Part shown: positions 1 through 64,000 of the stretch, one piece after another
Position numbering within the stretch: the stretch's first letter is position 1
How the letters are laid out: the number at the start of each line of letters is the position of its first letter
Source: an uncultured Clostridia bacterium
GTDB lineage: Bacteria > Bacillota > Clostridia > Christensenellales > UBA1242
DNA: 64,000 bases
NCBI GenBank assembly: GCA_944384415.1
Contig: CALWTF010000010.1
Coordinates: 1,990-65,989 of the forward strand
Reading direction: 5' to 3'
The notes under the pieces: generated by a model
The model's database searches: none
The model's input: only the letters and a program-made list of their open reading frames with translations
Told to the model about the DNA's origin: nothing
Translations under genes and position numbers: made by a program

Positions 1-111
1 TTGGCGGAATGTTTAACCGCCTGTGGTTATATCGAATTATAATTAAAAGATTTTTATAATTCTCCCACATATGTTTAACGCATATAGCGCTTAAACCTTA
101 TTAAACAACAA

Positions 112-645
112 TTAAAGCTTTTTTATTTCAGAATATGAAACTTCAATTGGTGTTTCTCTGCCGAACATATTAACATTAACTCGGCATCGTTGATTTTCAT
201 CATCAACTTTTAAAACAGTACAAACTGTTCCTCCTAACGAGCCAGACAAAATCTGAACATCGTCTCCTACTTCCAAAGTGAAGTCAACTTCAACTTTTTC
301 AAGGTGCATTTTTCTAATTTCTTCATCAGTTAATGGTAATGGTCTTCCTTTTGGCCCAACAAAACCTGTAATACCCCTTGTGTGGGTGATAGTGTGCCAA
401 ATATCATCTCCATAAATCATTTTAATGAATATATAGCAAGGCATAGATTTTCTGGTAACAATTTTTCTTTTACCATTGTTTTCTTCAATTACATCTTCAG
501 TAGGTATCACAATGTCAAAAATACGATTTTGCAAATTACCGTTTTCAATAACTTGCTCTAAGTTTTCTTTTGCAACTGCTTCATAACCCGAAAATGTGTG
601 AAGAACATACCATTTTGGTTCAGTGCTCATAAATGTGTTTGCCAT
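112..645 (-). CDS. nusG: Transcription termination/antitermination factor NusG
   Basis: 177 aa. NGN-type N-terminus KWYVLHTFSGYE and KOW-like GDDVQILSGSLGGTVCTV. AAGGAG SD upstream. Classic rpmG-secE-nusG order. Confidence 0.95.
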   Translation of the reverse strand: MANTFMSTEPKWYVLHTFSGYEAVAKENLEQVIENGNLQNRIFDIVIPTEDVIEENNGKRKIVTRKSMPCYIFIKMIYGDDIWHTITHTRGITGFVGPKGRPLPLTDEEIRKMHLEKVEVDFTLEVGDDVQILSGSLGGTVCTVLKVDDENQRCRVNVNMFGRETPIEVSYSEIKKL

Positions 646-661
646 ATTTTACTCCTTACTA

Positions 662-1126
662 TTAAGACCCAATCAAAAGTGTATAAAGCCAATACAATAA
701 AGCATCAAATGCAACTATAACCACAGCAAAGAAAATAACAACTGCTATTACTATACCGGTTTTTTTGCAAACTTCTTTAAATGAAGGCCAGCTTACTTTT
801 TTTATTTCACTGCCTGTTTCTTTTATTCGGCGACCCAAACTTACTTTTCCAGCCTTTTCACGCTGTTCTTTTTTAAGTTTGTCTGCTTTTTCTTTATCAA
901 TTTTAGCTTGAGCTTTTTGCTTTGCTTTCATTTCTTTCTTTTGAGCTTTTAAAAGTTGCTTTTCAGTTAATGCAACTTGTTCATCAGATGATGACTGCTC
1001 GTTTTGAACAGGTTGTTCAGCAACATTATTGTTTTGTTGTTCTACATTGTTTTCAACAACTGGTTGAACAACAACTTTTTTAGGCTTATGTTGCTTTGAT
1101 TTGCCCTTTCTTTTTGATTTTGCCAT
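662..1126 (-). CDS. secE: Preprotein translocase subunit SecE with a long Lys/Gln/Glu-rich N-terminal extension
   Basis: C-terminal approx 60 aa (IKETGSEIKKVSWPSFKEVCKKTGIVIAVVIFFAVVIVAFDALLYWLY) match the single-TM SecE core. Lies between rpmG and nusG. The first approx 90 aa are low complexity. Confidence 0.85.
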   Translation of the reverse strand: MAKSKRKGKSKQHKPKKVVVQPVVENNVEQQNNNVAEQPVQNEQSSSDEQVALTEKQLLKAQKKEMKAKQKAQAKIDKEKADKLKKEQREKAGKVSLGRRIKETGSEIKKVSWPSFKEVCKKTGIVIAVVIFFAVVIVAFDALLYWLYTLLIGS

Positions 1127-1151
1127 TTGTTTCCCCTTTGGAAATATTCAA

Positions 1152-1301
1152 TTATTTGTTTTCTTTGTGCACAGTGTGCTTTTTGCATTTTTTACAGAAC
1201 TTTTTTATTTCCATACGGTCTGGATTGTTCTTTTTATTCTTTTCAGAATTATAATTGCGTTCTTTGCATTCTGTGCAAGCAAGTGTAATGTTTGTGCGCA
1301 T
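1152..1301 (-). CDS. rpmG: 50S ribosomal protein L33 (below the ORF-track length cutoff)
   Basis: Hand translation of the minus strand gives [49 protein letters not shown] followed by TAA. It has the CxxC...CxxC zinc-ribbon form of L33 and sits immediately upstream of secE. Confidence 0.9.
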
Positions 1302-1503
1302 AGTTTTTACCCTTTTTATAAAAAAATTAACACCCCAATCTGGTCAGTGCTAACTCATTCTATCATAACTTAGGTTTAATGTCAAGGTTTTTTTTAATTT
1401 TCTTATATTATAAGTATAATAATAATATGTTTGAATAAGTATTAAGAATAATATGTTTAACTTTTTAGTGCATAATGTTGGTAAAAGGCTAAAACGATGA
1501 CTA

Positions 1504-1532
1504 TTGACAAAATTTTTTAAATTGTATATAAT
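1504..1532 (+). promoter_or_regulatory. Sigma-A type promoter (TTGACA-17 nt-TATAAT) for the HAD hydrolase gene
   Basis: Perfect -35 at 1504-1509 and perfect -10 at 1527-1532 with a 17-nt spacer, about 30 nt upstream of the 1565 start. Confidence 0.6.
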
Positions 1533-1564
1533 AATCTTACATAAATTATTTTAAGGAACAAATT

Positions 1565-2575
1565 ATGAGTATGAAAACAGAAAATTTTAAAAATTTTATT
1601 TTTGACATAGATGGTACTCTTATGCAAGAAAATGGCGATATTAATCCATATGTTTATGATTTGTTTAGGAATATTTTATCACAAAAAAACAATCCACAAA
1701 TAATATTCAATACAAGTGCTTCAATACCTAGAATTAAACATTTAATTTCAAATATAAAAAAAGAAGTTGGAGATTTTAAACCTATAATTTCTACTTTTGC
1801 TGGTAGTTTAATATTTAACAAAGAAGATTTTCCTATATATTCACAAACCATAGAGTATGATATGATAAAATTTATTGAAAAAACTGCTAAATCAATTGAT
1901 AAAAACAGTATTTTATTTTGTAGAACAAGAGATGAAAATCTATTTGTAAAGCCAAAGTTTTTATCAAAGAAAAAAGCAATTGTAGCTTTTTTGCGTTTAA
2001 ACCAGTTGTTTAAATCAAAAAAAGCCGAAACGGCTAGAAGCATAACAGAAGAAGAGTTTGAAAACTATATGAAGGGTAATAATTTTTATGAAGTTGAAGT
2101 ATTATCCTTGAACAAAAATAAAAATAAAGAAATTACAAAAAAACTTACTACTGAACTGGCTTTAAATTTTCCTTATGGTTCGGTAAGTGGCGGAAAATTA
2201 ATTCATATAACTGGAAGTTCAAAGCTTGATGCTGTTAATTTGCTTTTGAATGCAGAAGGAATTGAAAAATCAGTTTATTTTGGTGATAGTTATAACGACA
2301 TTGATTGTCTTGAAACCATTCCAACAAGTTTTGCAGTTGGTGAAAATGTAAAAGCTTTAAAAGCGGGTACTTATGCTTATAAAGATTTAAGTTTGGCAAA
2401 CAAATTGCTTTATGGTGAGTTAAATTCGGCAACAGCAAATTTAAAAAGTAAAGAATATATTCGTAGTGTAGAAAACAAATTATTAAGTAAAAACAAAACT
2501 TCTAAATTAACTAAAATTAAACAATATCTACATCAGCATTTACCTTTAAATTCTGAAAAAGAAAAGGTGGCATAA
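1565..2575 (+). CDS. HAD-superfamily hydrolase, Cof-like (subfamily IIB)
   Basis: Motif I FIFDIDGTL at the N-terminus and motif IV GDSYNDIDCLE. A large cap insertion lies between them. Confidence 0.75.
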   Translation: MSMKTENFKNFIFDIDGTLMQENGDINPYVYDLFRNILSQKNNPQIIFNTSASIPRIKHLISNIKKEVGDFKPIISTFAGSLIFNKEDFPIYSQTIEYDMIKFIEKTAKSIDKNSILFCRTRDENLFVKPKFLSKKKAIVAFLRLNQLFKSKKAETARSITEEEFENYMKGNNFYEVEVLSLNKNKNKEITKKLTTELALNFPYGSVSGGKLIHITGSSKLDAVNLLLNAEGIEKSVYFGDSYNDIDCLETIPTSFAVGENVKALKAGTYAYKDLSLANKLLYGELNSATANLKSKEYIRSVENKLLSKNKTSKLTKIKQYLHQHLPLNSEKEKVA

Positions 2576-2608
2576 AAAGAAAAGTTTTTCTTTTCTTTTT
2601 TTGTTTAG

Positions 2609-2637
2609 TTGCATAAGAGTTGATTTTTTGATATAAT
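2609..2637 (+). promoter_or_regulatory. Sigma-A type promoter (TTGCAT-17 nt-TATAAT)
   Basis: -35 at 2609-2614 and -10 at 2632-2637, upstream of the methyltransferase gene. Confidence 0.5.
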
Positions 2638-2702
2638 GTTTTAAATTTGTTTTAATATTAAAACTTTATGTTTTATGTGTTTTTTAGGAGGGAAGTTGTA
2701 AA

Positions 2703-3605
2703 ATGTCATTAGAGAATCGAGATTGGTCAATAAATATGAAAGATTCAAAAACACTATTTACAACAAGGTCAGTACAGTTTAATCAGTTTAATAAAATGGA
2801 TTGGTTAGATTTGTTGAATATAAAAGATGGAAATTCTGTTTTAGAAATCGGTTGTGGTGCTGGTGCGTTTTGTCAAAGAATTAAACAAACTTTTCCCAAT
2901 TGTAAAGTTTATGGTGTTGATAGCAATGAAAGACACATTGATTTTGCAAAACAAAGTGCACAAAAGGCTGGATTAGATATTAGTTTTTCTGTATCAGATA
3001 TTACAAACTTATCTTTTGAAAATGAAAAATTTGATGTTGTTTTTACTTATGGTTTGGTTGATGATATTGCAATTGCTAAATTTTTACCAGAGCAATACCG
3101 AGTTTTAAAAATTGGTGGGAAACTAGTTGTTTTATCATTAGATGGTAAGCATAATATCAATCATCAGGTAGTTATTCCAGAAGTTAAAGAAGAGCGATTG
3201 TGGGAAAAACTGGCAAAGGCAAATAATGATTGTATAAAAGGTTTGCACAAACTTTCCGTTTATGATTTAATGACAGCTATTAAACGACAAGGTTTTATTA
3301 ATCCAGTGTTAAAGTTTAAAAATATCTTATGGTATTGCCCAGATGATAGTCGATTTAATACTAATTTTGCAAAACAAATGATTATGGCTTGTAAAAATTT
3401 TGATTTAGAAATTTTAAAAATAAAACAATCTCAGTCAAATGGTTTAACAGGTAATAATTTCCACGAGTTAGAAAATTTAATCACTGAAAGATATGAGCAA
3501 AGATTAAAAAAACTTGAAAGCGGTGAGATATGCTGGGATTATTCATCTTTATTTATACGAGGGGTTATTGCGGAAAAAGCAAAAGTTAATATTTATGATG
3601 CTTAA
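2703..3605 (+). CDS. Class I SAM-dependent methyltransferase
   Basis: Motif I VLEIGCGAGAF, then acidic loop YGVDSN and motif FDVVFTYG. Substrate unknown. Confidence 0.8.
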   Translation: MSLENRDWSINMKDSKTLFTTRSVQFNQFNKMDWLDLLNIKDGNSVLEIGCGAGAFCQRIKQTFPNCKVYGVDSNERHIDFAKQSAQKAGLDISFSVSDITNLSFENEKFDVVFTYGLVDDIAIAKFLPEQYRVLKIGGKLVVLSLDGKHNINHQVVIPEVKEERLWEKLAKANNDCIKGLHKLSVYDLMTAIKRQGFINPVLKFKNILWYCPDDSRFNTNFAKQMIMACKNFDLEILKIKQSQSNGLTGNNFHELENLITERYEQRLKKLESGEICWDYSSLFIRGVIAEKAKVNIYDA

Positions 3606-3761
3606 TTTATGTTGATAAAAATGTAATAAAATCATAAAAAAAACGCAAAATAAATATTGCTTAAAAATTTGTAAAAAAAAGTTAATAATTTTGTTATTAT
3701 GTAGACTTTTGAATTTTGATATAGTATAATGACAAAGAAATTAGTTTAAAAGGAGTTAAAT

Positions 3762-4175
3762 ATGGCAGTAGAAAAAAAGGTTACTAAAAAAGCGAAAAAT
3801 GATATAAAAATAGAACCTGTTGCCCAAAAAACTGAAGCTGTAAATAAAAAAACAGCAACTGTTAAAGAGGAACCTGCTGTAAAGCAAGAACCTATTGTAA
3901 GACAAGAACCTGCTTGTGAAAAAATGGATATAAGCTTTGCTAATGTTAGTTTCATATTTACAATGGCAACTATATTTTTTGCATTATTGGCTTCTTTCTG
4001 TGTAATGTTTATTGAACCATCAAGTGCAATTTTTACAATTTGTAATGTATTTAAGTTGCTTTGCTTGTTTGCTGCTTGTTTATTTTATATTGTAGAATTA
4101 AGCCGTGCAAAAGAAATTCAATTTACACCATACTTTGTTTTACTTGTAACAGCTATAGCAATTTGTTTGATTTAG
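3762..4175 (+). CDS. Small membrane protein, function unknown
   Basis: 137 aa. Lys/Glu/Pro-rich N-terminal half, then three predicted hydrophobic helices. AAGGAG SD upstream. Confidence 0.5.
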   Translation: MAVEKKVTKKAKNDIKIEPVAQKTEAVNKKTATVKEEPAVKQEPIVRQEPACEKMDISFANVSFIFTMATIFFALLASFCVMFIEPSSAIFTICNVFKLLCLFAACLFYIVELSRAKEIQFTPYFVLLVTAIAICLI

Positions 4176-4176
4176 T

Positions 4177-4202
4177 AAAAACACCTTGAAGGTGTTTTTT
4201 TT
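4177..4202 (+). terminator. Rho-independent terminator
   Basis: AAAAACACC-TTGAA-GGTGTTTTTTTT directly after the stop codon. Confidence 0.7.
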
Positions 4203-4234
4203 AACATTAAATAAATTAATTCATAATATACTTT

Positions 4235-4912
4235 ATGAAAAATTTAAAAAAATGGAAAAATTTAGGCGTAAATTTTTTGGTTCCTACTGCTGTTTTTATA
4301 TCCCCTGAAACAGATTTTAGTTTTAATTGTTTTATAGGTATAAATGTTATTATTCAAAATGATAGCAAAATAAACGAAAACACATATATAAATAATTCTC
4401 AAATCATTAACTGTCAAATTGGTAAAAATTGCGTTATAAATGGTTGTTTTTTACAAAATACAAAAATTGAAGATAACTGTACTATTATTAACTCAGTAAT
4501 AAAGGATAGTATAATAAAAGCCAATAATAATATTGGCCCTTTTGCATATTTAAGACAAAATGCAAAAATAAATGAAAATTGCAGAATAGGTGATTTTGTT
4601 GAAATAAAAAATTCAACTTTAGGACAAGGAACTAAATGTGCGCATTTGTGTTATGTTGGTGATGCTACTGTTGGAATAAATTGTAATTTAGGTTGTGGTA
4701 GTGTGTTTGCTAATTTTAATGGAAAAGAAAAATTTAAAACAAAAGTAGGAAATAATTGTTTTATTGGTGCAAATGTAAATTTAGTTGCTCCAATTGAAAT
4801 AGGTGATAATTGTTATATATCTGCTGGTGCAACAGTTAGAAAAAATTTACCTTTTAAAACTTTTTTAAAAACTGAAGAAATACAAAAACAAATTGAAAAT
4901 TTAAGAGTATAA
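4235..4912 (+). CDS. Left-handed beta-helix acetyltransferase resembling the C-terminal domain of GlmU, without the uridyltransferase domain
   Basis: Hexapeptide repeats throughout. GPFAYLRQNAKI...IGDFVEIKNSTLGQGTKCAHLCYVGDATVG...NLGCGSVFANFNGKEKFKT aligns from memory to B. subtilis GlmU/GcaD residues approx 330-420. Confidence 0.75.
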   Translation: MKNLKKWKNLGVNFLVPTAVFISPETDFSFNCFIGINVIIQNDSKINENTYINNSQIINCQIGKNCVINGCFLQNTKIEDNCTIINSVIKDSIIKANNNIGPFAYLRQNAKINENCRIGDFVEIKNSTLGQGTKCAHLCYVGDATVGINCNLGCGSVFANFNGKEKFKTKVGNNCFIGANVNLVAPIEIGDNCYISAGATVRKNLPFKTFLKTEEIQKQIENLRV

Positions 4913-4942
4913 AATCAATATTAATCAAATGATAATTAATGT

Positions 4943-5410
4943 TTATAATTTAACTATATCAATAACATAACTAGGGATATACTTGCTAATATCCCTATTG
5001 TTTTTTAATAATTCAAATACCATACTTGAAGATATAGCTCCATATTTACCAGCTCTTATATAAATTGTATCTAAACCAGAAATTTCTTCATTTATTAATG
5101 CTAAATTTTCTTCATAATCATAGTCAATTCCATTTCGTATACCACGAATTAGAAAATTTGCATTATATTTTTTTGCAACATCTGCGGTTAGTCCTTTGTA
5201 AAGTATAACTTCAAAGTTTTTAATATTTTCTGATTTTAAAAGTTTTTCAATGGCATTTTTCATTTTAGTTTCATCAAATCGTTTTGTTTTGTTTAAGTTA
5301 ACCCCAATGCCTATTATAATTTTATCAAAAATTTTGCTTGCAACTTTTACAATGTGTAAGTGCCCATAAGTAAAAGGGTCAAAGCTACCTGCATAAAATC
5401 CTGCTTTCAT
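4943..5410 (-). CDS. coaD: Phosphopantetheine adenylyltransferase
   Basis: 155 aa. N-terminal GSFDPFTYGHLHIV (T/HxGH nucleotidyltransferase motif). Typical CoaD length. Confidence 0.9.
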   Translation of the reverse strand: MKAGFYAGSFDPFTYGHLHIVKVASKIFDKIIIGIGVNLNKTKRFDETKMKNAIEKLLKSENIKNFEVILYKGLTADVAKKYNANFLIRGIRNGIDYDYEENLALINEEISGLDTIYIRAGKYGAISSSMVFELLKNNRDISKYIPSYVIDIVKL

Positions 5411-5419
5411 AAAAACTCC

Positions 5420-6739
5420 TTATACTAAATAACTATCTTTTTCTTTTGCAATAAAAACTTTATTAAAAATTTGTTTAGCTTCGTTGTAATAATTTTCAAC
5501 ATTTTCTTCTGGCCAAAAGTGTGTTAATATCAACTTATCAACATTTGCTTCTTTTGCTATTTCTGCTGCTTGTAAAGCGGTTAAATGATTGCATTCAGTT
5601 TGAAAACCATATGAAGTTAGAAAACTTGATTCGCAAATTAATATGTTTGCGTTATTTGCAAATTTAATAATATCTTGTTTACTTGCATAAGAACAGTCGC
5701 CAGTGTAAATTATTGTTTTATTATTTATTGTTACTTTTGTTGCATAACTTAAAACATCATTCGAATGTTGTGTTTTTAAAAATTGAATTTTTAGGTTATC
5801 AAAATTATAAATTTTGTTTTCTTCAATATCAATAATATTTGAAAATGTTAATTTTTCATTTTTTATATCTTGGTAAATATTAAATGGTTCTGTTGGTAAA
5901 TATATTTTTATTGGATTAGTTTGTTTACTTAAATTTTGCATAACAAACGAGGTATACATATAATTATACAGGTCGTTATAATGTTCACGATGTAGGTGCG
6001 ATATTGCTATTGTTAAATTATTCATATTATTTATATTAAAAAAACGATGTGAACCACTTCCACAATCTAATAATAATTGTGTTTTATTGTTGCTTATTAA
6101 AAAAGAAGGGCAAGCATTATTTTCTTTTGCGTATGGGCTTTGTGTTCCTAAAATGGTTAAACGGGTTGCTGAATTAATAAAGTTGAAAACAGTTAATATA
6201 TTTTCTTTAATTGAGTTGTTTTCATAGTTATTAAAAAAAATAAAATCAAAATCATTTTCGTTGTAATTTATGCTTTGTTTATCCCTTAGTTTTACATATT
6301 CTTCTGAAACATTATCTCGTTGTATTAATTGATTTATTCTTATATGGTCATTTTGTGATTTTATTAAAATTTTCAGTGAGTTTCTTTGCCAATATTTAGT
6401 TTGTGGTATAAAAAACCAGTCAACAACCGAATTATTTGATATTATTTTATCAAGTAAGTTTTGAATGTAATGTAAGGTTAAGTTATTAAATAATTTAACC
6501 CTTTCCGAGTTTGGTTCACTAAAAATAATGTAACCAAGTTTTTTTCGATTAAGTTTTCCATTTGCATCATTTATATCAGTGCCGAAAAGCTCATAAATTT
6601 TTTTTAAAATTGTTGGATTATAATAAATTTTATGACTAATTTTATCAACATTTATATAATTATAATTTAATTTTTTTGCTAGTTGCTTTGAAAATTCAGA
6701 TTTTCCACTACCTGATTTACCTGTAACATAAATAACCAT
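5420..6739 (-). CDS. coaE: Fusion protein: dephospho-CoA kinase (CoaE) N-terminal domain plus metallo-beta-lactamase-fold hydrolase C-terminal domain
   Basis: P-loop GKSGSGKS at residues 7-14, with CoaE-like approx 190 aa. From approx residue 195: LLLDCGSG, SHLHREHYND (HxHxDH with D->E), TGDCSY and LTHF, typical of the MBL/RNase Z-like fold. Confidence 0.8.
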   Translation of the reverse strand: MVIYVTGKSGSGKSEFSKQLAKKLNYNYINVDKISHKIYYNPTILKKIYELFGTDINDANGKLNRKKLGYIIFSEPNSERVKLFNNLTLHYIQNLLDKIISNNSVVDWFFIPQTKYWQRNSLKILIKSQNDHIRINQLIQRDNVSEEYVKLRDKQSINYNENDFDFIFFNNYENNSIKENILTVFNFINSATRLTILGTQSPYAKENNACPSFLISNNKTQLLLDCGSGSHRFFNINNMNNLTIAISHLHREHYNDLYNYMYTSFVMQNLSKQTNPIKIYLPTEPFNIYQDIKNEKLTFSNIIDIEENKIYNFDNLKIQFLKTQHSNDVLSYATKVTINNKTIIYTGDCSYASKQDIIKFANNANILICESSFLTSYGFQTECNHLTALQAAEIAKEANVDKLILTHFWPEENVENYYNEAKQIFNKVFIAKEKDSYLV

Positions 6740-6803
6740 AATTTACTCCTTACAATTTATTGTAGCATAATGTTTGTTTTATGTATATAAATTTTTATAA
6801 ATA

Positions 6804-6838
6804 AAAAAATATGTTTATTTGTTGTAAACATATTTTTT
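6804..6838. terminator. AT-rich hairpin, probable bidirectional/rho-independent terminator
   Basis: AAAAAATATGTTTA-TTTGTTG-TAAACATATTTTTT between the 61-aa ORF and the coaE fusion gene. Confidence 0.5.
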
Positions 6839-6854
6839 AAACCAAATTAAAGTT

Positions 6855-7040
6855 TTACATTGAACGACCTTCAATTTCTTTTTCAATTTGTTTTTGAGTT
6901 TGTTTATTTAATTTTTGCTGTGTCTCGGCAATTGACAAAATGCTTTGTAACCATTTTCTGTCAAGAAATTTTGCTTTTTTAGATGTTTTATTTCCCAAAT
7001 TATCTTGGTATCTTACAGTTAAATTGGTAGCTTTTGACAT
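6855..7040 (-). CDS. Hypothetical small protein (61 aa)
   Basis: ORF with AGAGGTGAAAG SD upstream. No recognisable motif. Confidence 0.35.
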   Translation of the reverse strand: MSKATNLTVRYQDNLGNKTSKKAKFLDRKWLQSILSIAETQQKLNKQTQKQIEKEIEGRSM

Positions 7041-7106
7041 CTTTCACCTCTTTTGTGTTTCCTTGGTGATTGTAACATAATTTATAAAGAATGTCAATGT
7101 TTATTT

Positions 7107-8030
7107 TTAGAAGTATTTTTCAACAAATTTTTTAACTGCATTTTCACACATTTTAGTTTGCATTGTAAAACTTAAAGCGTGGCCAACATCGGGAGTTTTT
7201 ACCAATGTTTTTTCGCCAGCATAATTTTTAAAAAGTTCATCAACCATATGTGTTGGTACTAAATTGTCAGACTCTCCGTGAATAAAAAGTGCTGGTAATT
7301 TGGCTTTTTTGACATTATCAATAGGATTTTTAATTTTAAGTGAAAAACCGTGCATTCGTGCTAAAATTTCACCTATTAACATTACTGAAAGAACAGGAAT
7401 GTGGTATTGTTTAAATAAACTTCTTACAACATCAAGTGTTGTTGTGTATCCGCAATCAGCCACAATACCTTTTACATTTTTTGGCAGGTTGAGTGCCGAA
7501 GTGTTTAAAACAGTTGCGGCACCCATTGAAACACCATCAAGTAAAATTTTACAATTGCTTTTTTTGTTTGATGCCCATTCACACCAAAGCGCTAAGTCTT
7601 CGGATTCTTTTATTCCCATTGTAAGATATTTTCCATCGCTTTCACCGTGCGCTCGGTTGTCAATAAGCAAAATATTAAATCCTTGTTTATAATAAAAAGG
7701 AGCGTCCATTATTCTATATTCTTTTTTGGCAGCATAACCGTGAACTATTATAACTGTTTTATTTGAATTTTTGTTTTTTATGTATATTCCGCAAAGTTTA
7801 ATTTTTTTATTATAAATAAAAACTTTTTCGTATTTTACAGTATCTAACCAATCAATTCCATCTTCATATCGTTGAATAAATTTTGAGCGTTCTTCTTTTG
7901 TCATAGGAGTGTCTTTTATAGAAAATTTAGGACGATATAAAAGTATGTTAAACACTATAGTTGAAAAAACAACACATAAAATAATATATGTAATAATTAA
8001 TGCAATAATTATCCAAACATAAACAAGCAT
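7107..8030 (-). CDS. Membrane-anchored alpha/beta hydrolase
   Basis: N-terminal TM, HG oxyanion motif VIIVHGYAA, nucleophile elbow GVSMGAAT, then later HGESDNLVP and GHA. Start moved to the ATG at 8030, which is preceded by GGAG; the track's 18-aa extension covers the promoter. Confidence 0.8.
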   Translation of the reverse strand: MLVYVWIIIALIITYIILCVVFSTIVFNILLYRPKFSIKDTPMTKEERSKFIQRYEDGIDWLDTVKYEKVFIYNKKIKLCGIYIKNKNSNKTVIIVHGYAAKKEYRIMDAPFYYKQGFNILLIDNRAHGESDGKYLTMGIKESEDLALWCEWASNKKSNCKILLDGVSMGAATVLNTSALNLPKNVKGIVADCGYTTTLDVVRSLFKQYHIPVLSVMLIGEILARMHGFSLKIKNPIDNVKKAKLPALFIHGESDNLVPTHMVDELFKNYAGEKTLVKTPDVGHALSFTMQTKMCENAVKKFVEKYF

Positions 8031-8055
8031 TATTAACTCCTTTTTAGTTAAATTT

Positions 8056-8084
8056 ATTCTAACAAAAGCCAAATAAATTGTCAA
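8056..8084 (-). promoter_or_regulatory. Sigma-A type promoter (TTGACA-17 nt-TAGAAT) for the hydrolase gene
   Basis: On the minus strand, -35 is at 8079-8084 and -10 at 8056-8061. Its ATTTGACAAT core mirrors the divergent ABC promoter. Confidence 0.5.
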
Positions 8085-8131
8085 ATTTTAAAATTATTTA
8101 TAATAATTATTTTATTAAAATATTTTATTAT

Positions 8132-8160
8132 TTGACAATGATTGTATTTCTTCATATAAT
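8132..8160 (+). promoter_or_regulatory. Sigma-A type promoter (TTGACA-17 nt-TATAAT) for the ABC exporter operon
   Basis: Perfect hexamers at 8132-8137 and 8155-8160. Confidence 0.6.
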
Positions 8161-8230
8161 AATAAAATACCTTTTTTAGGTATATTTTTAATTATCTATG
8201 TGTAAAAAAACATTTTAAACCGAGGTTTTT

Positions 8231-9967
8231 ATGATAAAATTAATGAAATACTTATCATTTCTACAATGGATTTGTATTTTGGTTATTATTGTTTTTACTG
8301 CTTGTCAGGTATATTTAGACCTTTTGCTACCTGATTATATGGCAGAAATAATTTCAATAATTAGTGCCAGTGGTACAACAAGTGAAATTTGGAATGTTGG
8401 TTTTATAATGCTGGGAATAGCGTTGTTATCTTCATTATGCACAATTGTTGCTAGCTGGCTAGCTTCATATATAAGTGCAGGTTTGTGTAGAACTATTAGA
8501 CAAAAAATGTTTGATAGCGTTCAAAGTTTTTCAATGGCTGAAATGAATAAATTTTCAACGGCTAGTTTAATAACTCGTTCAACTAACGACATAACACAAA
8601 TTCAACAAGTGTATGGTATGGGGTTAAGGCTTTTATTTGTTGCGCCTATAATGGCAGGAATTGCTATTTCAAAAATTGTTGGAAAAAGTTCAGAGCTTTC
8701 TTGGGTTACGGCAGGTTTTGTTGTTTTAATGCTTTTGGGCATTATTACTATGTTTTTAATTGTAACTCCTAAATTCACAAAAATGCAAAAAAAGGTTGAT
8801 AAACTTAATTCAGTAACTCGTGAAGAACTAACTGGTGTTCGAGTTATTCGTGCTTTTAACAATGAAAAATTGCAAACTAAAAAATTTGAAGATGCAAATA
8901 ATGATTATTCTAAAATCAACTTATTTGTAGGGCGTGCAATGGCAATGCTTAATCCATTTATGAACATAATTATGAGTGGTTTAAGTTTGGCAATAGTTTG
9001 GTTTGGTTGTTATTTAGTAGGGCAAAGTATGTTAGGTGTTGAACAAATGATGGCATTCACACAATATGCAACTATGGTTTTGGTTAGCTTTTTAACATTA
9101 ACTATGTTTTTTGCTTTTTTACCAAGAAGTATTGTTTCTGCAAAGCGTATTCGTGAAGTTTTAGCTTGCAAAACAACAATTTTAGATGGTGAAGGTGCAA
9201 ATTTTGATGATACAAAAAAAGGTGAAATAGAATTTGATAATGTTAGTTTTTCATATGATGATGCAAAGTTTGATGTTTTAAAAAATATTTCTTTTAAAGC
9301 AAAAAAAGGTGAAACTGTTGCAATCATTGGTTCAACAGGAAGTGGAAAAAGTACATTAATAAATCTCATTCCACGATTTTATGATGTAACAAAAGGTGCA
9401 GTTAAAGTTAATGGTGTTGATGTAAGAAAACAAACTTTACACGAATTGCGTGATAGTATAGGGTATGTGCCTCAGCGTGGAGCATTATTTTCTGGTAGTA
9501 TTGAAAGTAATGTTAATTATGGTATTGACAATGTTTTATCTTCTGAAGAAATGCAAAAAGTTTTAGAAATAAGTCAGTCGGCTGAATTTGTAAATAAATA
9601 CAAAGATAAAGAAAAACATCACATAGCGCAAGATGCAACAAATATATCTGGTGGGCAAAAACAAAGGTTAAGCATTGCTAGGGCATTAGCAAAAAATTCG
9701 GATATTTTGATATTTGATGATAGTTTTTCTGCGCTTGATTTTAAAACCGACCGTGTATTAAGAAATGAATTAAAAGAAAAAGTAAAAGATGTTACTAAAA
9801 TTATTGTAGCTCAAAGAATTGGAACAGTTATGGACGCGGACCAGATAATTGTTTTGGAAAATGGTGAAATGGTTGGTAAAGGCACGCATAAAGAACTTAT
9901 GAAATCTTGCGAGGTATATCGTAAATTAGCATATTCACAATTAAGTAAAAAGGAGTTATCAGTATGA
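8231..9967 (+). CDS. ABC exporter permease/ATPase, subunit with degenerate catalytic site
   Basis: Six-TM exporter domain plus NBD. Walker A GSTGSGKST, signature ISGGQKQR, Walker B ILIFDD followed by S, so the catalytic Glu position is Asp. Confidence 0.9.
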   Translation: MIKLMKYLSFLQWICILVIIVFTACQVYLDLLLPDYMAEIISIISASGTTSEIWNVGFIMLGIALLSSLCTIVASWLASYISAGLCRTIRQKMFDSVQSFSMAEMNKFSTASLITRSTNDITQIQQVYGMGLRLLFVAPIMAGIAISKIVGKSSELSWVTAGFVVLMLLGIITMFLIVTPKFTKMQKKVDKLNSVTREELTGVRVIRAFNNEKLQTKKFEDANNDYSKINLFVGRAMAMLNPFMNIIMSGLSLAIVWFGCYLVGQSMLGVEQMMAFTQYATMVLVSFLTLTMFFAFLPRSIVSAKRIREVLACKTTILDGEGANFDDTKKGEIEFDNVSFSYDDAKFDVLKNISFKAKKGETVAIIGSTGSGKSTLINLIPRFYDVTKGAVKVNGVDVRKQTLHELRDSIGYVPQRGALFSGSIESNVNYGIDNVLSSEEMQKVLEISQSAEFVNKYKDKEKHHIAQDATNISGGQKQRLSIARALAKNSDILIFDDSFSALDFKTDRVLRNELKEKVKDVTKIIVAQRIGTVMDADQIIVLENGEMVGKGTHKELMKSCEVYRKLAYSQLSKKELSV

Positions 9968-11811
9968 GTAATGTAACTTCGGAAAGAAAACCAAATAGAC
10001 CTGGTCACGGTGGTGGTCCTATGGCTGGTATGCGTGCTGTAGAAAAACCTGTTAATTTTAAATCAAGTTTAGTTAAACTTTTAAAATGTATAAAACCATT
10101 TACTGTAGTTTTAACTGTTGCCTTAATATTTGCTGTAGCATCTACTGTTTTTCAAATTATTGGTCCTAAAATTTTAGGAGATATGACAAATGAAGCATAT
10201 GTAATATTGTTTGGCCAACAAATTGATATGGCACAAATAAGTTATTGGGGATTGTGGCTTGTAATATTATACGCATTAGGTGCTATTTTTAACTATATTC
10301 AGGGCTTTATTATGAGCACAATTTCTGTAAAAATAACACAAAAATTGCGTTCACAAATTTCAGAAAAAATTAACAAATTACCACTTAAATATTTTGATAC
10401 AACTAATCATGGTGACACTTTAAGTAGAGTAACAAATGATGTTGATACAATAGCAAACACATTAAACCAAAGTTTAAGCGGTATAATAACTGCTATAACA
10501 ACATTAATTGGTGTTTCAATAGCTATGTTTTCAATAAGTTGGATAATGGCATTAGTTTGTTGGATAACTATTCCTATTGCTTTGTTATTAACCTCACTTA
10601 TTGTAAAATTTTCACAAAAATTTTATAAGCAACAACAACAAAGTTTGGGTGATATGAATGCTCATGTAGAGGAAATTTTTTCTAATCATAATATAGTAAA
10701 AGCTTTTAATGGCGAAGAAAAAGAAAATCAAAAATTTATTCAAAATAACGATAAATTATATGTTAGCGGTCGTAATAGTATGTTTACTGCTGGATTAATG
10801 ATGCCGATTATGACTTTTGTTGGAAATTTAGGATATGTTTTGGTTTCTGCTGTGGGTGGTGTTTTAGTATTAAATGGTTATATTGAACCAGGTTCAATTT
10901 TAAGTTTTTTAATTTATGTAAAATTATTTAGTCAACCACTTATGCAAGTTGCTTCAGTTGCAAATGTTTTACAATCAACAGTAGCGGCTTCTGAGCGAGT
11001 GTTCAATTTTTTAGAGGAAGAAGAATTAACGCCTGATTGTTCTACTCCTAAAAAAATTGAAAATGTAAAAGGAAATGTTGAATTTAAAAATGTTTGCTTT
11101 GGATATAGTAAGAATAAACAAATAATAAACAACTTTAATGTTTCGGTAAAAGCTGGACAAAAGGTTGCTATTGTAGGACCAACCGGTGCTGGAAAAACAA
11201 CAATTGTAAATCTTTTGGAAAGATTTTACGAAATAGACAGTGGAGATATTCTTATTGATGGTGTTTCAATAAAAGATTTAACAAGGGCAGATGTTAGAAA
11301 TATGTTTACAATGGTTTTACAAGATACTTGGCTTTTTGAAGGTACAATAAGAGATAATATAATTTATGGAAAACAAAATGTTACTCAAGAAGAAGTTGAA
11401 CAAGCTTGTAAAAATGCTAATATACATCACTTTATAATGACTTTACCTAATGGTTATAACTATGTGTTGGGTGATGAAAGCAATATCAGTCAAGGACAAA
11501 AACAATTGCTAACTATTGCAAGAGCAACTATTCAAAATGCACCTATGTTAATTCTTGATGAGGCTACAAGTTCGGTTGATACTAGAACTGAAGAATTAAT
11601 TCAAGAGGCTATGGATAAATTAACACAAAAACGAACAAGTTTTGTAATTGCTCACCGTCTTTCAACAATAAAAAATGCTGATATAATACTTGTTATGAAA
11701 GAAGGAAACATTATTGAACAGGGAACACACAACGAATTATTAAAGAAAAATGGATTTTATGCTGAGCTATATAATAGTCAGTTTACCCAAAAAGAAGGAC
11801 AGCCAAATTAG
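9964..11811 (+). CDS. ABC exporter permease/ATPase, consensus-site subunit
   Basis: ATGA overlap with the upstream gene. Walker A GPTGAGKTT, Walker B MLILDEATS (canonical D-E), but a non-canonical signature ISQGQKQ. Confidence 0.9.
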   Translation: MSNVTSERKPNRPGHGGGPMAGMRAVEKPVNFKSSLVKLLKCIKPFTVVLTVALIFAVASTVFQIIGPKILGDMTNEAYVILFGQQIDMAQISYWGLWLVILYALGAIFNYIQGFIMSTISVKITQKLRSQISEKINKLPLKYFDTTNHGDTLSRVTNDVDTIANTLNQSLSGIITAITTLIGVSIAMFSISWIMALVCWITIPIALLLTSLIVKFSQKFYKQQQQSLGDMNAHVEEIFSNHNIVKAFNGEEKENQKFIQNNDKLYVSGRNSMFTAGLMMPIMTFVGNLGYVLVSAVGGVLVLNGYIEPGSILSFLIYVKLFSQPLMQVASVANVLQSTVAASERVFNFLEEEELTPDCSTPKKIENVKGNVEFKNVCFGYSKNKQIINNFNVSVKAGQKVAIVGPTGAGKTTIVNLLERFYEIDSGDILIDGVSIKDLTRADVRNMFTMVLQDTWLFEGTIRDNIIYGKQNVTQEEVEQACKNANIHHFIMTLPNGYNYVLGDESNISQGQKQLLTIARATIQNAPMLILDEATSSVDTRTEELIQEAMDKLTQKRTSFVIAHRLSTIKNADIILVMKEGNIIEQGTHNELLKKNGFYAELYNSQFTQKEGQPN

Positions 11812-11822
11812 GCTGTTTTTTT
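11799..11822 (+). terminator. Rho-independent terminator
   Basis: ACAGCC-AAATTA-GGCTGT followed by T7. Overlaps the stop codon. Confidence 0.6.
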
Positions 11823-11887
11823 ATTTTAAATTTATTAATTATTCTAAATTTAAAGTTTTTAGCATATTTTAAAAAAAGGAGAACCTT

Positions 11888-12157
11888 ATGTTTTACAAAG
11901 AATTAATACAAAAACTTGGTATTGAGCAGGCGGAATGTGCCTTTTTTTGTGTAAACTTTGGAAACGATGCCCTTTGTGTTCAAGGAAAAATTAAAATATT
12001 ACAATTTACTGCTACAAAAATTGTTTTACAATGCGGAAAACAGAAATTGTTTATTTATGGTAATAATTTAAAACTTGGAACATTAGAGAAAACAGAAATT
12101 AATATTAAAGGGCAGGTGATTTGCACAAGTGCAAAGGAAGTTCAAATTGTCAGTTAA
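11888..12157 (+). CDS. yqfC: YabP/YqfC-family sporulation protein
   Basis: 89 aa. The alternating beta-strand pattern (VQGKIKILQFTATKIVLQ...LFIYGNNLKLGTLEKTEINIKGQV) is typical of YqfC. Directly precedes a YqfD homologue. Confidence 0.7.
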   Translation: MFYKELIQKLGIEQAECAFFCVNFGNDALCVQGKIKILQFTATKIVLQCGKQKLFIYGNNLKLGTLEKTEINIKGQVICTSAKEVQIVS

Positions 12158-13292
12158 AAATAATTTTTTTCAAAGAATTGGTAAAGCCAAAGTTATCATA
12201 GAAGGAGTTAATTTTGACCGCCTGTTAAATGATATAGTTACAAGACAAATAAAAATTATTGAAGTTGCAAGACAAAATAACATTTTAATTTTAACAATAA
12301 GTTGTTCTTTTCTTGCTCAACTGATTGCCTTACTTAAAGAAAAATGTTATACTTTTACTATTCAAAAACAATCTGGAATAGCAAATTTTTTTGATGTTTT
12401 TATAACAAGATGGGGTTTATTTTTAGGCTTTTTAATTTCGGTTTTGGTGTTTGGTTTTGCTAGTTGTTTTGTTTGGGGAATAGTGGTTGAAAATGATGAA
12501 GCGCAACTTCAACAAACATTTAATAAAATTTTAGCTGAAAATAATTTGGGTGTTGGTGTTTTACGATTTAATCAATCCAGTTATGAAATTGAACAATGTT
12601 TGCTTGATAACATTCCTGAATTAAGTTTAGTTTCTGCAAGTTTTAAAGGAACTAATATAATTGTTAATTATACTTTACAAACTGAAAAAGAAGAAATGTT
12701 AGAACAACAAAAAAAAGTTAACATTGTTGCAACCAATGATGGAATAGTAACTAGCATTTCTGTTACAAGCGGAACCGCATTAGTTAAAGTTGGTGATGTG
12801 GTAAAAAAGGGACAAATTTTAATTGCAGGTTATAAAATAGTAGAAGAAGAACAGGTTGAATGTGTTGCTTCTGGAACTGTTTATGCAAATGTTTTTAAAA
12901 GCGCAACAATTCAATTTCCTTTAAAAACTATACAGTGGGTTAGAACAGGTAATTTTTTAACAGGAACTGAAATTAAATTATTTAACAAAACAATTTCAAA
13001 TAATCAACCTGATGTAGATTTTGAACATTATGAAACCATTATTACTTATGAAAAATATAACTTATTAATACCACTTGAATTTTATGTTACAAGATATTAT
13101 GAAGTTGAAAGTGTTGAAATTGAACAAGATTTTGAAAGTTCAAAAGAAAGCATAATTGCACAATCTAGATTGTTAGCACTTGAACAATGTAGTGCTGTGG
13201 ATAATATCATTGATGAAAGTTATGATGTAAATTTTGTTAGTGATGTTTGGTTTGTTACTTATAATATAAAAATAAAGGAAAAAATAAGTTGA
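12147..13292 (+). CDS. yqfD: Stage IV sporulation protein YqfD homologue
   Basis: N-terminus AKVIIEGVNFDRLLNDI, then a central TM (WGLFLGFLISVLVFGFASCFVWGIVV) and the C-terminal domain typical of YqfD. I prefer the TTG start at 12147 (AAAGGAAG SD 6 nt upstream); the track starts at GTG 12129. Confidence 0.75.
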   Translation: MSVKNNFFQRIGKAKVIIEGVNFDRLLNDIVTRQIKIIEVARQNNILILTISCSFLAQLIALLKEKCYTFTIQKQSGIANFFDVFITRWGLFLGFLISVLVFGFASCFVWGIVVENDEAQLQQTFNKILAENNLGVGVLRFNQSSYEIEQCLLDNIPELSLVSASFKGTNIIVNYTLQTEKEEMLEQQKKVNIVATNDGIVTSISVTSGTALVKVGDVVKKGQILIAGYKIVEEEQVECVASGTVYANVFKSATIQFPLKTIQWVRTGNFLTGTEIKLFNKTISNNQPDVDFEHYETIITYEKYNLLIPLEFYVTRYYEVESVEIEQDFESSKESIIAQSRLLALEQCSAVDNIIDESYDVNFVSDVWFVTYNIKIKEKIS

Positions 13293-13786
13293 AAGTAAAA
13301 ATTACTGTAAAAAATGAAGTTGAAAAAGTTTTGCCTGAAAGCAAAATTTTAACTAAAATTGCTAAATTAGTGTTAAAAGAATGTAATCAAAACAAAGCTA
13401 AAATTTCGGTAACTGTTTTTTATGTTGATGAAAATAATATTCAAAAAATAAACAAACAATACAGAAATAAAGATAAACCAACAGATGTAATTTCTTTTAG
13501 AATGGTTGATAACCCAAATTTTTTAGAATTAATAAAAAAGAATTTTCCAGTTGAGTTTGATCCAGCAAGTAAAACAATATATTTAGGAGAAATTTTTATT
13601 TGCCAGGAAGTGGCAAAAAAACAAGCTAGTGAATGGGGAAATAGTGAGCAACGAGAAATTGTTGAATTGTTTTGTCATGGTATGTTGCATATTTTAGGTT
13701 ATGACCACGAAAAAGAAGATGAAATGCTTGTAATGCGTGAACTTGAGCATAATATTTGTGCCAAACTTGATAAATTTGTTTATTAA
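13289..13786 (+). CDS. ybeY: Endoribonuclease YbeY (rRNA maturation)
   Basis: Metal motif HGMLHILGYDHE. TTG start overlaps the yqfD stop by 4 nt. Confidence 0.9.
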   Translation: MKVKITVKNEVEKVLPESKILTKIAKLVLKECNQNKAKISVTVFYVDENNIQKINKQYRNKDKPTDVISFRMVDNPNFLELIKKNFPVEFDPASKTIYLGEIFICQEVAKKQASEWGNSEQREIVELFCHGMLHILGYDHEKEDEMLVMRELEHNICAKLDKFVY

Positions 13787-13797
13787 AGGGGAATTTT

Positions 13798-14190
13798 ATG
13801 GAAGAGGAAGCAATAAATAGATTGATTGAAAAAGCAAAGCAATTTTCATATAATTCATATTGTCCTTATTCACAAATTCCGATTGGTGCTTGTGTTTTAA
13901 CTTCAAATGGTATGGTCTATGGTGGTTGCAATATTGAAAATGTTGCTTTTGAATGTTCATCGGGAGCGGTTGAAGTTGCTGTTCAAAAAGCTGTAAGTGA
14001 AGGTAATTGCGAGTTAAAATTAATAGCGATTTACAGTGAAAGCGAAATGCCTTGTCCTTCTGGAAAAGAAAGACAGTTGATTAAAGAATTTTCATCAAAA
14101 GCTTTAATTGTTTGTGCAAACGCAAAAAATATTCAACAATACACTATTCAAGAATTGTTACCATTTGCAAAAGAAAAAGATGAAATTTAA
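13798..14190 (+). CDS. Cytidine deaminase-like protein with degenerate zinc/catalytic motifs
   Basis: Colinear with homotetrameric Cdd (YCPYSQIPIGA...YGGCNIEN...KAVSEG), but the CAE motif reads GAV and PCxxC reads PCPSGKE. It occupies the position cdd holds in B. subtilis. Confidence 0.7.
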   Translation: MEEEAINRLIEKAKQFSYNSYCPYSQIPIGACVLTSNGMVYGGCNIENVAFECSSGAVEVAVQKAVSEGNCELKLIAIYSESEMPCPSGKERQLIKEFSSKALIVCANAKNIQQYTIQELLPFAKEKDEI

Positions 14191-14292
14191 GTTGCAAAAA
14201 AATTGATAAAAAGTTTTATTTTATTAGTTTTTATTCATTTATATGTGTAAAATTATAAAAAGAACAAAAAATATACAAAAAGAGGTAAAGTT

Positions 14293-15186
14293 ATGAGTTT
14301 TCGTTCTGGTTTTGTTGCTGTTGTAGGACAGCCTAATGTTGGTAAGTCAACTTTAATTAATGTTTTAGTTGGAAAAAAGATTTCCATTGTTTCACCTAAA
14401 CCACAAACAACCCGAGATAAAATTATGGGTGTTCTTTCGGATAAAAACCATCAAGTGGTTTTTGTTGATACTCCTGGTATTCATAAATCTAAAAACAGTT
14501 TAGATAGATATATGAAAAAAAATATCGAAAATGCAACCAAAGATGTTGATGTTATTTTATATGTAATGGATGGTTCTCGTGAATTAAGTGAAGAAGATTT
14601 AAATTGTTTAAAAGATTATTGTAAGGGTAAAACTCCTGTTTTTGCTGTTGTTAACAAAATTGACCTTAGTTCAAAAGAAGATTTATTTAGAAGAATTTCA
14701 GTTTTGAATGATATAAATGTTGAACAAGTTTTTTGTATTTCTGCACTTGAAAAAAGAAACCTTGAACCTTTAGCTAAGGCAATTTTATCTAAACTTACTG
14801 ATAATGTTAAATATTTCCCTGATGACCAATTAACTGATAAAACTCACGGTTTTATTGTGGCTGAGTTAATACGAGAAAAAATATTATGGTTAATTGATGA
14901 TGAGGTTCCTCATGGCGTTGGTGTTGTTATTGATAACATAACTGAAAATCCAGAAATTGAACAAATTACCGCAACAATTTATTGTGAAAAAGAAAGTCAT
15001 AAATATATTTTGATAGGTGCGCAAGGTTCAAAAATAAAAGAAATTGGACAATCAAGCAGAATGGCATTAGAGAAAATGATTGGGAAAAAAGTTCACCTTG
15101 CTTTGTGGGTAAAAGTTAAATCAAATTGGCGTAATCGTGTTGGTGCTTTGGGTGAAATAGGTTATGCTATAACTGATGATAAATAA
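14293..15186 (+). CDS. era: GTPase Era
   Basis: G1 GQPNVGKST, G3 DTPG, G4 NKID, and a C-terminal KH domain (IYCEKESHKYILIGAQGSKIKEIG). Confidence 0.95.
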   Translation: MSFRSGFVAVVGQPNVGKSTLINVLVGKKISIVSPKPQTTRDKIMGVLSDKNHQVVFVDTPGIHKSKNSLDRYMKKNIENATKDVDVILYVMDGSRELSEEDLNCLKDYCKGKTPVFAVVNKIDLSSKEDLFRRISVLNDINVEQVFCISALEKRNLEPLAKAILSKLTDNVKYFPDDQLTDKTHGFIVAELIREKILWLIDDEVPHGVGVVIDNITENPEIEQITATIYCEKESHKYILIGAQGSKIKEIGQSSRMALEKMIGKKVHLALWVKVKSNWRNRVGALGEIGYAITDDK

Positions 15187-15228
15187 TATTTAACAAATTG
15201 CACACTATAATAAAAGTGAGGTGTGCAT

Positions 15229-15417
15229 ATGAAAAAAACAAAACAAATATGGCAAAAATATTTGGAAGATTTGTGTTGGAATAATTTTTGTGAAAGCGGA
15301 AGTATAGGGGATTATTTGCTATATTCAAAAATAAAACGAGAAAAACAAAATGAGCGAAAGTTTAGAGATTATAACAAATGCAATAGTATTAAAAACTGTG
15401 AATTACCAAGAAAATGA
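15229..15417 (+). CDS. YqzL-family small protein (putative)
   Basis: The core CWNNFCESGSIGDYLLYSKIK resembles the YqzL motif (W..F..TG.I..YLLYK). It lies between era and recO, as yqzL does in B. subtilis. ATG at 15229 follows GAGGTG. The 3' end overlaps recO by 68 nt. Confidence 0.5.
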   Translation: MKKTKQIWQKYLEDLCWNNFCESGSIGDYLLYSKIKREKQNERKFRDYNKCNSIKNCELPRK

Positions 15418-16078
15418 TAAAATTTTAACATTATTTTCGGTTGATTTGGGTAAAATAACGGCAGGTTTAAAAGGTTGTAGAAAACAAAATGCTAAATTAA
15501 AATTTGCTGGACAACCATTTGTGTTTGGCGAGTTTAAATTGATAAAAAAAGGTGATAAATATACTGTTGCAACAGTTTCTGAAATTGAAAGTTTTTTTGA
15601 TATTTGTCAGAACTGGGATTTATTAAAAATTGGCAGTGCAATGTTAGAAATAAGCAATATTGTTTTAAACGAGGGAGAACCTTTTCCTAATTTGTTTGTT
15701 ACGCTTTTAAAATGTTTAAAACAAATAGCTTTTGAAACAAATGTTGCAAAAGCGGTTTTTATTAAATTTGTGCTAGAAATTTTTTCAGGCACAGGATATG
15801 AAATGCAATTTGATAAATGTTGTCAATGTGGTGGGGCTTTTAATACTCATATTATTTTGGATTTTGATTTAGGCAATTTAGTGTGTGGTTTATGTAAGGG
15901 CAATAATTGTTTGGAAATACAACCTGCCAACTATTATGTTTTAAAACTTATTTCGAAAACTCCATTTGACAGATTATCAAGCATTAAATTTAATGATAAA
16001 ATTTTTTATGAATTAGTAGATGCTTTAATTAGTAATTTCGAGTTCAGATTTGGTAAAAAATTAAAAAGTTTGAGTTAA
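15350..16078 (+). CDS. recO: DNA repair protein RecO
   Basis: OB-fold N-terminus NAIVLKTVNYQENDKILTLFS and zinc finger CCQCGG...CGLCKG. Confidence 0.85.
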   Translation: MSESLEIITNAIVLKTVNYQENDKILTLFSVDLGKITAGLKGCRKQNAKLKFAGQPFVFGEFKLIKKGDKYTVATVSEIESFFDICQNWDLLKIGSAMLEISNIVLNEGEPFPNLFVTLLKCLKQIAFETNVAKAVFIKFVLEIFSGTGYEMQFDKCCQCGGAFNTHIILDFDLGNLVCGLCKGNNCLEIQPANYYVLKLISKTPFDRLSSIKFNDKIFYELVDALISNFEFRFGKKLKSLS

Positions 16079-16092
16079 TTCAAACTTTTTTT
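16066..16092 (+). terminator. Rho-independent terminator
   Basis: AAGTTTGA-GTTAAT-TCAAACTT followed by a T run. Overlaps the recO stop. Confidence 0.6.
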
Positions 16093-16175
16093 ATTATAAA
16101 AAAGGAAAATCTGTTATAAAAGGCATATAACAATAATAACACACAAATGATAACAATATAAATAAAGGGTTTTTA

Positions 16176-17963
16176 ATGGCGGATAAAGGATTTTCTCCCG
16201 ATTGGTTGGGTGAGTTGAAATCAAGAAACGACATAGTTTCAACTATCAGTCGTTACATAAAATTAGATAGAAAAGGCAAGAACCATTGGGGTTGTTGTCC
16301 ATTTCATTTTGAAAAAACTCCAAGTTTTTCTGTTAATGAAGTTGACCAGTTTTATCATTGTTTTGGTTGTGGCGTTTCAGGTGATGTTATTTCATTTATT
16401 GAAAAATATGAAAATGTTGAATTTTATGATGCTGTAAAAATATTGGCAAAAAATGCTGGAATGGAAATTCCAAATTTTGTTCAATCTGAAGAAATTGCAA
16501 AAAGAAAAGAAGAAAAGGAACAGGCTTTACACGCTTTGTTAGATGCTGCAATTTTTTATAGGCAAATTTTGTTTTCATCTAAAGGGAAACCAGCAATGAA
16601 TTATCTTTTAAAGCGTGGAGTAAATTCTAAAAGCATTGCTACTTTTGGGTTGGGATATAGCCCAGATTTTGAAAGTTTGAAAAACTTTTTAGAGAGTAAA
16701 GGATATTCAATTGATTTATTAAAAAAAGCTGGACTTGTTGATATAAATAATGGACGAGCTTACGATTCTTTTGGTGGTAGACTTATGTTTCCTTTGATAA
16801 ATATGCAGGGTGAAGTTGTTGGTTTTTCTGGTAGATTAATTGAAAATAAAGATTTTGCAAAATATAAAAATAGTTCTCAAAACATTGTGTTTGATAAAAG
16901 TAGAACGGTTTTTGGAATTAATTTAGCTAAAAAGTTAAGAAATGAACTTAGAAACGATTTACAAAATGTTATTTTAGTTGAAGGTCAACTTGATGTGGTG
17001 TCTATGCATCAAGCTGGCTATAAAAACACTGTTGCTTGTTTAGGAACTGCGCTTACTCCACAACATTGCAAAGAATTGGAAAAACTTACTAATAATGTAA
17101 TTGTAATGCTAGATGGTGATGAGGCAGGTAAAAAAGCAACATTGCGTAGTTTGGAAGTGTTGGCTTCTAGCAGTAACTTATCTGTAAAAGTTGTTTCATT
17201 GCCAGAAGGTTGTGACCCAGATGAGTTTATTAAAAAGTATGGAAAGGAAAAAATGGACAACCTTCTATCAAGTGCTATTGAGTCGTTAGATTATCAAATA
17301 AAATCGTTGGCAGAATTATATAATCTAGATAGTAATGAACAGCGTTCAAAATTTATAAAGCAAGCTTTAATAAAAATAAATAAACTAAGTGACAGTTCAA
17401 CAAGGGAAATATATTTAGGTTTAATAAGAAAATTAACAAATGTGCCAGTTGATATATTAAGGCAAGATTTGAATAATTTGGAAACAAATTCAGAAGAAAT
17501 TGAAGTAACTCAACCAAAAGAAGAAACGATAAAACTTAATGAAGATGCTTTTGTTTTAGCTGATAAATTTATTTTAGCAAGTTTATTACATCGAAAAAGT
17601 TATGCTAAATTAGATGATTGTAGTGAAATAGAATTTATGGATAATGATTTGAACACATTGTATGAATATATTAAGAATGGAACAAAAGATAAGCCCGCAC
17701 TTGTAAGTGGTGTATTTGATAGAATTGATGTTCAAGAAAATCCATTAGTTTTAGAAATTATAAATTTTTCATTCGGAGAAGAAAATAATGATGAAATTAT
17801 TTGGAAAGATTGTTTAATAAAAAATGAGCAAAGAAAACTTGACAGACAAAAAGATATTTTAGAAAAAGAGTGGAAAAAATCTGATTTAAAAGAACGAATT
17901 GAAATTGGCAGAAAAATGCAAGAAATAGACAAAAGGAGATTTATGCTAAAAAGCAAAAAATAG
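16176..17963 (+). CDS. dnaG: DNA primase
   Basis: Zinc finger CCPFHFEKTPSFSV...CFGCG, RNA polymerase core, Toprim EGQLDV...DGDEAG. Confidence 0.95.
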   Translation: MADKGFSPDWLGELKSRNDIVSTISRYIKLDRKGKNHWGCCPFHFEKTPSFSVNEVDQFYHCFGCGVSGDVISFIEKYENVEFYDAVKILAKNAGMEIPNFVQSEEIAKRKEEKEQALHALLDAAIFYRQILFSSKGKPAMNYLLKRGVNSKSIATFGLGYSPDFESLKNFLESKGYSIDLLKKAGLVDINNGRAYDSFGGRLMFPLINMQGEVVGFSGRLIENKDFAKYKNSSQNIVFDKSRTVFGINLAKKLRNELRNDLQNVILVEGQLDVVSMHQAGYKNTVACLGTALTPQHCKELEKLTNNVIVMLDGDEAGKKATLRSLEVLASSSNLSVKVVSLPEGCDPDEFIKKYGKEKMDNLLSSAIESLDYQIKSLAELYNLDSNEQRSKFIKQALIKINKLSDSSTREIYLGLIRKLTNVPVDILRQDLNNLETNSEEIEVTQPKEETIKLNEDAFVLADKFILASLLHRKSYAKLDDCSEIEFMDNDLNTLYEYIKNGTKDKPALVSGVFDRIDVQENPLVLEIINFSFGEENNDEIIWKDCLIKNEQRKLDRQKDILEKEWKKSDLKERIEIGRKMQEIDKRRFMLKSKK

Positions 17964-17983
17964 TGTTGCTTTAAAGCGAGTTT

Positions 17984-19051
17984 ATGATGATGGATACTAT
18001 TGAACAAGAAATTGAAAAAATAAAACTAATTGCGAAACAAAAAAAATATATTAATGAAGAAGATATTTACTTAAGATTGTTAAAATTTGAACCAACTGCT
18101 TCACAATTAGACGAAATAATGTTAAGCCTTAAAGAATTGGGCATTGAAATTCGCAAAGATGAAATCACTTTAAAAGATGAAGAAATTATGATTGAGTCAT
18201 TAATGAACCAAGCAAACATCAATGACCCAGTTAAAATGTATTTTAAAGACATAGGAAAGGTTGGTTTGCTAAGCCCAGATGAAGAGGTAGAGTTAGGCAA
18301 GCGTATGGCTATGGGTGATGAAGAAGCTAAAAAAAGATTAGTAGAGTGTAATTTGAGGCTGGTAGTTAGCATTGCAAAACGATATGTAGGTAAAACCAAT
18401 ATGAGTTTTTCTGATCTAATTCAAGAAGGAAATATGGGGTTAATTAAAGCGGTTGAGCGTTTTGATTATAGAAGAGGTTTCCACTTTTCCACATATGGTA
18501 CTTGGTGGATAAGACAAGCTATATCTCGAGCAATTGCTGACCAAGCAAGAACCATTCGTATACCTGTTCATATGGTAGAAACCATTAATAAATTAGGAAG
18601 AACTAATCGTCAATTGTGGCAAGAACTTGGACGCGAACCAACTGATTCAGAAATTGCTGAACGCATGGGGATAACTGAAGAAAAAGTTTGTGAAATCAAG
18701 CGAATAGCACTTGAACCAACATCGTTAGAAAGCCCTGCTGGTGAGGAAGGCGACAGTGAAGTTTATGATTTTGTTGTTGATGAAAATGCTAAATCGCCTT
18801 TACAGTCTGTGGAACAAAATGTTTTAAAAGAACAGTTGTTGTCAGTTATTGAAACATTGACACCTCGTGAACAAAAAGTTATACGCCTTAGATATGGTAT
18901 TGATGATTTACATCCAAGAACATTAGAAGAAGTTGGAAAAGAATTTAATGTAACAAGGGAAAGAATAAGGCAAATTGAAGCAAAAGCATTGCGTAAATTA
19001 AAAAATCCAAGTAGAAGTAAAAGACTAAAAGATTTTGTTGATGAATTTTAA
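17984..19051 (+). CDS. sigA: RNA polymerase primary sigma factor (SigA/RpoD), copy 1
   Basis: Region 1.2 [11 protein letters not shown], region 2 [43 protein letters not shown], region 3.0 [13 protein letters not shown], region 4.2 [27 protein letters not shown]. Follows dnaG as in Bacillus. Confidence 0.9.
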
Positions 19052-19074
19052 TATACAAAAGTAAAGGGGAAGGT

Positions 19075-20124
19075 ATGGAAAAAGAAATTGAAAAAATAAA
19101 GCAAATAGCAAAAGAAAAAGGATTTATTTATGAAGAAGATATTTATGCAAGACTGATTTCTTTTGACCCAACTGCTAAACAACTTGAAGATATTATTTCA
19201 CAATTAAAGAAAGATGGGATTGATGTTCGCCAAGAAGAAGAAAACAATGATGATGAAATTGAACTTGAACATATGATTAATCAAGCAAACATCAATGACC
19301 CGATAAAAATGTATTTTAAAGATATTGGCAAAGTTAAAAGGTTGACACCCGATGAGGAAATAGAACTAGCCAAAAAAATTGAACAAGGTGATTTGGTTGC
19401 TAAAAAACAATTTGTTGAGGCTAACTTGCGTTTGGTTGTAAGTATGGCTAAGCGTTATATAGGTAAAAGTAATATGAGTTTTGCCGATTTAATTCAAGAG
19501 GGTAATTTTGGTCTTATGCGTGCTGTTGAAAGGTTTGATTATAGAAGAGGATTTAGATTTTCAACTTATGGAACAACTTGGATTAGACAGGCAATTTCAA
19601 GGGCAATTGCTGACCAATCACGAACAATTAGGTTGCCTGTTCATATGGTTGAAACAATTAATCGTATGAGTCGTATAAAAAAACAACTATGGCACGAGTT
19701 GGGACACGAGCCAACAGATTTTGAATTAGCCGAAAAAATGGGATTAACAGAAGATAAAATATCAGAAATTAAACGAATAGCTCTTGACCCAACCTCGTTA
19801 CAAAGTCCTGCCGGAGAAGATGGTGACAGTGAAGTTTATGATTTTGTTGTTGATGAAGAGGCTAAATCTCCACAACAATCTGTTGAGCAAAATGTGTTGC
19901 GTGAACAATTAATGTTAGTTCTTGAATCATTGACACCTCGTGAACAAAAAGTTTTAAGATTAAGATATGGGCTTGATGATTATCACCCAAGAACACTTGA
20001 AGAGGTGGGAAAAGAATTTGGTGTAACAAGGGAAAGAATAAGGCAAATTGAAGCAAAAGCATTGCGTAAATTAAAAAATCCAAGCAGAAGTAAAAAACTT
20101 GTAGATTTTGCTAGTGAAATTTAA
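19075..20124 (+). CDS. RNA polymerase sigma-70 factor, primary-type paralogue, copy 2
   Basis: Same full domain set as copy 1. Hand count gives 60 mismatches over the approx 281-aa core from region 1.2 onward. Own SD AAAGGGGAAGG. Region 2.3 reads FSTYGTTWIRQ. Confidence 0.9.
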   Translation: MEKEIEKIKQIAKEKGFIYEEDIYARLISFDPTAKQLEDIISQLKKDGIDVRQEEENNDDEIELEHMINQANINDPIKMYFKDIGKVKRLTPDEEIELAKKIEQGDLVAKKQFVEANLRLVVSMAKRYIGKSNMSFADLIQEGNFGLMRAVERFDYRRGFRFSTYGTTWIRQAISRAIADQSRTIRLPVHMVETINRMSRIKKQLWHELGHEPTDFELAEKMGLTEDKISEIKRIALDPTSLQSPAGEDGDSEVYDFVVDEEAKSPQQSVEQNVLREQLMLVLESLTPREQKVLRLRYGLDDYHPRTLEEVGKEFGVTRERIRQIEAKALRKLKNPSRSKKLVDFASEI

Positions 20125-20139
20125 AAATAGAGGTAAGTT

Positions 20140-20814
20140 ATGGAAAAAAGAATGGAAACAATTTTAAAATTTTGTGAGTCAAGGCCAGTAACTGTTGATG
20201 TTGGGTGTGACCACGGTTATATTGGGCTTGCTTTGTTGCAGAATAAAATTACAAACCATTTAATAGCAACTGATATAAGTGAAAAAAGTTTGCAAAAAGC
20301 TGTTGATTTATTTGCAGAACATAATTTGCAAGAGTTTGCAAGTACTAGGGTTGGAGATGGTTTAAGTGTAATAAAAGATGATGAAAAAATTGACCAAGTT
20401 ATAATTGCTGGTATTGGCGGGCTGGAAATTCAACATATAATAAAAGATTTTAAAGGCAGTAAAAAAATTAAAAATTGGGTTTTACAACCAATGAATGAAA
20501 TTCAAAGTTTAAGAGAGTTTTTGAATAGAAATGGTTTCACAATAAAACAAGATGTTGTTGTAAAAGAAGATGAAAAATTTTATCATATATTATCGGTATG
20601 TGCAGGGAAACAGGATTTAACAGAAATTCAAAAATCTTTTGGTGCAAATATTGAAAGTTATAACACGGTTGAATACAAGTTGTGGTTAATTCAAAAATGC
20701 AAAAAAATTGAAGAAATTTTAAAAAATTTACCTAAAAATAATGAAAAAATTAAATATTTTTCAAATTGTTTGAAAAATGCAAACAAAATTAAAGAACAAA
20801 TAAAAGGGGTTTAA
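20140..20814 (+). CDS. trmK: tRNA (adenine22-N1)-methyltransferase TrmK
   Basis: N-terminal VDVGCDHGYIGLALL, IATDI and IIAGIGG motifs typical of TrmK/YqfN. Located downstream of sigA as in B. subtilis. Confidence 0.8.
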   Translation: MEKRMETILKFCESRPVTVDVGCDHGYIGLALLQNKITNHLIATDISEKSLQKAVDLFAEHNLQEFASTRVGDGLSVIKDDEKIDQVIIAGIGGLEIQHIIKDFKGSKKIKNWVLQPMNEIQSLREFLNRNGFTIKQDVVVKEDEKFYHILSVCAGKQDLTEIQKSFGANIESYNTVEYKLWLIQKCKKIEEILKNLPKNNEKIKYFSNCLKNANKIKEQIKGV

Positions 20815-20816
20815 TA

Positions 20817-21518
20817 ATGCTGGAGGAAATATTAGAATATCAAAAATTAGATGCAAAATTGGTTGCTGTTGAACAAGAAATAGCAAATAGTAAAGCTAAA
20901 AAAGTTGTAAATCAAATGGCTGAGTTTGTTAAAACAGCGCAAATGGGGTTGGTAAATATTGAAAAGAATGCAAGCACTTTAATTCAGGAGTATGAGGAAT
21001 TAAATACAAAGTTTGAAAATTTGTTAAAAGAAGTTGAAACAATAACTAAAATTAAATTTGATGATTTAGATAATACAAATTTAATTGAACAGGAAAAGCG
21101 TGCTAATGAATGTGTTGCAGAGTTGTTGGTTGTAGAAAAAAATATTTCAAATTTAAGTAAAAAAATTAATAATACTTTAAAAGAGTTTGATACAACCAAA
21201 GCAAAAGGAATGCAAGCAAAACAGCGTCATACACAAGGAATGAAAGAGTATAATGATTTGGTAAATAAAAAAGAAACTGAAATAGCTCATTTAAAATCAG
21301 AACTTTTAAAAATTGAAAAAAGTGTTGATAAAAAATTGCTTGAAAAATATAAAAAAATGCGAGAAGATAAAAAGTTCCCTGTTTTTGTACCTTTAATTTC
21401 AAATTCTTGCGGAGGATGTTCTATGCAACTTCCTACAAGTCAATTAAATAAACTTGAACAAGCGGGAATGATGGAATGTGAAAATTGTAGAAGAGTTATT
21501 TTTATAAACAAAAAATAA
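20817..21518 (+). CDS. Coiled-coil protein with C-terminal C4 zinc ribbon (COG1579-like)
   Basis: Long heptad-rich region, then CGGCSMQLP...CENCRRVIF. Confidence 0.7.
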   Translation: MLEEILEYQKLDAKLVAVEQEIANSKAKKVVNQMAEFVKTAQMGLVNIEKNASTLIQEYEELNTKFENLLKEVETITKIKFDDLDNTNLIEQEKRANECVAELLVVEKNISNLSKKINNTLKEFDTTKAKGMQAKQRHTQGMKEYNDLVNKKETEIAHLKSELLKIEKSVDKKLLEKYKKMREDKKFPVFVPLISNSCGGCSMQLPTSQLNKLEQAGMMECENCRRVIFINKK

Positions 21519-21528
21519 GGAAGTGCAT

Positions 21529-22143
21529 ATGGTTAAAAATTTGGTTTTTGATGTAAGTGTGTTTTTTGATTTTGATATTGGAAAAATTTTGGCAAGACTT
21601 GGTTTTAGTAGTGAAGAAATTTTGCATTTAAAAAGAACTGTGTTTAATCAAAAATTATGGCGTGATATGAATGATGGGAAAATTTTGTTAGAAACATTTA
21701 GAAATGAGGTATGCAAATTATATCCACAATATAAGAAAGAATTTGGTGAAATTTTTAATCCAGAAAATTTATCAACATATATGCCACAAATAAAAGAGAA
21801 TATATTACTTACAAGTAAAGCTGTTGAAAATGGTTACAAAATTTATATATTAACAAATTCTTGTTATGATATTATCACATATGTTATGAATAGTTTACCA
21901 ATAAAGTCAAAAATTAGTGGCACAATGTTTTCTTGTGTTGAAAATATAAGTATGCCAAATGAAAAGCTTTTTATTATGTTTCTTGAAAAATTTAATCTAA
22001 ATGCTAACGATTGTTTGTTTGTAGATGATAAAGAAAGATATTTAAAAGCTGCCAAAAAGCTTGGCTTTAATACATTGTTATATCAATATAATAAAAAAGG
22101 ACAATCTGAATTAAATAATATCTTGTTAAAAAAAGTTGTTTAG
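21529..22143 (+). CDS. HAD-superfamily hydrolase (subfamily IA-like)
   Basis: N-terminal LVFDVSVFFDFD and C-terminal LFVDDKERYLKAAKKLGF motifs. ATG at 21529 follows AAGGAAG. Confidence 0.65.
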   Translation: MVKNLVFDVSVFFDFDIGKILARLGFSSEEILHLKRTVFNQKLWRDMNDGKILLETFRNEVCKLYPQYKKEFGEIFNPENLSTYMPQIKENILLTSKAVENGYKIYILTNSCYDIITYVMNSLPIKSKISGTMFSCVENISMPNEKLFIMFLEKFNLNANDCLFVDDKERYLKAAKKLGFNTLLYQYNKKGQSELNNILLKKVV

Positions 22144-22152
22144 GAGAAAATT

Positions 22153-22389
22153 GTGGAAAAAGAAAAATTAAAATCACAAATCATATCTGATTGTGTATGT
22201 GGAATTATAATGTTATTATCTATAGCAATTTATTTAATAATAGGTTTGTTTTGGGGGTTGTGGCATCCTTGTTGGGCAATAATTATAATTGCAGGTTTAG
22301 TTTGTGGATTGATACATGTTATTGTTGATACTGTTGCAATGTTAAAAACTTCAAAAAATATTAATGTTAACAAAAAAATTGATGAATAA
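22153..22389 (+). CDS. Small two-TM membrane protein
   Basis: 78 aa. GTG start after AGGAG. Two hydrophobic helices. Confidence 0.4.
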   Translation: MEKEKLKSQIISDCVCGIIMLLSIAIYLIIGLFWGLWHPCWAIIIIAGLVCGLIHVIVDTVAMLKTSKNINVNKKIDE

Positions 22390-22393
22390 CTAT

Positions 22394-22441
22394 AAAAAAA
22401 TGTAGTAAAGTGATGATTTTTTAACTTTACCACATTTTTTT
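22394..22441. terminator. Bidirectional hairpin terminator between convergent genes
   Basis: AAAAAAATGTAGTAAAGT...ACTTTACCACATTTTTTT, one mismatch, with A/T runs on both sides. Confidence 0.5.
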
Positions 22442-22456
22442 GTTATTTAATTTATT

Positions 22457-23557
22457 TTAATTTAATATAAATTCAATAATTGCAGGGTTATGGTCTGAGT
22501 AACGAAAGTCGGTGTCTACATTATACTTGTTTGTAACAGTTATGTTTGATGACACAATAAATCCATCAATTACTACCGAATAGTTAACTCCTTTTTCATA
22601 AACTATTTCTGCAGCTCTACAAGTTGGGCAATTTGTTGACGATGCGAATTTAAAATTTTCTGCTAAGTCGGAATTATTAAGTTGGTAAACCCAATCTGGA
22701 ATTTGTTGTTCGGTAGGAAACAAAGATACAGAATTAGCTATATCATGATTAAAATCTCCTCCGGCAATAACATAATTTCCTAAACTGTATTCATATTGTA
22801 AAACTTCATTTAACATTTTTAGTTGTTTTTCTCTTATTTTTCCACCTTCATCATATGCACTCATATGTAAATTAATTAAAACTAATTGTTTGTCACTGTT
22901 ATTTATGTTAATTCTATTAATTGAAAAGCATCTATCATAGTCAAAAAATTTGGCTAAAAAACTTTCATCAACAGGAAATGAACGGCGAACTGAATTTTCA
23001 ATTTTATATTTACTGTAAGTTGCTATTCCTGAATTGCTTGCTCCGTGTGGATCATTTAAAGGATATAAAAAGTAACTGCTGTGAAAGTTAATTGCGAAAG
23101 TGTTTGCATAATTAGTAAAATTATTTGTAATCATTTCAAACTGATTAACATTGTAACTTCTAGTTGAATTTGTATCTACTTCTTGAAAAAACATAAAATC
23201 ACAATTTTCATTTAAAATAGTTTCAATTGCTCCGTTAGTGTTATCAAGAACATATTGTTTGCTTTTTGCTTTTCCTAGTTCACCATAAACCTTTGTTCCA
23301 TCTTTCATTGTTCCCGAATCCATAAAAAAGGTGAAGTCTTGTGAATAGGCTCCAAACCCTATATTATATGTACTTATTTTATAAGTTTCATTTTTTGAAA
23401 CCTGTGTAGTTTGATTGTTATTTATTTCAAGAGTTTGATTGTCTGCGATTCTATAATAGTCAACGCTTAGATATATAACATAGCTAAGCAATAGTAAAAC
23501 AAAAGCTAAAACAATTGCTAAAATTGTTGAAGAAATTAATTTAATCCAATTTGCCAT
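22457..23557 (-). CDS. Endonuclease/exonuclease/phosphatase (EEP) family protein, membrane anchored
   Basis: N-terminal TM. EEP motifs ISTYNIGFG, FFQEVD, GGDFNH and the terminal SDHNP. Confidence 0.75.
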   Translation of the reverse strand: MANWIKLISSTILAIVLAFVLLLLSYVIYLSVDYYRIADNQTLEINNNQTTQVSKNETYKISTYNIGFGAYSQDFTFFMDSGTMKDGTKVYGELGKAKSKQYVLDNTNGAIETILNENCDFMFFQEVDTNSTRSYNVNQFEMITNNFTNYANTFAINFHSSYFLYPLNDPHGASNSGIATYSKYKIENSVRRSFPVDESFLAKFFDYDRCFSINRININNSDKQLVLINLHMSAYDEGGKIREKQLKMLNEVLQYEYSLGNYVIAGGDFNHDIANSVSLFPTEQQIPDWVYQLNNSDLAENFKFASSTNCPTCRAAEIVYEKGVNYSVVIDGFIVSSNITVTNKYNVDTDFRYSDHNPAIIEFILN

Positions 23558-23672
23558 ATTTTCACCTCTGAGTATATGTTATCAATTATAACTAAAATAT
23601 TGCTAGTGATTTTCGCAAATTTTTAAAATTTTTAAAAAACTCAATTTTAAATAAAAAATAGGGGAAAACAAC

Positions 23673-23701
23673 AAAAAAGTGATACAAAGTATCACTTTTT
23701 T
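23673..23701 (-). terminator. Rho-independent terminator of groESL
   Basis: AAAAAAGTGATAC-AAA-GTATCACTTTTTT, 20 nt past the groEL stop. Confidence 0.65.
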
Positions 23702-23721
23702 GCAGTTTTATTAACATTTTT

Positions 23722-25359
<1,638 letters not shown>

Positions 25360-25362
25360 TTA

Positions 25363-25653
25363 TTAGTCTTCAAGCAAAATTGCTAATATATCATTTTGTT
25401 TTAGTATAAGCACGGTTTCTCCATTTATTTTAAATTCGCTTCCAGCGTATTTTGGATATAAAACTGTGTCACCCACTTTTATTTGCATTTCAACTTGTTT
25501 ACCATCAATTAAACCACCCTTTCCAACAGCAATTACAGTTGCAGATTGTGGTTTTTCTTGACTTTGTTCTGCAAGTACAATACCACTTGAAGTAACCACT
25601 TCATTTTTTGTTGGTTTAACAACTATGCAATCAAATAATGGTTGAATTTTCAT
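25363..25653 (-). CDS. groES: Co-chaperonin GroES
   Basis: MKIQPLFDCIVVKP...SGIVL...GDTVLYPKYAGSE. Start placed at the ATG preceded by GGAGGATAAA; the track's 7-aa extension was dropped. Confidence 0.95.
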   Translation of the reverse strand: MKIQPLFDCIVVKPTKNEVVTSSGIVLAEQSQEKPQSATVIAVGKGGLIDGKQVEMQIKVGDTVLYPKYAGSEFKINGETVLILKQNDILAILLED

Positions 25654-25787
25654 TTTATCCTCCAATAAAATCAATTTTTATGTGCGTTTAGTGCGCATAT
25701 ATATATTTTAACACACTTTATTATAATTGCAACAATGTTATGCCATATTTTTGCAAATTTTTAATATTGTTGACATAAATTTATAAT

Positions 25788-26549
25788 ATGAATGATAGTT
25801 ATAAAAGTTATTATAGAACTGTAAAAAAAAATAATAAAAAAACAATTAATTGTTTTTTAATTGTTTTTGTTGTTATCATTCTTACTATTTTTTTTTGTTT
25901 TATAATTTTCCCTTTATTTGGATTGATATCTTGGTCAACTTATAATGAAAAAGAAGCAAATAGTAAAATGTTATATTTAGTTGCAATAAATTCGGGTGAT
26001 GACCAAGAAGAAGCAGAAGAACTTGCAAAAAATTATCGTGCACGAGGAGGGGCAGGGGTAGTTTGGAATAAAGATGAATATTATTGGATTATTTTAGGAA
26101 TTTACTTTTCATATGATGATTCAAATTCGGTTGTTATAAACTTATATGATGAAAATATAGAAGCTGAAGTAATTGAATTTAAAATAAAAAAACCTGATAC
26201 AAAAACATTGAAAGAAGAAGATGAAGATTTATTTGATAGAACATTTAAGTTTTTATTAGAAATTTTAGATGAATTATATTCGTTAATAGTTAAATTAGAA
26301 CAATCATCAATAACTGATATATCTGCTAATTTAAGTTTAAATAATATGGCGCTAAGTGCTGAATATTATTATAATTTGTTGATTGAAAAAAATAATTTAA
26401 AAACTTTAAATAATATAGTTGCTAATGTAGTAAGTTTATTAAGGTATGTAGCGAATGAAGAGGTTTTAATAGATTCCTTTTTGCCATACGAAAGTGAAAT
26501 TAGGCGTATACTGGTTAGAATTGTTATTATTATTAATGAACTGTTATAA
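25788..26549 (+). CDS. Membrane-anchored protein, possibly with a SPOR-like domain
   Basis: N-terminal TM. The segment EEAEELAKNYRARGGAGVVWNKDEYYWIILGIYFSYDDSNSVV loosely resembles SPOR repeats. No SD, and the start abuts a TATAAT, so the start and regulation are uncertain. Confidence 0.45.
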   Translation: MNDSYKSYYRTVKKNNKKTINCFLIVFVVIILTIFFCFIIFPLFGLISWSTYNEKEANSKMLYLVAINSGDDQEEAEELAKNYRARGGAGVVWNKDEYYWIILGIYFSYDDSNSVVINLYDENIEAEVIEFKIKKPDTKTLKEEDEDLFDRTFKFLLEILDELYSLIVKLEQSSITDISANLSLNNMALSAEYYYNLLIEKNNLKTLNNIVANVVSLLRYVANEEVLIDSFLPYESEIRRILVRIVIIINELL

Positions 26550-26582
26550 AAAATGCCAAAAACTAAAAGTCTTGGCATTTTT
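26548..26582. terminator. Hairpin terminator between convergent genes
   Basis: AAAAATGCCAA-13 nt loop-TTGGCATTTTT. Confidence 0.55.
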
Positions 26583-26679
26583 ATTAATTTTAGAAATTTA
26601 TAAATTATAAAAACTTATTTAAATTGTAATTTAATTGATGTTTATTAACTTTATATAAAATAATTATTAAAATTTTGTT

Positions 26680-27027
26680 TTATTCACACATATGAATACC
26701 ACTGATTATAATATCTACTTTTGTTTTAAAAATATTTTTTATAAAAACATCACCAACTTGTGGGTTTGGTTTTACTTTTGTATTTTTTATTTTTTTTAAA
26801 ACATCAAAATACAAATTTTTATCAATTGCTTTGCTTGTTACTAAACTTACAGTTCCAAAATCTGTTTTTTGAATTGTTGTTATTGTTCTTTTTGGTTGTG
26901 TAATTTCTTGCTTTCCATATTCTTCTCCTCGAGGGCAACTGTTTCCTGTTACTATAATTTGGCCATTTGATTTTTTAGTTATGTTTAAATTGCAACCTCG
27001 TGGACATCTTATACATACTAATTTCAT
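26680..27027 (-). CDS. DUF1667 domain protein (third subunit of the anaerobic-type glycerol-3-phosphate dehydrogenase-like system)
   Basis: CIRCPRGC...GNSCPRGEEY cysteine motifs. Immediately downstream of two FAD oxidoreductases, the usual context for DUF1667. Confidence 0.8.
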   Translation of the reverse strand: MKLVCIRCPRGCNLNITKKSNGQIIVTGNSCPRGEEYGKQEITQPKRTITTIQKTDFGTVSLVTSKAIDKNLYFDVLKKIKNTKVKPNPQVGDVFIKNIFKTKVDIIISGIHMCE

Positions 27028-27029
27028 AA

Positions 27030-28268
27030 TTAAACCTCAATTTCTAAAGATAAATCATTTTTAATTTTGCTTTTATCAATAATTAAAGATTGCATTTCGC
27101 CTGCGATTACAACAGGTGATGGCTTTTGGCTTATTATTTCGTTATTGCTTTTTGCAATAATTTTTACTTGATGATATTCTTTATCTACACGAAAAGAAAT
27201 AGTTGCTGTTCCCGTTGAGTTTGTATGAATATATTTTGGCACTGTGTATTTAATATGATTGTCGTGCACTATTGTTATTGTATTTTGTGGAATTAATTTA
27301 TTTTTAGCAAAAAGAGCAGCAAACTTTCCAGCTTGTAAGCCTTCACGACTTACATTGTCTGCTAAATCATTTACATGAAGCACATTTCCACAAATAAAAA
27401 TTTTTGAATTTGATGTTTGAAAATACTCATTTACAACGGCACTTCCCGTAACATTATCAAACTCAATATCAAAATCTTGTATTAAATCGTTTTCTGGGAT
27501 TAGGCCAACACTTAAAAGCAAAGTGTCGCATTTAATAATTTTCTTTTTTTCTAGAATTGGTTTTAAGTTTTCATCAACTGGAGCAACTACAACTGCTTCA
27601 ACTCGTTTTTCACCAATAACTTCAACAACAGTTGTTGAAAGGTGCAGTGGAATGTTAAAATCATTTAAACATTGTGCAACATTTCTTGCAAGTCCACCAC
27701 ATTTAGACATAATTTCATATACACCAATAACTTTTGCACCTTCACAAGTTAAACGCCGTGCCATAATTAAACCAATATCACCAGAGCCTAAAATAACAAC
27801 CTTTTTACCAACCATTTTACCGTGTATATTAACAAATTTTTGTGCTTGACCAGCACTAAAAACTCCCGCTGGTCTAGTTCCGCAAAGATTAATAGCTCCT
27901 GCCGGCCTTTCACGGCACCCCATTGATAAAACAACACTTTTTGCTTTTATTTTTTCAACATTTTTATTTGAAACCACAGTAAGTTCAACTAGTTTTTTAC
28001 AATCAGTTATTTGTTCTAATGTAGTATTAAGTTTTATATCTAATTTTTGTTTTTTTAATTCATCTTCCCAGCGTTTAGCATATTGAGGACCTGTTAACTC
28101 GGCCCCAAAATAAGCAAGGCCAAAACCATTATGAATACATTGATTTAAAATTCCGCCAACTCTGTAGTCACGCTCGATTAAAACAACTTTTGCACCTTCT
28201 TTTGTTGCGCTTATTGCAGCAGCCATACCAGCAGGCCCACCACCAATTACAGCAACATCATAAATCAT
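27030..28268 (-). CDS. NAD(P)/FAD-dependent pyridine nucleotide-disulfide-type oxidoreductase
   Basis: Two Rossmann motifs, DVAVIGGGPAGMAAA and VVILGSGDIGL. Start moved to the ATG at 28268 after AGGAGG, which leaves an 11-nt overlap with the upstream gene. Confidence 0.85.
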   Translation of the reverse strand: MIYDVAVIGGGPAGMAAAISATKEGAKVVLIERDYRVGGILNQCIHNGFGLAYFGAELTGPQYAKRWEDELKKQKLDIKLNTTLEQITDCKKLVELTVVSNKNVEKIKAKSVVLSMGCRERPAGAINLCGTRPAGVFSAGQAQKFVNIHGKMVGKKVVILGSGDIGLIMARRLTCEGAKVIGVYEIMSKCGGLARNVAQCLNDFNIPLHLSTTVVEVIGEKRVEAVVVAPVDENLKPILEKKKIIKCDTLLLSVGLIPENDLIQDFDIEFDNVTGSAVVNEYFQTSNSKIFICGNVLHVNDLADNVSREGLQAGKFAALFAKNKLIPQNTITIVHDNHIKYTVPKYIHTNSTGTATISFRVDKEYHQVKIIAKSNNEIISQKPSPVVIAGEMQSLIIDKSKIKNDLSLEIEV

Positions 28269-29718
28269 AAATTCCTCCTTGCTTGATGTCGCCAACTAAG
28301 ATTTCGCTTTTTTCACCTTTTTGTGTAACATCTTCTTGTTGAATTTTTTCGTAGTCAGCAATCATTTTAACTATTTTAGGCATACAAAAACTACCTTGAC
28401 ATTTACCCATTGTTGGGCGTATTCTTCTTTTAATAGCATCAACTGTACGAGGGTGTAATGGAGAGTTTAAAGCATCAATTATTTCACCCTCACTAACTTT
28501 TTCACAACGACAAACAATTTTCCCATATGCAGGATTCTTTTTTATTAATTTTTTTAATTCTGATTTTGGTAGTGCAAAATGTTCTCCGTATGGCTTTCTT
28601 TGTTTTAATTTTATTGGTTGTGATTTTAAACCATCTTTTTGCAACATATTTAGTATCATTTCTGCAATGGCAGGTGCCGATGTAAGCCCTGGTGAACAAA
28701 TACCAATTGTATAGTAAAAGTTTGGAACTTTTTTGGATTTTTCAATAACAAAATCTGAACCACTTTTTACGCGTACACCAGCAAATAATTTTATAGTTTT
28801 TTTAAAATTAGGTTTTTTAACAGAAAGAATTATATTGCTTTTTATTTGTTCTAAACCATCAGGTGTTGTGCTGGTATCGTGAAAAGAGCAATCTGTTGCT
28901 GTTGGGCCAAACATTACATTACCGTGTAATGTTGGTATTGCCAAAATTCCTTTTCCTTTTTCTGTTGGAAGAGGGAAAATAGGTCTGTTTACAAAATTTG
29001 ATTGCGATTTATCTAAAAGAATATATTCACCTTTAACAAGTTTTATTGGATATTCTTGTTCATCAACAAGTGAGTTAATAAAATTTGCATATAGCCCAGC
29101 ACAATTTACAACATATTTTCCATAAACAGTTTGAGTTCTTGTGTCATCTTTTACTGTGAAAATATCTTTACCTTTTTTTATGCTTGAAACACGAAAATTT
29201 GTTATAACTTTTCCGCCATTAATAACACCTTCTTCGGCAAGAGCTATACATACCAAATAAGGGCATACAATTGAAGCAGTGCTTGCAAAAAGCCCACAAA
29301 CAATGTTATCAGCTAAATTAGGTTCAAGTTTTAAAAGAGCATCTCTTTCAAGAATTTTTAAACCTTTAACTTTATTGGTTTTTCCTCGGTCATATAATTC
29401 TTGTATTTTTTCACGATTTTCTTTTGTTGCAACAACTAATGTTCCACAATTTTTAATTTCTACATTAAGCCTTTTACACATTGATGCATACATTTCATTT
29501 CCTCGTAAATTTGTTATTGCCATTAACGAGTTTGGTTTTGGGTCGTATCCTGCATGAATTATTCCACTGTTGGCTTTTGTAGACATAGCACCAACATCAT
29601 CTTCTGCTTCAAGTAAAATTGCTGAATTGCCATTCCTTACAATAGCATTAAAAACTGCGCAACCAACTATACCACCACCTACAACTACAACATCATAAAT
29701 TTTGTTTTGTTCACTCAT
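28258..29718 (-). CDS. FAD-dependent glycerol-3-phosphate dehydrogenase/oxidase-like protein with BFD-like [2Fe-2S] domain
   Basis: DVVVVGGGIVGCA dinucleotide fold (DAO family). C-terminal CRCEKVSEGEI...CQGSFC. Confidence 0.85.
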   Translation of the reverse strand: MSEQNKIYDVVVVGGGIVGCAVFNAIVRNGNSAILLEAEDDVGAMSTKANSGIIHAGYDPKPNSLMAITNLRGNEMYASMCKRLNVEIKNCGTLVVATKENREKIQELYDRGKTNKVKGLKILERDALLKLEPNLADNIVCGLFASTASIVCPYLVCIALAEEGVINGGKVITNFRVSSIKKGKDIFTVKDDTRTQTVYGKYVVNCAGLYANFINSLVDEQEYPIKLVKGEYILLDKSQSNFVNRPIFPLPTEKGKGILAIPTLHGNVMFGPTATDCSFHDTSTTPDGLEQIKSNIILSVKKPNFKKTIKLFAGVRVKSGSDFVIEKSKKVPNFYYTIGICSPGLTSAPAIAEMILNMLQKDGLKSQPIKLKQRKPYGEHFALPKSELKKLIKKNPAYGKIVCRCEKVSEGEIIDALNSPLHPRTVDAIKRRIRPTMGKCQGSFCMPKIVKMIADYEKIQQEDVTQKGEKSEILVGDIKQGGIYDL

Positions 29719-29865
29719 ATTTTTTTCCTTTTTTTATTATGTAAATATTTTATCTTTTGCAAATATTTAAAGTCAAGAGATTAATAAAACTTGATTAATT
29801 TGTTTGCATTATTTTTTCTAATTGATATACTAATAAAAATGAAAGTATTTTTATGGGGGTGCAAG

Positions 29866-31353
29866 TTGCAAAAAAGATATATTCTTGGCATTGATGAAGG
29901 AACAACAGGTGTTCGTGTTGTTCTTTATGATACAAAACAAAAACAGATTATTGACAATCAATCTATGCGTATACAACAATATTATCCTAAACCTGGTTGG
30001 GTAGAACACGATGCTGAACAAATTTGGAAAAACACTTTGTTATTGCTTAAAAAAGTTTGTAAAGATGTTGATGAAAAATTGATATACGGAATTGGAATAA
30101 CAAATCAGCGTGAAACTGTTGTTGCATGGGATAGTGAAACAGGTAAACCAATTTATAATGCCATTGTTTGGCAATGTAGAAGAACTGCTGAATATGTTGA
30201 AAAAAATCTTAATGGCAAAAAAGCAAAAATGATAAAAAAAATTACAGGTCTTTTACCTGATGCATATTTTAGTGCTACAAAAATAAAATGGATTTTAGAA
30301 AATGTTGCAACAGCAAAAGAATTATTAAAACAAAACAGATTGCGTGTAGGTACAATGGATTGCTTTCTTGCTTATAAATTAACAAATGGTAAAGCATTTG
30401 TAACAGATGCATCAAATGCAAGTAGAACTATGCTTTATAACATTATAACAAATCAGTGGGACGATAAATTGCTTGAATTGTTTAACATTCCAAAATCTAT
30501 TTTACCTGAGGTTATAGATAACGATTCAGTAATAGGTACAACAGATATAAATGGAACAGAAATTATAGTTGCTGGTATGGCTGGTGACCAACAAAGTTCT
30601 TTATTTGGACAAGCTTGCTTTTTTAAAGGTGATATGAAAAACACCTATGGAACGGGAAGTTTTATGTTGTTAAATTTGGGTGATAAACCTAAAATGGTAA
30701 ACAATGGTTTGCTAACAACAATTGCTTGGAGAATGAATGGAAAAACAACCTATGCTTTGGAAGGTAGTGTTTTTAATAGTGGAAGTTGTGTAACTTGGCT
30801 TCGTGAAAAGTTGCATTTTTTCAAATTGTCAGCGGATAGTGAAGAATTTGCTCAACAAGTTGATGATACAGATGGTGTTTTCTTTGTACCTGCACTAACT
30901 GGTTTGGGGGCTCCTTATTGGGATAGTGATGCCCGTGGAATGATTACAGGAATAACACGAGGAACAAATGCTAATCATATTACTCGTGCGGTTTTAGAAA
31001 GCGTTGCTTTTTCTACAAAAGATGTTTATGAACTGATGGTAAAAACAGCAGGAGTCCCTGCTAAATGTATTCGTTTTGATGGTGGGGTTAGTGATAATGG
31101 TTTTGTAATGCAATTGCAAAGTGAATTGTTTAATCACAATATAGACAAATCAAAGGAAAAAGAAAGTACTGTTATGGGTGCAATCTTTTTGTGTGGGTTA
31201 GCAACAAAAGTTTGGAAAGATGTTTCTGTAATTTCTAACCAATATCAAGTTTCAAAAGTTTATAAACCAACAAACAACAAAGATAAAGTTATGCAAAAAT
31301 ATAAACAGTGGAAAAAAGTTGTTCAATTATGTTTAACAAAAGGTAAAAAATAG
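29866..31353 (+). CDS. glpK: Glycerol kinase
   Basis: YILGIDEGTTG, NQRETVVAWD, GDQQSSLFGQ and FGGGVS-type motifs. I prefer the TTG at 29866 (GGGGG SD 5 nt upstream); ATG 29839 is possible and the track start at 29791 is unlikely. Confidence 0.92.
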   Translation: MQKRYILGIDEGTTGVRVVLYDTKQKQIIDNQSMRIQQYYPKPGWVEHDAEQIWKNTLLLLKKVCKDVDEKLIYGIGITNQRETVVAWDSETGKPIYNAIVWQCRRTAEYVEKNLNGKKAKMIKKITGLLPDAYFSATKIKWILENVATAKELLKQNRLRVGTMDCFLAYKLTNGKAFVTDASNASRTMLYNIITNQWDDKLLELFNIPKSILPEVIDNDSVIGTTDINGTEIIVAGMAGDQQSSLFGQACFFKGDMKNTYGTGSFMLLNLGDKPKMVNNGLLTTIAWRMNGKTTYALEGSVFNSGSCVTWLREKLHFFKLSADSEEFAQQVDDTDGVFFVPALTGLGAPYWDSDARGMITGITRGTNANHITRAVLESVAFSTKDVYELMVKTAGVPAKCIRFDGGVSDNGFVMQLQSELFNHNIDKSKEKESTVMGAIFLCGLATKVWKDVSVISNQYQVSKVYKPTNNKDKVMQKYKQWKKVVQLCLTKGKK

Positions 31354-31365
31354 GGGGAATTTCAT

Positions 31366-32289
31366 ATGTCTAATGTTAAAATAGGTCAGTTTATTGAAAG
31401 TTTTGATAATAAAAAAATATTTTGTCGTGAGTGGGATGATGTTAAAACACCAAAAGGTGTTGTGCTTATTATTCACGGAATGGTTGAACACAGTGGCAGA
31501 TATCAAGAGTTTGCAAAATATTTAAACACCTTAGGATTTGTTGTGTTTGGTTTTGATTTAAGAGCTCATGGTCAAACATCAGAAAGTGTAGAAAAAATTT
31601 CGCAATATGATGGTGATTTATTTTGTGATTGTGTAAAAGATGCTATGTTTTTTTCAGATATGCTTATTGAAAAATACAAACTTCCTTTAATTGTTTTTGG
31701 GCACAGTTTTGGTTCTTTTGTTTTGCAAAGTTATGTTCAACATTATGATAAACAAAATGCTGTTATATTCTGTGGTTCGGCAAATATGAAAAATAATTCA
31801 TCGGTAACTTTGGGTAAATTTGTTGCTGGTGTTACTAAACTTTTTTGTGGTGGAAATGCAAAGTGTAAACTTATTTATAAATTAAGCTTTGGTGCTTATG
31901 GTAAAAACTTTGCTAATAAAAACTGGTTATCACAAAATGAACAAAATTGGATAGACTATAATAACGACACATATTGTGGTGCTGTTTGCAGTGCTAATTT
32001 TTATCGCTCATTTTTCAAAGGTTTAAAAAATCTTTACAAAAAAGAAAATCTTGAACAAATAGATTTAACAATACCAATTTTAATAACTTCAGGTTCAGAT
32101 GACCCAGTGGGTGGTAAAAACTTAAATTTAACTAAAAAACTTGTTGAAATGTATAAAGATTTAGGTGTTGAGTATGTAGATTTTAAAATTTGGGAAGGGG
32201 ATAGACACGAAATTTTAAATGAAACAAATAAACTCGAGGTTTGGAAATACATTGGTAAGTTTTGTTGTGATTTTCTATCAAAAAAATAA
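31366..32289 (+). CDS. Alpha/beta hydrolase, monoacylglycerol lipase / lysophospholipase-like
   Basis: LIIHGMVEHSGRY, nucleophile GHSFGS, GSDDPV and DRHEILNE (Hydrolase_4 pattern). 12 nt downstream of glpK. Confidence 0.75.
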   Translation: MSNVKIGQFIESFDNKKIFCREWDDVKTPKGVVLIIHGMVEHSGRYQEFAKYLNTLGFVVFGFDLRAHGQTSESVEKISQYDGDLFCDCVKDAMFFSDMLIEKYKLPLIVFGHSFGSFVLQSYVQHYDKQNAVIFCGSANMKNNSSVTLGKFVAGVTKLFCGGNAKCKLIYKLSFGAYGKNFANKNWLSQNEQNWIDYNNDTYCGAVCSANFYRSFFKGLKNLYKKENLEQIDLTIPILITSGSDDPVGGKNLNLTKKLVEMYKDLGVEYVDFKIWEGDRHEILNETNKLEVWKYIGKFCCDFLSKK

Positions 32290-32397
32290 AAATTTTTGCT
32301 ATTTTTATTAAAAAAAAGAAAAAACTATAAAAAATGATTGCTCGAAAATTTTAGTTTTGATAGAATTTAATTTATAAATAAAAAAAGAGAGGGAAAT

Positions 32398-33732
32398 ATG
32401 AGGAAAGCAGATGTTGAAAAAGGAGATGTACGGGGTGCATATATTGGTGGTGGCATTTTTGCAATTCTTATTGCTTTGCCACTGACATTTCTGTTTTTGC
32501 CTTATTTTATATATGCTATAACAGGTTTTTTTGTATGGGACCCAGGTCAACTTGGTATTAATTCTTCTATGTTGGAATATGTGCTAAACTTTTTCTGTTA
32601 CTTTTTACCTTTAATTTTATTTTTAATAAGTTTTGTATGTATTTTTATTGCAAGAAGTAAAGGTTCGGTTTTTTTAAAAATTAGTACAGTTTTTTACTTT
32701 TTATATTTTGTATTATATTACACAACAAATCCATTATCAATAATGCTTGGTAGTGATATTAATTCATTGATAAAATCTATACCATATATTAATTATATTG
32801 TGATTGGGTTAGGAACAATATTTGCGTTATTAGGAATTATTTTTGCAGGTATTCAAAAAGGAAATCCTAACAGAGCCTCTTCATTTTTGGTTTTTAGTTC
32901 AATTTTCTGGTTAGTTATGTCGGTTTTAGATGTGGTAATGCCAATGATTTTTTCAAATAATTTTAGTGTTATTGAATATTATTTACCAACAGTTTTGGCT
33001 TTATATGGATTGATGGGTGGAATTTGGATGCTTATTGGTTGTCGCAAGAAAATTGTTATATTGCCTGAGGGTGAAAGAAAAGTTAAAAAGAACGCTAAGG
33101 TTAAAAATGAACAAAACAATAATGATATGGCAAATGGTGGACAACAAATCAATTTGGGTGGGCAACAAATTCCAGTAGGTGGAATGGCTCAACAAAATTT
33201 CAATGCTGTTCCTCAACAATTTAATGGTGCAATGCCACAACAAGGTTTTAATCAACAAGTAATGCAACCTTCACAGGGAAATCCTAATGTTATGCAGAAT
33301 GGAATGGCACCAAATGGTATGCCACAACGCCCAATGCCAAATGTAGCGCCTCAAAATGGTATGCAAACAATGCCAAACGGTATGCCACAGAATGGGCAAA
33401 GAGTTATGCCAAACGGTATGCCACAACGACCAATGCCAAATGCAGTACCTCAAAACGGTATGCGACCAATGCCAAATGGTATGCCTCAGAATGGGCAAAG
33501 GGTAATGCCAAATGGTATGTCACAACGCCCAATGCCAAATATGGCACCTCAAAATGGTATGAGGCCAATGCCAAATGGTATGCATCAGAACGGGCAAAGA
33601 GCTATGCCAAATGGTATGCCTCAGAACGGGCAAAGAGCTATGCCAAATGGTATGCCTCAGAATAATGTGGCTCAAAATAATAACATAAATAATTCTAACA
33701 ACCAAAACAATAATACAAACGGTGGTGCTTAA
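32398..33732 (+). CDS. Polytopic membrane protein with a repetitive Pro/Gln/Asn/Met/Gly-rich C-terminal tail
   Basis: About seven hydrophobic helices in the first approx 215 aa. The rest is a low-complexity tail ending in 33-aa tandem repeats. GAGAGGGAAAT SD upstream. Confidence 0.6.
   Translation: MRKADVEKGDVRGAYIGGGIFAILIALPLTFLFLPYFIYAITGFFVWDPGQLGINSSMLEYVLNFFCYFLPLILFLISFVCIFIARSKGSVFLKISTVFYFLYFVLYYTTNPLSIMLGSDINSLIKSIPYINYIVIGLGTIFALLGIIFAGIQKGNPNRASSFLVFSSIFWLVMSVLDVVMPMIFSNNFSVIEYYLPTVLALYGLMGGIWMLIGCRKKIVILPEGERKVKKNAKVKNEQNNNDMANGGQQINLGGQQIPVGGMAQQNFNAVPQQFNGAMPQQGFNQQVMQPSQGNPNVMQNGMAPNGMPQRPMPNVAPQNGMQTMPNGMPQNGQRVMPNGMPQRPMPNAVPQNGMRPMPNGMPQNGQRVMPNGMSQRPMPNMAPQNGMRPMPNGMHQNGQRAMPNGMPQNGQRAMPNGMPQNNVAQNNNINNSNNQNNNTNGGA
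33313..33663 (+). repeat. Tandem repeat, 99-bp unit x3 plus 36-bp sub-unit copies, in frame within the CDS
   Basis: Units at 33313-33411, 33412-33510 and 33511-33609, each encoding NGMPQRPMPNxxPQNGMxxMPNGMPQNGQRxMP. The 36-bp sub-unit (NGMPQNGQRAMP) then repeats at 33610-33645, with a partial copy after it. Confidence 0.9.
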
Positions 33733-33734
33733 TT

Positions 33735-34196
33735 ATGGATGCAAAAACTAAGAAATGGGATAAACGATTTATGGAAGTATGTAGGCTTATTGGAACTTGG
33801 ACTAGTTGTGTAAGGCCAAATCGTGCTGTGGGTGCTGTAATAACTAAAAACAATCGTATTTTAGCTACTGGTTATAATGGGGCACCTGCTGGCGTAAAAA
33901 GTTGTGCCGAAAAAGGTTATTGTATGCGTGAAAAAATGAACATTCCAAGTGGAACAAGGCAAGAAACTTGTTTTGCTGTTCATGCCGAACAAAATGCAAT
34001 AGCACAAGCTGCTAAACTTGGTCATGAAATTGAAGGTTCTACAATTTATATAACTCATTCTCCTTGTTCTATTTGTGCTAGGTTAATAATTAACTCTGGC
34101 ATAAAGCGTGTTGTATATGACCAAAACTATCCCGATGAGTTTTCTCGTTCATTATTGGAAGAAGCTGGTGTAAAGTTAGAACACTATGAAGAATAA
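33735..34196 (+). CDS. comEB: Deoxycytidylate (dCMP) deaminase, ComEB-type
   Basis: HAEQNAI and PCSICARLI zinc motifs with intact catalytic Glu. Typical 153-aa length. Confidence 0.9.
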   Translation: MDAKTKKWDKRFMEVCRLIGTWTSCVRPNRAVGAVITKNNRILATGYNGAPAGVKSCAEKGYCMREKMNIPSGTRQETCFAVHAEQNAIAQAAKLGHEIEGSTIYITHSPCSICARLIINSGIKRVVYDQNYPDEFSRSLLEEAGVKLEHYEE

Positions 34197-34207
34197 TAAA
34201 AAGATTT

Positions 34208-34241
34208 AAAAAAGGATAATATTTCTGTATTATCCTTTTTT
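34208..34241. terminator. Hairpin terminator between convergent genes
   Basis: AAAAAAGGATAATA-TTTCTG-TATTATCCTTTTTT. Confidence 0.65.
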
Positions 34242-34322
34242 ATTTATAGTTATATTTAATAAAATTTATATACTAAATATATAAAAAATAGTAAGTAAGT
34301 GTATGTTTTATGACATATAATA

Positions 34323-35612
34323 TCATTTTTTGGTTAAAGTAATTATATTAATATCACTTTCTTTTAAAAGTGGAGAATGTTCGTTTATCATATTGTGTAA
34401 GTATTCAGCTCGTTCTCGATAACTTAGATTTGTTTGTTTTTCATTTTTGGTTTTTTCCATAAAATTTTTGTAGCCAGGATATTCAATTAAACTTTTTATT
34501 ATATTAACCCTGCTTTTTTCGCCACTTAAATTTGCTTTGTATTGTGTAAGTTTTTCTTCTATTTCTTCCCAATCTTGTGGAAATATATCGTCATTATAAA
34601 TTCCTCTTCCTCCGTACCAAGCTATAGAAACTTTGCTTAACAAATCTTCGTGTCCATTTTCAATTAAAGTGTTTAATGTTGCTACTAAAGACCATATAGG
34701 ATTTTGATATTTAAGCCAAGTTGGCGTTTCTGTTCCATATTGTTTTTCTAATTTTTTTGATATTTGCAAGGTGTGTTCATAAAAAGTGTTCTTTCTAATA
34801 TTTAATGGGAAAAGAACTACATTATCTGCTCCGTATCCACCATTTTCTTGACTTTGTAAAGCTTGTATTACACTTTCGGCACTTGTTTTAATTTGTTCTT
34901 GCTGAGTTAAAAAAGGAAGTGTTGCCATTACATTTAATTCTATATTAATATTTTGATTTTTCATATATTTAATTATTTTTTTATAAGCATTATCATCAAA
35001 TGGTTTAAAAAGCAAGTTGTTTCTTATTTCAGGATTTGCACTTTCAAAACCTAATTCAATAATAAATGTTTCAATTTGTGGGTTAAGTTTTTTAAATGTT
35101 AACAACTTTTGCATAGCATATGAACAATTATAATTTCCTTGTTCATCTAAATCACCAAGTGTTTTTATATGAGTTTCAAATATGAGAGCTTTTATTTCTG
35201 GTTGTTTAACAATTTCATTTATATTTTTAAACAACATATCTAAACAACTACTAGAAAATTCATTTTTATCAAAAATGGAGCCTACTGCATCAAATAAAAG
35301 TGTATCAATGTTTTGACCAAATGCTTTTCTTATTTGTATTTCTTTTATAAATTTTTTCATTTCAAAATCAACATCAGATGGCAAAAGTTCTTTATTACTT
35401 GCACCATATGAACAAAAACTGCATTGACCAAGTTTACAACCAGATGTTATAAAAGATAATTGTGCTAAATGATTAGCAAAATGTGATTTTGCACTATAAT
35501 CTAAATCTGATTTTTCAGATTGTTTGATTTGACGACTTAGTGCATAAAGGTCTGCTAAGATTTCATCATTTGGTAATTGAGTTTGATTTTTAACAAATTT
35601 TTCCCAGCTCAT
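34323..35612 (-). CDS. Radical-SAM-like enzyme with non-canonical CX4CX2C motif (Elp3/TIGR01210-like group), function unknown
   Basis: SFITSGCKLGQCSFCSYGAS near residue 65, then DAVGSIFD, IFETH and ELGFESAN strands consistent with a partial TIM barrel. Assignment is by pattern only. Confidence 0.6.
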   Translation of the reverse strand: MSWEKFVKNQTQLPNDEILADLYALSRQIKQSEKSDLDYSAKSHFANHLAQLSFITSGCKLGQCSFCSYGASNKELLPSDVDFEMKKFIKEIQIRKAFGQNIDTLLFDAVGSIFDKNEFSSSCLDMLFKNINEIVKQPEIKALIFETHIKTLGDLDEQGNYNCSYAMQKLLTFKKLNPQIETFIIELGFESANPEIRNNLLFKPFDDNAYKKIIKYMKNQNINIELNVMATLPFLTQQEQIKTSAESVIQALQSQENGGYGADNVVLFPLNIRKNTFYEHTLQISKKLEKQYGTETPTWLKYQNPIWSLVATLNTLIENGHEDLLSKVSIAWYGGRGIYNDDIFPQDWEEIEEKLTQYKANLSGEKSRVNIIKSLIEYPGYKNFMEKTKNEKQTNLSYRERAEYLHNMINEHSPLLKESDINIITLTKK

Positions 35613-35669
35613 AAATTTTTATCCTTTTATGTATTTATATATATATTTTATCGTAAATTTTTTATTTTT

Positions 35670-35701
35670 GAATGATAAAGTTTGTGCAAGTTTTGTTAAT
35701 T
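35670..35701 (-). promoter_or_regulatory. 32-bp promoter/operator-like element, copy A (upstream of the radical-SAM-like gene)
   Basis: Minus strand reads AATTAACAAAACTTGCACAAACTTTATCATTC (TTAACA-16 nt-TATCAT). 27/32 identical to copy B at 36295-36326. Confidence 0.5.
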
Positions 35702-36235
35702 TTTTAAATTTAATATAATTTCGTTTAAAGTTTTCTTTTTGGCAACTCTTTTGCTAGGGTCTTTATCTATACCAAAACAAACAGATGATATTAGTTTCCC
35801 TGGAGCATTACAATAAGTTGTTAATTTGTGGCTAATAACACACAAATCAAATATCCAAAGTGAACCAATACCTTTTTCGGTTGCGGTTAAAAGAGCATTT
35901 TCTATGCTTGCACCAATTGACAGTATGTTTGTAGCAATGTTATCAGTTGTATCTTCCATAAATACAAGAACTAAGTACTGACTATCTTTAATATATTTGG
36001 CTGTTGCTAAACCTGTTTCTTCACTGTTATTTTGCTTAAGTTCTTCTAAGAACCAAGTTAACACTTTTTCTTTTTCTTCTTTTTCTAAAATATAAAATTT
36101 CCAAGGTTGACGATTTTTTGCTGATGGCGCTAATCTTGCGCTGTCTAAAATGTCTAATATTTCTGAGTATTTAATTTCATCTTCAGTAAAAGCAAAAGCG
36201 CTTTTTCTTTGTTTTATTGTTTTTTTACAATTCAT
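35696..36235 (-). CDS. Nitroreductase family protein
   Basis: RLAPSAKNRQPWKF motif near the N-terminus. Length and C-terminal pattern match FMN nitroreductases. Confidence 0.8.
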   Translation of the reverse strand: MNCKKTIKQRKSAFAFTEDEIKYSEILDILDSARLAPSAKNRQPWKFYILEKEEKEKVLTWFLEELKQNNSEETGLATAKYIKDSQYLVLVFMEDTTDNIATNILSIGASIENALLTATEKGIGSLWIFDLCVISHKLTTYCNAPGKLISSVCFGIDKDPSKRVAKKKTLNEIILNLKN

Positions 36236-36294
36236 ATTTTATCATTTATCCTTTTTTATTTATAAGTTTATTATAATAAAAAAAATTTGTTAAT

Positions 36295-36326
36295 GAATGA
36301 TAAATTATGTGCAACTTTTGTCAATT
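36295..36326 (-). promoter_or_regulatory. 32-bp promoter/operator-like element, copy B (upstream of the nitroreductase gene, in the divergent region with araC)
   Basis: Minus strand reads AATTGACAAAAGTTGCACATAATTTATCATTC (TTGACA-16 nt-TATCAT). Confidence 0.5.
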
Positions 36327-36381
36327 ATTTGCAATAATAAAAGGCATATGTTATGCTTTAAAAAAATATAAGGGAATAAAT

Positions 36382-37149
36382 ATGTTTTTTGATAATTTGA
36401 ATTTGGTGATTGATTATATTGAGGAAAATTTAACAAACAATTTAGATATGGGAAAATTAGCTGGTATTTTAGGAACAAATCAAGATACTTTTAAAAGAAT
36501 TTTTAACCTTATATATGGTATTTCAGTTACAGAATATATTAAAAAAAGGCGTTTAAGTGTTTGTTGTGCTGATTTAAAAGACAATTCTGTCTTAAATGTT
36601 GCTTTAATGTATGGTTATAATTCTAGTGCGGGTTTTAGTAGAGCTTTTTATAACTTTCATAAATGTTATCCAAGCGAGTTAAAGCAAAATAAAAATTTAA
36701 AATTAAATGCATTTTTACCTGTAAAATTTTCAAAAGATTTAGGTTACGAAACTTTTAACTACAGTGTTGAAACTTGGGGTGCTCAAAAATTTTTTGGTTA
36801 TTATGTCAAAGATAAAATAAACAAATTGCCAGATTTAATTCAACAAGAATATCCTAATTTTTTTTTCAGATATAAACCGAGTGAGTATTGTGGAGTAATG
36901 TTTTATGAAAAAGAAGAAGGAAAATTTTGGTTTTGTTTAAAAGAACCAGCAAAAGATTTAAAAGAAGTTGTAATTCCTAGTGGTGAATGGCTTGTTATCA
37001 ATTATTTAGGAGATTATTCAGAAATTTCAAAATTTATAAAACAGGTTTACAGTGAATTAGGCGGTTTAATAAACTGCAAACCTACAAGAAAAATTGATTT
37101 AGAATTATATTATCCAAATGAAGTAAAACTTTGTTTTAAGTTGGATTAA
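36382..37149 (+). CDS. AraC-family transcriptional regulator with GyrI-like effector-binding domain
   Basis: Two HTH units (LDMGKLAGILGTNQDTFKRIF ... ALMYGYNSSAGFSRAFYNFHKCYPSE), then an approx 150-aa GyrI-like C-terminus. Start moved to ATG 36382 after AAGGGA. Confidence 0.85.
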   Translation: MFFDNLNLVIDYIEENLTNNLDMGKLAGILGTNQDTFKRIFNLIYGISVTEYIKKRRLSVCCADLKDNSVLNVALMYGYNSSAGFSRAFYNFHKCYPSELKQNKNLKLNAFLPVKFSKDLGYETFNYSVETWGAQKFFGYYVKDKINKLPDLIQQEYPNFFFRYKPSEYCGVMFYEKEEGKFWFCLKEPAKDLKEVVIPSGEWLVINYLGDYSEISKFIKQVYSELGGLINCKPTRKIDLELYYPNEVKLCFKLD

Positions 37150-37223
37150 ATTTTGTATAAAATTTTATATTAAAAGAAGATGAAAATTCTTCTTTTTTTA
37201 TTAAGTTTTGAATAAATTAATGT

Positions 37224-38825
37224 ATGGTTAAAATTTTAAATTTCAAACACAAACTTTCATATTATTTGAATTTAATTGATGCTAGAAAGGAAAATGGTGA
37301 TTTATGGGGTGTTTTAGATGCTTGTAGAAATGCTTTAAATTATTGTAAGTTAAAAGCTCAAAAACAAAGTATTGAGGCATTAATAGGACAAACATATTTT
37401 GAAATGGGACTTAATAAACTTGCTTGCGAACATTTTTATCGTGCATTAAAAGTTCCTGAAATGCGTGCAAGTGCTTTTTTTGGAATTGGTAGAAGTTTGG
37501 TTTTAATGAATAAATTTGATTTAGCCCTTGAATATTTTGATACAGCTATTCAATGGGATTATAATTCGCAATTTCAAGGGGTAATTTTAGAATGGATAAA
37601 TGAAATTAAAATAAAAATAAATAATCCACTAATTATGCAAGATAGATTAATTTTAACGGCTAAAAATTTAATAAGAATGAACAAATTTAATCAAGCAGAA
37701 GAAGTGTTAAAACCACTTTTGAAAATTAATCAAAAAGCTTCTAATTACTATTCACTTTCACTTTTATTAAAAGGAGATTTAGAGCAAGCTAATTATTTTA
37801 ATAATGAAAATTTAAAAGATAAAAACAATTTTTTTGCTATCTGTTTACAATATGAAATTGATATGAATTTAAAACTTTTTTCAAAAGCCGAAACAACTAA
37901 AAATCAAATTAAACTTTTTGAAGTAAAAGATGCCGATAATATGTTGCATAAAGCAATGTTTTTTGCTCAACAAAACGATTATGAAACAGCATTTGATGTT
38001 TTACAAAAAGCACAAAATTTGCAACAATATATACCAAAATTATATTTATACTGTGCAATTTCTGCATATAATATAGAAAAAATTGATGATGCGCTATATT
38101 TTGTTTCACGAGCTAGATGGTTAGATTTTGAAAATCCTATATATAATTTTTATTATGATGTTTTTAAAAAACAAATAGCAAAAAGACCGGTTGTTTTAAG
38201 TGAAAAATTTATTGAAGAATTTGCAAAACAAAAAATTGATAATGTTAAAAATCAATTAAAAAGTTCAATGTTTGTTAAGTATCTGGAACAAAATCATTTT
38301 TTGCTTGAAGATTTAACATTTAGCTTTTTAAATGATAATGAAATATGTGACAAAGCAAGCAAATTTTTAGCAAATTCTTCATCTTCGTTATGTAAAAATT
38401 TATTTGCTAATTTATTATTATCTGCTGAACCTAATTTATATCAAAAGTTTTTAATGTGTAGACAAGTTTTTGCGGTAGAAAAAATAAAACAACTTGATAT
38501 GGTTTGTAATTATAGATATATCAGTATTGCCACAAAAAAATATAGCGCTAAATATATAAATAATATTTTAAAAAATAGTGTTTACAATGCTTTGGCATAT
38601 TCGGTTTGCTATTCTTTTAAACAAGAAGTTGTTAATCGAGTTTTGCACAATGCAAATATAATACAAAATTCAAATATAGAAATAGAACTTAATGAAAATG
38701 AGCTAACTTGTTACTTGTTTTTTGATAATACATTAATTTTTCAAAATGCTTGTATTTTTTTTGGTGTTGAACCATTTAAGGTTATACAATTTAAAAATTT
38801 ACTTAAACTAACATCTAAGAGGTGA
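37224..38825 (+). CDS. TPR-repeat protein, function unknown
   Basis: Several TPR-like units (e.g. ALIGQTYFEMGLNKLACEHFYRALKV, FFGIGRSLVLMNKFDLALEYFDTAIQ). Weak SD. Confidence 0.55.
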   Translation: MVKILNFKHKLSYYLNLIDARKENGDLWGVLDACRNALNYCKLKAQKQSIEALIGQTYFEMGLNKLACEHFYRALKVPEMRASAFFGIGRSLVLMNKFDLALEYFDTAIQWDYNSQFQGVILEWINEIKIKINNPLIMQDRLILTAKNLIRMNKFNQAEEVLKPLLKINQKASNYYSLSLLLKGDLEQANYFNNENLKDKNNFFAICLQYEIDMNLKLFSKAETTKNQIKLFEVKDADNMLHKAMFFAQQNDYETAFDVLQKAQNLQQYIPKLYLYCAISAYNIEKIDDALYFVSRARWLDFENPIYNFYYDVFKKQIAKRPVVLSEKFIEEFAKQKIDNVKNQLKSSMFVKYLEQNHFLLEDLTFSFLNDNEICDKASKFLANSSSSLCKNLFANLLLSAEPNLYQKFLMCRQVFAVEKIKQLDMVCNYRYISIATKKYSAKYINNILKNSVYNALAYSVCYSFKQEVVNRVLHNANIIQNSNIEIELNENELTCYLFFDNTLIFQNACIFFGVEPFKVIQFKNLLKLTSKR

Positions 38826-38828
38826 ATT

Positions 38829-39959
38829 ATGGAAAAGAAATCAAAATTTAAAATTTTTTTAAATCAGCTTTTAATAGCAAGTGTGTTATTTGGTACACTT
38901 GTTGGTGCTGGTTTTGCTTCAGGTAAAGAAACTTGGTATTATTTTGCAAGTTTTGGAACTTTTGGTTATTTTTCAATACTTTTGGCTGGAGTAATTTTTT
39001 TCTTATGTGCTTTGTTGTTTTTAAATTTTGGTAAGAAAATGGGTATAAATTCGGTTCAGCATATGAATAAAATAATGTTTGGTAAATTTGCAATAATTGG
39101 CGAAATGGTAATGGTTCTTTCAAATATTATACTTTTGGCTTCTATGTTTGCGGGGGCAAATAGTTTGTTTCAAATTATAGTAACTTCAACTTCCTTTAGG
39201 TTAGCTAGTGTGATTACTGCTATTATTGCATTAGTTATAGTGTGGTTTGGTTTTGGTGGAATAACAAAAGTTAATGTTATTATTGTTCCTTTAATACTTT
39301 CAGTTTTAGCTGTTTGCTTGTTTGCTGGCAGTACGCATATAACTAGTTATGATGCAGTTTCAAATTTTTCTATAATAAACATTGTTGAAAGTGTTGTTTT
39401 TGCTATTTTGTTTATTGCGAGCAATATGTTTTTTGCTGGTTTTATTTTTGCTAGGTTAGGTAAAGATTTTTCAAAATCCGAAATTATAGGTGGAAGTTTT
39501 TTTGGTGCTTTGTTTTTAACTGCATCTTTAGCTTTGATGAGTGTGGTTTTGTTTTTAAATCCTGAATATTGTTCAAGCGATATGCCACTGGTTGCTATTT
39601 CTAACAGCTTAGGACAAGGATTTTCAATTTTTACATTAATAGTAGTTTGGGTTGGTTTAATTACAACAGCAATTGCTTTGCTTTATACAATTAGTAACTG
39701 GCTAAAAAATTATTTTGGCAGTGTTGTTCTTGCCTCAATAACAACAAGTGCTGTTGCTATGTTATTGTCGGGTTTTGGGTTTTCTAATTTTATTGCCTAT
39801 GTTTATCCTATTTTTGGAATAATAGGTATAGTTTATATTGTTGTTGTAGCTAGGGTTTCTATGAAAAAAGAAAATGAAGTTACAATAAAAACTGATTTAG
39901 AAAAACCAATAAAGGTTCAAACAAAAATAAAAACAGTTAAAGCAAAACAAAAAAAATAA
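38829..39959 (+). CDS. YkvI-family polytopic membrane protein (putative transporter)
   Basis: About 11 TM helices. N-terminal GAGFASGKETWYYF resembles the YkvI signature. Translationally coupled to the TPR gene. Confidence 0.65.
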   Translation: MEKKSKFKIFLNQLLIASVLFGTLVGAGFASGKETWYYFASFGTFGYFSILLAGVIFFLCALLFLNFGKKMGINSVQHMNKIMFGKFAIIGEMVMVLSNIILLASMFAGANSLFQIIVTSTSFRLASVITAIIALVIVWFGFGGITKVNVIIVPLILSVLAVCLFAGSTHITSYDAVSNFSIINIVESVVFAILFIASNMFFAGFIFARLGKDFSKSEIIGGSFFGALFLTASLALMSVVLFLNPEYCSSDMPLVAISNSLGQGFSIFTLIVVWVGLITTAIALLYTISNWLKNYFGSVVLASITTSAVAMLLSGFGFSNFIAYVYPIFGIIGIVYIVVVARVSMKKENEVTIKTDLEKPIKVQTKIKTVKAKQKK

Positions 39960-40162
39960 TAAAATATTTAAAAATTTAATGATTTTTATTTAATTTTTTT
40001 ATAAAAATATTAAAGCTTTTAATTTTTATATAATTTTAATTTAAAGATAAATATGATTACTATATAAAAATTTAATTTTATTTTAGTTGCGTTTTTATAT
40101 AAAAGAATATAAAATTTTTATGTATTACTATTTTATTTTTATAAATATTAAAAGGATTTTTA

Positions 40163-40678
40163 ATGAAAACTGTTGGAATATTTCCAGGTAAATTTTTACC
40201 CTTGCACAAAGGTCATATTTGGGCAATAAATCAAGCAAAAAAATTGTGTGATAAACTTTATATTCTAGTGTGTTTTGAGCCAGATGTTACTAAACAGCTT
40301 TGTGAAAAAGCTGGTTTTGATTTTATAGATTTGCAACAAAAAATTAAATGGTTTAAAAAAGAATTTAAAAACAATGATATCAAAATTTTAGGTTTAGATG
40401 AAACTGGAATTGTTCCATATCCAAATGGTTGGGAAGAATGGTCAAAAAGAATTAAAAATATTGTTAATGAAAAAATTGATTTTATATTTGGTAGTAATGT
40501 TGAGTATTCAGAAAATTATAAAAAATTTTTCCCAAACAGTAAATATGTTTTGATTGATGAATTAAGAGAAAATGTTTCAATAAGTGCTACTGAAATAAGA
40601 GAAAATATTAATAAAAATTTCAATTTTATTGCTGATAGTGTTAAACCTTATTTTATGAAATATATTAACAAAAAATAA
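40163..40678 (+). CDS. Cytidylyltransferase-fold nucleotidyltransferase, NadR-type NMN adenylyltransferase-like
   Basis: GKFLPLHKGH (HxGH) and ISATEIR (ISxTxxR) motifs. 171 aa, stand-alone. Confidence 0.7.
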   Translation: MKTVGIFPGKFLPLHKGHIWAINQAKKLCDKLYILVCFEPDVTKQLCEKAGFDFIDLQQKIKWFKKEFKNNDIKILGLDETGIVPYPNGWEEWSKRIKNIVNEKIDFIFGSNVEYSENYKKFFPNSKYVLIDELRENVSISATEIRENINKNFNFIADSVKPYFMKYINKK

Positions 40679-40837
40679 TAATTAATATTTACTTTTTTTA
40701 CTACAAAATTCGACATTTTATTATTCCATAATAAATTTAAAAATTTGGCGTTTTTTTGCTATACTTTTTTTATTTATTTGATACAATAAATATTAGGTAT
40801 TACTTGTTTTGCAAAAGTTAAGTAAAGGATAAATAAA

Positions 40838-43800
40838 ATGGTTAAAAAATTAAATTTATATGTTTTTAGTTTAATATGTATGATATTTGCCGCGTGCATA
40901 TGTTGTTCTGGTGTTTATACTCAAAGTAAAGTTTTTGCAGATAACAATCTTTCTGATGTTTTTTGGGGTGGGCAAGTTACAAATGAATTAGCTGAAAAAG
41001 GGTCAATTGAAAATCCTGCTTCAAGTTTTGACGAAGCAAAATCGTTATTATCAGAAAATGGAACTATATGGATAAATGGCACAGTTTCAATATCTGGAAA
41101 TAATGAGTGGCAGTTGTCATCTGGTCAGATTATTAAAAGATATGATAACTTTACTGGTGTAATGTTTAGCTTGCAGGCATCTTCTTCTTTAACTTTGAGT
41201 AATGTTACTATTGATGGAAATCAAGAATTGCAAAGTGTGGGCTCAATTTTTAAAACAGCTGGTTCAAATATAAATTTAATTTTTAACAGTGGAACTGTTC
41301 TTCAAAATAACTATTCAACAACTCGTGGTGGTGCTGTGTGGTTATCTTCAGCATCAAATTTAACAATAAATGGTGCAATTTTTAAAAATAACACATCTGA
41401 ACAACAAGGTGGTGCTATTTGTTTATCTTATGGTTCGGTTGTTACTTTTAATGAAGGTGTTATACAAAACAATTCCGCAAAATATGGTGGTGCAATTTAT
41501 TGTGATAATGGATTATTAGAAATATATGGTGGTCAGGTAATAAATAATGTTGCAAAATCGTTTACTGATAACACAACTTGTGGCGGTGGTGGCATATATG
41601 CAAGTGCTAGTTTTATTATTGGGGGAAATCCTATAATTGAAAACAATATAACTCAAATTTCAGTTAATGAAAACACTAATTCAGATATTTACATTGTTTT
41701 TGGTAAAAGTATAATGGTTGCAACACCATTGCAAAACACTGTTCCTTATAATGTTTTGGTTTCAAATGATACATCAAGTTTATCAAGCGCAGTTATTTTA
41801 TCACCTTATCAAGATGTTTCAGATGCTTCAATTTATTTTAAGAATTTTAATTTCGTTTCGGATATATACACTTTTAGTGTTGGTGTAGAAGAATTTTCCG
41901 ATTCTGTTTTGGTAAATAAATATGTTACTTTAACTTTTTATTCTGATTTTAATCAAACAAGTAGTTATGTTAAAGATAATGTATCATCAGGGCAATATTT
42001 ACAAATGCCATCTTTAATGTTTAATGTTCCAGGCGGATTTGTTTTTAAGGGGTGGTCTACCAATATTGATGAGTTTGTAGATGTTGAAATTGATGCTCAA
42101 TATTATGTTGATGGTCCACAAACTTTTTATGCGATATATCAAAAAGAAGTTGTATATAATCCAAATGGTGGAACAGGAAATGTAACTGGTGCAAAAACAT
42201 ATGGTTTAAGCTTTGTTTCTAGTAATGGACAAGGTTTTTCAAGAAAAGGATACACATTAGTGGGTTGGGGAACAAGTCCATCAACCACTTCAAGTGATGT
42301 TGAATTTTATGCTTTAGGCAGTGTTATAAATGATTCGGTTTTAATTTCGTATAACTACACATTGTATGCGGTTTGGGAAATTCAAAAACACAATGTTATT
42401 TTTGATTCGTGTGGTGGTCAACCTGTTGAAATGATAAGTGTATCTTTTGGTGCTCAAATTTCTTTACCTTATACATCTAAATTAGGTTATAAATTGGTTG
42501 GTTGGTTTAAACAAAACGACGATGGCAGTTTTTATGATGTTGAATTTGATTTTAATAATGAAACTATGCCTGATGAAAATTTAACTCTTTATGCACGATG
42601 GTTACCATTATTTGAAAATAGCGAAACTTATATTACTGATAAAGTGTTTAAAATAGCAAATGTTGAACAATTAAACAATTTGTCTTTAATTATAAACAAC
42701 GGCGAAAAAGCTTTTAATGGTGTGGAATTAGTTTCTTATAATAATTTAAGTTATCAACTTATCAACAATTTGTCTTTTTCAGAAACAAATGTAAATAATT
42801 TTATTCCTATCGGTAATGCATCAAATTGTTTTTCAGGTGTATTTGATGGAAAATTATATACTATTTCAAATATAAATATTAATAACAATTTTACATATGC
42901 AGGTATATTTGGTGTTTTAAATAATGCAACTATTAAAAATTTAATAATTGAAAACTCGGTTGTATTAGGGGTTAATTCGGTTGGCGGAATTGCTGGTCAA
43001 AGCACTAACTCGTTTATAACAAATTGCGTATTTGTTGGTGAAATTGAAGGCTCTTCATCTAATGGTTTTGGAGTTGGCGGACTTGTTGGTAATGCAAGTT
43101 ATGGAACTATAATAGAAAGTTGTTTTGTTAAAGCTGATATTGAATCAAAAAACAATGCTGGTGGACTTGTTGGTAATTTAGGCAATGCAAAAATTGTTTC
43201 AAGTGTTGCTTTTGGTTCAATTGTTGCAAAAGATAAATGTGGTGGACTTGTTGGTTTCGTAGATAATAATTCAATTTTAGAATATAGTTATTTTACAGGA
43301 AATGTTTGTGATACTTCGTTGTTTTATGGTTCAATAGTTGGTTATAATTTAGGAACAATAAATAATTGTTATTTTACATATGAAACAAGTTATGTTGGCG
43401 GTATTAATAATGTTTCAACTTTTGGACAAGCCGAAGGTGTTAAATTTAATCAATTTTTAAGTTTGGATAATGATGTTTTTGGCGAGGGATTAAGAAATCA
43501 GTGGAACGAACTAGTAAATAATAATGGAATAAAATTTTGGCAAGCTAAAGCGAAATTAGATAATTTTGCATATTTACCAATACCTTGTGGTTTTAATTCA
43601 ATTTTAGATAATTATTTTGCTGTTGAAGTTTGTGTTGTAACCTTTAATTTAAGTAATCAAAGCGAAACAGATACTTGGGTTCAATATGTTAAAAAAGATT
43701 CTTATGCCATTGAGCCAGTAAATAAAACAATTTCAAATGTTAGTTGGTACTATGGTGATAATATTTGGTGTTTTGTTTTAAATAAAGTTACGCAGGATAT

Positions 43801-46800
43801 TACTCTTAATGCTAGCATAACTGAGGGCGTAAGTTATTTTGAAAATGGAAGCGGTACAATAGATGACCCATATCAAATATCCACTTATCAACATTTTGTT
43901 ATGTTTACTAATCTTATCAATAACTTGTCTACATCAAATTTGTTTGTTGATAAATATTATATTTTAACAAATGATATTGATTGTACCGATAAAATAGTTT
44001 TACCTGTTGGAAATTTAAATGTAAAATTTATGGGTGTTTTTGATGGAAACAATCATAAAATTATAAATGCTAATGTTAAAATTACAAATGATTATGCTGG
44101 ATTGTTTGTTTTAAATGGTGGAGTTATAAAAAATGTTATTTTGCAAGATATTATAGTTGATGGTAATAATGTTACGGGTTCAATAGTTGCAGAAAATTTT
44201 GGTATTGTTGAGAATATAAAAACTTTAAAAGTTAAAAATGGGAAAATAACGGGCAACAATTATGTAGGCGGAATTGTTGGTTATAACAGTGGAATAGTTA
44301 AAAACTGTACTAATAATATTGAAGTGGTTTCAAATGGTAATTATGTAGGCGGAATTGTTGGTTGTATGAAACTACAAAGTTCAATTGTTGAAAACTGTAT
44401 AAACTATGCTAATGTTGTTGCTGAAAACTATGTTGCTGGTATTGTTGGATATGCTTATTTTGGTAGTGTGCAAGTGTGTTTTAACAGTGCAGTGATTGAA
44501 GGTAGATATGCAGGTGGAATTGTAGGTTACAGTAATATTTGTGATATTAAATATGCAGTAAATGCTGGACAAATTTTAGGAAGTTCATATTTAGGTGGTT
44601 TAGTTGCGAAATTAAACCAAGGGTCAACGCTTACAACTTCTTATTCTGTTGGGCAAGTTTTAGGTAATGAATATGTTGGAGATTTGGTTGGCTTGTCTGA
44701 TGGAATTATAACATATTGTTATTATGAAAAAAATATTTATTCAGTTGGTGCTGTTAATGGTAAAGATATAACGGAACAAGCAGTGGGGCTTCCTGTTGGA
44801 TTGATGTTAACAAAAACAACTAATTTAGCTGAAGTGTTTGATGTTAATTTTATAAATGCAACTTTAAACGACACCAATGTTTGGATTGCTCAAGAAAATG
44901 TTGATAATAAATGGTATTATCCAATTTTAACTCCGCTTTATTCTCAGTTAATTTTAACTTATTATCAAACTAATTTTATACAAGTTGAACTTAATTATTA
45001 TGCAAATGTAACTCAAACGGAATTAAAACAAAATACTTTGATATTGCCTTTGGGATTATCTGTTTCATATATTTTACCTTATTATTTTGAATTTTTAGGT
45101 ATAGATGCAAACAATGAAAACAGTTTAAGTTGGTATTCTGATAGCACATATGAAAATCCTGTTTTCATTATAGGCTCAACTACTAATGTTCTTTTTGCAG
45201 AATGGCAAATATCTTTTGAAGGTGAAGGTAATGAAAATTCGCCATATTTAATAACCAACAGTTATGATTTGATATTGCTTTCTTCTTTGATTAACAGTGC
45301 TAGTTTAAATCAGTTTTATGCTACAAAAGTTTATAAATTAACTAACAATATTGATTTATCTAATTTTCAATTTACTCCAATTGGTCTTTATCCTTCATTA
45401 CCTTTTAAAGGAGTGTTTTTAGGTAATAACAAAACAATTTCAGGCGTTTATATCAATTTGCCAAATTATAGTAATGTGGGTTTATTTGGTTACACTACAA
45501 ACGCTAAAATAACAAACTTATATTTAACTGATGTTTTTGTTGAAGCATATTCTATTGTTGGTGGATTGATTGGAAAAGCTGATAATTGTGATGTTTTAAA
45601 TTGTGTGATTGAAGTTTCAGTGCAGTGTTATAATGATAATGCTGGTGCATTAATTGGTATGATGTTAAATACTAGAATTAACAGTTGTGCAGGCTTACAG
45701 TCAATGGTTAGTGCACAAAACATTATTGGTGGATTAGTAGGTTTTGCAGATAATTTATCAGAAATTAATAATTGTCAATTCAACGGAATTGTTGATGGTT
45801 TTACTCAGGTTGGTGGTATAGTTGGTTTTGCATCTAAAACAAAAATAAATGCTAGTTATACAGTTGCCATTGTACAAGGTGTTAATGAAGTTGGTGGTAT
45901 AGTTGGTTTATTGTTTAACAACTCAAAAATAACTCAGTGTTTTGTTGTTCAAACAGTAATTGGAGTATCTTATGTTGGTGGTGTTGTTGGTAAGTCAGTA
46001 GAATCTGAAACATATAACTGCTATTTTAACATTGAAAGAAATCCAAATTTAAATGCGGTTAGTATGTTTGATTTAACAAGTAATAATGTTGCCGGCGTAA
46101 GCACCATATTTATGATGACAAAAATGTTTGAAGGAACTTTAACAACTTGGTATTGGCTTAAATCAGATGGAAACAGATTTTATTATCCAACACAACAAAC
46201 TATGCATCAATTAGGTTTTTGGTGTGATGAAGTTGTTCAACTTGAATTTGAAACATACAATGCAAAAATTTATGAATTTACATATCAATTAGGATATGTT
46301 TTAGTTGGTGCTAATTATAATTTTGGTGTTGTTTTAAACACAGATAGAAATTATGATTTATCAACCTTGTTGGTTGGAGTGGTAAAGGGAAATAATTTTA
46401 CAGTTTTAAAATCAAATGAAAATGGTTATTATTCAGTAGAGGTAACCGAACCTTTTAAAATAGTTGTTGCTGTTAGCCCTGTTAAATACAATGTTGTTGT
46501 AAATATTCAAGGTGAAGGTAAATGTGATAAACAAGGTGTTAATACGGTTGAAGATGGTACAAGTTTTGTTTTAAATTTTGTTCCAGCCTACAATAACTAT
46601 GTTAAATCAATTTTAATAAACAACAAATTATTGGAAAATTGGACTAATGAAAGTTGTGAAATTATAGGTATTAATTCAAATTCAATTATAACTGTTGTTT
46701 TTAGTTCGGTTTGGGAAAAACGAGAAATAATACAAGATAATTGTGATGTTACTATTTTAGCAGATGAAATTTATTATGATGCGAAAATAGAAATAACTAA

Positions 46801-47422
46801 GTTAACACCAAATGATGATTTGCTAAAAGAATTTAAAAAAGCAACAAAAGGTTCAATTATTAGCGCGTTTAGTTTTGAATCAAATAGCTCATCTGAAAAT
46901 ATTTTTAACAGTGATGCTACTATAAAAATTTATATTGGAACCTTTTATAATAATGATAAAATTTCAGTTCTTATTAAAGATGGGGATAATATTAAAACTT
47001 TATCTACTACTGTTGACAATGGTTATGTATTATTAAATGCCAGTCAATTAAGAACTTTAGCAATTGTAAAAGAAAGTCAAAATTATACGCTTATTTGGTT
47101 AACTGTTTTTGTGGTAGTTGCAGTTTTGATTTTTATTACTACAGTTTTATTATCAATTAACAGAAAAGGAGTATTGTCAAAAAATTCACAAACCGAAGTT
47201 GATACTTCTGTAGTAAATTTAGACAATATAACAAGAAGAAATAATTACTGTAAAAATAAGCCTCCGAAAGCTAAATCTGTTTCATTAATAAATGGTACTC
47301 AGTTAAAAAATAAAAAAACTAGTCAAAATATATTAAATGAAGAAATTGATAAAATTAATAAGGAAAAAAAGTTTAAAAGCAATCGTGAAAAGTTGGGCAA
47401 AAAAAGAAAACCCGTTGAATAA
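40838..47422 (+). CDS. Giant surface protein (2194 aa): signal peptide, Pmp-like beta-helix, Listeria-Bacteroides repeats, three GLUG-type repeat blocks, C-terminal TM anchor and basic tail
   Basis: N-terminal hydrophobic signal. GGAV/GGAI/GGGI repeats around aa 160-250. NPNGGTG...GYTLVGWG and CGG...GYKLVGWF repeats around aa 440-590. GGIAGQ/GGLVGN/GGIVGY repeats in three blocks. TM LIWLTVFVVVAVLIFITTVLLSI (nt 47090-47158), then an 87-aa Lys-rich tail. No LPXTG. Confidence 0.8.
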   Translation: MVKKLNLYVFSLICMIFAACICCSGVYTQSKVFADNNLSDVFWGGQVTNELAEKGSIENPASSFDEAKSLLSENGTIWINGTVSISGNNEWQLSSGQIIKRYDNFTGVMFSLQASSSLTLSNVTIDGNQELQSVGSIFKTAGSNINLIFNSGTVLQNNYSTTRGGAVWLSSASNLTINGAIFKNNTSEQQGGAICLSYGSVVTFNEGVIQNNSAKYGGAIYCDNGLLEIYGGQVINNVAKSFTDNTTCGGGGIYASASFIIGGNPIIENNITQISVNENTNSDIYIVFGKSIMVATPLQNTVPYNVLVSNDTSSLSSAVILSPYQDVSDASIYFKNFNFVSDIYTFSVGVEEFSDSVLVNKYVTLTFYSDFNQTSSYVKDNVSSGQYLQMPSLMFNVPGGFVFKGWSTNIDEFVDVEIDAQYYVDGPQTFYAIYQKEVVYNPNGGTGNVTGAKTYGLSFVSSNGQGFSRKGYTLVGWGTSPSTTSSDVEFYALGSVINDSVLISYNYTLYAVWEIQKHNVIFDSCGGQPVEMISVSFGAQISLPYTSKLGYKLVGWFKQNDDGSFYDVEFDFNNETMPDENLTLYARWLPLFENSETYITDKVFKIANVEQLNNLSLIINNGEKAFNGVELVSYNNLSYQLINNLSFSETNVNNFIPIGNASNCFSGVFDGKLYTISNININNNFTYAGIFGVLNNATIKNLIIENSVVLGVNSVGGIAGQSTNSFITNCVFVGEIEGSSSNGFGVGGLVGNASYGTIIESCFVKADIESKNNAGGLVGNLGNAKIVSSVAFGSIVAKDKCGGLVGFVDNNSILEYSYFTGNVCDTSLFYGSIVGYNLGTINNCYFTYETSYVGGINNVSTFGQAEGVKFNQFLSLDNDVFGEGLRNQWNELVNNNGIKFWQAKAKLDNFAYLPIPCGFNSILDNYFAVEVCVVTFNLSNQSETDTWVQYVKKDSYAIEPVNKTISNVSWYYGDNIWCFVLNKVTQDITLNASITEGVSYFENGSGTIDDPYQISTYQHFVMFTNLINNLSTSNLFVDKYYILTNDIDCTDKIVLPVGNLNVKFMGVFDGNNHKIINANVKITNDYAGLFVLNGGVIKNVILQDIIVDGNNVTGSIVAENFGIVENIKTLKVKNGKITGNNYVGGIVGYNSGIVKNCTNNIEVVSNGNYVGGIVGCMKLQSSIVENCINYANVVAENYVAGIVGYAYFGSVQVCFNSAVIEGRYAGGIVGYSNICDIKYAVNAGQILGSSYLGGLVAKLNQGSTLTTSYSVGQVLGNEYVGDLVGLSDGIITYCYYEKNIYSVGAVNGKDITEQAVGLPVGLMLTKTTNLAEVFDVNFINATLNDTNVWIAQENVDNKWYYPILTPLYSQLILTYYQTNFIQVELNYYANVTQTELKQNTLILPLGLSVSYILPYYFEFLGIDANNENSLSWYSDSTYENPVFIIGSTTNVLFAEWQISFEGEGNENSPYLITNSYDLILLSSLINSASLNQFYATKVYKLTNNIDLSNFQFTPIGLYPSLPFKGVFLGNNKTISGVYINLPNYSNVGLFGYTTNAKITNLYLTDVFVEAYSIVGGLIGKADNCDVLNCVIEVSVQCYNDNAGALIGMMLNTRINSCAGLQSMVSAQNIIGGLVGFADNLSEINNCQFNGIVDGFTQVGGIVGFASKTKINASYTVAIVQGVNEVGGIVGLLFNNSKITQCFVVQTVIGVSYVGGVVGKSVESETYNCYFNIERNPNLNAVSMFDLTSNNVAGVSTIFMMTKMFEGTLTTWYWLKSDGNRFYYPTQQTMHQLGFWCDEVVQLEFETYNAKIYEFTYQLGYVLVGANYNFGVVLNTDRNYDLSTLLVGVVKGNNFTVLKSNENGYYSVEVTEPFKIVVAVSPVKYNVVVNIQGEGKCDKQGVNTVEDGTSFVLNFVPAYNNYVKSILINNKLLENWTNESCEIIGINSNSIITVVFSSVWEKREIIQDNCDVTILADEIYYDAKIEITKLTPNDDLLKEFKKATKGSIISAFSFESNSSSENIFNSDATIKIYIGTFYNNDKISVLIKDGDNIKTLSTTVDNGYVLLNASQLRTLAIVKESQNYTLIWLTVFVVVAVLIFITTVLLSINRKGVLSKNSQTEVDTSVVNLDNITRRNNYCKNKPPKAKSVSLINGTQLKNKKTSQNILNEEIDKINKEKKFKSNREKLGKKRKPVE

Positions 47423-47423
47423 T

Positions 47424-47458
47424 TAAAAACCCCTATCAATTTATAAAAAGGGGTTTTT
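47424..47458 (+). terminator. Rho-independent terminator
   Basis: AAAAACCCCT-loop-AGGGGTTTTTT immediately after the stop. Confidence 0.75.
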
Positions 47459-47554
47459 TATTTTAATTTAATGTTTTTTTACAAAATTAGGTATTGTAAT
47501 TTTTTTAAAAGTGTGTTACAATAACTTGTGTCATTAAAAGGGGAAAATATAAAA

Positions 47555-48442
47555 ATGAAAGATGAAAAAGCAAAAAGTAAAAAACAAGAAATAGATGGTT
47601 TGCGTGATATTGTTCAATCGTTTAACCAAAGTTTAGGTGATGATAGTACAAGCTCTTATTTAATTTTAAAATCTGGTGGAAATTATAAAATTGTTGGTGA
47701 AGAAGCTCTTATTAAACAAGCAATTGATGATTTAAGTGAAGAATTATATAATAACAAAGTTGAAAGTCCTGAACAATTAGAACAAAGAATTACAGAAAAA
47801 ATGCAAGCTATTTATGAAGCTTCAGACTCAAGTATTATTTCAATTAATAATAATAAAAAAGATAATAAAAAACAAACCTTAAATAAATCAAAGTTTAAAC
47901 AAATAAGTTATGATGAGTTTGAAGAAAAAAGAAAAAAATATTTTGATGAAGTGGTTGATTTAACATCAAAATGTTCTCAACTAATTAATAATTTTGAAAA
48001 CCAGTATGTAAAAACAATTGAAAGCATTGATATGTTTAAAAGTCAACGCGAGTATGCTCAAAATGCTAATACTATTAATTTAACTGCTGAAATTTATTCA
48101 AATTTAGTAAAAGAATATCAAAAAGATGCACAAAAACAAGTGGAAACTTTAAGGTCTTATCTTGCTAGTTTAGAAAAATTGGCAACAACCGAAATTCCAA
48201 AAACTATAAATAATCTCAAAAAATTAGAAAACAGTGTAAGTTTTATATATAACTTAAAAGACGAAGAAAAGGTTGAATTAGTTGATGATTTGCAAAGAGC
48301 ACAAATTGTAATTACATTGTTTAAAAAATGTGCTGACAAAGATTGTGAAAAAGAAAGAAAAGATTATAATCAAATAAAATCAAAATTTACAGAAGTTAAT
48401 GATAAGCATAAAACAGTTTTAGATTGTTTGAGCAAAATGTAA
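47555..48442 (+). CDS. Coiled-coil protein, function unknown
   Basis: Charged, heptad-rich sequence with no TM or catalytic motif. ATG 47555 after AAAGGGGAAAA is preferred to the track's GTG 47528. Confidence 0.45.
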   Translation: MKDEKAKSKKQEIDGLRDIVQSFNQSLGDDSTSSYLILKSGGNYKIVGEEALIKQAIDDLSEELYNNKVESPEQLEQRITEKMQAIYEASDSSIISINNNKKDNKKQTLNKSKFKQISYDEFEEKRKKYFDEVVDLTSKCSQLINNFENQYVKTIESIDMFKSQREYAQNANTINLTAEIYSNLVKEYQKDAQKQVETLRSYLASLEKLATTEIPKTINNLKKLENSVSFIYNLKDEEKVELVDDLQRAQIVITLFKKCADKDCEKERKDYNQIKSKFTEVNDKHKTVLDCLSKM

Positions 48443-48465
48443 AACATAGGATTACCTATGTTTTT
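48441..48465 (+). terminator. Rho-independent terminator
   Basis: AAAACATAGG-ATTA-CCTATGTTTTT. Confidence 0.6.
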
Positions 48466-48531
48466 ATATTAATTTAACGGTTATGTTGCATTATAAATTT
48501 GTTTTTGATATTATGAATTAAAAGGAGATTT

Positions 48532-49506
48532 ATGCAAGTTTTAAAAGCTCAAGTTTGTTCTGTTAGCAGAAATAATTGGAAAATATGTGACTTAAAAGGC
48601 TCAAAGATAACAAATGCAGATATTAATAATAGTTTTGTAGGTGAAAGTTTACCCGTTGTTGGTGATTTTGTTGATTATTTTGAAGATGATTGGGGTAACT
48701 GTTTTATTTTAAAAGTTAATGAAAGGAAAAATTTGTTAGCAAGGCATACAAAAGATGTAGACAAAAACATCGCATCTAACATAGATGTTATTTTTATTGT
48801 TTCAAGTTTAAACAATGATTTTGAAATTGAAAAAATGGAAAGATTTTGTTTGATTGCAACGGTTCCCAATTCTAAGATAGTTTTTTTATTAACAAAAAGT
48901 GATTTATGTAGCAATATTGATAAATATATAAATCCTTTAAAAAACCGTTTTCCTGATAATAAAATTATAGTATTAAACAGTAAAGACATTAACGATGTAA
49001 ATCAATTATTTTCTGTTTGGAGGAAAAACGAAACAGCAATTTTTTTAGGTAGTTCGGGTGTGGGGAAATCAACTTTAATTAACACATTGTTGGGGGCGGA
49101 AGTAGCAACAACATTTGATGTTAGAGAAAGTGATGACAAAGGCAGACACACTACAACTGCTAGAAATATGTATTTTTTAGATAATGGAAGAAAAATAATT
49201 GACACACCAGGCATTAGAAGCATTCAAAGTGCACAAAATCAAAATGTTCAATTAGCTTTTGATGAAATTGCCGATTTAGAAACAAAATGCAAGTATAATA
49301 ACTGTTCGCATACAAGTGAAGATGGTTGCGCTGTTAAAAAAGCCTTAGAGTGTGGTATACTTAGTAAAAGCGAATTTGAAAGATTTAAACGAATTCAAGC
49401 TAGCAAGGAAAGATTAACAGATAAAGGCAAGTTTGAACTTCACAAACAAACAAAATTTTTAAAAACAAAAAAAATTGAAAGTAGAAACAGGAAAAAACAA
49501 AAATAG
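48532..49506 (+). CDS. rsgA: Ribosome small-subunit-dependent GTPase A (RsgA/YjeQ)
   Basis: Circularly permuted GTPase order: G4 LTKSD, G1 GSSGVGKST, G3 DTPG. C-terminal zinc knuckle CKYNNCSHTSEDGC. Confidence 0.9.
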   Translation: MQVLKAQVCSVSRNNWKICDLKGSKITNADINNSFVGESLPVVGDFVDYFEDDWGNCFILKVNERKNLLARHTKDVDKNIASNIDVIFIVSSLNNDFEIEKMERFCLIATVPNSKIVFLLTKSDLCSNIDKYINPLKNRFPDNKIIVLNSKDINDVNQLFSVWRKNETAIFLGSSGVGKSTLINTLLGAEVATTFDVRESDDKGRHTTTARNMYFLDNGRKIIDTPGIRSIQSAQNQNVQLAFDEIADLETKCKYNNCSHTSEDGCAVKKALECGILSKSEFERFKRIQASKERLTDKGKFELHKQTKFLKTKKIESRNRKKQK

Positions 49507-49551
49507 TATTTTTGCTTGTTAATTTATTAAATAAAAAAAGAAATAAAACTA

Positions 49552-49580
49552 TTTACAATATGTTTTTTTTGTGATACAAT
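49552..49580 (+). promoter_or_regulatory. Extended -10 promoter (TTTACA-17 nt-TGATACAAT) with a T8 tract in the spacer
   Basis: -35 at 49552-49557 and -10 at 49575-49580, with TG at 49572-49573. T8 lies at 49563-49570. Confidence 0.5.
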
Positions 49581-49607
49581 TAATAGTGTAAAAGGAGTTT
49601 ATGTTTT

Positions 49608-50069
49608 ATGAAAAATATTTCTTATAATAAAATTCAACTTTCTCCGGCTGCAACATGTTTGTTTAATGCATATGGTGCAATGGGGTTAATGCCAATGGGT
49701 AAACCAATTGTTGGCAGGTCTAAAAGTCTTTTAGCTGTTATGAGTGGTAGAGATTACAATGGAAAACGAATGTCTCCTGTAGTTGTTGATTTAACACAAA
49801 AATTAGATAAAAAAGTTTCTCGTGAATATACTGCTGATACTAGTTTGGCAAATGTTTTGGAAAGTGTTGCTTTACCTGAAAGTATAAATAAAGAAATTGG
49901 TGTTGGAATAACCTTTTTCCGTGAAGGTCATTTTGAACAAGCAACTGAAATATTTGACTTAGCATTATCAAAATCTCCATATTCCGAATCTTATTTTAGT
50001 AAAATGAGAAGTTTAGGGTATGTTTTGGACAACGAGGCAAAACAAGAACAATCAAAAACTTTAATGTAA
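49608..50069 (+). CDS. Hypothetical protein (153 aa)
   Basis: AAAGGAG SD. One TPR-like helix pair (GVGITFFREGHFEQATEIFDLALSKSP). Otherwise no motif. Confidence 0.4.
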   Translation: MKNISYNKIQLSPAATCLFNAYGAMGLMPMGKPIVGRSKSLLAVMSGRDYNGKRMSPVVVDLTQKLDKKVSREYTADTSLANVLESVALPESINKEIGVGITFFREGHFEQATEIFDLALSKSPYSESYFSKMRSLGYVLDNEAKQEQSKTLM

Positions 50070-50099
50070 ACAAGTGTAATTTTTTACGCTTGTTTTTTT
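50068..50099 (+). terminator. Rho-independent terminator
   Basis: AAACAAGTG-loop-CGCTTGTTT with one G-T pair, followed by a T run. Confidence 0.55.
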
Positions 50100-50197
50100 A
50101 TTATATTTGTGTATTAATTGATTTTTTTTATAAAATTATATAAAATAATAATGTACTGTTTATGTTAATAAAATATTTGTGGAGGGATAAGGTGATA

Positions 50198-53100
50198 ATG
50201 AAAAAGAATGTTTTAATTTTTGCTTTTGCTTTTATTTTAATGTTACCTTGTGCTGTTTTATTAATGGCATGTGGTCAACCAAAAGAAACTGAAATTAAAG
50301 CAACAATTAATGGTGTATCAATAACTGAAAGTAATAATTCAGTAATTATTGATTATGGAGATTACCAAAGTTTTAATGAAATACCTTGGGATAATTTTAT
50401 TTCAGTTAAATTATTATATAATAACAATACTCAAAAAGATTTAAAATTTGGCAATAATGGATATGCTATTAGTGGATTTACAGAAAATTTAAACGCAAAT
50501 GAAGAAGGTTATGAATTAACCATTTCTTATAATAATTTAAATACTATAAAATTTAAATTAATTGTAAACAAACTTACCGTTGATATGGCTAATGTTCATT
50601 GGGATTATGAATCAACTAACCCTTTTGTTTATGATGGAACATTAAAATCTGTTAAAATAGTTGGATTGCCTGAAAATTTTACAGTAACATATAGCAATAA
50701 TAGTAAAATTAATGCTGGCAATTATACTGCCTCTGCAAAAATAGACTATGATAGCAATAATTATAAACTTATTAACAATTCAATTCCTCTTAGTTGTAAT
50801 TGGGAAATTTTAAAAGCTCAAAATGTAATTACAGGTGAAATATTGTTAAATGATTGGAGTTATGGTGAACAACCAAATGTTCCAACAGGATTAACTGCTC
50901 AAAATGGTGATGTTACTTTTAAATATTATGTTCGTAACAGTAATATGGAATATGAAGAAATAAGCGCACCTACTGTATCAACAAATTCGGGAACATATTA
51001 TGTTGTTGGTTCTTCTTCTGAGGGCGAAAATTGGGTTTCTCAAACAACAAATTATAAAGAATTTAAAATAACACCAATTAGTTTAATTAATCCAACCTTA
51101 AATGAAAATAGTTTTATTGTTAGTGGTTCATCTATTACCCCAACAATTCAAAATATGCCAGATGATTTACTTGTTGAAGTAACTGGTGATAAAAGTGCAA
51201 CACAAACTGGTAGTTATTCTATAACTATTGCTTTAAAAGACAAAGTAAATTATAAGTGGCAAAATGCGAATGATTTACAATCATATACATATGATGTAAT
51301 TTTAAATTGGGAAATAATAGACAATCCTTTCCAAACTATAAAAATAAACAATAAAACTTTGCAACCACAAGACTTTGCTAACATTAATGAATTAAAAATT
51401 AATGATATATGGCAAGTCGAATTAAGTAGTGATTATAGCTTTTCTTATGAACATAAATATAAAAACAAAGAAACAGGTGAAATTAAAGTTGAAACTGTTG
51501 AAAATGTTTTTTCTGCTACTGTAACTGCTTTTGATGATTATTTTAAATTTTTAGTGTTTAGTGATGGTGAATTAATTTATTCAAAAACTTTAAATGTTAA
51601 TAAGGATATTATAGAAAAAGTTATAATTAATTCAGATGAAATAACATTTGATGAATTTGTAGCTAATCCAATTTTAGATTATGGTTCAGAAATTTCAATT
51701 ATATTTAAAAGTGAATATGCAAACGATTTTTCTTTATCAATTTCAAATCCTTATTTAGTTGTTTCAAGTGATACAATTTATATATATAATGAAATATATA
51801 ATGAAAGTTTTGTTTACTACGAAATTGATTATATTTGTAATTATGATTTTTTAACAAATATTAAAATAGATAATGCTAATATTACAATTAATGAATTAAG
51901 GGAATTATCTACCGTTTCTTATGGAAGCACTATTGAATTTGATGTAAATGAAAAATATTCTGATTTAGTTAATGTATATTTGAATATTAATAGTAATGAA
52001 GAACTGTTAACAGGTAGTAAAAGCATTGTTTTTGATAAATTTGATAATTTCCGTTTTAGTTTTAAACTTAAAGAAAATGGCTCATATATATTTGAAATTA
52101 ATTTACGACCTATTCTGTTTGATAGCATAAGTATTAACAATAAGGAAATACCTTTAAATTCTATTAATTATTCATATGAAATGGATATGAATGAAAATGC
52201 GTTTGAAATTTCAATTGATGAGAAATATTTAAATGACTATCAAATTTTTTATGAAACAAATAAAAATTATAATCTGGTTAAATTAACAAGTGCTACACTA
52301 AGTTTAACTATTGATGAAATTGGTGATTGTTTATATTTAATAATAAAAACAGAAGATTCTACATTAACTGCATTATATATTACATTTTTAAGTTTTAATC
52401 CAATAAAATCAGTTAATGCACAAATTGTTAATTATTATAATGGTACAGATAATAACCCATTATATATACATGATAATAAAGCAGATTTAACAATCAACAG
52501 CGGAGTAATTAAAGGTTTAGTTTTTGAATTTAAAAATGGTTATGAAGCTTGCACATATAAAATATTTAATGAAGAAGGAAATGAATTACAAAACTTTTCA
52601 GTAATAAAATCAGGAATTTATACTTTTAAAATTTATTTAGATGAAGAAATTTATTCATTTAATTTAAACTTAAATTATTATTTTTATAATTTGTTCAGTG
52701 ATTTAAGATATATTGGTTCTAACGATATTCCAACACTTGTTACAAATAAAAGTGATTTGGAATTATCTTTAGATGATACTGAGTATTTTACAAATCAAAG
52801 AGTTACATTTAACAATAAAAATTCAATTAATTTAAATCTTGGTCAAAATTTGGTTAATGTTGTATATACTTTTGCTGTTAATCAAATAAATTATTCTTAT
52901 GCTTTTAGTATGTTTGTCGAATATACAAGTGAATATCCGAACGATTATGTTGACAGCATTTATATAAAATGCGAAGATATATATAATAATAGTTATGAAA
53001 TATCATTTGATAGTAACTTAATGTATTCAAATTCAAGTGCTCCTATGGGTGATTTAATCAGAGTTACAACTAATAATATAATTATTACCACTAAAAACAA

Positions 53101-54346
53101 CTATAGTGTTGTTTCTAAATCAATACAAGTTAGTAGTGATAAAACTCAATGCTATTTAGAATATACAATTGATGTTTCTGGTGAACAGAAAACTTTTAGA
53201 GCATTTATTGGAACAAATGGAACTATTTCTAACAGTACTGAAATTGAGTTAAAATATGGTGATGTTATACAAACAAGTCAAGATGTAACCGATTTAATTG
53301 TTAACAACACTTTTGAGATAGAAAAAGTTAATATTGAAGGTAAAATTGAAATTATTTTAAAAGATGATAGTGCAAGAATAGAAACATATTATGGCAATGA
53401 ATTAATTTCGAAAAATTATAATATTTTAACTATTAATAAAACTGGAAATTATTATATAAAAATAACTTCTTCAGATAATACAGCAACAAGAACTATTACA
53501 GTAATAGTTAATGAATATGAAGCATTATTATTTGAAGTTTATTATGATGAAAATCGTTTATACTTATCTAATGGCGATAATGGACCTGTTGGCAATGTAA
53601 AAATTTTATATGATGAAGTTAATGAAAATATAATGTTTTTAGGTTATTTTGGTGATAAGAACCCAGATGATATTTCAAGTGTTACATTATCAGGTAGTTC
53701 GGTATATGAAAATATGTTGTTTTATTCAGATAAAACAACACCTATAACAATAACAGATTTATCTAATTTGGTTTTAGATTTAATGTTAGATACAAACAAT
53801 ATTATTCCAAATGTTGGTGGGGCACAGGTTGAATATGTTTTAATTTATATGATAATGGAAACTCAGTTATATCCTGTTTACTTTGTATTTGCAAATCCAA
53901 CATATCCAATGTCATTTAGTTTTGATGTTAATGATGATAATGTAATAGATGAAAATGACACATCGGTTCAGTTAAATGTTAATTTAAATGATATTAGAAG
54001 AGGTATTGTTGATATAGGAGACTTTATTTACAAAAAAACATCGGTTGAAATTGAGTTAACAAGAGATCAATTAGGAATGAGCAAAACTGAAAAATCAGTG
54101 GTTACAACAATAAAATGGAATAAAACTTTTACAGATTTAAGTTATAAATTTTCTACAAAAGAATTAACAGGTTCAGATATTTCAGGTTTAATAGGACCTA
54201 GTGAAGAGGATACTAAAATAACGCTTAATTTTGAAGAGCAAGAAAATGGATATTTAGTGGCAACTATTTATGTATGCTCGGAAGGAGCCACAAAAGAAAC
54301 AATTAGTGATTATTTGGTTCCTGTAAATTTTATATTAATTGATTAA
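50198..54346 (+). CDS. Large surface lipoprotein (approx 1382 aa) with MBG/Ig-like modules near the N-terminus
   Basis: MKKNVLIFAFAFILMLPCAVLLMAC-GQP lipobox after GGAGGGATAAGGTG SD. Segments such as YDGTLKSVKIVGLPENFTVTYSNNSKINAGNYTASAKI resemble MBG (YGX-type) adhesin modules. The remainder is Asn/Ile/Tyr-rich with no recognisable domain. Confidence 0.75.
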   Translation: MKKNVLIFAFAFILMLPCAVLLMACGQPKETEIKATINGVSITESNNSVIIDYGDYQSFNEIPWDNFISVKLLYNNNTQKDLKFGNNGYAISGFTENLNANEEGYELTISYNNLNTIKFKLIVNKLTVDMANVHWDYESTNPFVYDGTLKSVKIVGLPENFTVTYSNNSKINAGNYTASAKIDYDSNNYKLINNSIPLSCNWEILKAQNVITGEILLNDWSYGEQPNVPTGLTAQNGDVTFKYYVRNSNMEYEEISAPTVSTNSGTYYVVGSSSEGENWVSQTTNYKEFKITPISLINPTLNENSFIVSGSSITPTIQNMPDDLLVEVTGDKSATQTGSYSITIALKDKVNYKWQNANDLQSYTYDVILNWEIIDNPFQTIKINNKTLQPQDFANINELKINDIWQVELSSDYSFSYEHKYKNKETGEIKVETVENVFSATVTAFDDYFKFLVFSDGELIYSKTLNVNKDIIEKVIINSDEITFDEFVANPILDYGSEISIIFKSEYANDFSLSISNPYLVVSSDTIYIYNEIYNESFVYYEIDYICNYDFLTNIKIDNANITINELRELSTVSYGSTIEFDVNEKYSDLVNVYLNINSNEELLTGSKSIVFDKFDNFRFSFKLKENGSYIFEINLRPILFDSISINNKEIPLNSINYSYEMDMNENAFEISIDEKYLNDYQIFYETNKNYNLVKLTSATLSLTIDEIGDCLYLIIKTEDSTLTALYITFLSFNPIKSVNAQIVNYYNGTDNNPLYIHDNKADLTINSGVIKGLVFEFKNGYEACTYKIFNEEGNELQNFSVIKSGIYTFKIYLDEEIYSFNLNLNYYFYNLFSDLRYIGSNDIPTLVTNKSDLELSLDDTEYFTNQRVTFNNKNSINLNLGQNLVNVVYTFAVNQINYSYAFSMFVEYTSEYPNDYVDSIYIKCEDIYNNSYEISFDSNLMYSNSSAPMGDLIRVTTNNIIITTKNNYSVVSKSIQVSSDKTQCYLEYTIDVSGEQKTFRAFIGTNGTISNSTEIELKYGDVIQTSQDVTDLIVNNTFEIEKVNIEGKIEIILKDDSARIETYYGNELISKNYNILTINKTGNYYIKITSSDNTATRTITVIVNEYEALLFEVYYDENRLYLSNGDNGPVGNVKILYDEVNENIMFLGYFGDKNPDDISSVTLSGSSVYENMLFYSDKTTPITITDLSNLVLDLMLDTNNIIPNVGGAQVEYVLIYMIMETQLYPVYFVFANPTYPMSFSFDVNDDNVIDENDTSVQLNVNLNDIRRGIVDIGDFIYKKTSVEIELTRDQLGMSKTEKSVVTTIKWNKTFTDLSYKFSTKELTGSDISGLIGPSEEDTKITLNFEEQENGYLVATIYVCSEGATKETISDYLVPVNFILID

Positions 54347-54364
54347 TAGTTATAAATTTGAAAT

Positions 54365-54395
54365 AAAAACTAGCAAAAATTTTGCTAGTTTTTTT
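54365..54395. terminator. Bidirectional hairpin terminator
   Basis: AAAAACTAGCAAA-AAT-TTTGCTAGTTTTT between convergent genes. Confidence 0.65.
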
Positions 54396-54493
54396 ATTAT
54401 TAAACAAAAAATAACAATATAGTTAACATAAATATTATATTAAGTTACAAAAAATAAATATTATGTTGTATTTTTTATGTTATTATTTTTTGA

Positions 54494-55321
54494 TTATATA
54501 AATAATTTATTAGTTAAATTAACCATATGTTTATATTTTTTTGTGTTATTAAACTTGCTTCCACCAGTTATAAGCAGTTTATTTTCTTTGCAAAAATTTA
54601 ATAACAGATTTGTTTGTTCTTCGGTATAGTCTGGCGAGTAAACCTCAACTCCATCAATTCTTTTTTCTTTTATAATTTTTAATAAATCATTTAAGTTTAA
54701 GTTATAACTAAACGGTTCAGCTAAAAAGGTTTTACCTAAATAACTATGAATTATTTTATTTAATTCGTCTATGCTTGGATAAAGCGTGTTTATATTTACA
54801 TATAATGGATAATTAGGATTTGTAGTTATTAAATTGTAAAATTCAATGTTGTTTTTAGGCATAAATTTTTGAAATATTTTTCTATTGTTAAAGTTTGATT
54901 TTATATTTCTTAAAATAAATTCGTGTGCAAATTCTCGCTTGCTATTCCATTGCATATTCGGGTCAATCATTAGTCCCATATCTTTACATTTTTTTATCAA
55001 ACAATTATACATTTTTTCTTGACGGGTTGATACAGCTTCATAATTATTATATGCCCATTGTTGTATTTGCTCAACATTAAAATTATAAGCTAAAATTTTT
55101 AATGTTGTTTCATTATAGCTGACATCAAATTCGGCACCTGGTATTATTATACCGCTGTAAAATTTTGAAATATTCATTTGTTTTACTGCAATATGAGCTA
55201 TAGCAGTGTTTCTATCAGTTATTGATATTACTTTTAAATTATTTTTTTCAGCTACCTGTAAAATTTTTTCAATGCTTGCTTTACTGTCTGTGCACAAATT
55301 AGAATAAATAATTAAATCCAT
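54494..55321 (-). CDS. PHP-domain-like protein with substituted metal-binding histidines
   Basis: Colinear with the PHP phosphoesterase N-terminus, but DLHxHS reads DLIIYS, ITDH reads ITDRNT and HILGY reads KILAY. Confidence 0.6.
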   Translation of the reverse strand: MDLIIYSNLCTDSKASIEKILQVAEKNNLKVISITDRNTAIAHIAVKQMNISKFYSGIIIPGAEFDVSYNETTLKILAYNFNVEQIQQWAYNNYEAVSTRQEKMYNCLIKKCKDMGLMIDPNMQWNSKREFAHEFILRNIKSNFNNRKIFQKFMPKNNIEFYNLITTNPNYPLYVNINTLYPSIDELNKIIHSYLGKTFLAEPFSYNLNLNDLLKIIKEKRIDGVEVYSPDYTEEQTNLLLNFCKENKLLITGGSKFNNTKKYKHMVNLTNKLFI

Positions 55322-55350
55322 ATTAACTCCAATTGCGATTTATTTTAACC

Positions 55351-55379
55351 ATTATAACAATTTTTATAATATATAGCAA
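55351..55379 (-). promoter_or_regulatory. Extended -10 promoter (TTGCTA-17 nt-TGTTATAAT) for the PHP-like gene
   Basis: On the minus strand, -35 is at 55374-55379 and -10 at 55351-55356. Confidence 0.5.
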
Positions 55380-55462
55380 ACAATTTATGTTATATCAAAC
55401 TAAGTTTAATATTTTATATGTAAATTGATTTACATATAAATTTAATTATTTTTTATTCAGTG

Positions 55463-55491
55463 TTGACATTTGTTTATTTTTACAGTATAAT
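55463..55491 (+). promoter_or_regulatory. Sigma-A type promoter (TTGACA-17 nt-TATAAT) for tRNA-Arg
   Basis: Perfect hexamers at 55463-55468 and 55486-55491, about 27 nt upstream of the tRNA 5' end. Confidence 0.65.
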
Positions 55492-55518
55492 ATACATATT
55501 CAAAGTAAAAATTGTTTT

Positions 55519-55595
55519 GCGCCGTTAGCTCAGCTGGATAGAGCGTTGGTCTACGGAACCAAAGGCCAGGGGTTCGAATCCCTTACGGCGCACCA
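55519..55595 (+). tRNA. tRNA-Arg (anticodon ACG), CCA encoded
   Basis: Hand-folded cloverleaf: acceptor GCGCCGT/ACGGCGC, D stem GCTC/GAGC, anticodon stem TTGGT/ACCAA with loop CTACGGA, T arm AGGGG-TTCGAAT-CCCTT, discriminator A, CCA. Confidence 0.95.
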
Positions 55596-55625
55596 AATAA
55601 AATTATATTACAAATGCTATTATGG

Positions 55626-55657
55626 AGATTTTAGAGATTAATCTAAAATCTTTTTTT
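55626..55657 (+). terminator. Rho-independent terminator after the tRNA
   Basis: AGATTTTAGA-GATTAA-TCTAAAATCT followed by T6. Confidence 0.7.
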
Positions 55658-55817
55658 ATACATTTTATTTAAAATTATTGTCAAAATGTTTTTAAAATAC
55701 ATACGATAAATTTTTATACAATGCATTATTTTTTTTTATAAATATTTTAAAATGGTAATTAATATTGTTACTTTATTTTTTATGTTTAATATGGTATTAT
55801 TTTGTATGGAGGTATAT

Positions 55818-56339
55818 ATGAATAAAATAATTGAATGTTTAATATCTAGAAGAAGTTGTAAAAATTTTAAAGATAAACAAATAGATAAAGAAGATTTAGA
55901 TTTGATTTTAAAAGCTGGAACATATGCTCCTAACGGAAGGGGATTGCAATCTCCAATAATTTTAGTATTACAAGATAAAGAAAAAATTGCAAAATTATCA
56001 AAATTAAATGCAAAAATAATGGGTGTTGATATTGACCCTTTTTACAATGCCCCAACTGTTCTTATTGTAATGGCAGATAAAAATGTTTTTACTCATATTG
56101 AAGATGGTAGTTTGGTTTTGGGTAATTTGATGAATGCTGCACACAGTTTAGGTTTAGGTTCCTGTTGGATACATCGAGCAAAAGAAGAATTTGAAACTGA
56201 TGAAGGAAAAGAGCTATTAAAGCAATGGGGAGTAGATGAAAAATATGTTGGTATAGGTCACTGCGTTTTAGGATATGCAAATGGAGAGCTTAAAGAAGCT
56301 ATTAAACGAAAAGAAGATTATGTAAGATTTGTTAAATAA
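55818..56339 (+). CDS. Nitroreductase family protein
   Basis: RRSCKNFKDKQI...APNGRGLQS and GLGSCWI motifs. ATG 55818 after GGAGG; the track's 22-aa extension was dropped. Confidence 0.85.
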   Translation: MNKIIECLISRRSCKNFKDKQIDKEDLDLILKAGTYAPNGRGLQSPIILVLQDKEKIAKLSKLNAKIMGVDIDPFYNAPTVLIVMADKNVFTHIEDGSLVLGNLMNAAHSLGLGSCWIHRAKEEFETDEGKELLKQWGVDEKYVGIGHCVLGYANGELKEAIKRKEDYVRFVK

Positions 56340-56451
56340 AACTATAATTGCAAAATATACAAATATCTTTATAATTTATTTAATTGATGAAAATTTGATT
56401 TTATAAAAAAATATGATACAATGTGCTAACTTAATTAGTAAGGGTGAAAAG

Positions 56452-57498
56452 ATGAAAACTTTAGAATTTGATAAAAAATTTTATTCGCGCAGAATAGCAG
56501 AGTTTGAGACAAAAAAATTTCTTTCGCAAGAAGAAATTGAAGAGGTACAATCTATGCTTCAAATTATAACTGTTAATAAAGGGGTTTATCTAAAACAAAC
56601 AGAAGCAATGATTGAAATAGATGCTTTTAATCGTTTGCGAAAATTACTTGCAAATAATGGGGCAGAAGAAAAACCAACATTTACTGAATTTACGCACGAA
56701 GCACCTAATTTTGGTGTGGAAAAATCTTTGGCTGAATTTATGAACGAAATGTATTCTATTAAACCACTAAATGATATTAATAATGAAAAGAAAAATTTAA
56801 TAAATGAAATTTGTGCGTTTACTGATTGGGTAAATAAAAAAGAAGGTACAAAAATTTATTTATTGAGAGATATGTTTTTATCATATTTGCTTCAAAGACA
56901 AGTAAATCAAGATAATACTGCAATTCCATTTTTGTTTGGTAGAAAATTGTTAAAATTTTTGACTAATCAAAATGTTAGTAATGATTTTGATTTTGGTGAA
57001 AGTGATGACGAACAAATTTATTTAGATTTTTTATACACTTTGTTTGACGCCGCAGATTTGTATCCAAATGATTTTGAAAGTTTTTTTAATTATTTAAAAC
57101 CTAGATTTTTGGAAAAATTACAAGCATTACCTGATTATTACCAATTTATTAAAAATGAACTTGCTAAAATTAAAAGTAATAAAATATTGGTTGTTGAAAG
57201 CGGAATTATGGGCACAATGCCTTTAATATTAAAAAGTGTTGATGAACGAGTTGATTTTGTTTTATTTGGTACAAATCCAGCTTTTTATCAATTATATAAA
57301 CATCGTTTGTTTACAAAAGATATAGTTAAACTTATAAATCTTGAGCAATCTGTTTGTCAAAATGAATTATTCGTGTTTTCAAGTGTAAAAGATGGTGAAA
57401 TATATATAAAACAAACTACTGATTTATTTAGGTTGGAAGAAAGCAAAAAAGAGATAGCTAATACACTTGCAACTTATATAAAATTACAGAATAAATAA
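56452..57498 (+). CDS. Hypothetical protein (348 aa)
   Basis: ATG after AAGGGTGA. No motif I can assign. Confidence 0.45.
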   Translation: MKTLEFDKKFYSRRIAEFETKKFLSQEEIEEVQSMLQIITVNKGVYLKQTEAMIEIDAFNRLRKLLANNGAEEKPTFTEFTHEAPNFGVEKSLAEFMNEMYSIKPLNDINNEKKNLINEICAFTDWVNKKEGTKIYLLRDMFLSYLLQRQVNQDNTAIPFLFGRKLLKFLTNQNVSNDFDFGESDDEQIYLDFLYTLFDAADLYPNDFESFFNYLKPRFLEKLQALPDYYQFIKNELAKIKSNKILVVESGIMGTMPLILKSVDERVDFVLFGTNPAFYQLYKHRLFTKDIVKLINLEQSVCQNELFVFSSVKDGEIYIKQTTDLFRLEESKKEIANTLATYIKLQNK

Positions 57499-57522
57499 AA
57501 CTCAACTTTATAGTTGAGTTTT
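57497..57522. terminator. Bidirectional hairpin terminator
   Basis: AAAACTCAAC-TTTATA-GTTGAGTTTT between convergent genes. Confidence 0.6.
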
Positions 57523-57557
57523 ATTTATTTAAACCTAAAGTTAATTCCTCTAAACTT

Positions 57558-58606
57558 TCAAAGCCTTCTTTTACATTTTTTCATAAGTTTCACTGTTTTT
57601 TGGGCATTCCATTGTTCACTTTTTTCAGTTGTTGTTTCTGTAAAGCTTTTACTGAAAGATAATGGCTCAAAATCTCCTTGAATTCCATTATTTATAAAAA
57701 GTTCTCTATCAAATTTGTTGCGCATTCGTGTTATATCAATTTCTTTTTGCTGTGCTAAATGTTTTAAAATAAAAGCACCTTGAACTGTTTGACAAAAATC
57801 ATTTATTATAGGATTTTTAAACTGTGACCTTATAATATAGAATTGTGGAAGTATACCTTTTCTTGAAAAGTTTAACCACATTTTGTCTAACTCACTTTTA
57901 TTGTCTAACATATAAATTAAAGTGTTTTGTTTATTATTGTGAGCTAGATTATCTCTTCCGTGGCTATAATCATATTTTCGTGGCAAATAGCACCTGCAAT
58001 ATTTGCTTCTAAAATTGAAGTTTCTAAAAAACGCATTGCAGAATTAGATTCATATCCACCAACAATTTCTACAATGTTAGTAAGTGGAATATTGTATTCA
58101 GCTTTTGAATAATTTTCAAAAACCTTTTTTACAAATTCTATAGTTTTTTGTTTATCACCGATATAATATTCAAGTGCAATTGCCATAGGAATAAATGTTC
58201 CAGCAAGTGAGATATAACTTGCTTATTCTGGCATTGTTGTTCGACAAACAATTGCATCAGGATTATCGTTAAACTTAGGATTAGCTGTAAACAAAATATG
58301 TCTACAATTGTTATCAAACGAATTTGTAACCCCACTATTATTTCCACTATAACTAATTGCAATTACATTATCATAATTTGTTAAATTCATAAATTTTAAT
58401 TCTCTAGGATAGCGACTTTCAGCTACACAACCGTTTTTAGCATTTAAAATTTTTGCCAAGTATTGAGAAACAACACTTGAACCCCCAGAACCTGTACAAA
58501 TTGTACTGCCAGATATTGTGCCAAATTTTTGCTTGATATAATCAAAATCAGTTGCTTCTAGTGCGTCTATTGTTTTAGGTAAAATTTCATCGTAAACACG
58601 ATTCAT
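57558..58606 (-). pseudogene. Disrupted SIS-domain-like (phosphosugar-binding/isomerase-like) gene
   Basis: Three consecutive track ORFs form one reading unit. An in-frame TAA at 58223-58225 interrupts ...TTMPE*ASYISLAGTF.... A -1 frameshift at the T4/A4 run 57975-57978 separates ...AGAICHE from KYDYSHGR. SIS-like motifs: GSGGSSVVSQY and VIAISYSGNN. Confidence 0.6.
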
Positions 58607-58806
58607 TCTTTTAAATTCTATAACTTATTTCTCTCTAATGTAAAATTAACACAAACAATATTTCCTGTCAATATTTTATCCTTAAAATTGGTGTATTTAT
58701 AACAGTTTAATATTTAGTGTTTTAATTCAATTTTTATATTAAATTTATAGTTGATTAATTTTTGAAATAAGTTTATTATATAAACAAATATTTTATGAGG
58801 TGTGAT

Positions 58807-59367
58807 ATGACTATAAAACAGGCATTAGATGTTTTTATCCCTTTTAATTTACAAGAACAAGTTGATAAATTATTTTTTATAAAATGTTTAAATACATTTG
58901 AAGATGTTTTAACACGAGAAAATCAAATTTGCCACATTTGTAGCACTGCTTTTATTGTTAATAAGCAGCGAACAAAGGTTTTATGTGCTCATCATAACAT
59001 TTTTGGCAGTTGGGGGTGGGTAGGTGGACACATAGATGGTGTAAATGATTTGGAATATGTTGCAGAAAAAGAAGCACACGAAGAAACATCAATAAAACAT
59101 TTGAAGTTGCTTTATAACAAACCTATAAGTATAGATAGTTTGCCTGTAGGTGGTCATATTAAAAATGGGAAATATATACCTGCACATTTGCATTTATGTT
59201 TTACTTTTTTATTTGAAGCCGATGAAAATGAAAAGGTAAAAATAAAACCAGATGAAAATTCAGGTGTTAAATGGTTAACTTTTGAGGAATTAATACAAGG
59301 TTGTATAGAGCCTCAAATGGTTGTTGTTTATAGTAAAATAGTTGAAAAAATCAAAAAATTATTTTAA
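58807..59367 (+). CDS. NUDIX hydrolase
   Basis: Nudix box GGHIDGVNDLEYVAEKEAHEETSI (GX5EX7REUXEEXGU-like). ATG 58807 follows GAGGTG; ATG 58795 is an alternative. Confidence 0.78.
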   Translation: MTIKQALDVFIPFNLQEQVDKLFFIKCLNTFEDVLTRENQICHICSTAFIVNKQRTKVLCAHHNIFGSWGWVGGHIDGVNDLEYVAEKEAHEETSIKHLKLLYNKPISIDSLPVGGHIKNGKYIPAHLHLCFTFLFEADENEKVKIKPDENSGVKWLTFEELIQGCIEPQMVVVYSKIVEKIKKLF

Positions 59368-59405
59368 AAAAGAAAAAATATATATAATTTATATATACTT
59401 TTTAC

Positions 59406-59849
59406 TTATTTTTTATTACTTTTATTATATGTTACAAGATTTTGATAAGTTGAATTTATAAAATTACGCTCTTTTTTTTCTGTATCATCTATTAATAAAA
59501 CATTTGCTTTTTCAAAGGTTGCGCCTAAAATAGATTTAAAATCATATCCAGTTATTACAAAGCTTAAAATATTGTCTTTGTTGTTTATTGCAACATTTGA
59601 AACATAGTTTGCGTTAGGATTAGGGCTTGCTGTGTCCATATTAACAAGTGTAAGATTTGCTTTAATAAATTGAAATCTTATTTTTTTATCTGATTTATAA
59701 AGTGCAATGTCTACTGTTAAAGTGTTATTGTCAAGGTCAATTTTTGTTATAATCCCATCAATAACAGTTGGAAAATAACCTAATTTTATTTCGATATTAT
59801 TAAAGTTTTCAAAAATTTCCTTATAACTTTGAAAATTATCCATAAACAC
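59406..59849 (-). CDS. Hypothetical protein (147 aa)
   Basis: ORF only. No recognisable motif and a weak SD. Confidence 0.4.
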   Translation of the reverse strand: MFMDNFQSYKEIFENFNNIEIKLGYFPTVIDGIITKIDLDNNTLTVDIALYKSDKKIRFQFIKANLTLVNMDTASPNPNANYVSNVAINNKDNILSFVITGYDFKSILGATFEKANVLLIDDTEKKERNFINSTYQNLVTYNKSNKK

Positions 59850-60004
59850 CTTATTATGTTAAAATTTTTATTAATTTTATACTATTTTAAACAGTCTGTC
59901 AATTGAGCAATTTTTATTTTTACTAATCCATAATATATTTTATTAAATTTCTTTGCTTTATTTTTTATTTTATGGGATAATATATTAATACAAAGGAGTA
60001 AATT

Positions 60005-61276
60005 ATGTATACACTTAATTTGGTGTTATTTGTTTATTTGATATTAGAACTCTTTTCTATTTTACTATATGTTCCAAGAATGAGTTATTGGTTTCAAGGC
60101 TTTAAAAAGCAAAATAGATTGGTTAACAATGATAAAAACAAGTTTGGATTAATTATTGCAGCAAAAAATGAAAGCAAAATTATTAATACATTATTTAATA
60201 CAATAAAAAAACAAACCTATGATAAAAAATATTATGATATACATATAATTGTAGATAATGAAAATGATTTAACACTTGACATTGCTAAAAGGCAATTTGA
60301 TAATGTTAAAACATATGTAGTTAAAAATCAAACAAAAAAAGCAGATGCTTTAGATGGTTGTTTTAAGGCTATTTTAGCTGATAAAAGTTTAAATTATGAT
60401 GCTTATATAATTATTGATGCTGATGCAATGTTAACCGAAAATTTTTTAGAAGAAATGAATAATGCTATGGTAACTGGTGCCGATGTAATAATTGGAAGAA
60501 AAAGAATTAAAAATTGGGAATCTAAAAACAAAAAGAACAGAAATTTGATTGCTAATATTAGTTCTTTAACTTATGCGGGTGTAGATTCGATGGGAAATAA
60601 AGCTAGGTCTTCTAAAGGTTATGCTATGAACCTTTGTGGACAAGGTATGCTTATTAAAAGCAATGTTATAAAAGACTTGGGCGGATATCCTTTTAAAAGT
60701 TTAACAGAAGATTATGAGTTGGGAATTGAATGTATAAGAAAAAAATATAAAACGCAGTATTATGAATATGCAGAAATTTATACCGAAGAATCACCTTCGC
60801 ACAAGGTTTATAATCAAAGAAGATTTAGATGGTTGAAAGGATATGCACAAAGTAATAAAAAATATAAAAAAGACCTAATAAAACAAACTTTTAAAAATTA
60901 TAAAACTGAAAAAGGGAATTTGGGTTTTTTGTTTGGAACTTATCCACTATTTTTAATTTTTGGTTTTAGTTTTTTAGCAATTTTAATTTTTTTAAGTTAT
61001 TCGGCATACTTCTTGATATGGGGTGTTTTTGACCTTTTTATAAAATCGGTTCTATACGCTTTTATTGTATTTGGGATAATCTATTTTGAATGTTCTTTTT
61101 ATGCGTTTATAACAGTTTTGCAAGATAGAGATATTAATAAAATGACATTCTGGGAGAAAACGAAAGTAGTATTATTTTCACCGTTAATTTTATTAGAATA
61201 TGGATTTATTTTTTTAAAGGTATATTTTAGTGGTGATAATGACCAGTGGATATGTACTGAACGGATTGAGATGTGA
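60005..61276 (+). CDS. Family 2 glycosyltransferase, processive (membrane-embedded, QxxRW type)
   Basis: N-terminal TM. GLIIAAKNES, IIIDADA, TEDYELG and QRRFRWLKG motifs. Four to five C-terminal TM helices. Confidence 0.85.
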   Translation: MYTLNLVLFVYLILELFSILLYVPRMSYWFQGFKKQNRLVNNDKNKFGLIIAAKNESKIINTLFNTIKKQTYDKKYYDIHIIVDNENDLTLDIAKRQFDNVKTYVVKNQTKKADALDGCFKAILADKSLNYDAYIIIDADAMLTENFLEEMNNAMVTGADVIIGRKRIKNWESKNKKNRNLIANISSLTYAGVDSMGNKARSSKGYAMNLCGQGMLIKSNVIKDLGGYPFKSLTEDYELGIECIRKKYKTQYYEYAEIYTEESPSHKVYNQRRFRWLKGYAQSNKKYKKDLIKQTFKNYKTEKGNLGFLFGTYPLFLIFGFSFLAILIFLSYSAYFLIWGVFDLFIKSVLYAFIVFGIIYFECSFYAFITVLQDRDINKMTFWEKTKVVLFSPLILLEYGFIFLKVYFSGDNDQWICTERIEM

Positions 61277-61277
61277 T

Positions 61278-62111
61278 ATGGATAAAAAACAAGTTTTGAT
61301 AAAAATGGAACAAAATGAAAAGTTAGGTAAATTAAATGAACATGTTTGTCCAATCAATTATAATTCTATGTTAAAAGTTGAAGACAATTATAATTATTTA
61401 AGGCCTGGCTTTTTTAATAAAATTGGTAAATTTTTTGCAAGGGAATTATTAAAGCTTGCAAGTTTGATATTTTCGTCTCATTTTAAATTGAAAGTTTATG
61501 GAAAAGAAAATATAAAGGGTGTTAAAAAAGCAATAATTACTTCAAACCATATTAGTTATTTTGATTGTGCTTTAATAAAAAAGCCTTTCTTTAGAAAAAA
61601 AATTTATTATACTGTTGGTGAATTTAATAACTTTAAAGGTATTGGCGGCAGTTTGTTAAGATGTGCAGGAACAATGCCTTTCAGTGGAAATTTTGAAGCA
61701 ATGAAAAATTTTATTAAGGCAACCAAAATTTTATTACAAAAAGACAATTTTATTGTGTTTTATCCTGAGGGAGCTTTGTGGTGGTGTTATGAAAAACCAA
61801 GACCTATGTATAATGGGGCGTTTATGTTAGCAGTAAAAAACGAAGTTCCAATTATTCCGTTATTTTTTACATTTAAAAATTTAAAAAAGAAAAAAGATGG
61901 TAGTTATAAAAAACGGTATTACTTACATATCGGAAAACCTATTTATATTGATAAACAAAAAAGTTCTAGTGAAAATATCAAAATTTTAAAAGAAAAAAAT
62001 TTTAAATTTTGTAAAAATGTTTATGAAGATTTTTATGGTAAAAAGTTGAAATATGAATGTGGAGATATAAATATAAATGCGGAAATTAATAATACCATAC
62101 AATACAAATAA
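61278..62111 (+). CDS. Lysophospholipid (1-acyl-sn-glycerol-3-phosphate-type) acyltransferase
   Basis: HX4D motif SNHISYFDC and block III FYPEGA. The ATG lies 1 nt after the GT2 stop. Confidence 0.8.
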   Translation: MDKKQVLIKMEQNEKLGKLNEHVCPINYNSMLKVEDNYNYLRPGFFNKIGKFFARELLKLASLIFSSHFKLKVYGKENIKGVKKAIITSNHISYFDCALIKKPFFRKKIYYTVGEFNNFKGIGGSLLRCAGTMPFSGNFEAMKNFIKATKILLQKDNFIVFYPEGALWWCYEKPRPMYNGAFMLAVKNEVPIIPLFFTFKNLKKKKDGSYKKRYYLHIGKPIYIDKQKSSSENIKILKEKNFKFCKNVYEDFYGKKLKYECGDININAEINNTIQYK

Positions 62112-62153
62112 TTATTTAAAAATAAAATGATAAACATAGATTAAATCAAGTAT

Positions 62154-62185
62154 AAAAAAGCACTTACTTATTTAGTGCTTTTTTT
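62154..62185. terminator. Bidirectional hairpin terminator
   Basis: AAAAAAGCACT-TACTTATTT-AGTGCTTTTTTT. Confidence 0.65.
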
Positions 62186-62273
62186 AATTATTAAAAGTTA
62201 TTTATTAAATTTTACATTAAAGTTAGGGGAATAACTTTCATGTTTTAGTTAATAAAATACAAAAAATTTTTAA

Positions 62274-62486
62274 TTATTGTCCGTTACGTATTTGTTTTAT
62301 TTCAATTTCACTTTTTGGTGATTCTAAAGTTGAACAGTCGCAAATTGAACATTTATATTTTTTGCAAGAATGATAAATTAAGTAAGGAACTACACCTGTA
62401 AACATACAAGCAAATAATCCAAATCTTTTTTTATGACCCTCTACATTTCGTTGACAATTTGGGCAATATTTTTTTGCACTACTCAT
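62274..62486 (-). CDS. Small zinc-ribbon protein with a central hydrophobic segment
   Basis: CPNC...(FGLFACMFTGVVPYLIY)...CSIC. AAAGGAGAAAAAAT SD. Confidence 0.45.
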   Translation of the reverse strand: MSSAKKYCPNCQRNVEGHKKRFGLFACMFTGVVPYLIYHSCKKYKCSICDCSTLESPKSEIEIKQIRNGQ

Positions 62487-62725
62487 ATTTTTTCTCCTTT
62501 TGTATTTTTTTGAATTAAAATTTAATAAAAAGATTTTGTTTTGTCATATGTGATATTTTAATTCAAATTTAATATATATATAACATACTATGTAATAAAA
62601 GTAAAGCAAAATCACATAGATGGTGATAAAATAATTCTAAAAATTAAATTTTGCTTGGTATATTGTGTATATATTAATTAAATAAAGGGTTATAATTTAT
62701 GCATAGGGAAATAAGGTGTTTTGTT

Positions 62726-63040
62726 ATGTGTAAAGAAGAAATAATAAATAGAATAAGTAAAGCTAGAACAAAAGCTAATTTATCCGCTCGTGCACTTTCG
62801 TGTAGAATTGGTATGAACCCTGGATATATAAATAGACTTGAATCAAAACGAGATTTTTTACCAAGTACCGAAGCAATGTTAAAAATAATAGAGGAATGTG
62901 GATTAACCGAGGTACAGTTTTTTTATTATGATATAGATGCTTATGAAAAAGATAAAAATATAATTGAAATTTTATCAACAATTAGTTCTGAAAAAAAAGA
63001 TGCTATTATAACTTTATTAACGAATAATAAATTGGGGTAA
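62726..63040 (+). CDS. XRE-family helix-turn-helix transcriptional regulator
   Basis: RISKARTKANLSARALSCRIGMNPGYINRLESKR is a typical Cro/C1 HTH. ATG after AAGGTG. Confidence 0.8.
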   Translation: MCKEEIINRISKARTKANLSARALSCRIGMNPGYINRLESKRDFLPSTEAMLKIIEECGLTEVQFFYYDIDAYEKDKNIIEILSTISSEKKDAIITLLTNNKLG

Positions 63041-63060
63041 TTAAATTTAAAACTAAACAA

Positions 63061-63094
63061 AAAAATGATGTGATTTCTTTTCACATCATTTTTT
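63061..63094. terminator. Bidirectional hairpin terminator
   Basis: AAAAATGATGTGA-TTTCTTT-TCACATCATTTTT between convergent genes. Confidence 0.7.
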
Positions 63095-63122
63095 ACATAT
63101 TCTAGTTTTAGTAATTAGTTAT

Positions 63123-64000
63123 TTACATAAGTGGTGATAATATTCTTAAAATACCAACTTTTATTCTAGAAAAAATATTTTTCTTTTTAAGTTGTTCTTT
63201 TGTAATGAAAGAACTATTAAAAAAGGTTTTTTCAAAGTCATTTGACACTTTTTTCATAATTTCTTCATCATTTGTATAAACTGCACTTTCAAATTGTTGA
63301 TAAAAACTACGCATATCCATATTAATTGAACCAACAATAGCACTATAATCGGTTAAAATGATTTTGCTATGAACAAAACTGTCATTCATTAAATAAATTT
63401 TTACACCATATGGAATTAATTTTTTAGCATTATCTAATGTTATAGTGTAAACATATTTTTTATCAGGTATTTGCGGTATAATTATTCTAACATCTATGCC
63501 TGACAAAGCTTTGTTTTTTAATGTTTCTAATATACCATCATCAGGTACTAAATATGGTGTCATTATGTAAACTTTTTCTTGTGAATTAGAAATAACATTT
63601 AAGAACATATCGTGACCAATGTGGTGGGAATATTCTAATCCGTCAACAAATGGCGTTACTGCATAATTGTTTTTATAATTAATGCTTTTGTTTAAATATA
63701 AAGAATAATTAATGTTTGTTTTTGTTATAAATTCCCACTGTCTTAAAAAACTTGTTGTAAAAGTGTCAACACATTTTCCTTGCATTTTAATACCACAATC
63801 TTTCCAGTAACCATATGTTCTTTTTTCGTTAATATATTCATCTGCTAAGTTGGCACCACCAGTATAGGCAATCTTTCCATCAATTATAACTAATTTTCTA
63901 TGATTTCTATAATTCATTGCAACACTAAATATAGGAACAAGCCTATTAAATGAAACAATCTTTATTCCCATTTTTTTTATTTGTTTTTTTGTTCTAAATT
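63123..64000 (-). CDS. cls: Cardiolipin synthase (phospholipase D family), 5' end beyond the window
   Basis: Two HKD motifs, NHRKLVIIDGKIAYTGGAN and VHSKIILTDYSAIVGSINMD. The frame stays open upstream of the track's Met (..FRTKKQIKKMGIK) to the window edge. Confidence 0.85.
   Translation of the reverse strand, partial: FRTKKQIKKMGIKIVSFNRLVPIFSVAMNYRNHRKLVIIDGKIAYTGGANLADEYINEKRTYGYWKDCGIKMQGKCVDTFTTSFLRQWEFITKTNINYSLYLNKSINYKNNYAVTPFVDGLEYSHHIGHDMFLNVISNSQEKVYIMTPYLVPDDGILETLKNKALSGIDVRIIIPQIPDKKYVYTITLDNAKKLIPYGVKIYLMNDSFVHSKIILTDYSAIVGSINMDMRSFYQQFESAVYTNDEEIMKKVSNDFEKTFFNSSFITKEQLKKKNIFSRIKVGILRILSPLM

Follow-up and report, generated by a model that had tools for sequence, protein, structure and literature searches.

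The window analysed here is a stretch of 64,000 nucleotides from the chromosome of an uncultured Clostridia bacterium, with a GC content of ~28%, and it carries two complete sigma-A genes one behind the other. Downstream of recO (15350-16078), the primase gene dnaG (16176-17963), recognised by its ORF and by the Pfam DnaG domains of the identical gene on five other contigs (L003 and L164-L167), is the first of a dnaG-sigA-sigA-trmK run. It is followed by sigma-A copy 1 of 355 aa (17984-19051), a spacer of 23 nt (19052-19074), sigma-A copy 2 of 349 aa (19075-20124) and trmK (20140-20814), a conserved 3' neighbour by which the canonical sigA locus is recognised. All of these genes, and the features within them described below, lie on the + strand. 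The rest of the window is ordinary chromosome, with nusG, secE, ABC transporters, yqfD, ybeY, era, groEL, glycerol-metabolism genes and one tRNA, and there was no further sigma gene among the ~30 larger ORFs that were scanned against Pfam. One of the remaining ORFs, of 2194 aa (40838-47422), has GLUG and Listeria-Bacteroides repeat domains and probably encodes a surface protein. Another, of 1394 aa (50162-54346), had zero Pfam matches, and no Pfam match was seen for the ORFs of 360-440 aa at 32398-33732, 34323-35612, 38829-39959 and 56413-57498.

The two sigma-A copies and the W-dyad

End to end, the two copies share 73% identity, and RpoD models are the best matches of both. Copy 1, a conservative protein of the housekeeping type with PRK09210 as its best match, passes the cut-off of TIGR02393 (370.1, cut-off 354), and copy 2, the faster-evolving paralogue, falls narrowly below it (347.7). 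Both are below the cut-off of 572 set for PRK09210, with scores of 488.9 for copy 1 and 458.2 for copy 2. Pfam domains precomputed for a protein identical to copy 2 comprise r1_1 (weak), r1_2, r2, r3 and r4, which is the full 1.1-1.2-2-3-4 architecture, and both copies match solved SigA chains at E = 1e-113, with residues 9-346 of copy 2 covered. Region 2.4 does not differ between the copies and region 4.2 contains a single difference, N to G, so that the promoter-recognition determinants are unchanged in copy 2. The original prediction for this gene had allowed for altered -10/-12 preferences besides altered melting; a changed -12 preference is not indicated, given the identity of region 2.4.

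With group 1 sigma factors copy 2 shares its architecture and the dnaG-sigA locus, where it lies as the second sigma gene between dnaG and trmK; it departs from that group in its W-dyad, which reads T168-W169, and in its scores against the RpoD model cut-offs. Like a group 2 sigma it has regions 2-4 close to those of group 1 and a bona fide primary-type sigma, copy 1, adjacent to it. The divergent -10 and -35 recognition regions of groups 3 and 4 are absent, regions 2.4 and 4.2 of copy 2 being of the group-1 type. An accessory sigma-A derived from group 1 is the description that fits copy 2 best.

A strong Shine-Dalgarno sequence, AAAGGGGAAGG, lies in the spacer immediately 5' of the ATG of copy 2. 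Terminator-like sites were not found between 14800 and 22500, and a consensus scan gave 35 promoter-like sites where 39 were expected. The SigH-type motif AGGA-N-GAAT had no match in a scan of 16000-20200, and hence none in or before copy 2. A spacer of 23 nt without a terminator points to co-transcription of the two copies and suggests that they are co-expressed rather than separately controlled. Copy 2 probably shares a transcript with dnaG and copy 1 and has a strong ribosome-binding site of its own for translation.

The feature under study lies in region 2.3. Copy 1 has an intact W-dyad, encoded by TGG TGG at 18503-18508 (W174 and W175, the equivalents of W433 and W434). In copy 2 the codons TAT GGA ACA ACT TGG ATT (19567-19584) encode Y G T T W I within the motif FSTYGTTWIRQ; ACT at 19576-19578 puts Thr168 at the W433, or wedge, position, and TGG at 19579-19581 retains the second tryptophan as Trp169, the W434 equivalent. 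Models of how the transcription bubble is nucleated and held feature W433 of Escherichia coli, W256 of Taq, as a textbook case of a "universally conserved" residue. No gap interrupts the region 2.3 motif in the alignment to solved SigA chains, and T168 is therefore the equivalent of this residue. Both the codon positions and the E. coli numbering of the original prediction are thereby borne out.

Reproducibility, rarity and history of the threonine

Five more assemblies of this species, among them NCBI GCA_949289705.1, carry the tandem genes with the ACT codon, and their copy 2 gene departs from the sequence of the window at 1-3 nucleotides. A protein identical to copy 2 also occurs in public assemblies (P0001), and Thr is found in 3/3 members of its 90% protein cluster, the other two being near-identical. 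In a second species, represented by two separate sequencing runs (L001 and L002), the gene order is recO-dnaG-sigma(WW)-sigma(TW)-trmK and the Thr codon is ACA. Artefacts do occur in such data, as the Arg variant P0006 illustrates, a singleton among 12 cluster members of which the other 11 are WW. However, an artefact of sequencing or assembly, or a decaying pseudogene, would have to account for the same ACT in five more assemblies, the Thr in all three cluster members, the ACA of the orthologue in two separate runs, and a frame that is intact, full length, preceded by a strong ribosome-binding site and evolving at an omega of ~0.17 (a rough value); we regard this explanation as refuted for practical purposes. 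The read error envisaged in the original prediction is thus ruled out, and Thr is conserved in the one orthologue comparison at hand.

At this position, Thr is very rare in sigmas of the primary type. In a sample of 150 diverse representatives, all of the 149 that could be parsed have Trp-Trp, and Bae et al. reported Trp in 1002/1002 primary sigmas and a W-dyad universally conserved in housekeeping sigmas (PMC4593229). We also scanned 241 million metagenome records for Y[AG]T-x-WI.QAI[ST]RAIADQ with a non-Trp codon ending in A, C or T, a design that an ACG-encoded Thr would escape. The scan returned 31 contigs, with Tyr in 15, Cys in six, Gly in five, His in two, Arg in one and TGA in two, and 24 of the 31 have a GC content of at most 41%; none of them has Thr, within the limit that the scan is blind to ACG. 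A query with a 41-aa peptide aimed at Thr variants matched four short fragments. Among group-1-type sigmas, Thr has been seen only in the two species that carry copy 2 orthologues. On the two TGA contigs (L134 and L141, 55-58% GC) the sigma-A frame is full length and intact apart from the stop, which falls precisely on the W433 position; an error, a pseudogene and decoding of UGA as Trp are all conceivable.

A scan of GTDB genomes with the pattern FSTYGT?WI[RK]Q listed at least 120 matches, mostly from Spirochaetes, Planctomycetes and Solirubrobacterales. Among the matches listed, the best reach 58-62% identity, so that no close relative of the window is included, and 25 have Leu, one Phe and one, from a Saccharibacteria MAG, Thr at the wedge position. 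We rejected these Leu, Phe and Thr sigmas as counter-examples to the conservation in primary sigmas, since they are short proteins whose regions 2.4 and 4.2 have diverged, and are therefore alternative sigmas. The Gly of FSTYGT, considered as a clade-specific mark, was rejected as well, as the matches listed carry it in other phyla too. A side observation concerns MAGs of Solirubrobacterales/Thermoleophilia with ~70% GC (L009, L012, L016, L021 and L022, and at least 20 other GTDB loci), which encode sigmas of 283-384 aa with FSTYGTLWIRQ and divergent regions 2.4 and 4.2; this Leu-wedge family looks like an order-wide alternative sigma.

The threonine is not the only unusual residue of copy 2. 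When both copies from both species were aligned with the 150 representatives, which were drawn from 50%-identity clusters, 71 columns were at least 97% conserved. Copy 1 deviates at three of them, by changes that the whole family shares (L-to-F, K-to-R and A431G). Copy 2 deviates, in both species, at the same three and at exactly two more, W433T and L110R. The latter is due to AGG at 19339-19341, which puts Arg89 at the L110 position of region 1.2, and it was seen in the two copy 2 orthologues only among 240 parsed sigmas. L110 is among the seven residues listed for the T-7 pocket (PMC7566282). That W433T and L110R are the sole extra deviations points to a targeted reshaping of the surface by which the -10 element is opened and its non-template strand captured. 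Nor is copy 2 "otherwise housekeeping-like", as the original prediction had it, a second near-invariant residue being changed. A third state specific to copy 2 is I390M in region 2.1 (Met124, ATG at 19444-19446), which occurs in both orthologues and in 0 of the 150 representatives.

These changes arose in a family (P0001-P0078) that as a whole deviates at fork-junction residues, with R397K, K426H, A431G and F, L or C at Y425; R397 corresponds to R220 of Taq and is reported to be 100% conserved. The whole family also has an insertion of one residue in the Y394-D403 loop, which reads YVGKTNMSF in copy 1 (residues 135-143) and YIGKSNMSF in copy 2 (residues 129-137). One of its subclades has Y394W.

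For the four genes of the two species, 29 amino-acid sites group copy 1 with copy 1 and copy 2 with copy 2 and the alternative groupings have 4 and 2, which means that the duplication is older than the split of the two species; the change from W to T, for which the path from TGG to ACN takes two steps or more, is among the shared derived changes of the copy 2 orthologues. Copy 1 of the window and that of L001 are 90% identical (dN 0.095), whereas identity between the copy 2 orthologues is 73.5% (dN 0.229), with an omega of ~0.17 that is rough because dS is saturated. Changes unique to one lineage number 3-4 per copy 1 and 26-32 per copy 2. Copy 2 evolves ~2.4 times faster than copy 1, yet purifying selection acts on it. 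Among single-copy relatives the P0288 cluster is the nearest; it is 84% identical to copy 1 and has dnaG-sigma-trmK without a second sigma; two sites against none hint that the duplication followed the branching of this lineage. So far, the copy 2 type is known from the species of the window and one sister species only.

Loss of the first tryptophan in related lineages

Among the 120 closest homologues, 20 are without the first Trp. The variants with Cys fall into three separate clades of a neighbour-joining tree, all within the Clostridia family of the window, and in each of these clades the Cys sigma is the sole sigma gene in a yqfD-ybeY-era-recO-dnaG-sigma-trmK locus, the same locus that is occupied in the WW relatives. 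Examples, with TGC or TGT as the codon, are found at 6001-7062 of L004, 6001-7053 of L006 and 5001-6047 of L160. The Cys proteins P0050, P0271 and P0272 are encoded on contigs of 426-701 kb. One Cys cluster has Cys in 13/13 members. In one of the clades (P0030, P0031, P0034, P0036, P0037, P0042-P0044 and P0050, and thus the gene of L004) W433C is combined with Y425C (RRGCHFSTYGTCWI), so that two aromatic melting residues of region 2.3, eight residues apart, are now Cys. A search for covariation found the equivalent of R385 altered in all three Cys clades (K, P and K) and unaltered in the Thr lineage.

Variants with Gly were found on L132, L135, L145, L146 and L156, contigs of 26-33% GC, where sigmas of 463-545 aa occupy the dnaG-sigma-trmK locus. 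They combine W433G with Y394F and Y425N (AKNF...RGNKFSTYATGWIKQ), and their melting aromatics are strongly eroded. An Arg variant encoded by AGG (P0006, single-copy dnaG-sigma-trmK, L008 1122-2183) was considered as a fifth independent loss and rejected, since the 11 other proteins in its 90% cluster are WW; a mistake in assembly or a rare allele is the probable cause.

One contig of 231 kb and 29% GC (L143, Ga0256404_1000069) carries a tandem pair after dnaG, with FSTYATCWIRQ in the gene at 12621-13862 and FSTYATWWIRQ in that at 13986-14897. In sequence this CW and WW pair is an independent parallel to the WW and TW pair of the window, in an unrelated lineage and with the order of the genes reversed.

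With Cys or Gly at the primary-sigma locus, the first Trp of the W-dyad is not strictly invariant in the sigmas found there. The Cys sigmas would contradict the invariance described for the W-dyad of primary sigmas, unless a WW sigma is encoded elsewhere in those genomes. As Cys or Gly occurs in the sole dnaG-linked sigma-A, the loss of this Trp appears compatible with a primary-sigma role in AT-rich bacteria, and its effect could be mild. The non-Trp exceptions found at the dnaG-trmK locus are all from AT-rich lineages of the gut or rumen type.

A proposed role for copy 2 and its relation to known systems

In published work, the wedge nucleates the bubble. The edge-on W-dyad splits the -12/-11 base pairs, whereupon W433 rotates, stacks on -12 and holds the upstream fork (PMC4593229). 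Sigma-70 with W433A is normal in initial binding and in binding of the single-strand -10 element and still supports transcription, but its isomerisation is 2-3 fold slower at 37 °C, a value obtained with lambda PR, and ~7 fold slower at 25 °C; the corresponding Bacillus subtilis mutant is cold-sensitive (PMC4593229). The order of wedge residues has been given as WW > HW > QR (PMC10216364).

We propose that copy 2 arose by tandem duplication of the housekeeping sigma-A and is functional. It should bind core RNA polymerase and the promoters used by copy 1, as the residues for -35, extended -10 and -12 are retained. A Thr at the wedge position would be unable to stack or wedge like Trp, and the Arg in the T-7 pocket should change the capture of T-7. 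Together, the altered wedge and pocket may result in slower isomerisation to the open complex and in open complexes of lower stability. The holoenzyme with copy 2 would then favour promoters that melt easily, such as those with a near-consensus or extended -10 element or AT-rich discriminators, as well as warmth and negative supercoiling. According to this proposal the cell would have a single promoter specificity in two forms that differ in kinetics, and copy 2 would be a co-expressed isoform of sigma-A with the promoter specificity of copy 1 and weaker nucleation and stability of the bubble; we see the chances that this is correct as evenly balanced. The altered melting foreseen in the original prediction agrees with the published data on W433A and on the ranking of wedge residues, although its consequence could be mild in view of the relatives with Cys and Gly.

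Several observations favour a copy 2 that melts promoters differently: the targeted pair of W433T and L110R, the specificity regions that have been kept, the purifying selection, the rarity of residues other than Trp, and the independent tandem pair of Cys and WW genes in L143. Others speak against it. Cys is found in the sole dnaG-linked sigma-A of three related clades and Gly elsewhere, so that the loss may cost little at 26-37% GC, and the effect of W433A at 37 °C is just 2-3 fold on lambda PR. The conservation of Thr comes from one comparison, between two orthologue species, and co-transcription leaves no obvious route to differential regulation of the copies. The organism, moreover, is uncultured and known here from its genes alone, from which we infer the expression, the melting defect and the promoter partitioning of copy 2. 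The main rival is near-neutral drift, in which the constraint on W433 is relaxed throughout this family of AT-rich gut Clostridia, copy 2 is in essence redundant and serves for dosage or as a backup, and the Thr has little effect. It draws on the same relatives, with Cys in the single dnaG-linked sigma-A of three clades and in 13/13 members of one cluster, and with the Gly variant in the dnaG-sig-trmK locus of another lineage of 26-33% GC. It also fits a family that had already diverged at R397K and the loop insertion, at Y425 (F/L/C), at K426H and at A431G, the GC content of at most 41% in 24/31 non-Trp metagenome contigs, and the mere 2-3 fold effect of W433A at 37 °C. Against drift stands a Thr retained, with ACT and ACA as synonymous codons, in spite of a saturated dS. 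The one other deviation of copy 2 at a near-invariant site, moreover, belongs with the T-7 pocket and so to the module of the wedge, a pairing not expected from random drift. The duplicate is, furthermore, intact in two species with an omega, roughly estimated, of ~0.17, and a WW copy has been kept beside the variant both here and in the independent pair of L143. On balance we find drift a possible but doubtful explanation.

It has also to be considered that copy 2 might act as a competitor or damper, which binds core polymerase and promoters, opens them poorly and thereby lowers or buffers transcription by copy 1 without having a regulon of its own. The conserved core-binding and promoter-recognition regions would allow this, both melting elements are altered, and co-transcription would fix the ratio of copy 1 to copy 2. 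On the other hand, we did not find a precedent, sigma-70 with W433A still transcribes, and relatives seem to manage with a Cys sigma as the one sigma-A linked to dnaG, so that sigmas lacking the wedge are evidently productive. We hold such a damper to be improbable.

Beyond copy 2 itself, a broader picture may be drawn, with some reserve. In it the wedge Trp is not obligatory for housekeeping transcription, the sole dnaG-linked sigma-A working with Cys or Gly in several AT-rich Firmicutes of the gut or rumen, and at least two independent tandem pairs, those of the window and of L143, split one specificity into fast-melting and slow-melting holoenzymes, with L110R as a further tuning in the lineage of the window. 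This picture is tentative, and we lean somewhat against its being right in full. The window in any case offers a natural matched pair of sigma-A genes with and without W433. Together with the Cys and Gly relatives, this pair is a system in which to probe how strongly the wedge contributes in vivo and whether its constraint is relaxed in AT-rich genomes, as well as a possible partitioning of promoters between two principal sigmas by melting kinetics rather than by sequence specificity. Annotation pipelines would label both genes RpoD and miss the difference between them.

A close likeness to copy 2 is found in mutants made in the laboratory, W433A of E. coli sigma-70 and the Trp-to-Ala change in B. 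subtilis sigma-A, where the same residue of a group-1 sigma was replaced by a small non-aromatic one. These mutants bind core and, in the initial step, promoters normally, but they isomerise more slowly, form open complexes of lower stability and are cold-sensitive (PMC4593229). Unlike the engineered W433A, the Thr of copy 2 is natural, fixed, shared by two species, paired with L110R and accompanied by a WW copy directly upstream. Clostridioides difficile, also of the Clostridia, resembles the organism of the window in having a dnaG-linked sigma-A (SigA1) and a second full-length paralogue (SigA2) (PMC7438776). Its sigA2, however, is at a separate locus, has its own SigH-dependent promoter and has been assigned to stationary phase (PMC7438776), whereas copy 2 lies in tandem, 23 nt away, and has no SigH-like motif.

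Alternative sigmas such as sigma-32, with H107, and the ECF sigmas likewise have a residue other than Trp at the W433 position, and in the literature such a wedge goes with poorer melting and greater stringency towards promoters (PMC10216364, PMC4593229). They differ from copy 2 in their -10 and -35 recognition residues and in a wedge that is usually bulky, copy 2 having regions 2.4 and 4.2 of group 1 and a small polar Thr. In the Cys-wedge and Gly-wedge sigma-A proteins of related AT-rich Firmicutes, as in copy 2, a full-length group-1-type sigma at the dnaG-trmK locus has lost its first Trp naturally. Unlike copy 2, however, these sigmas are single-copy at the locus, have Cys or Gly instead of Thr, and have kept L110.
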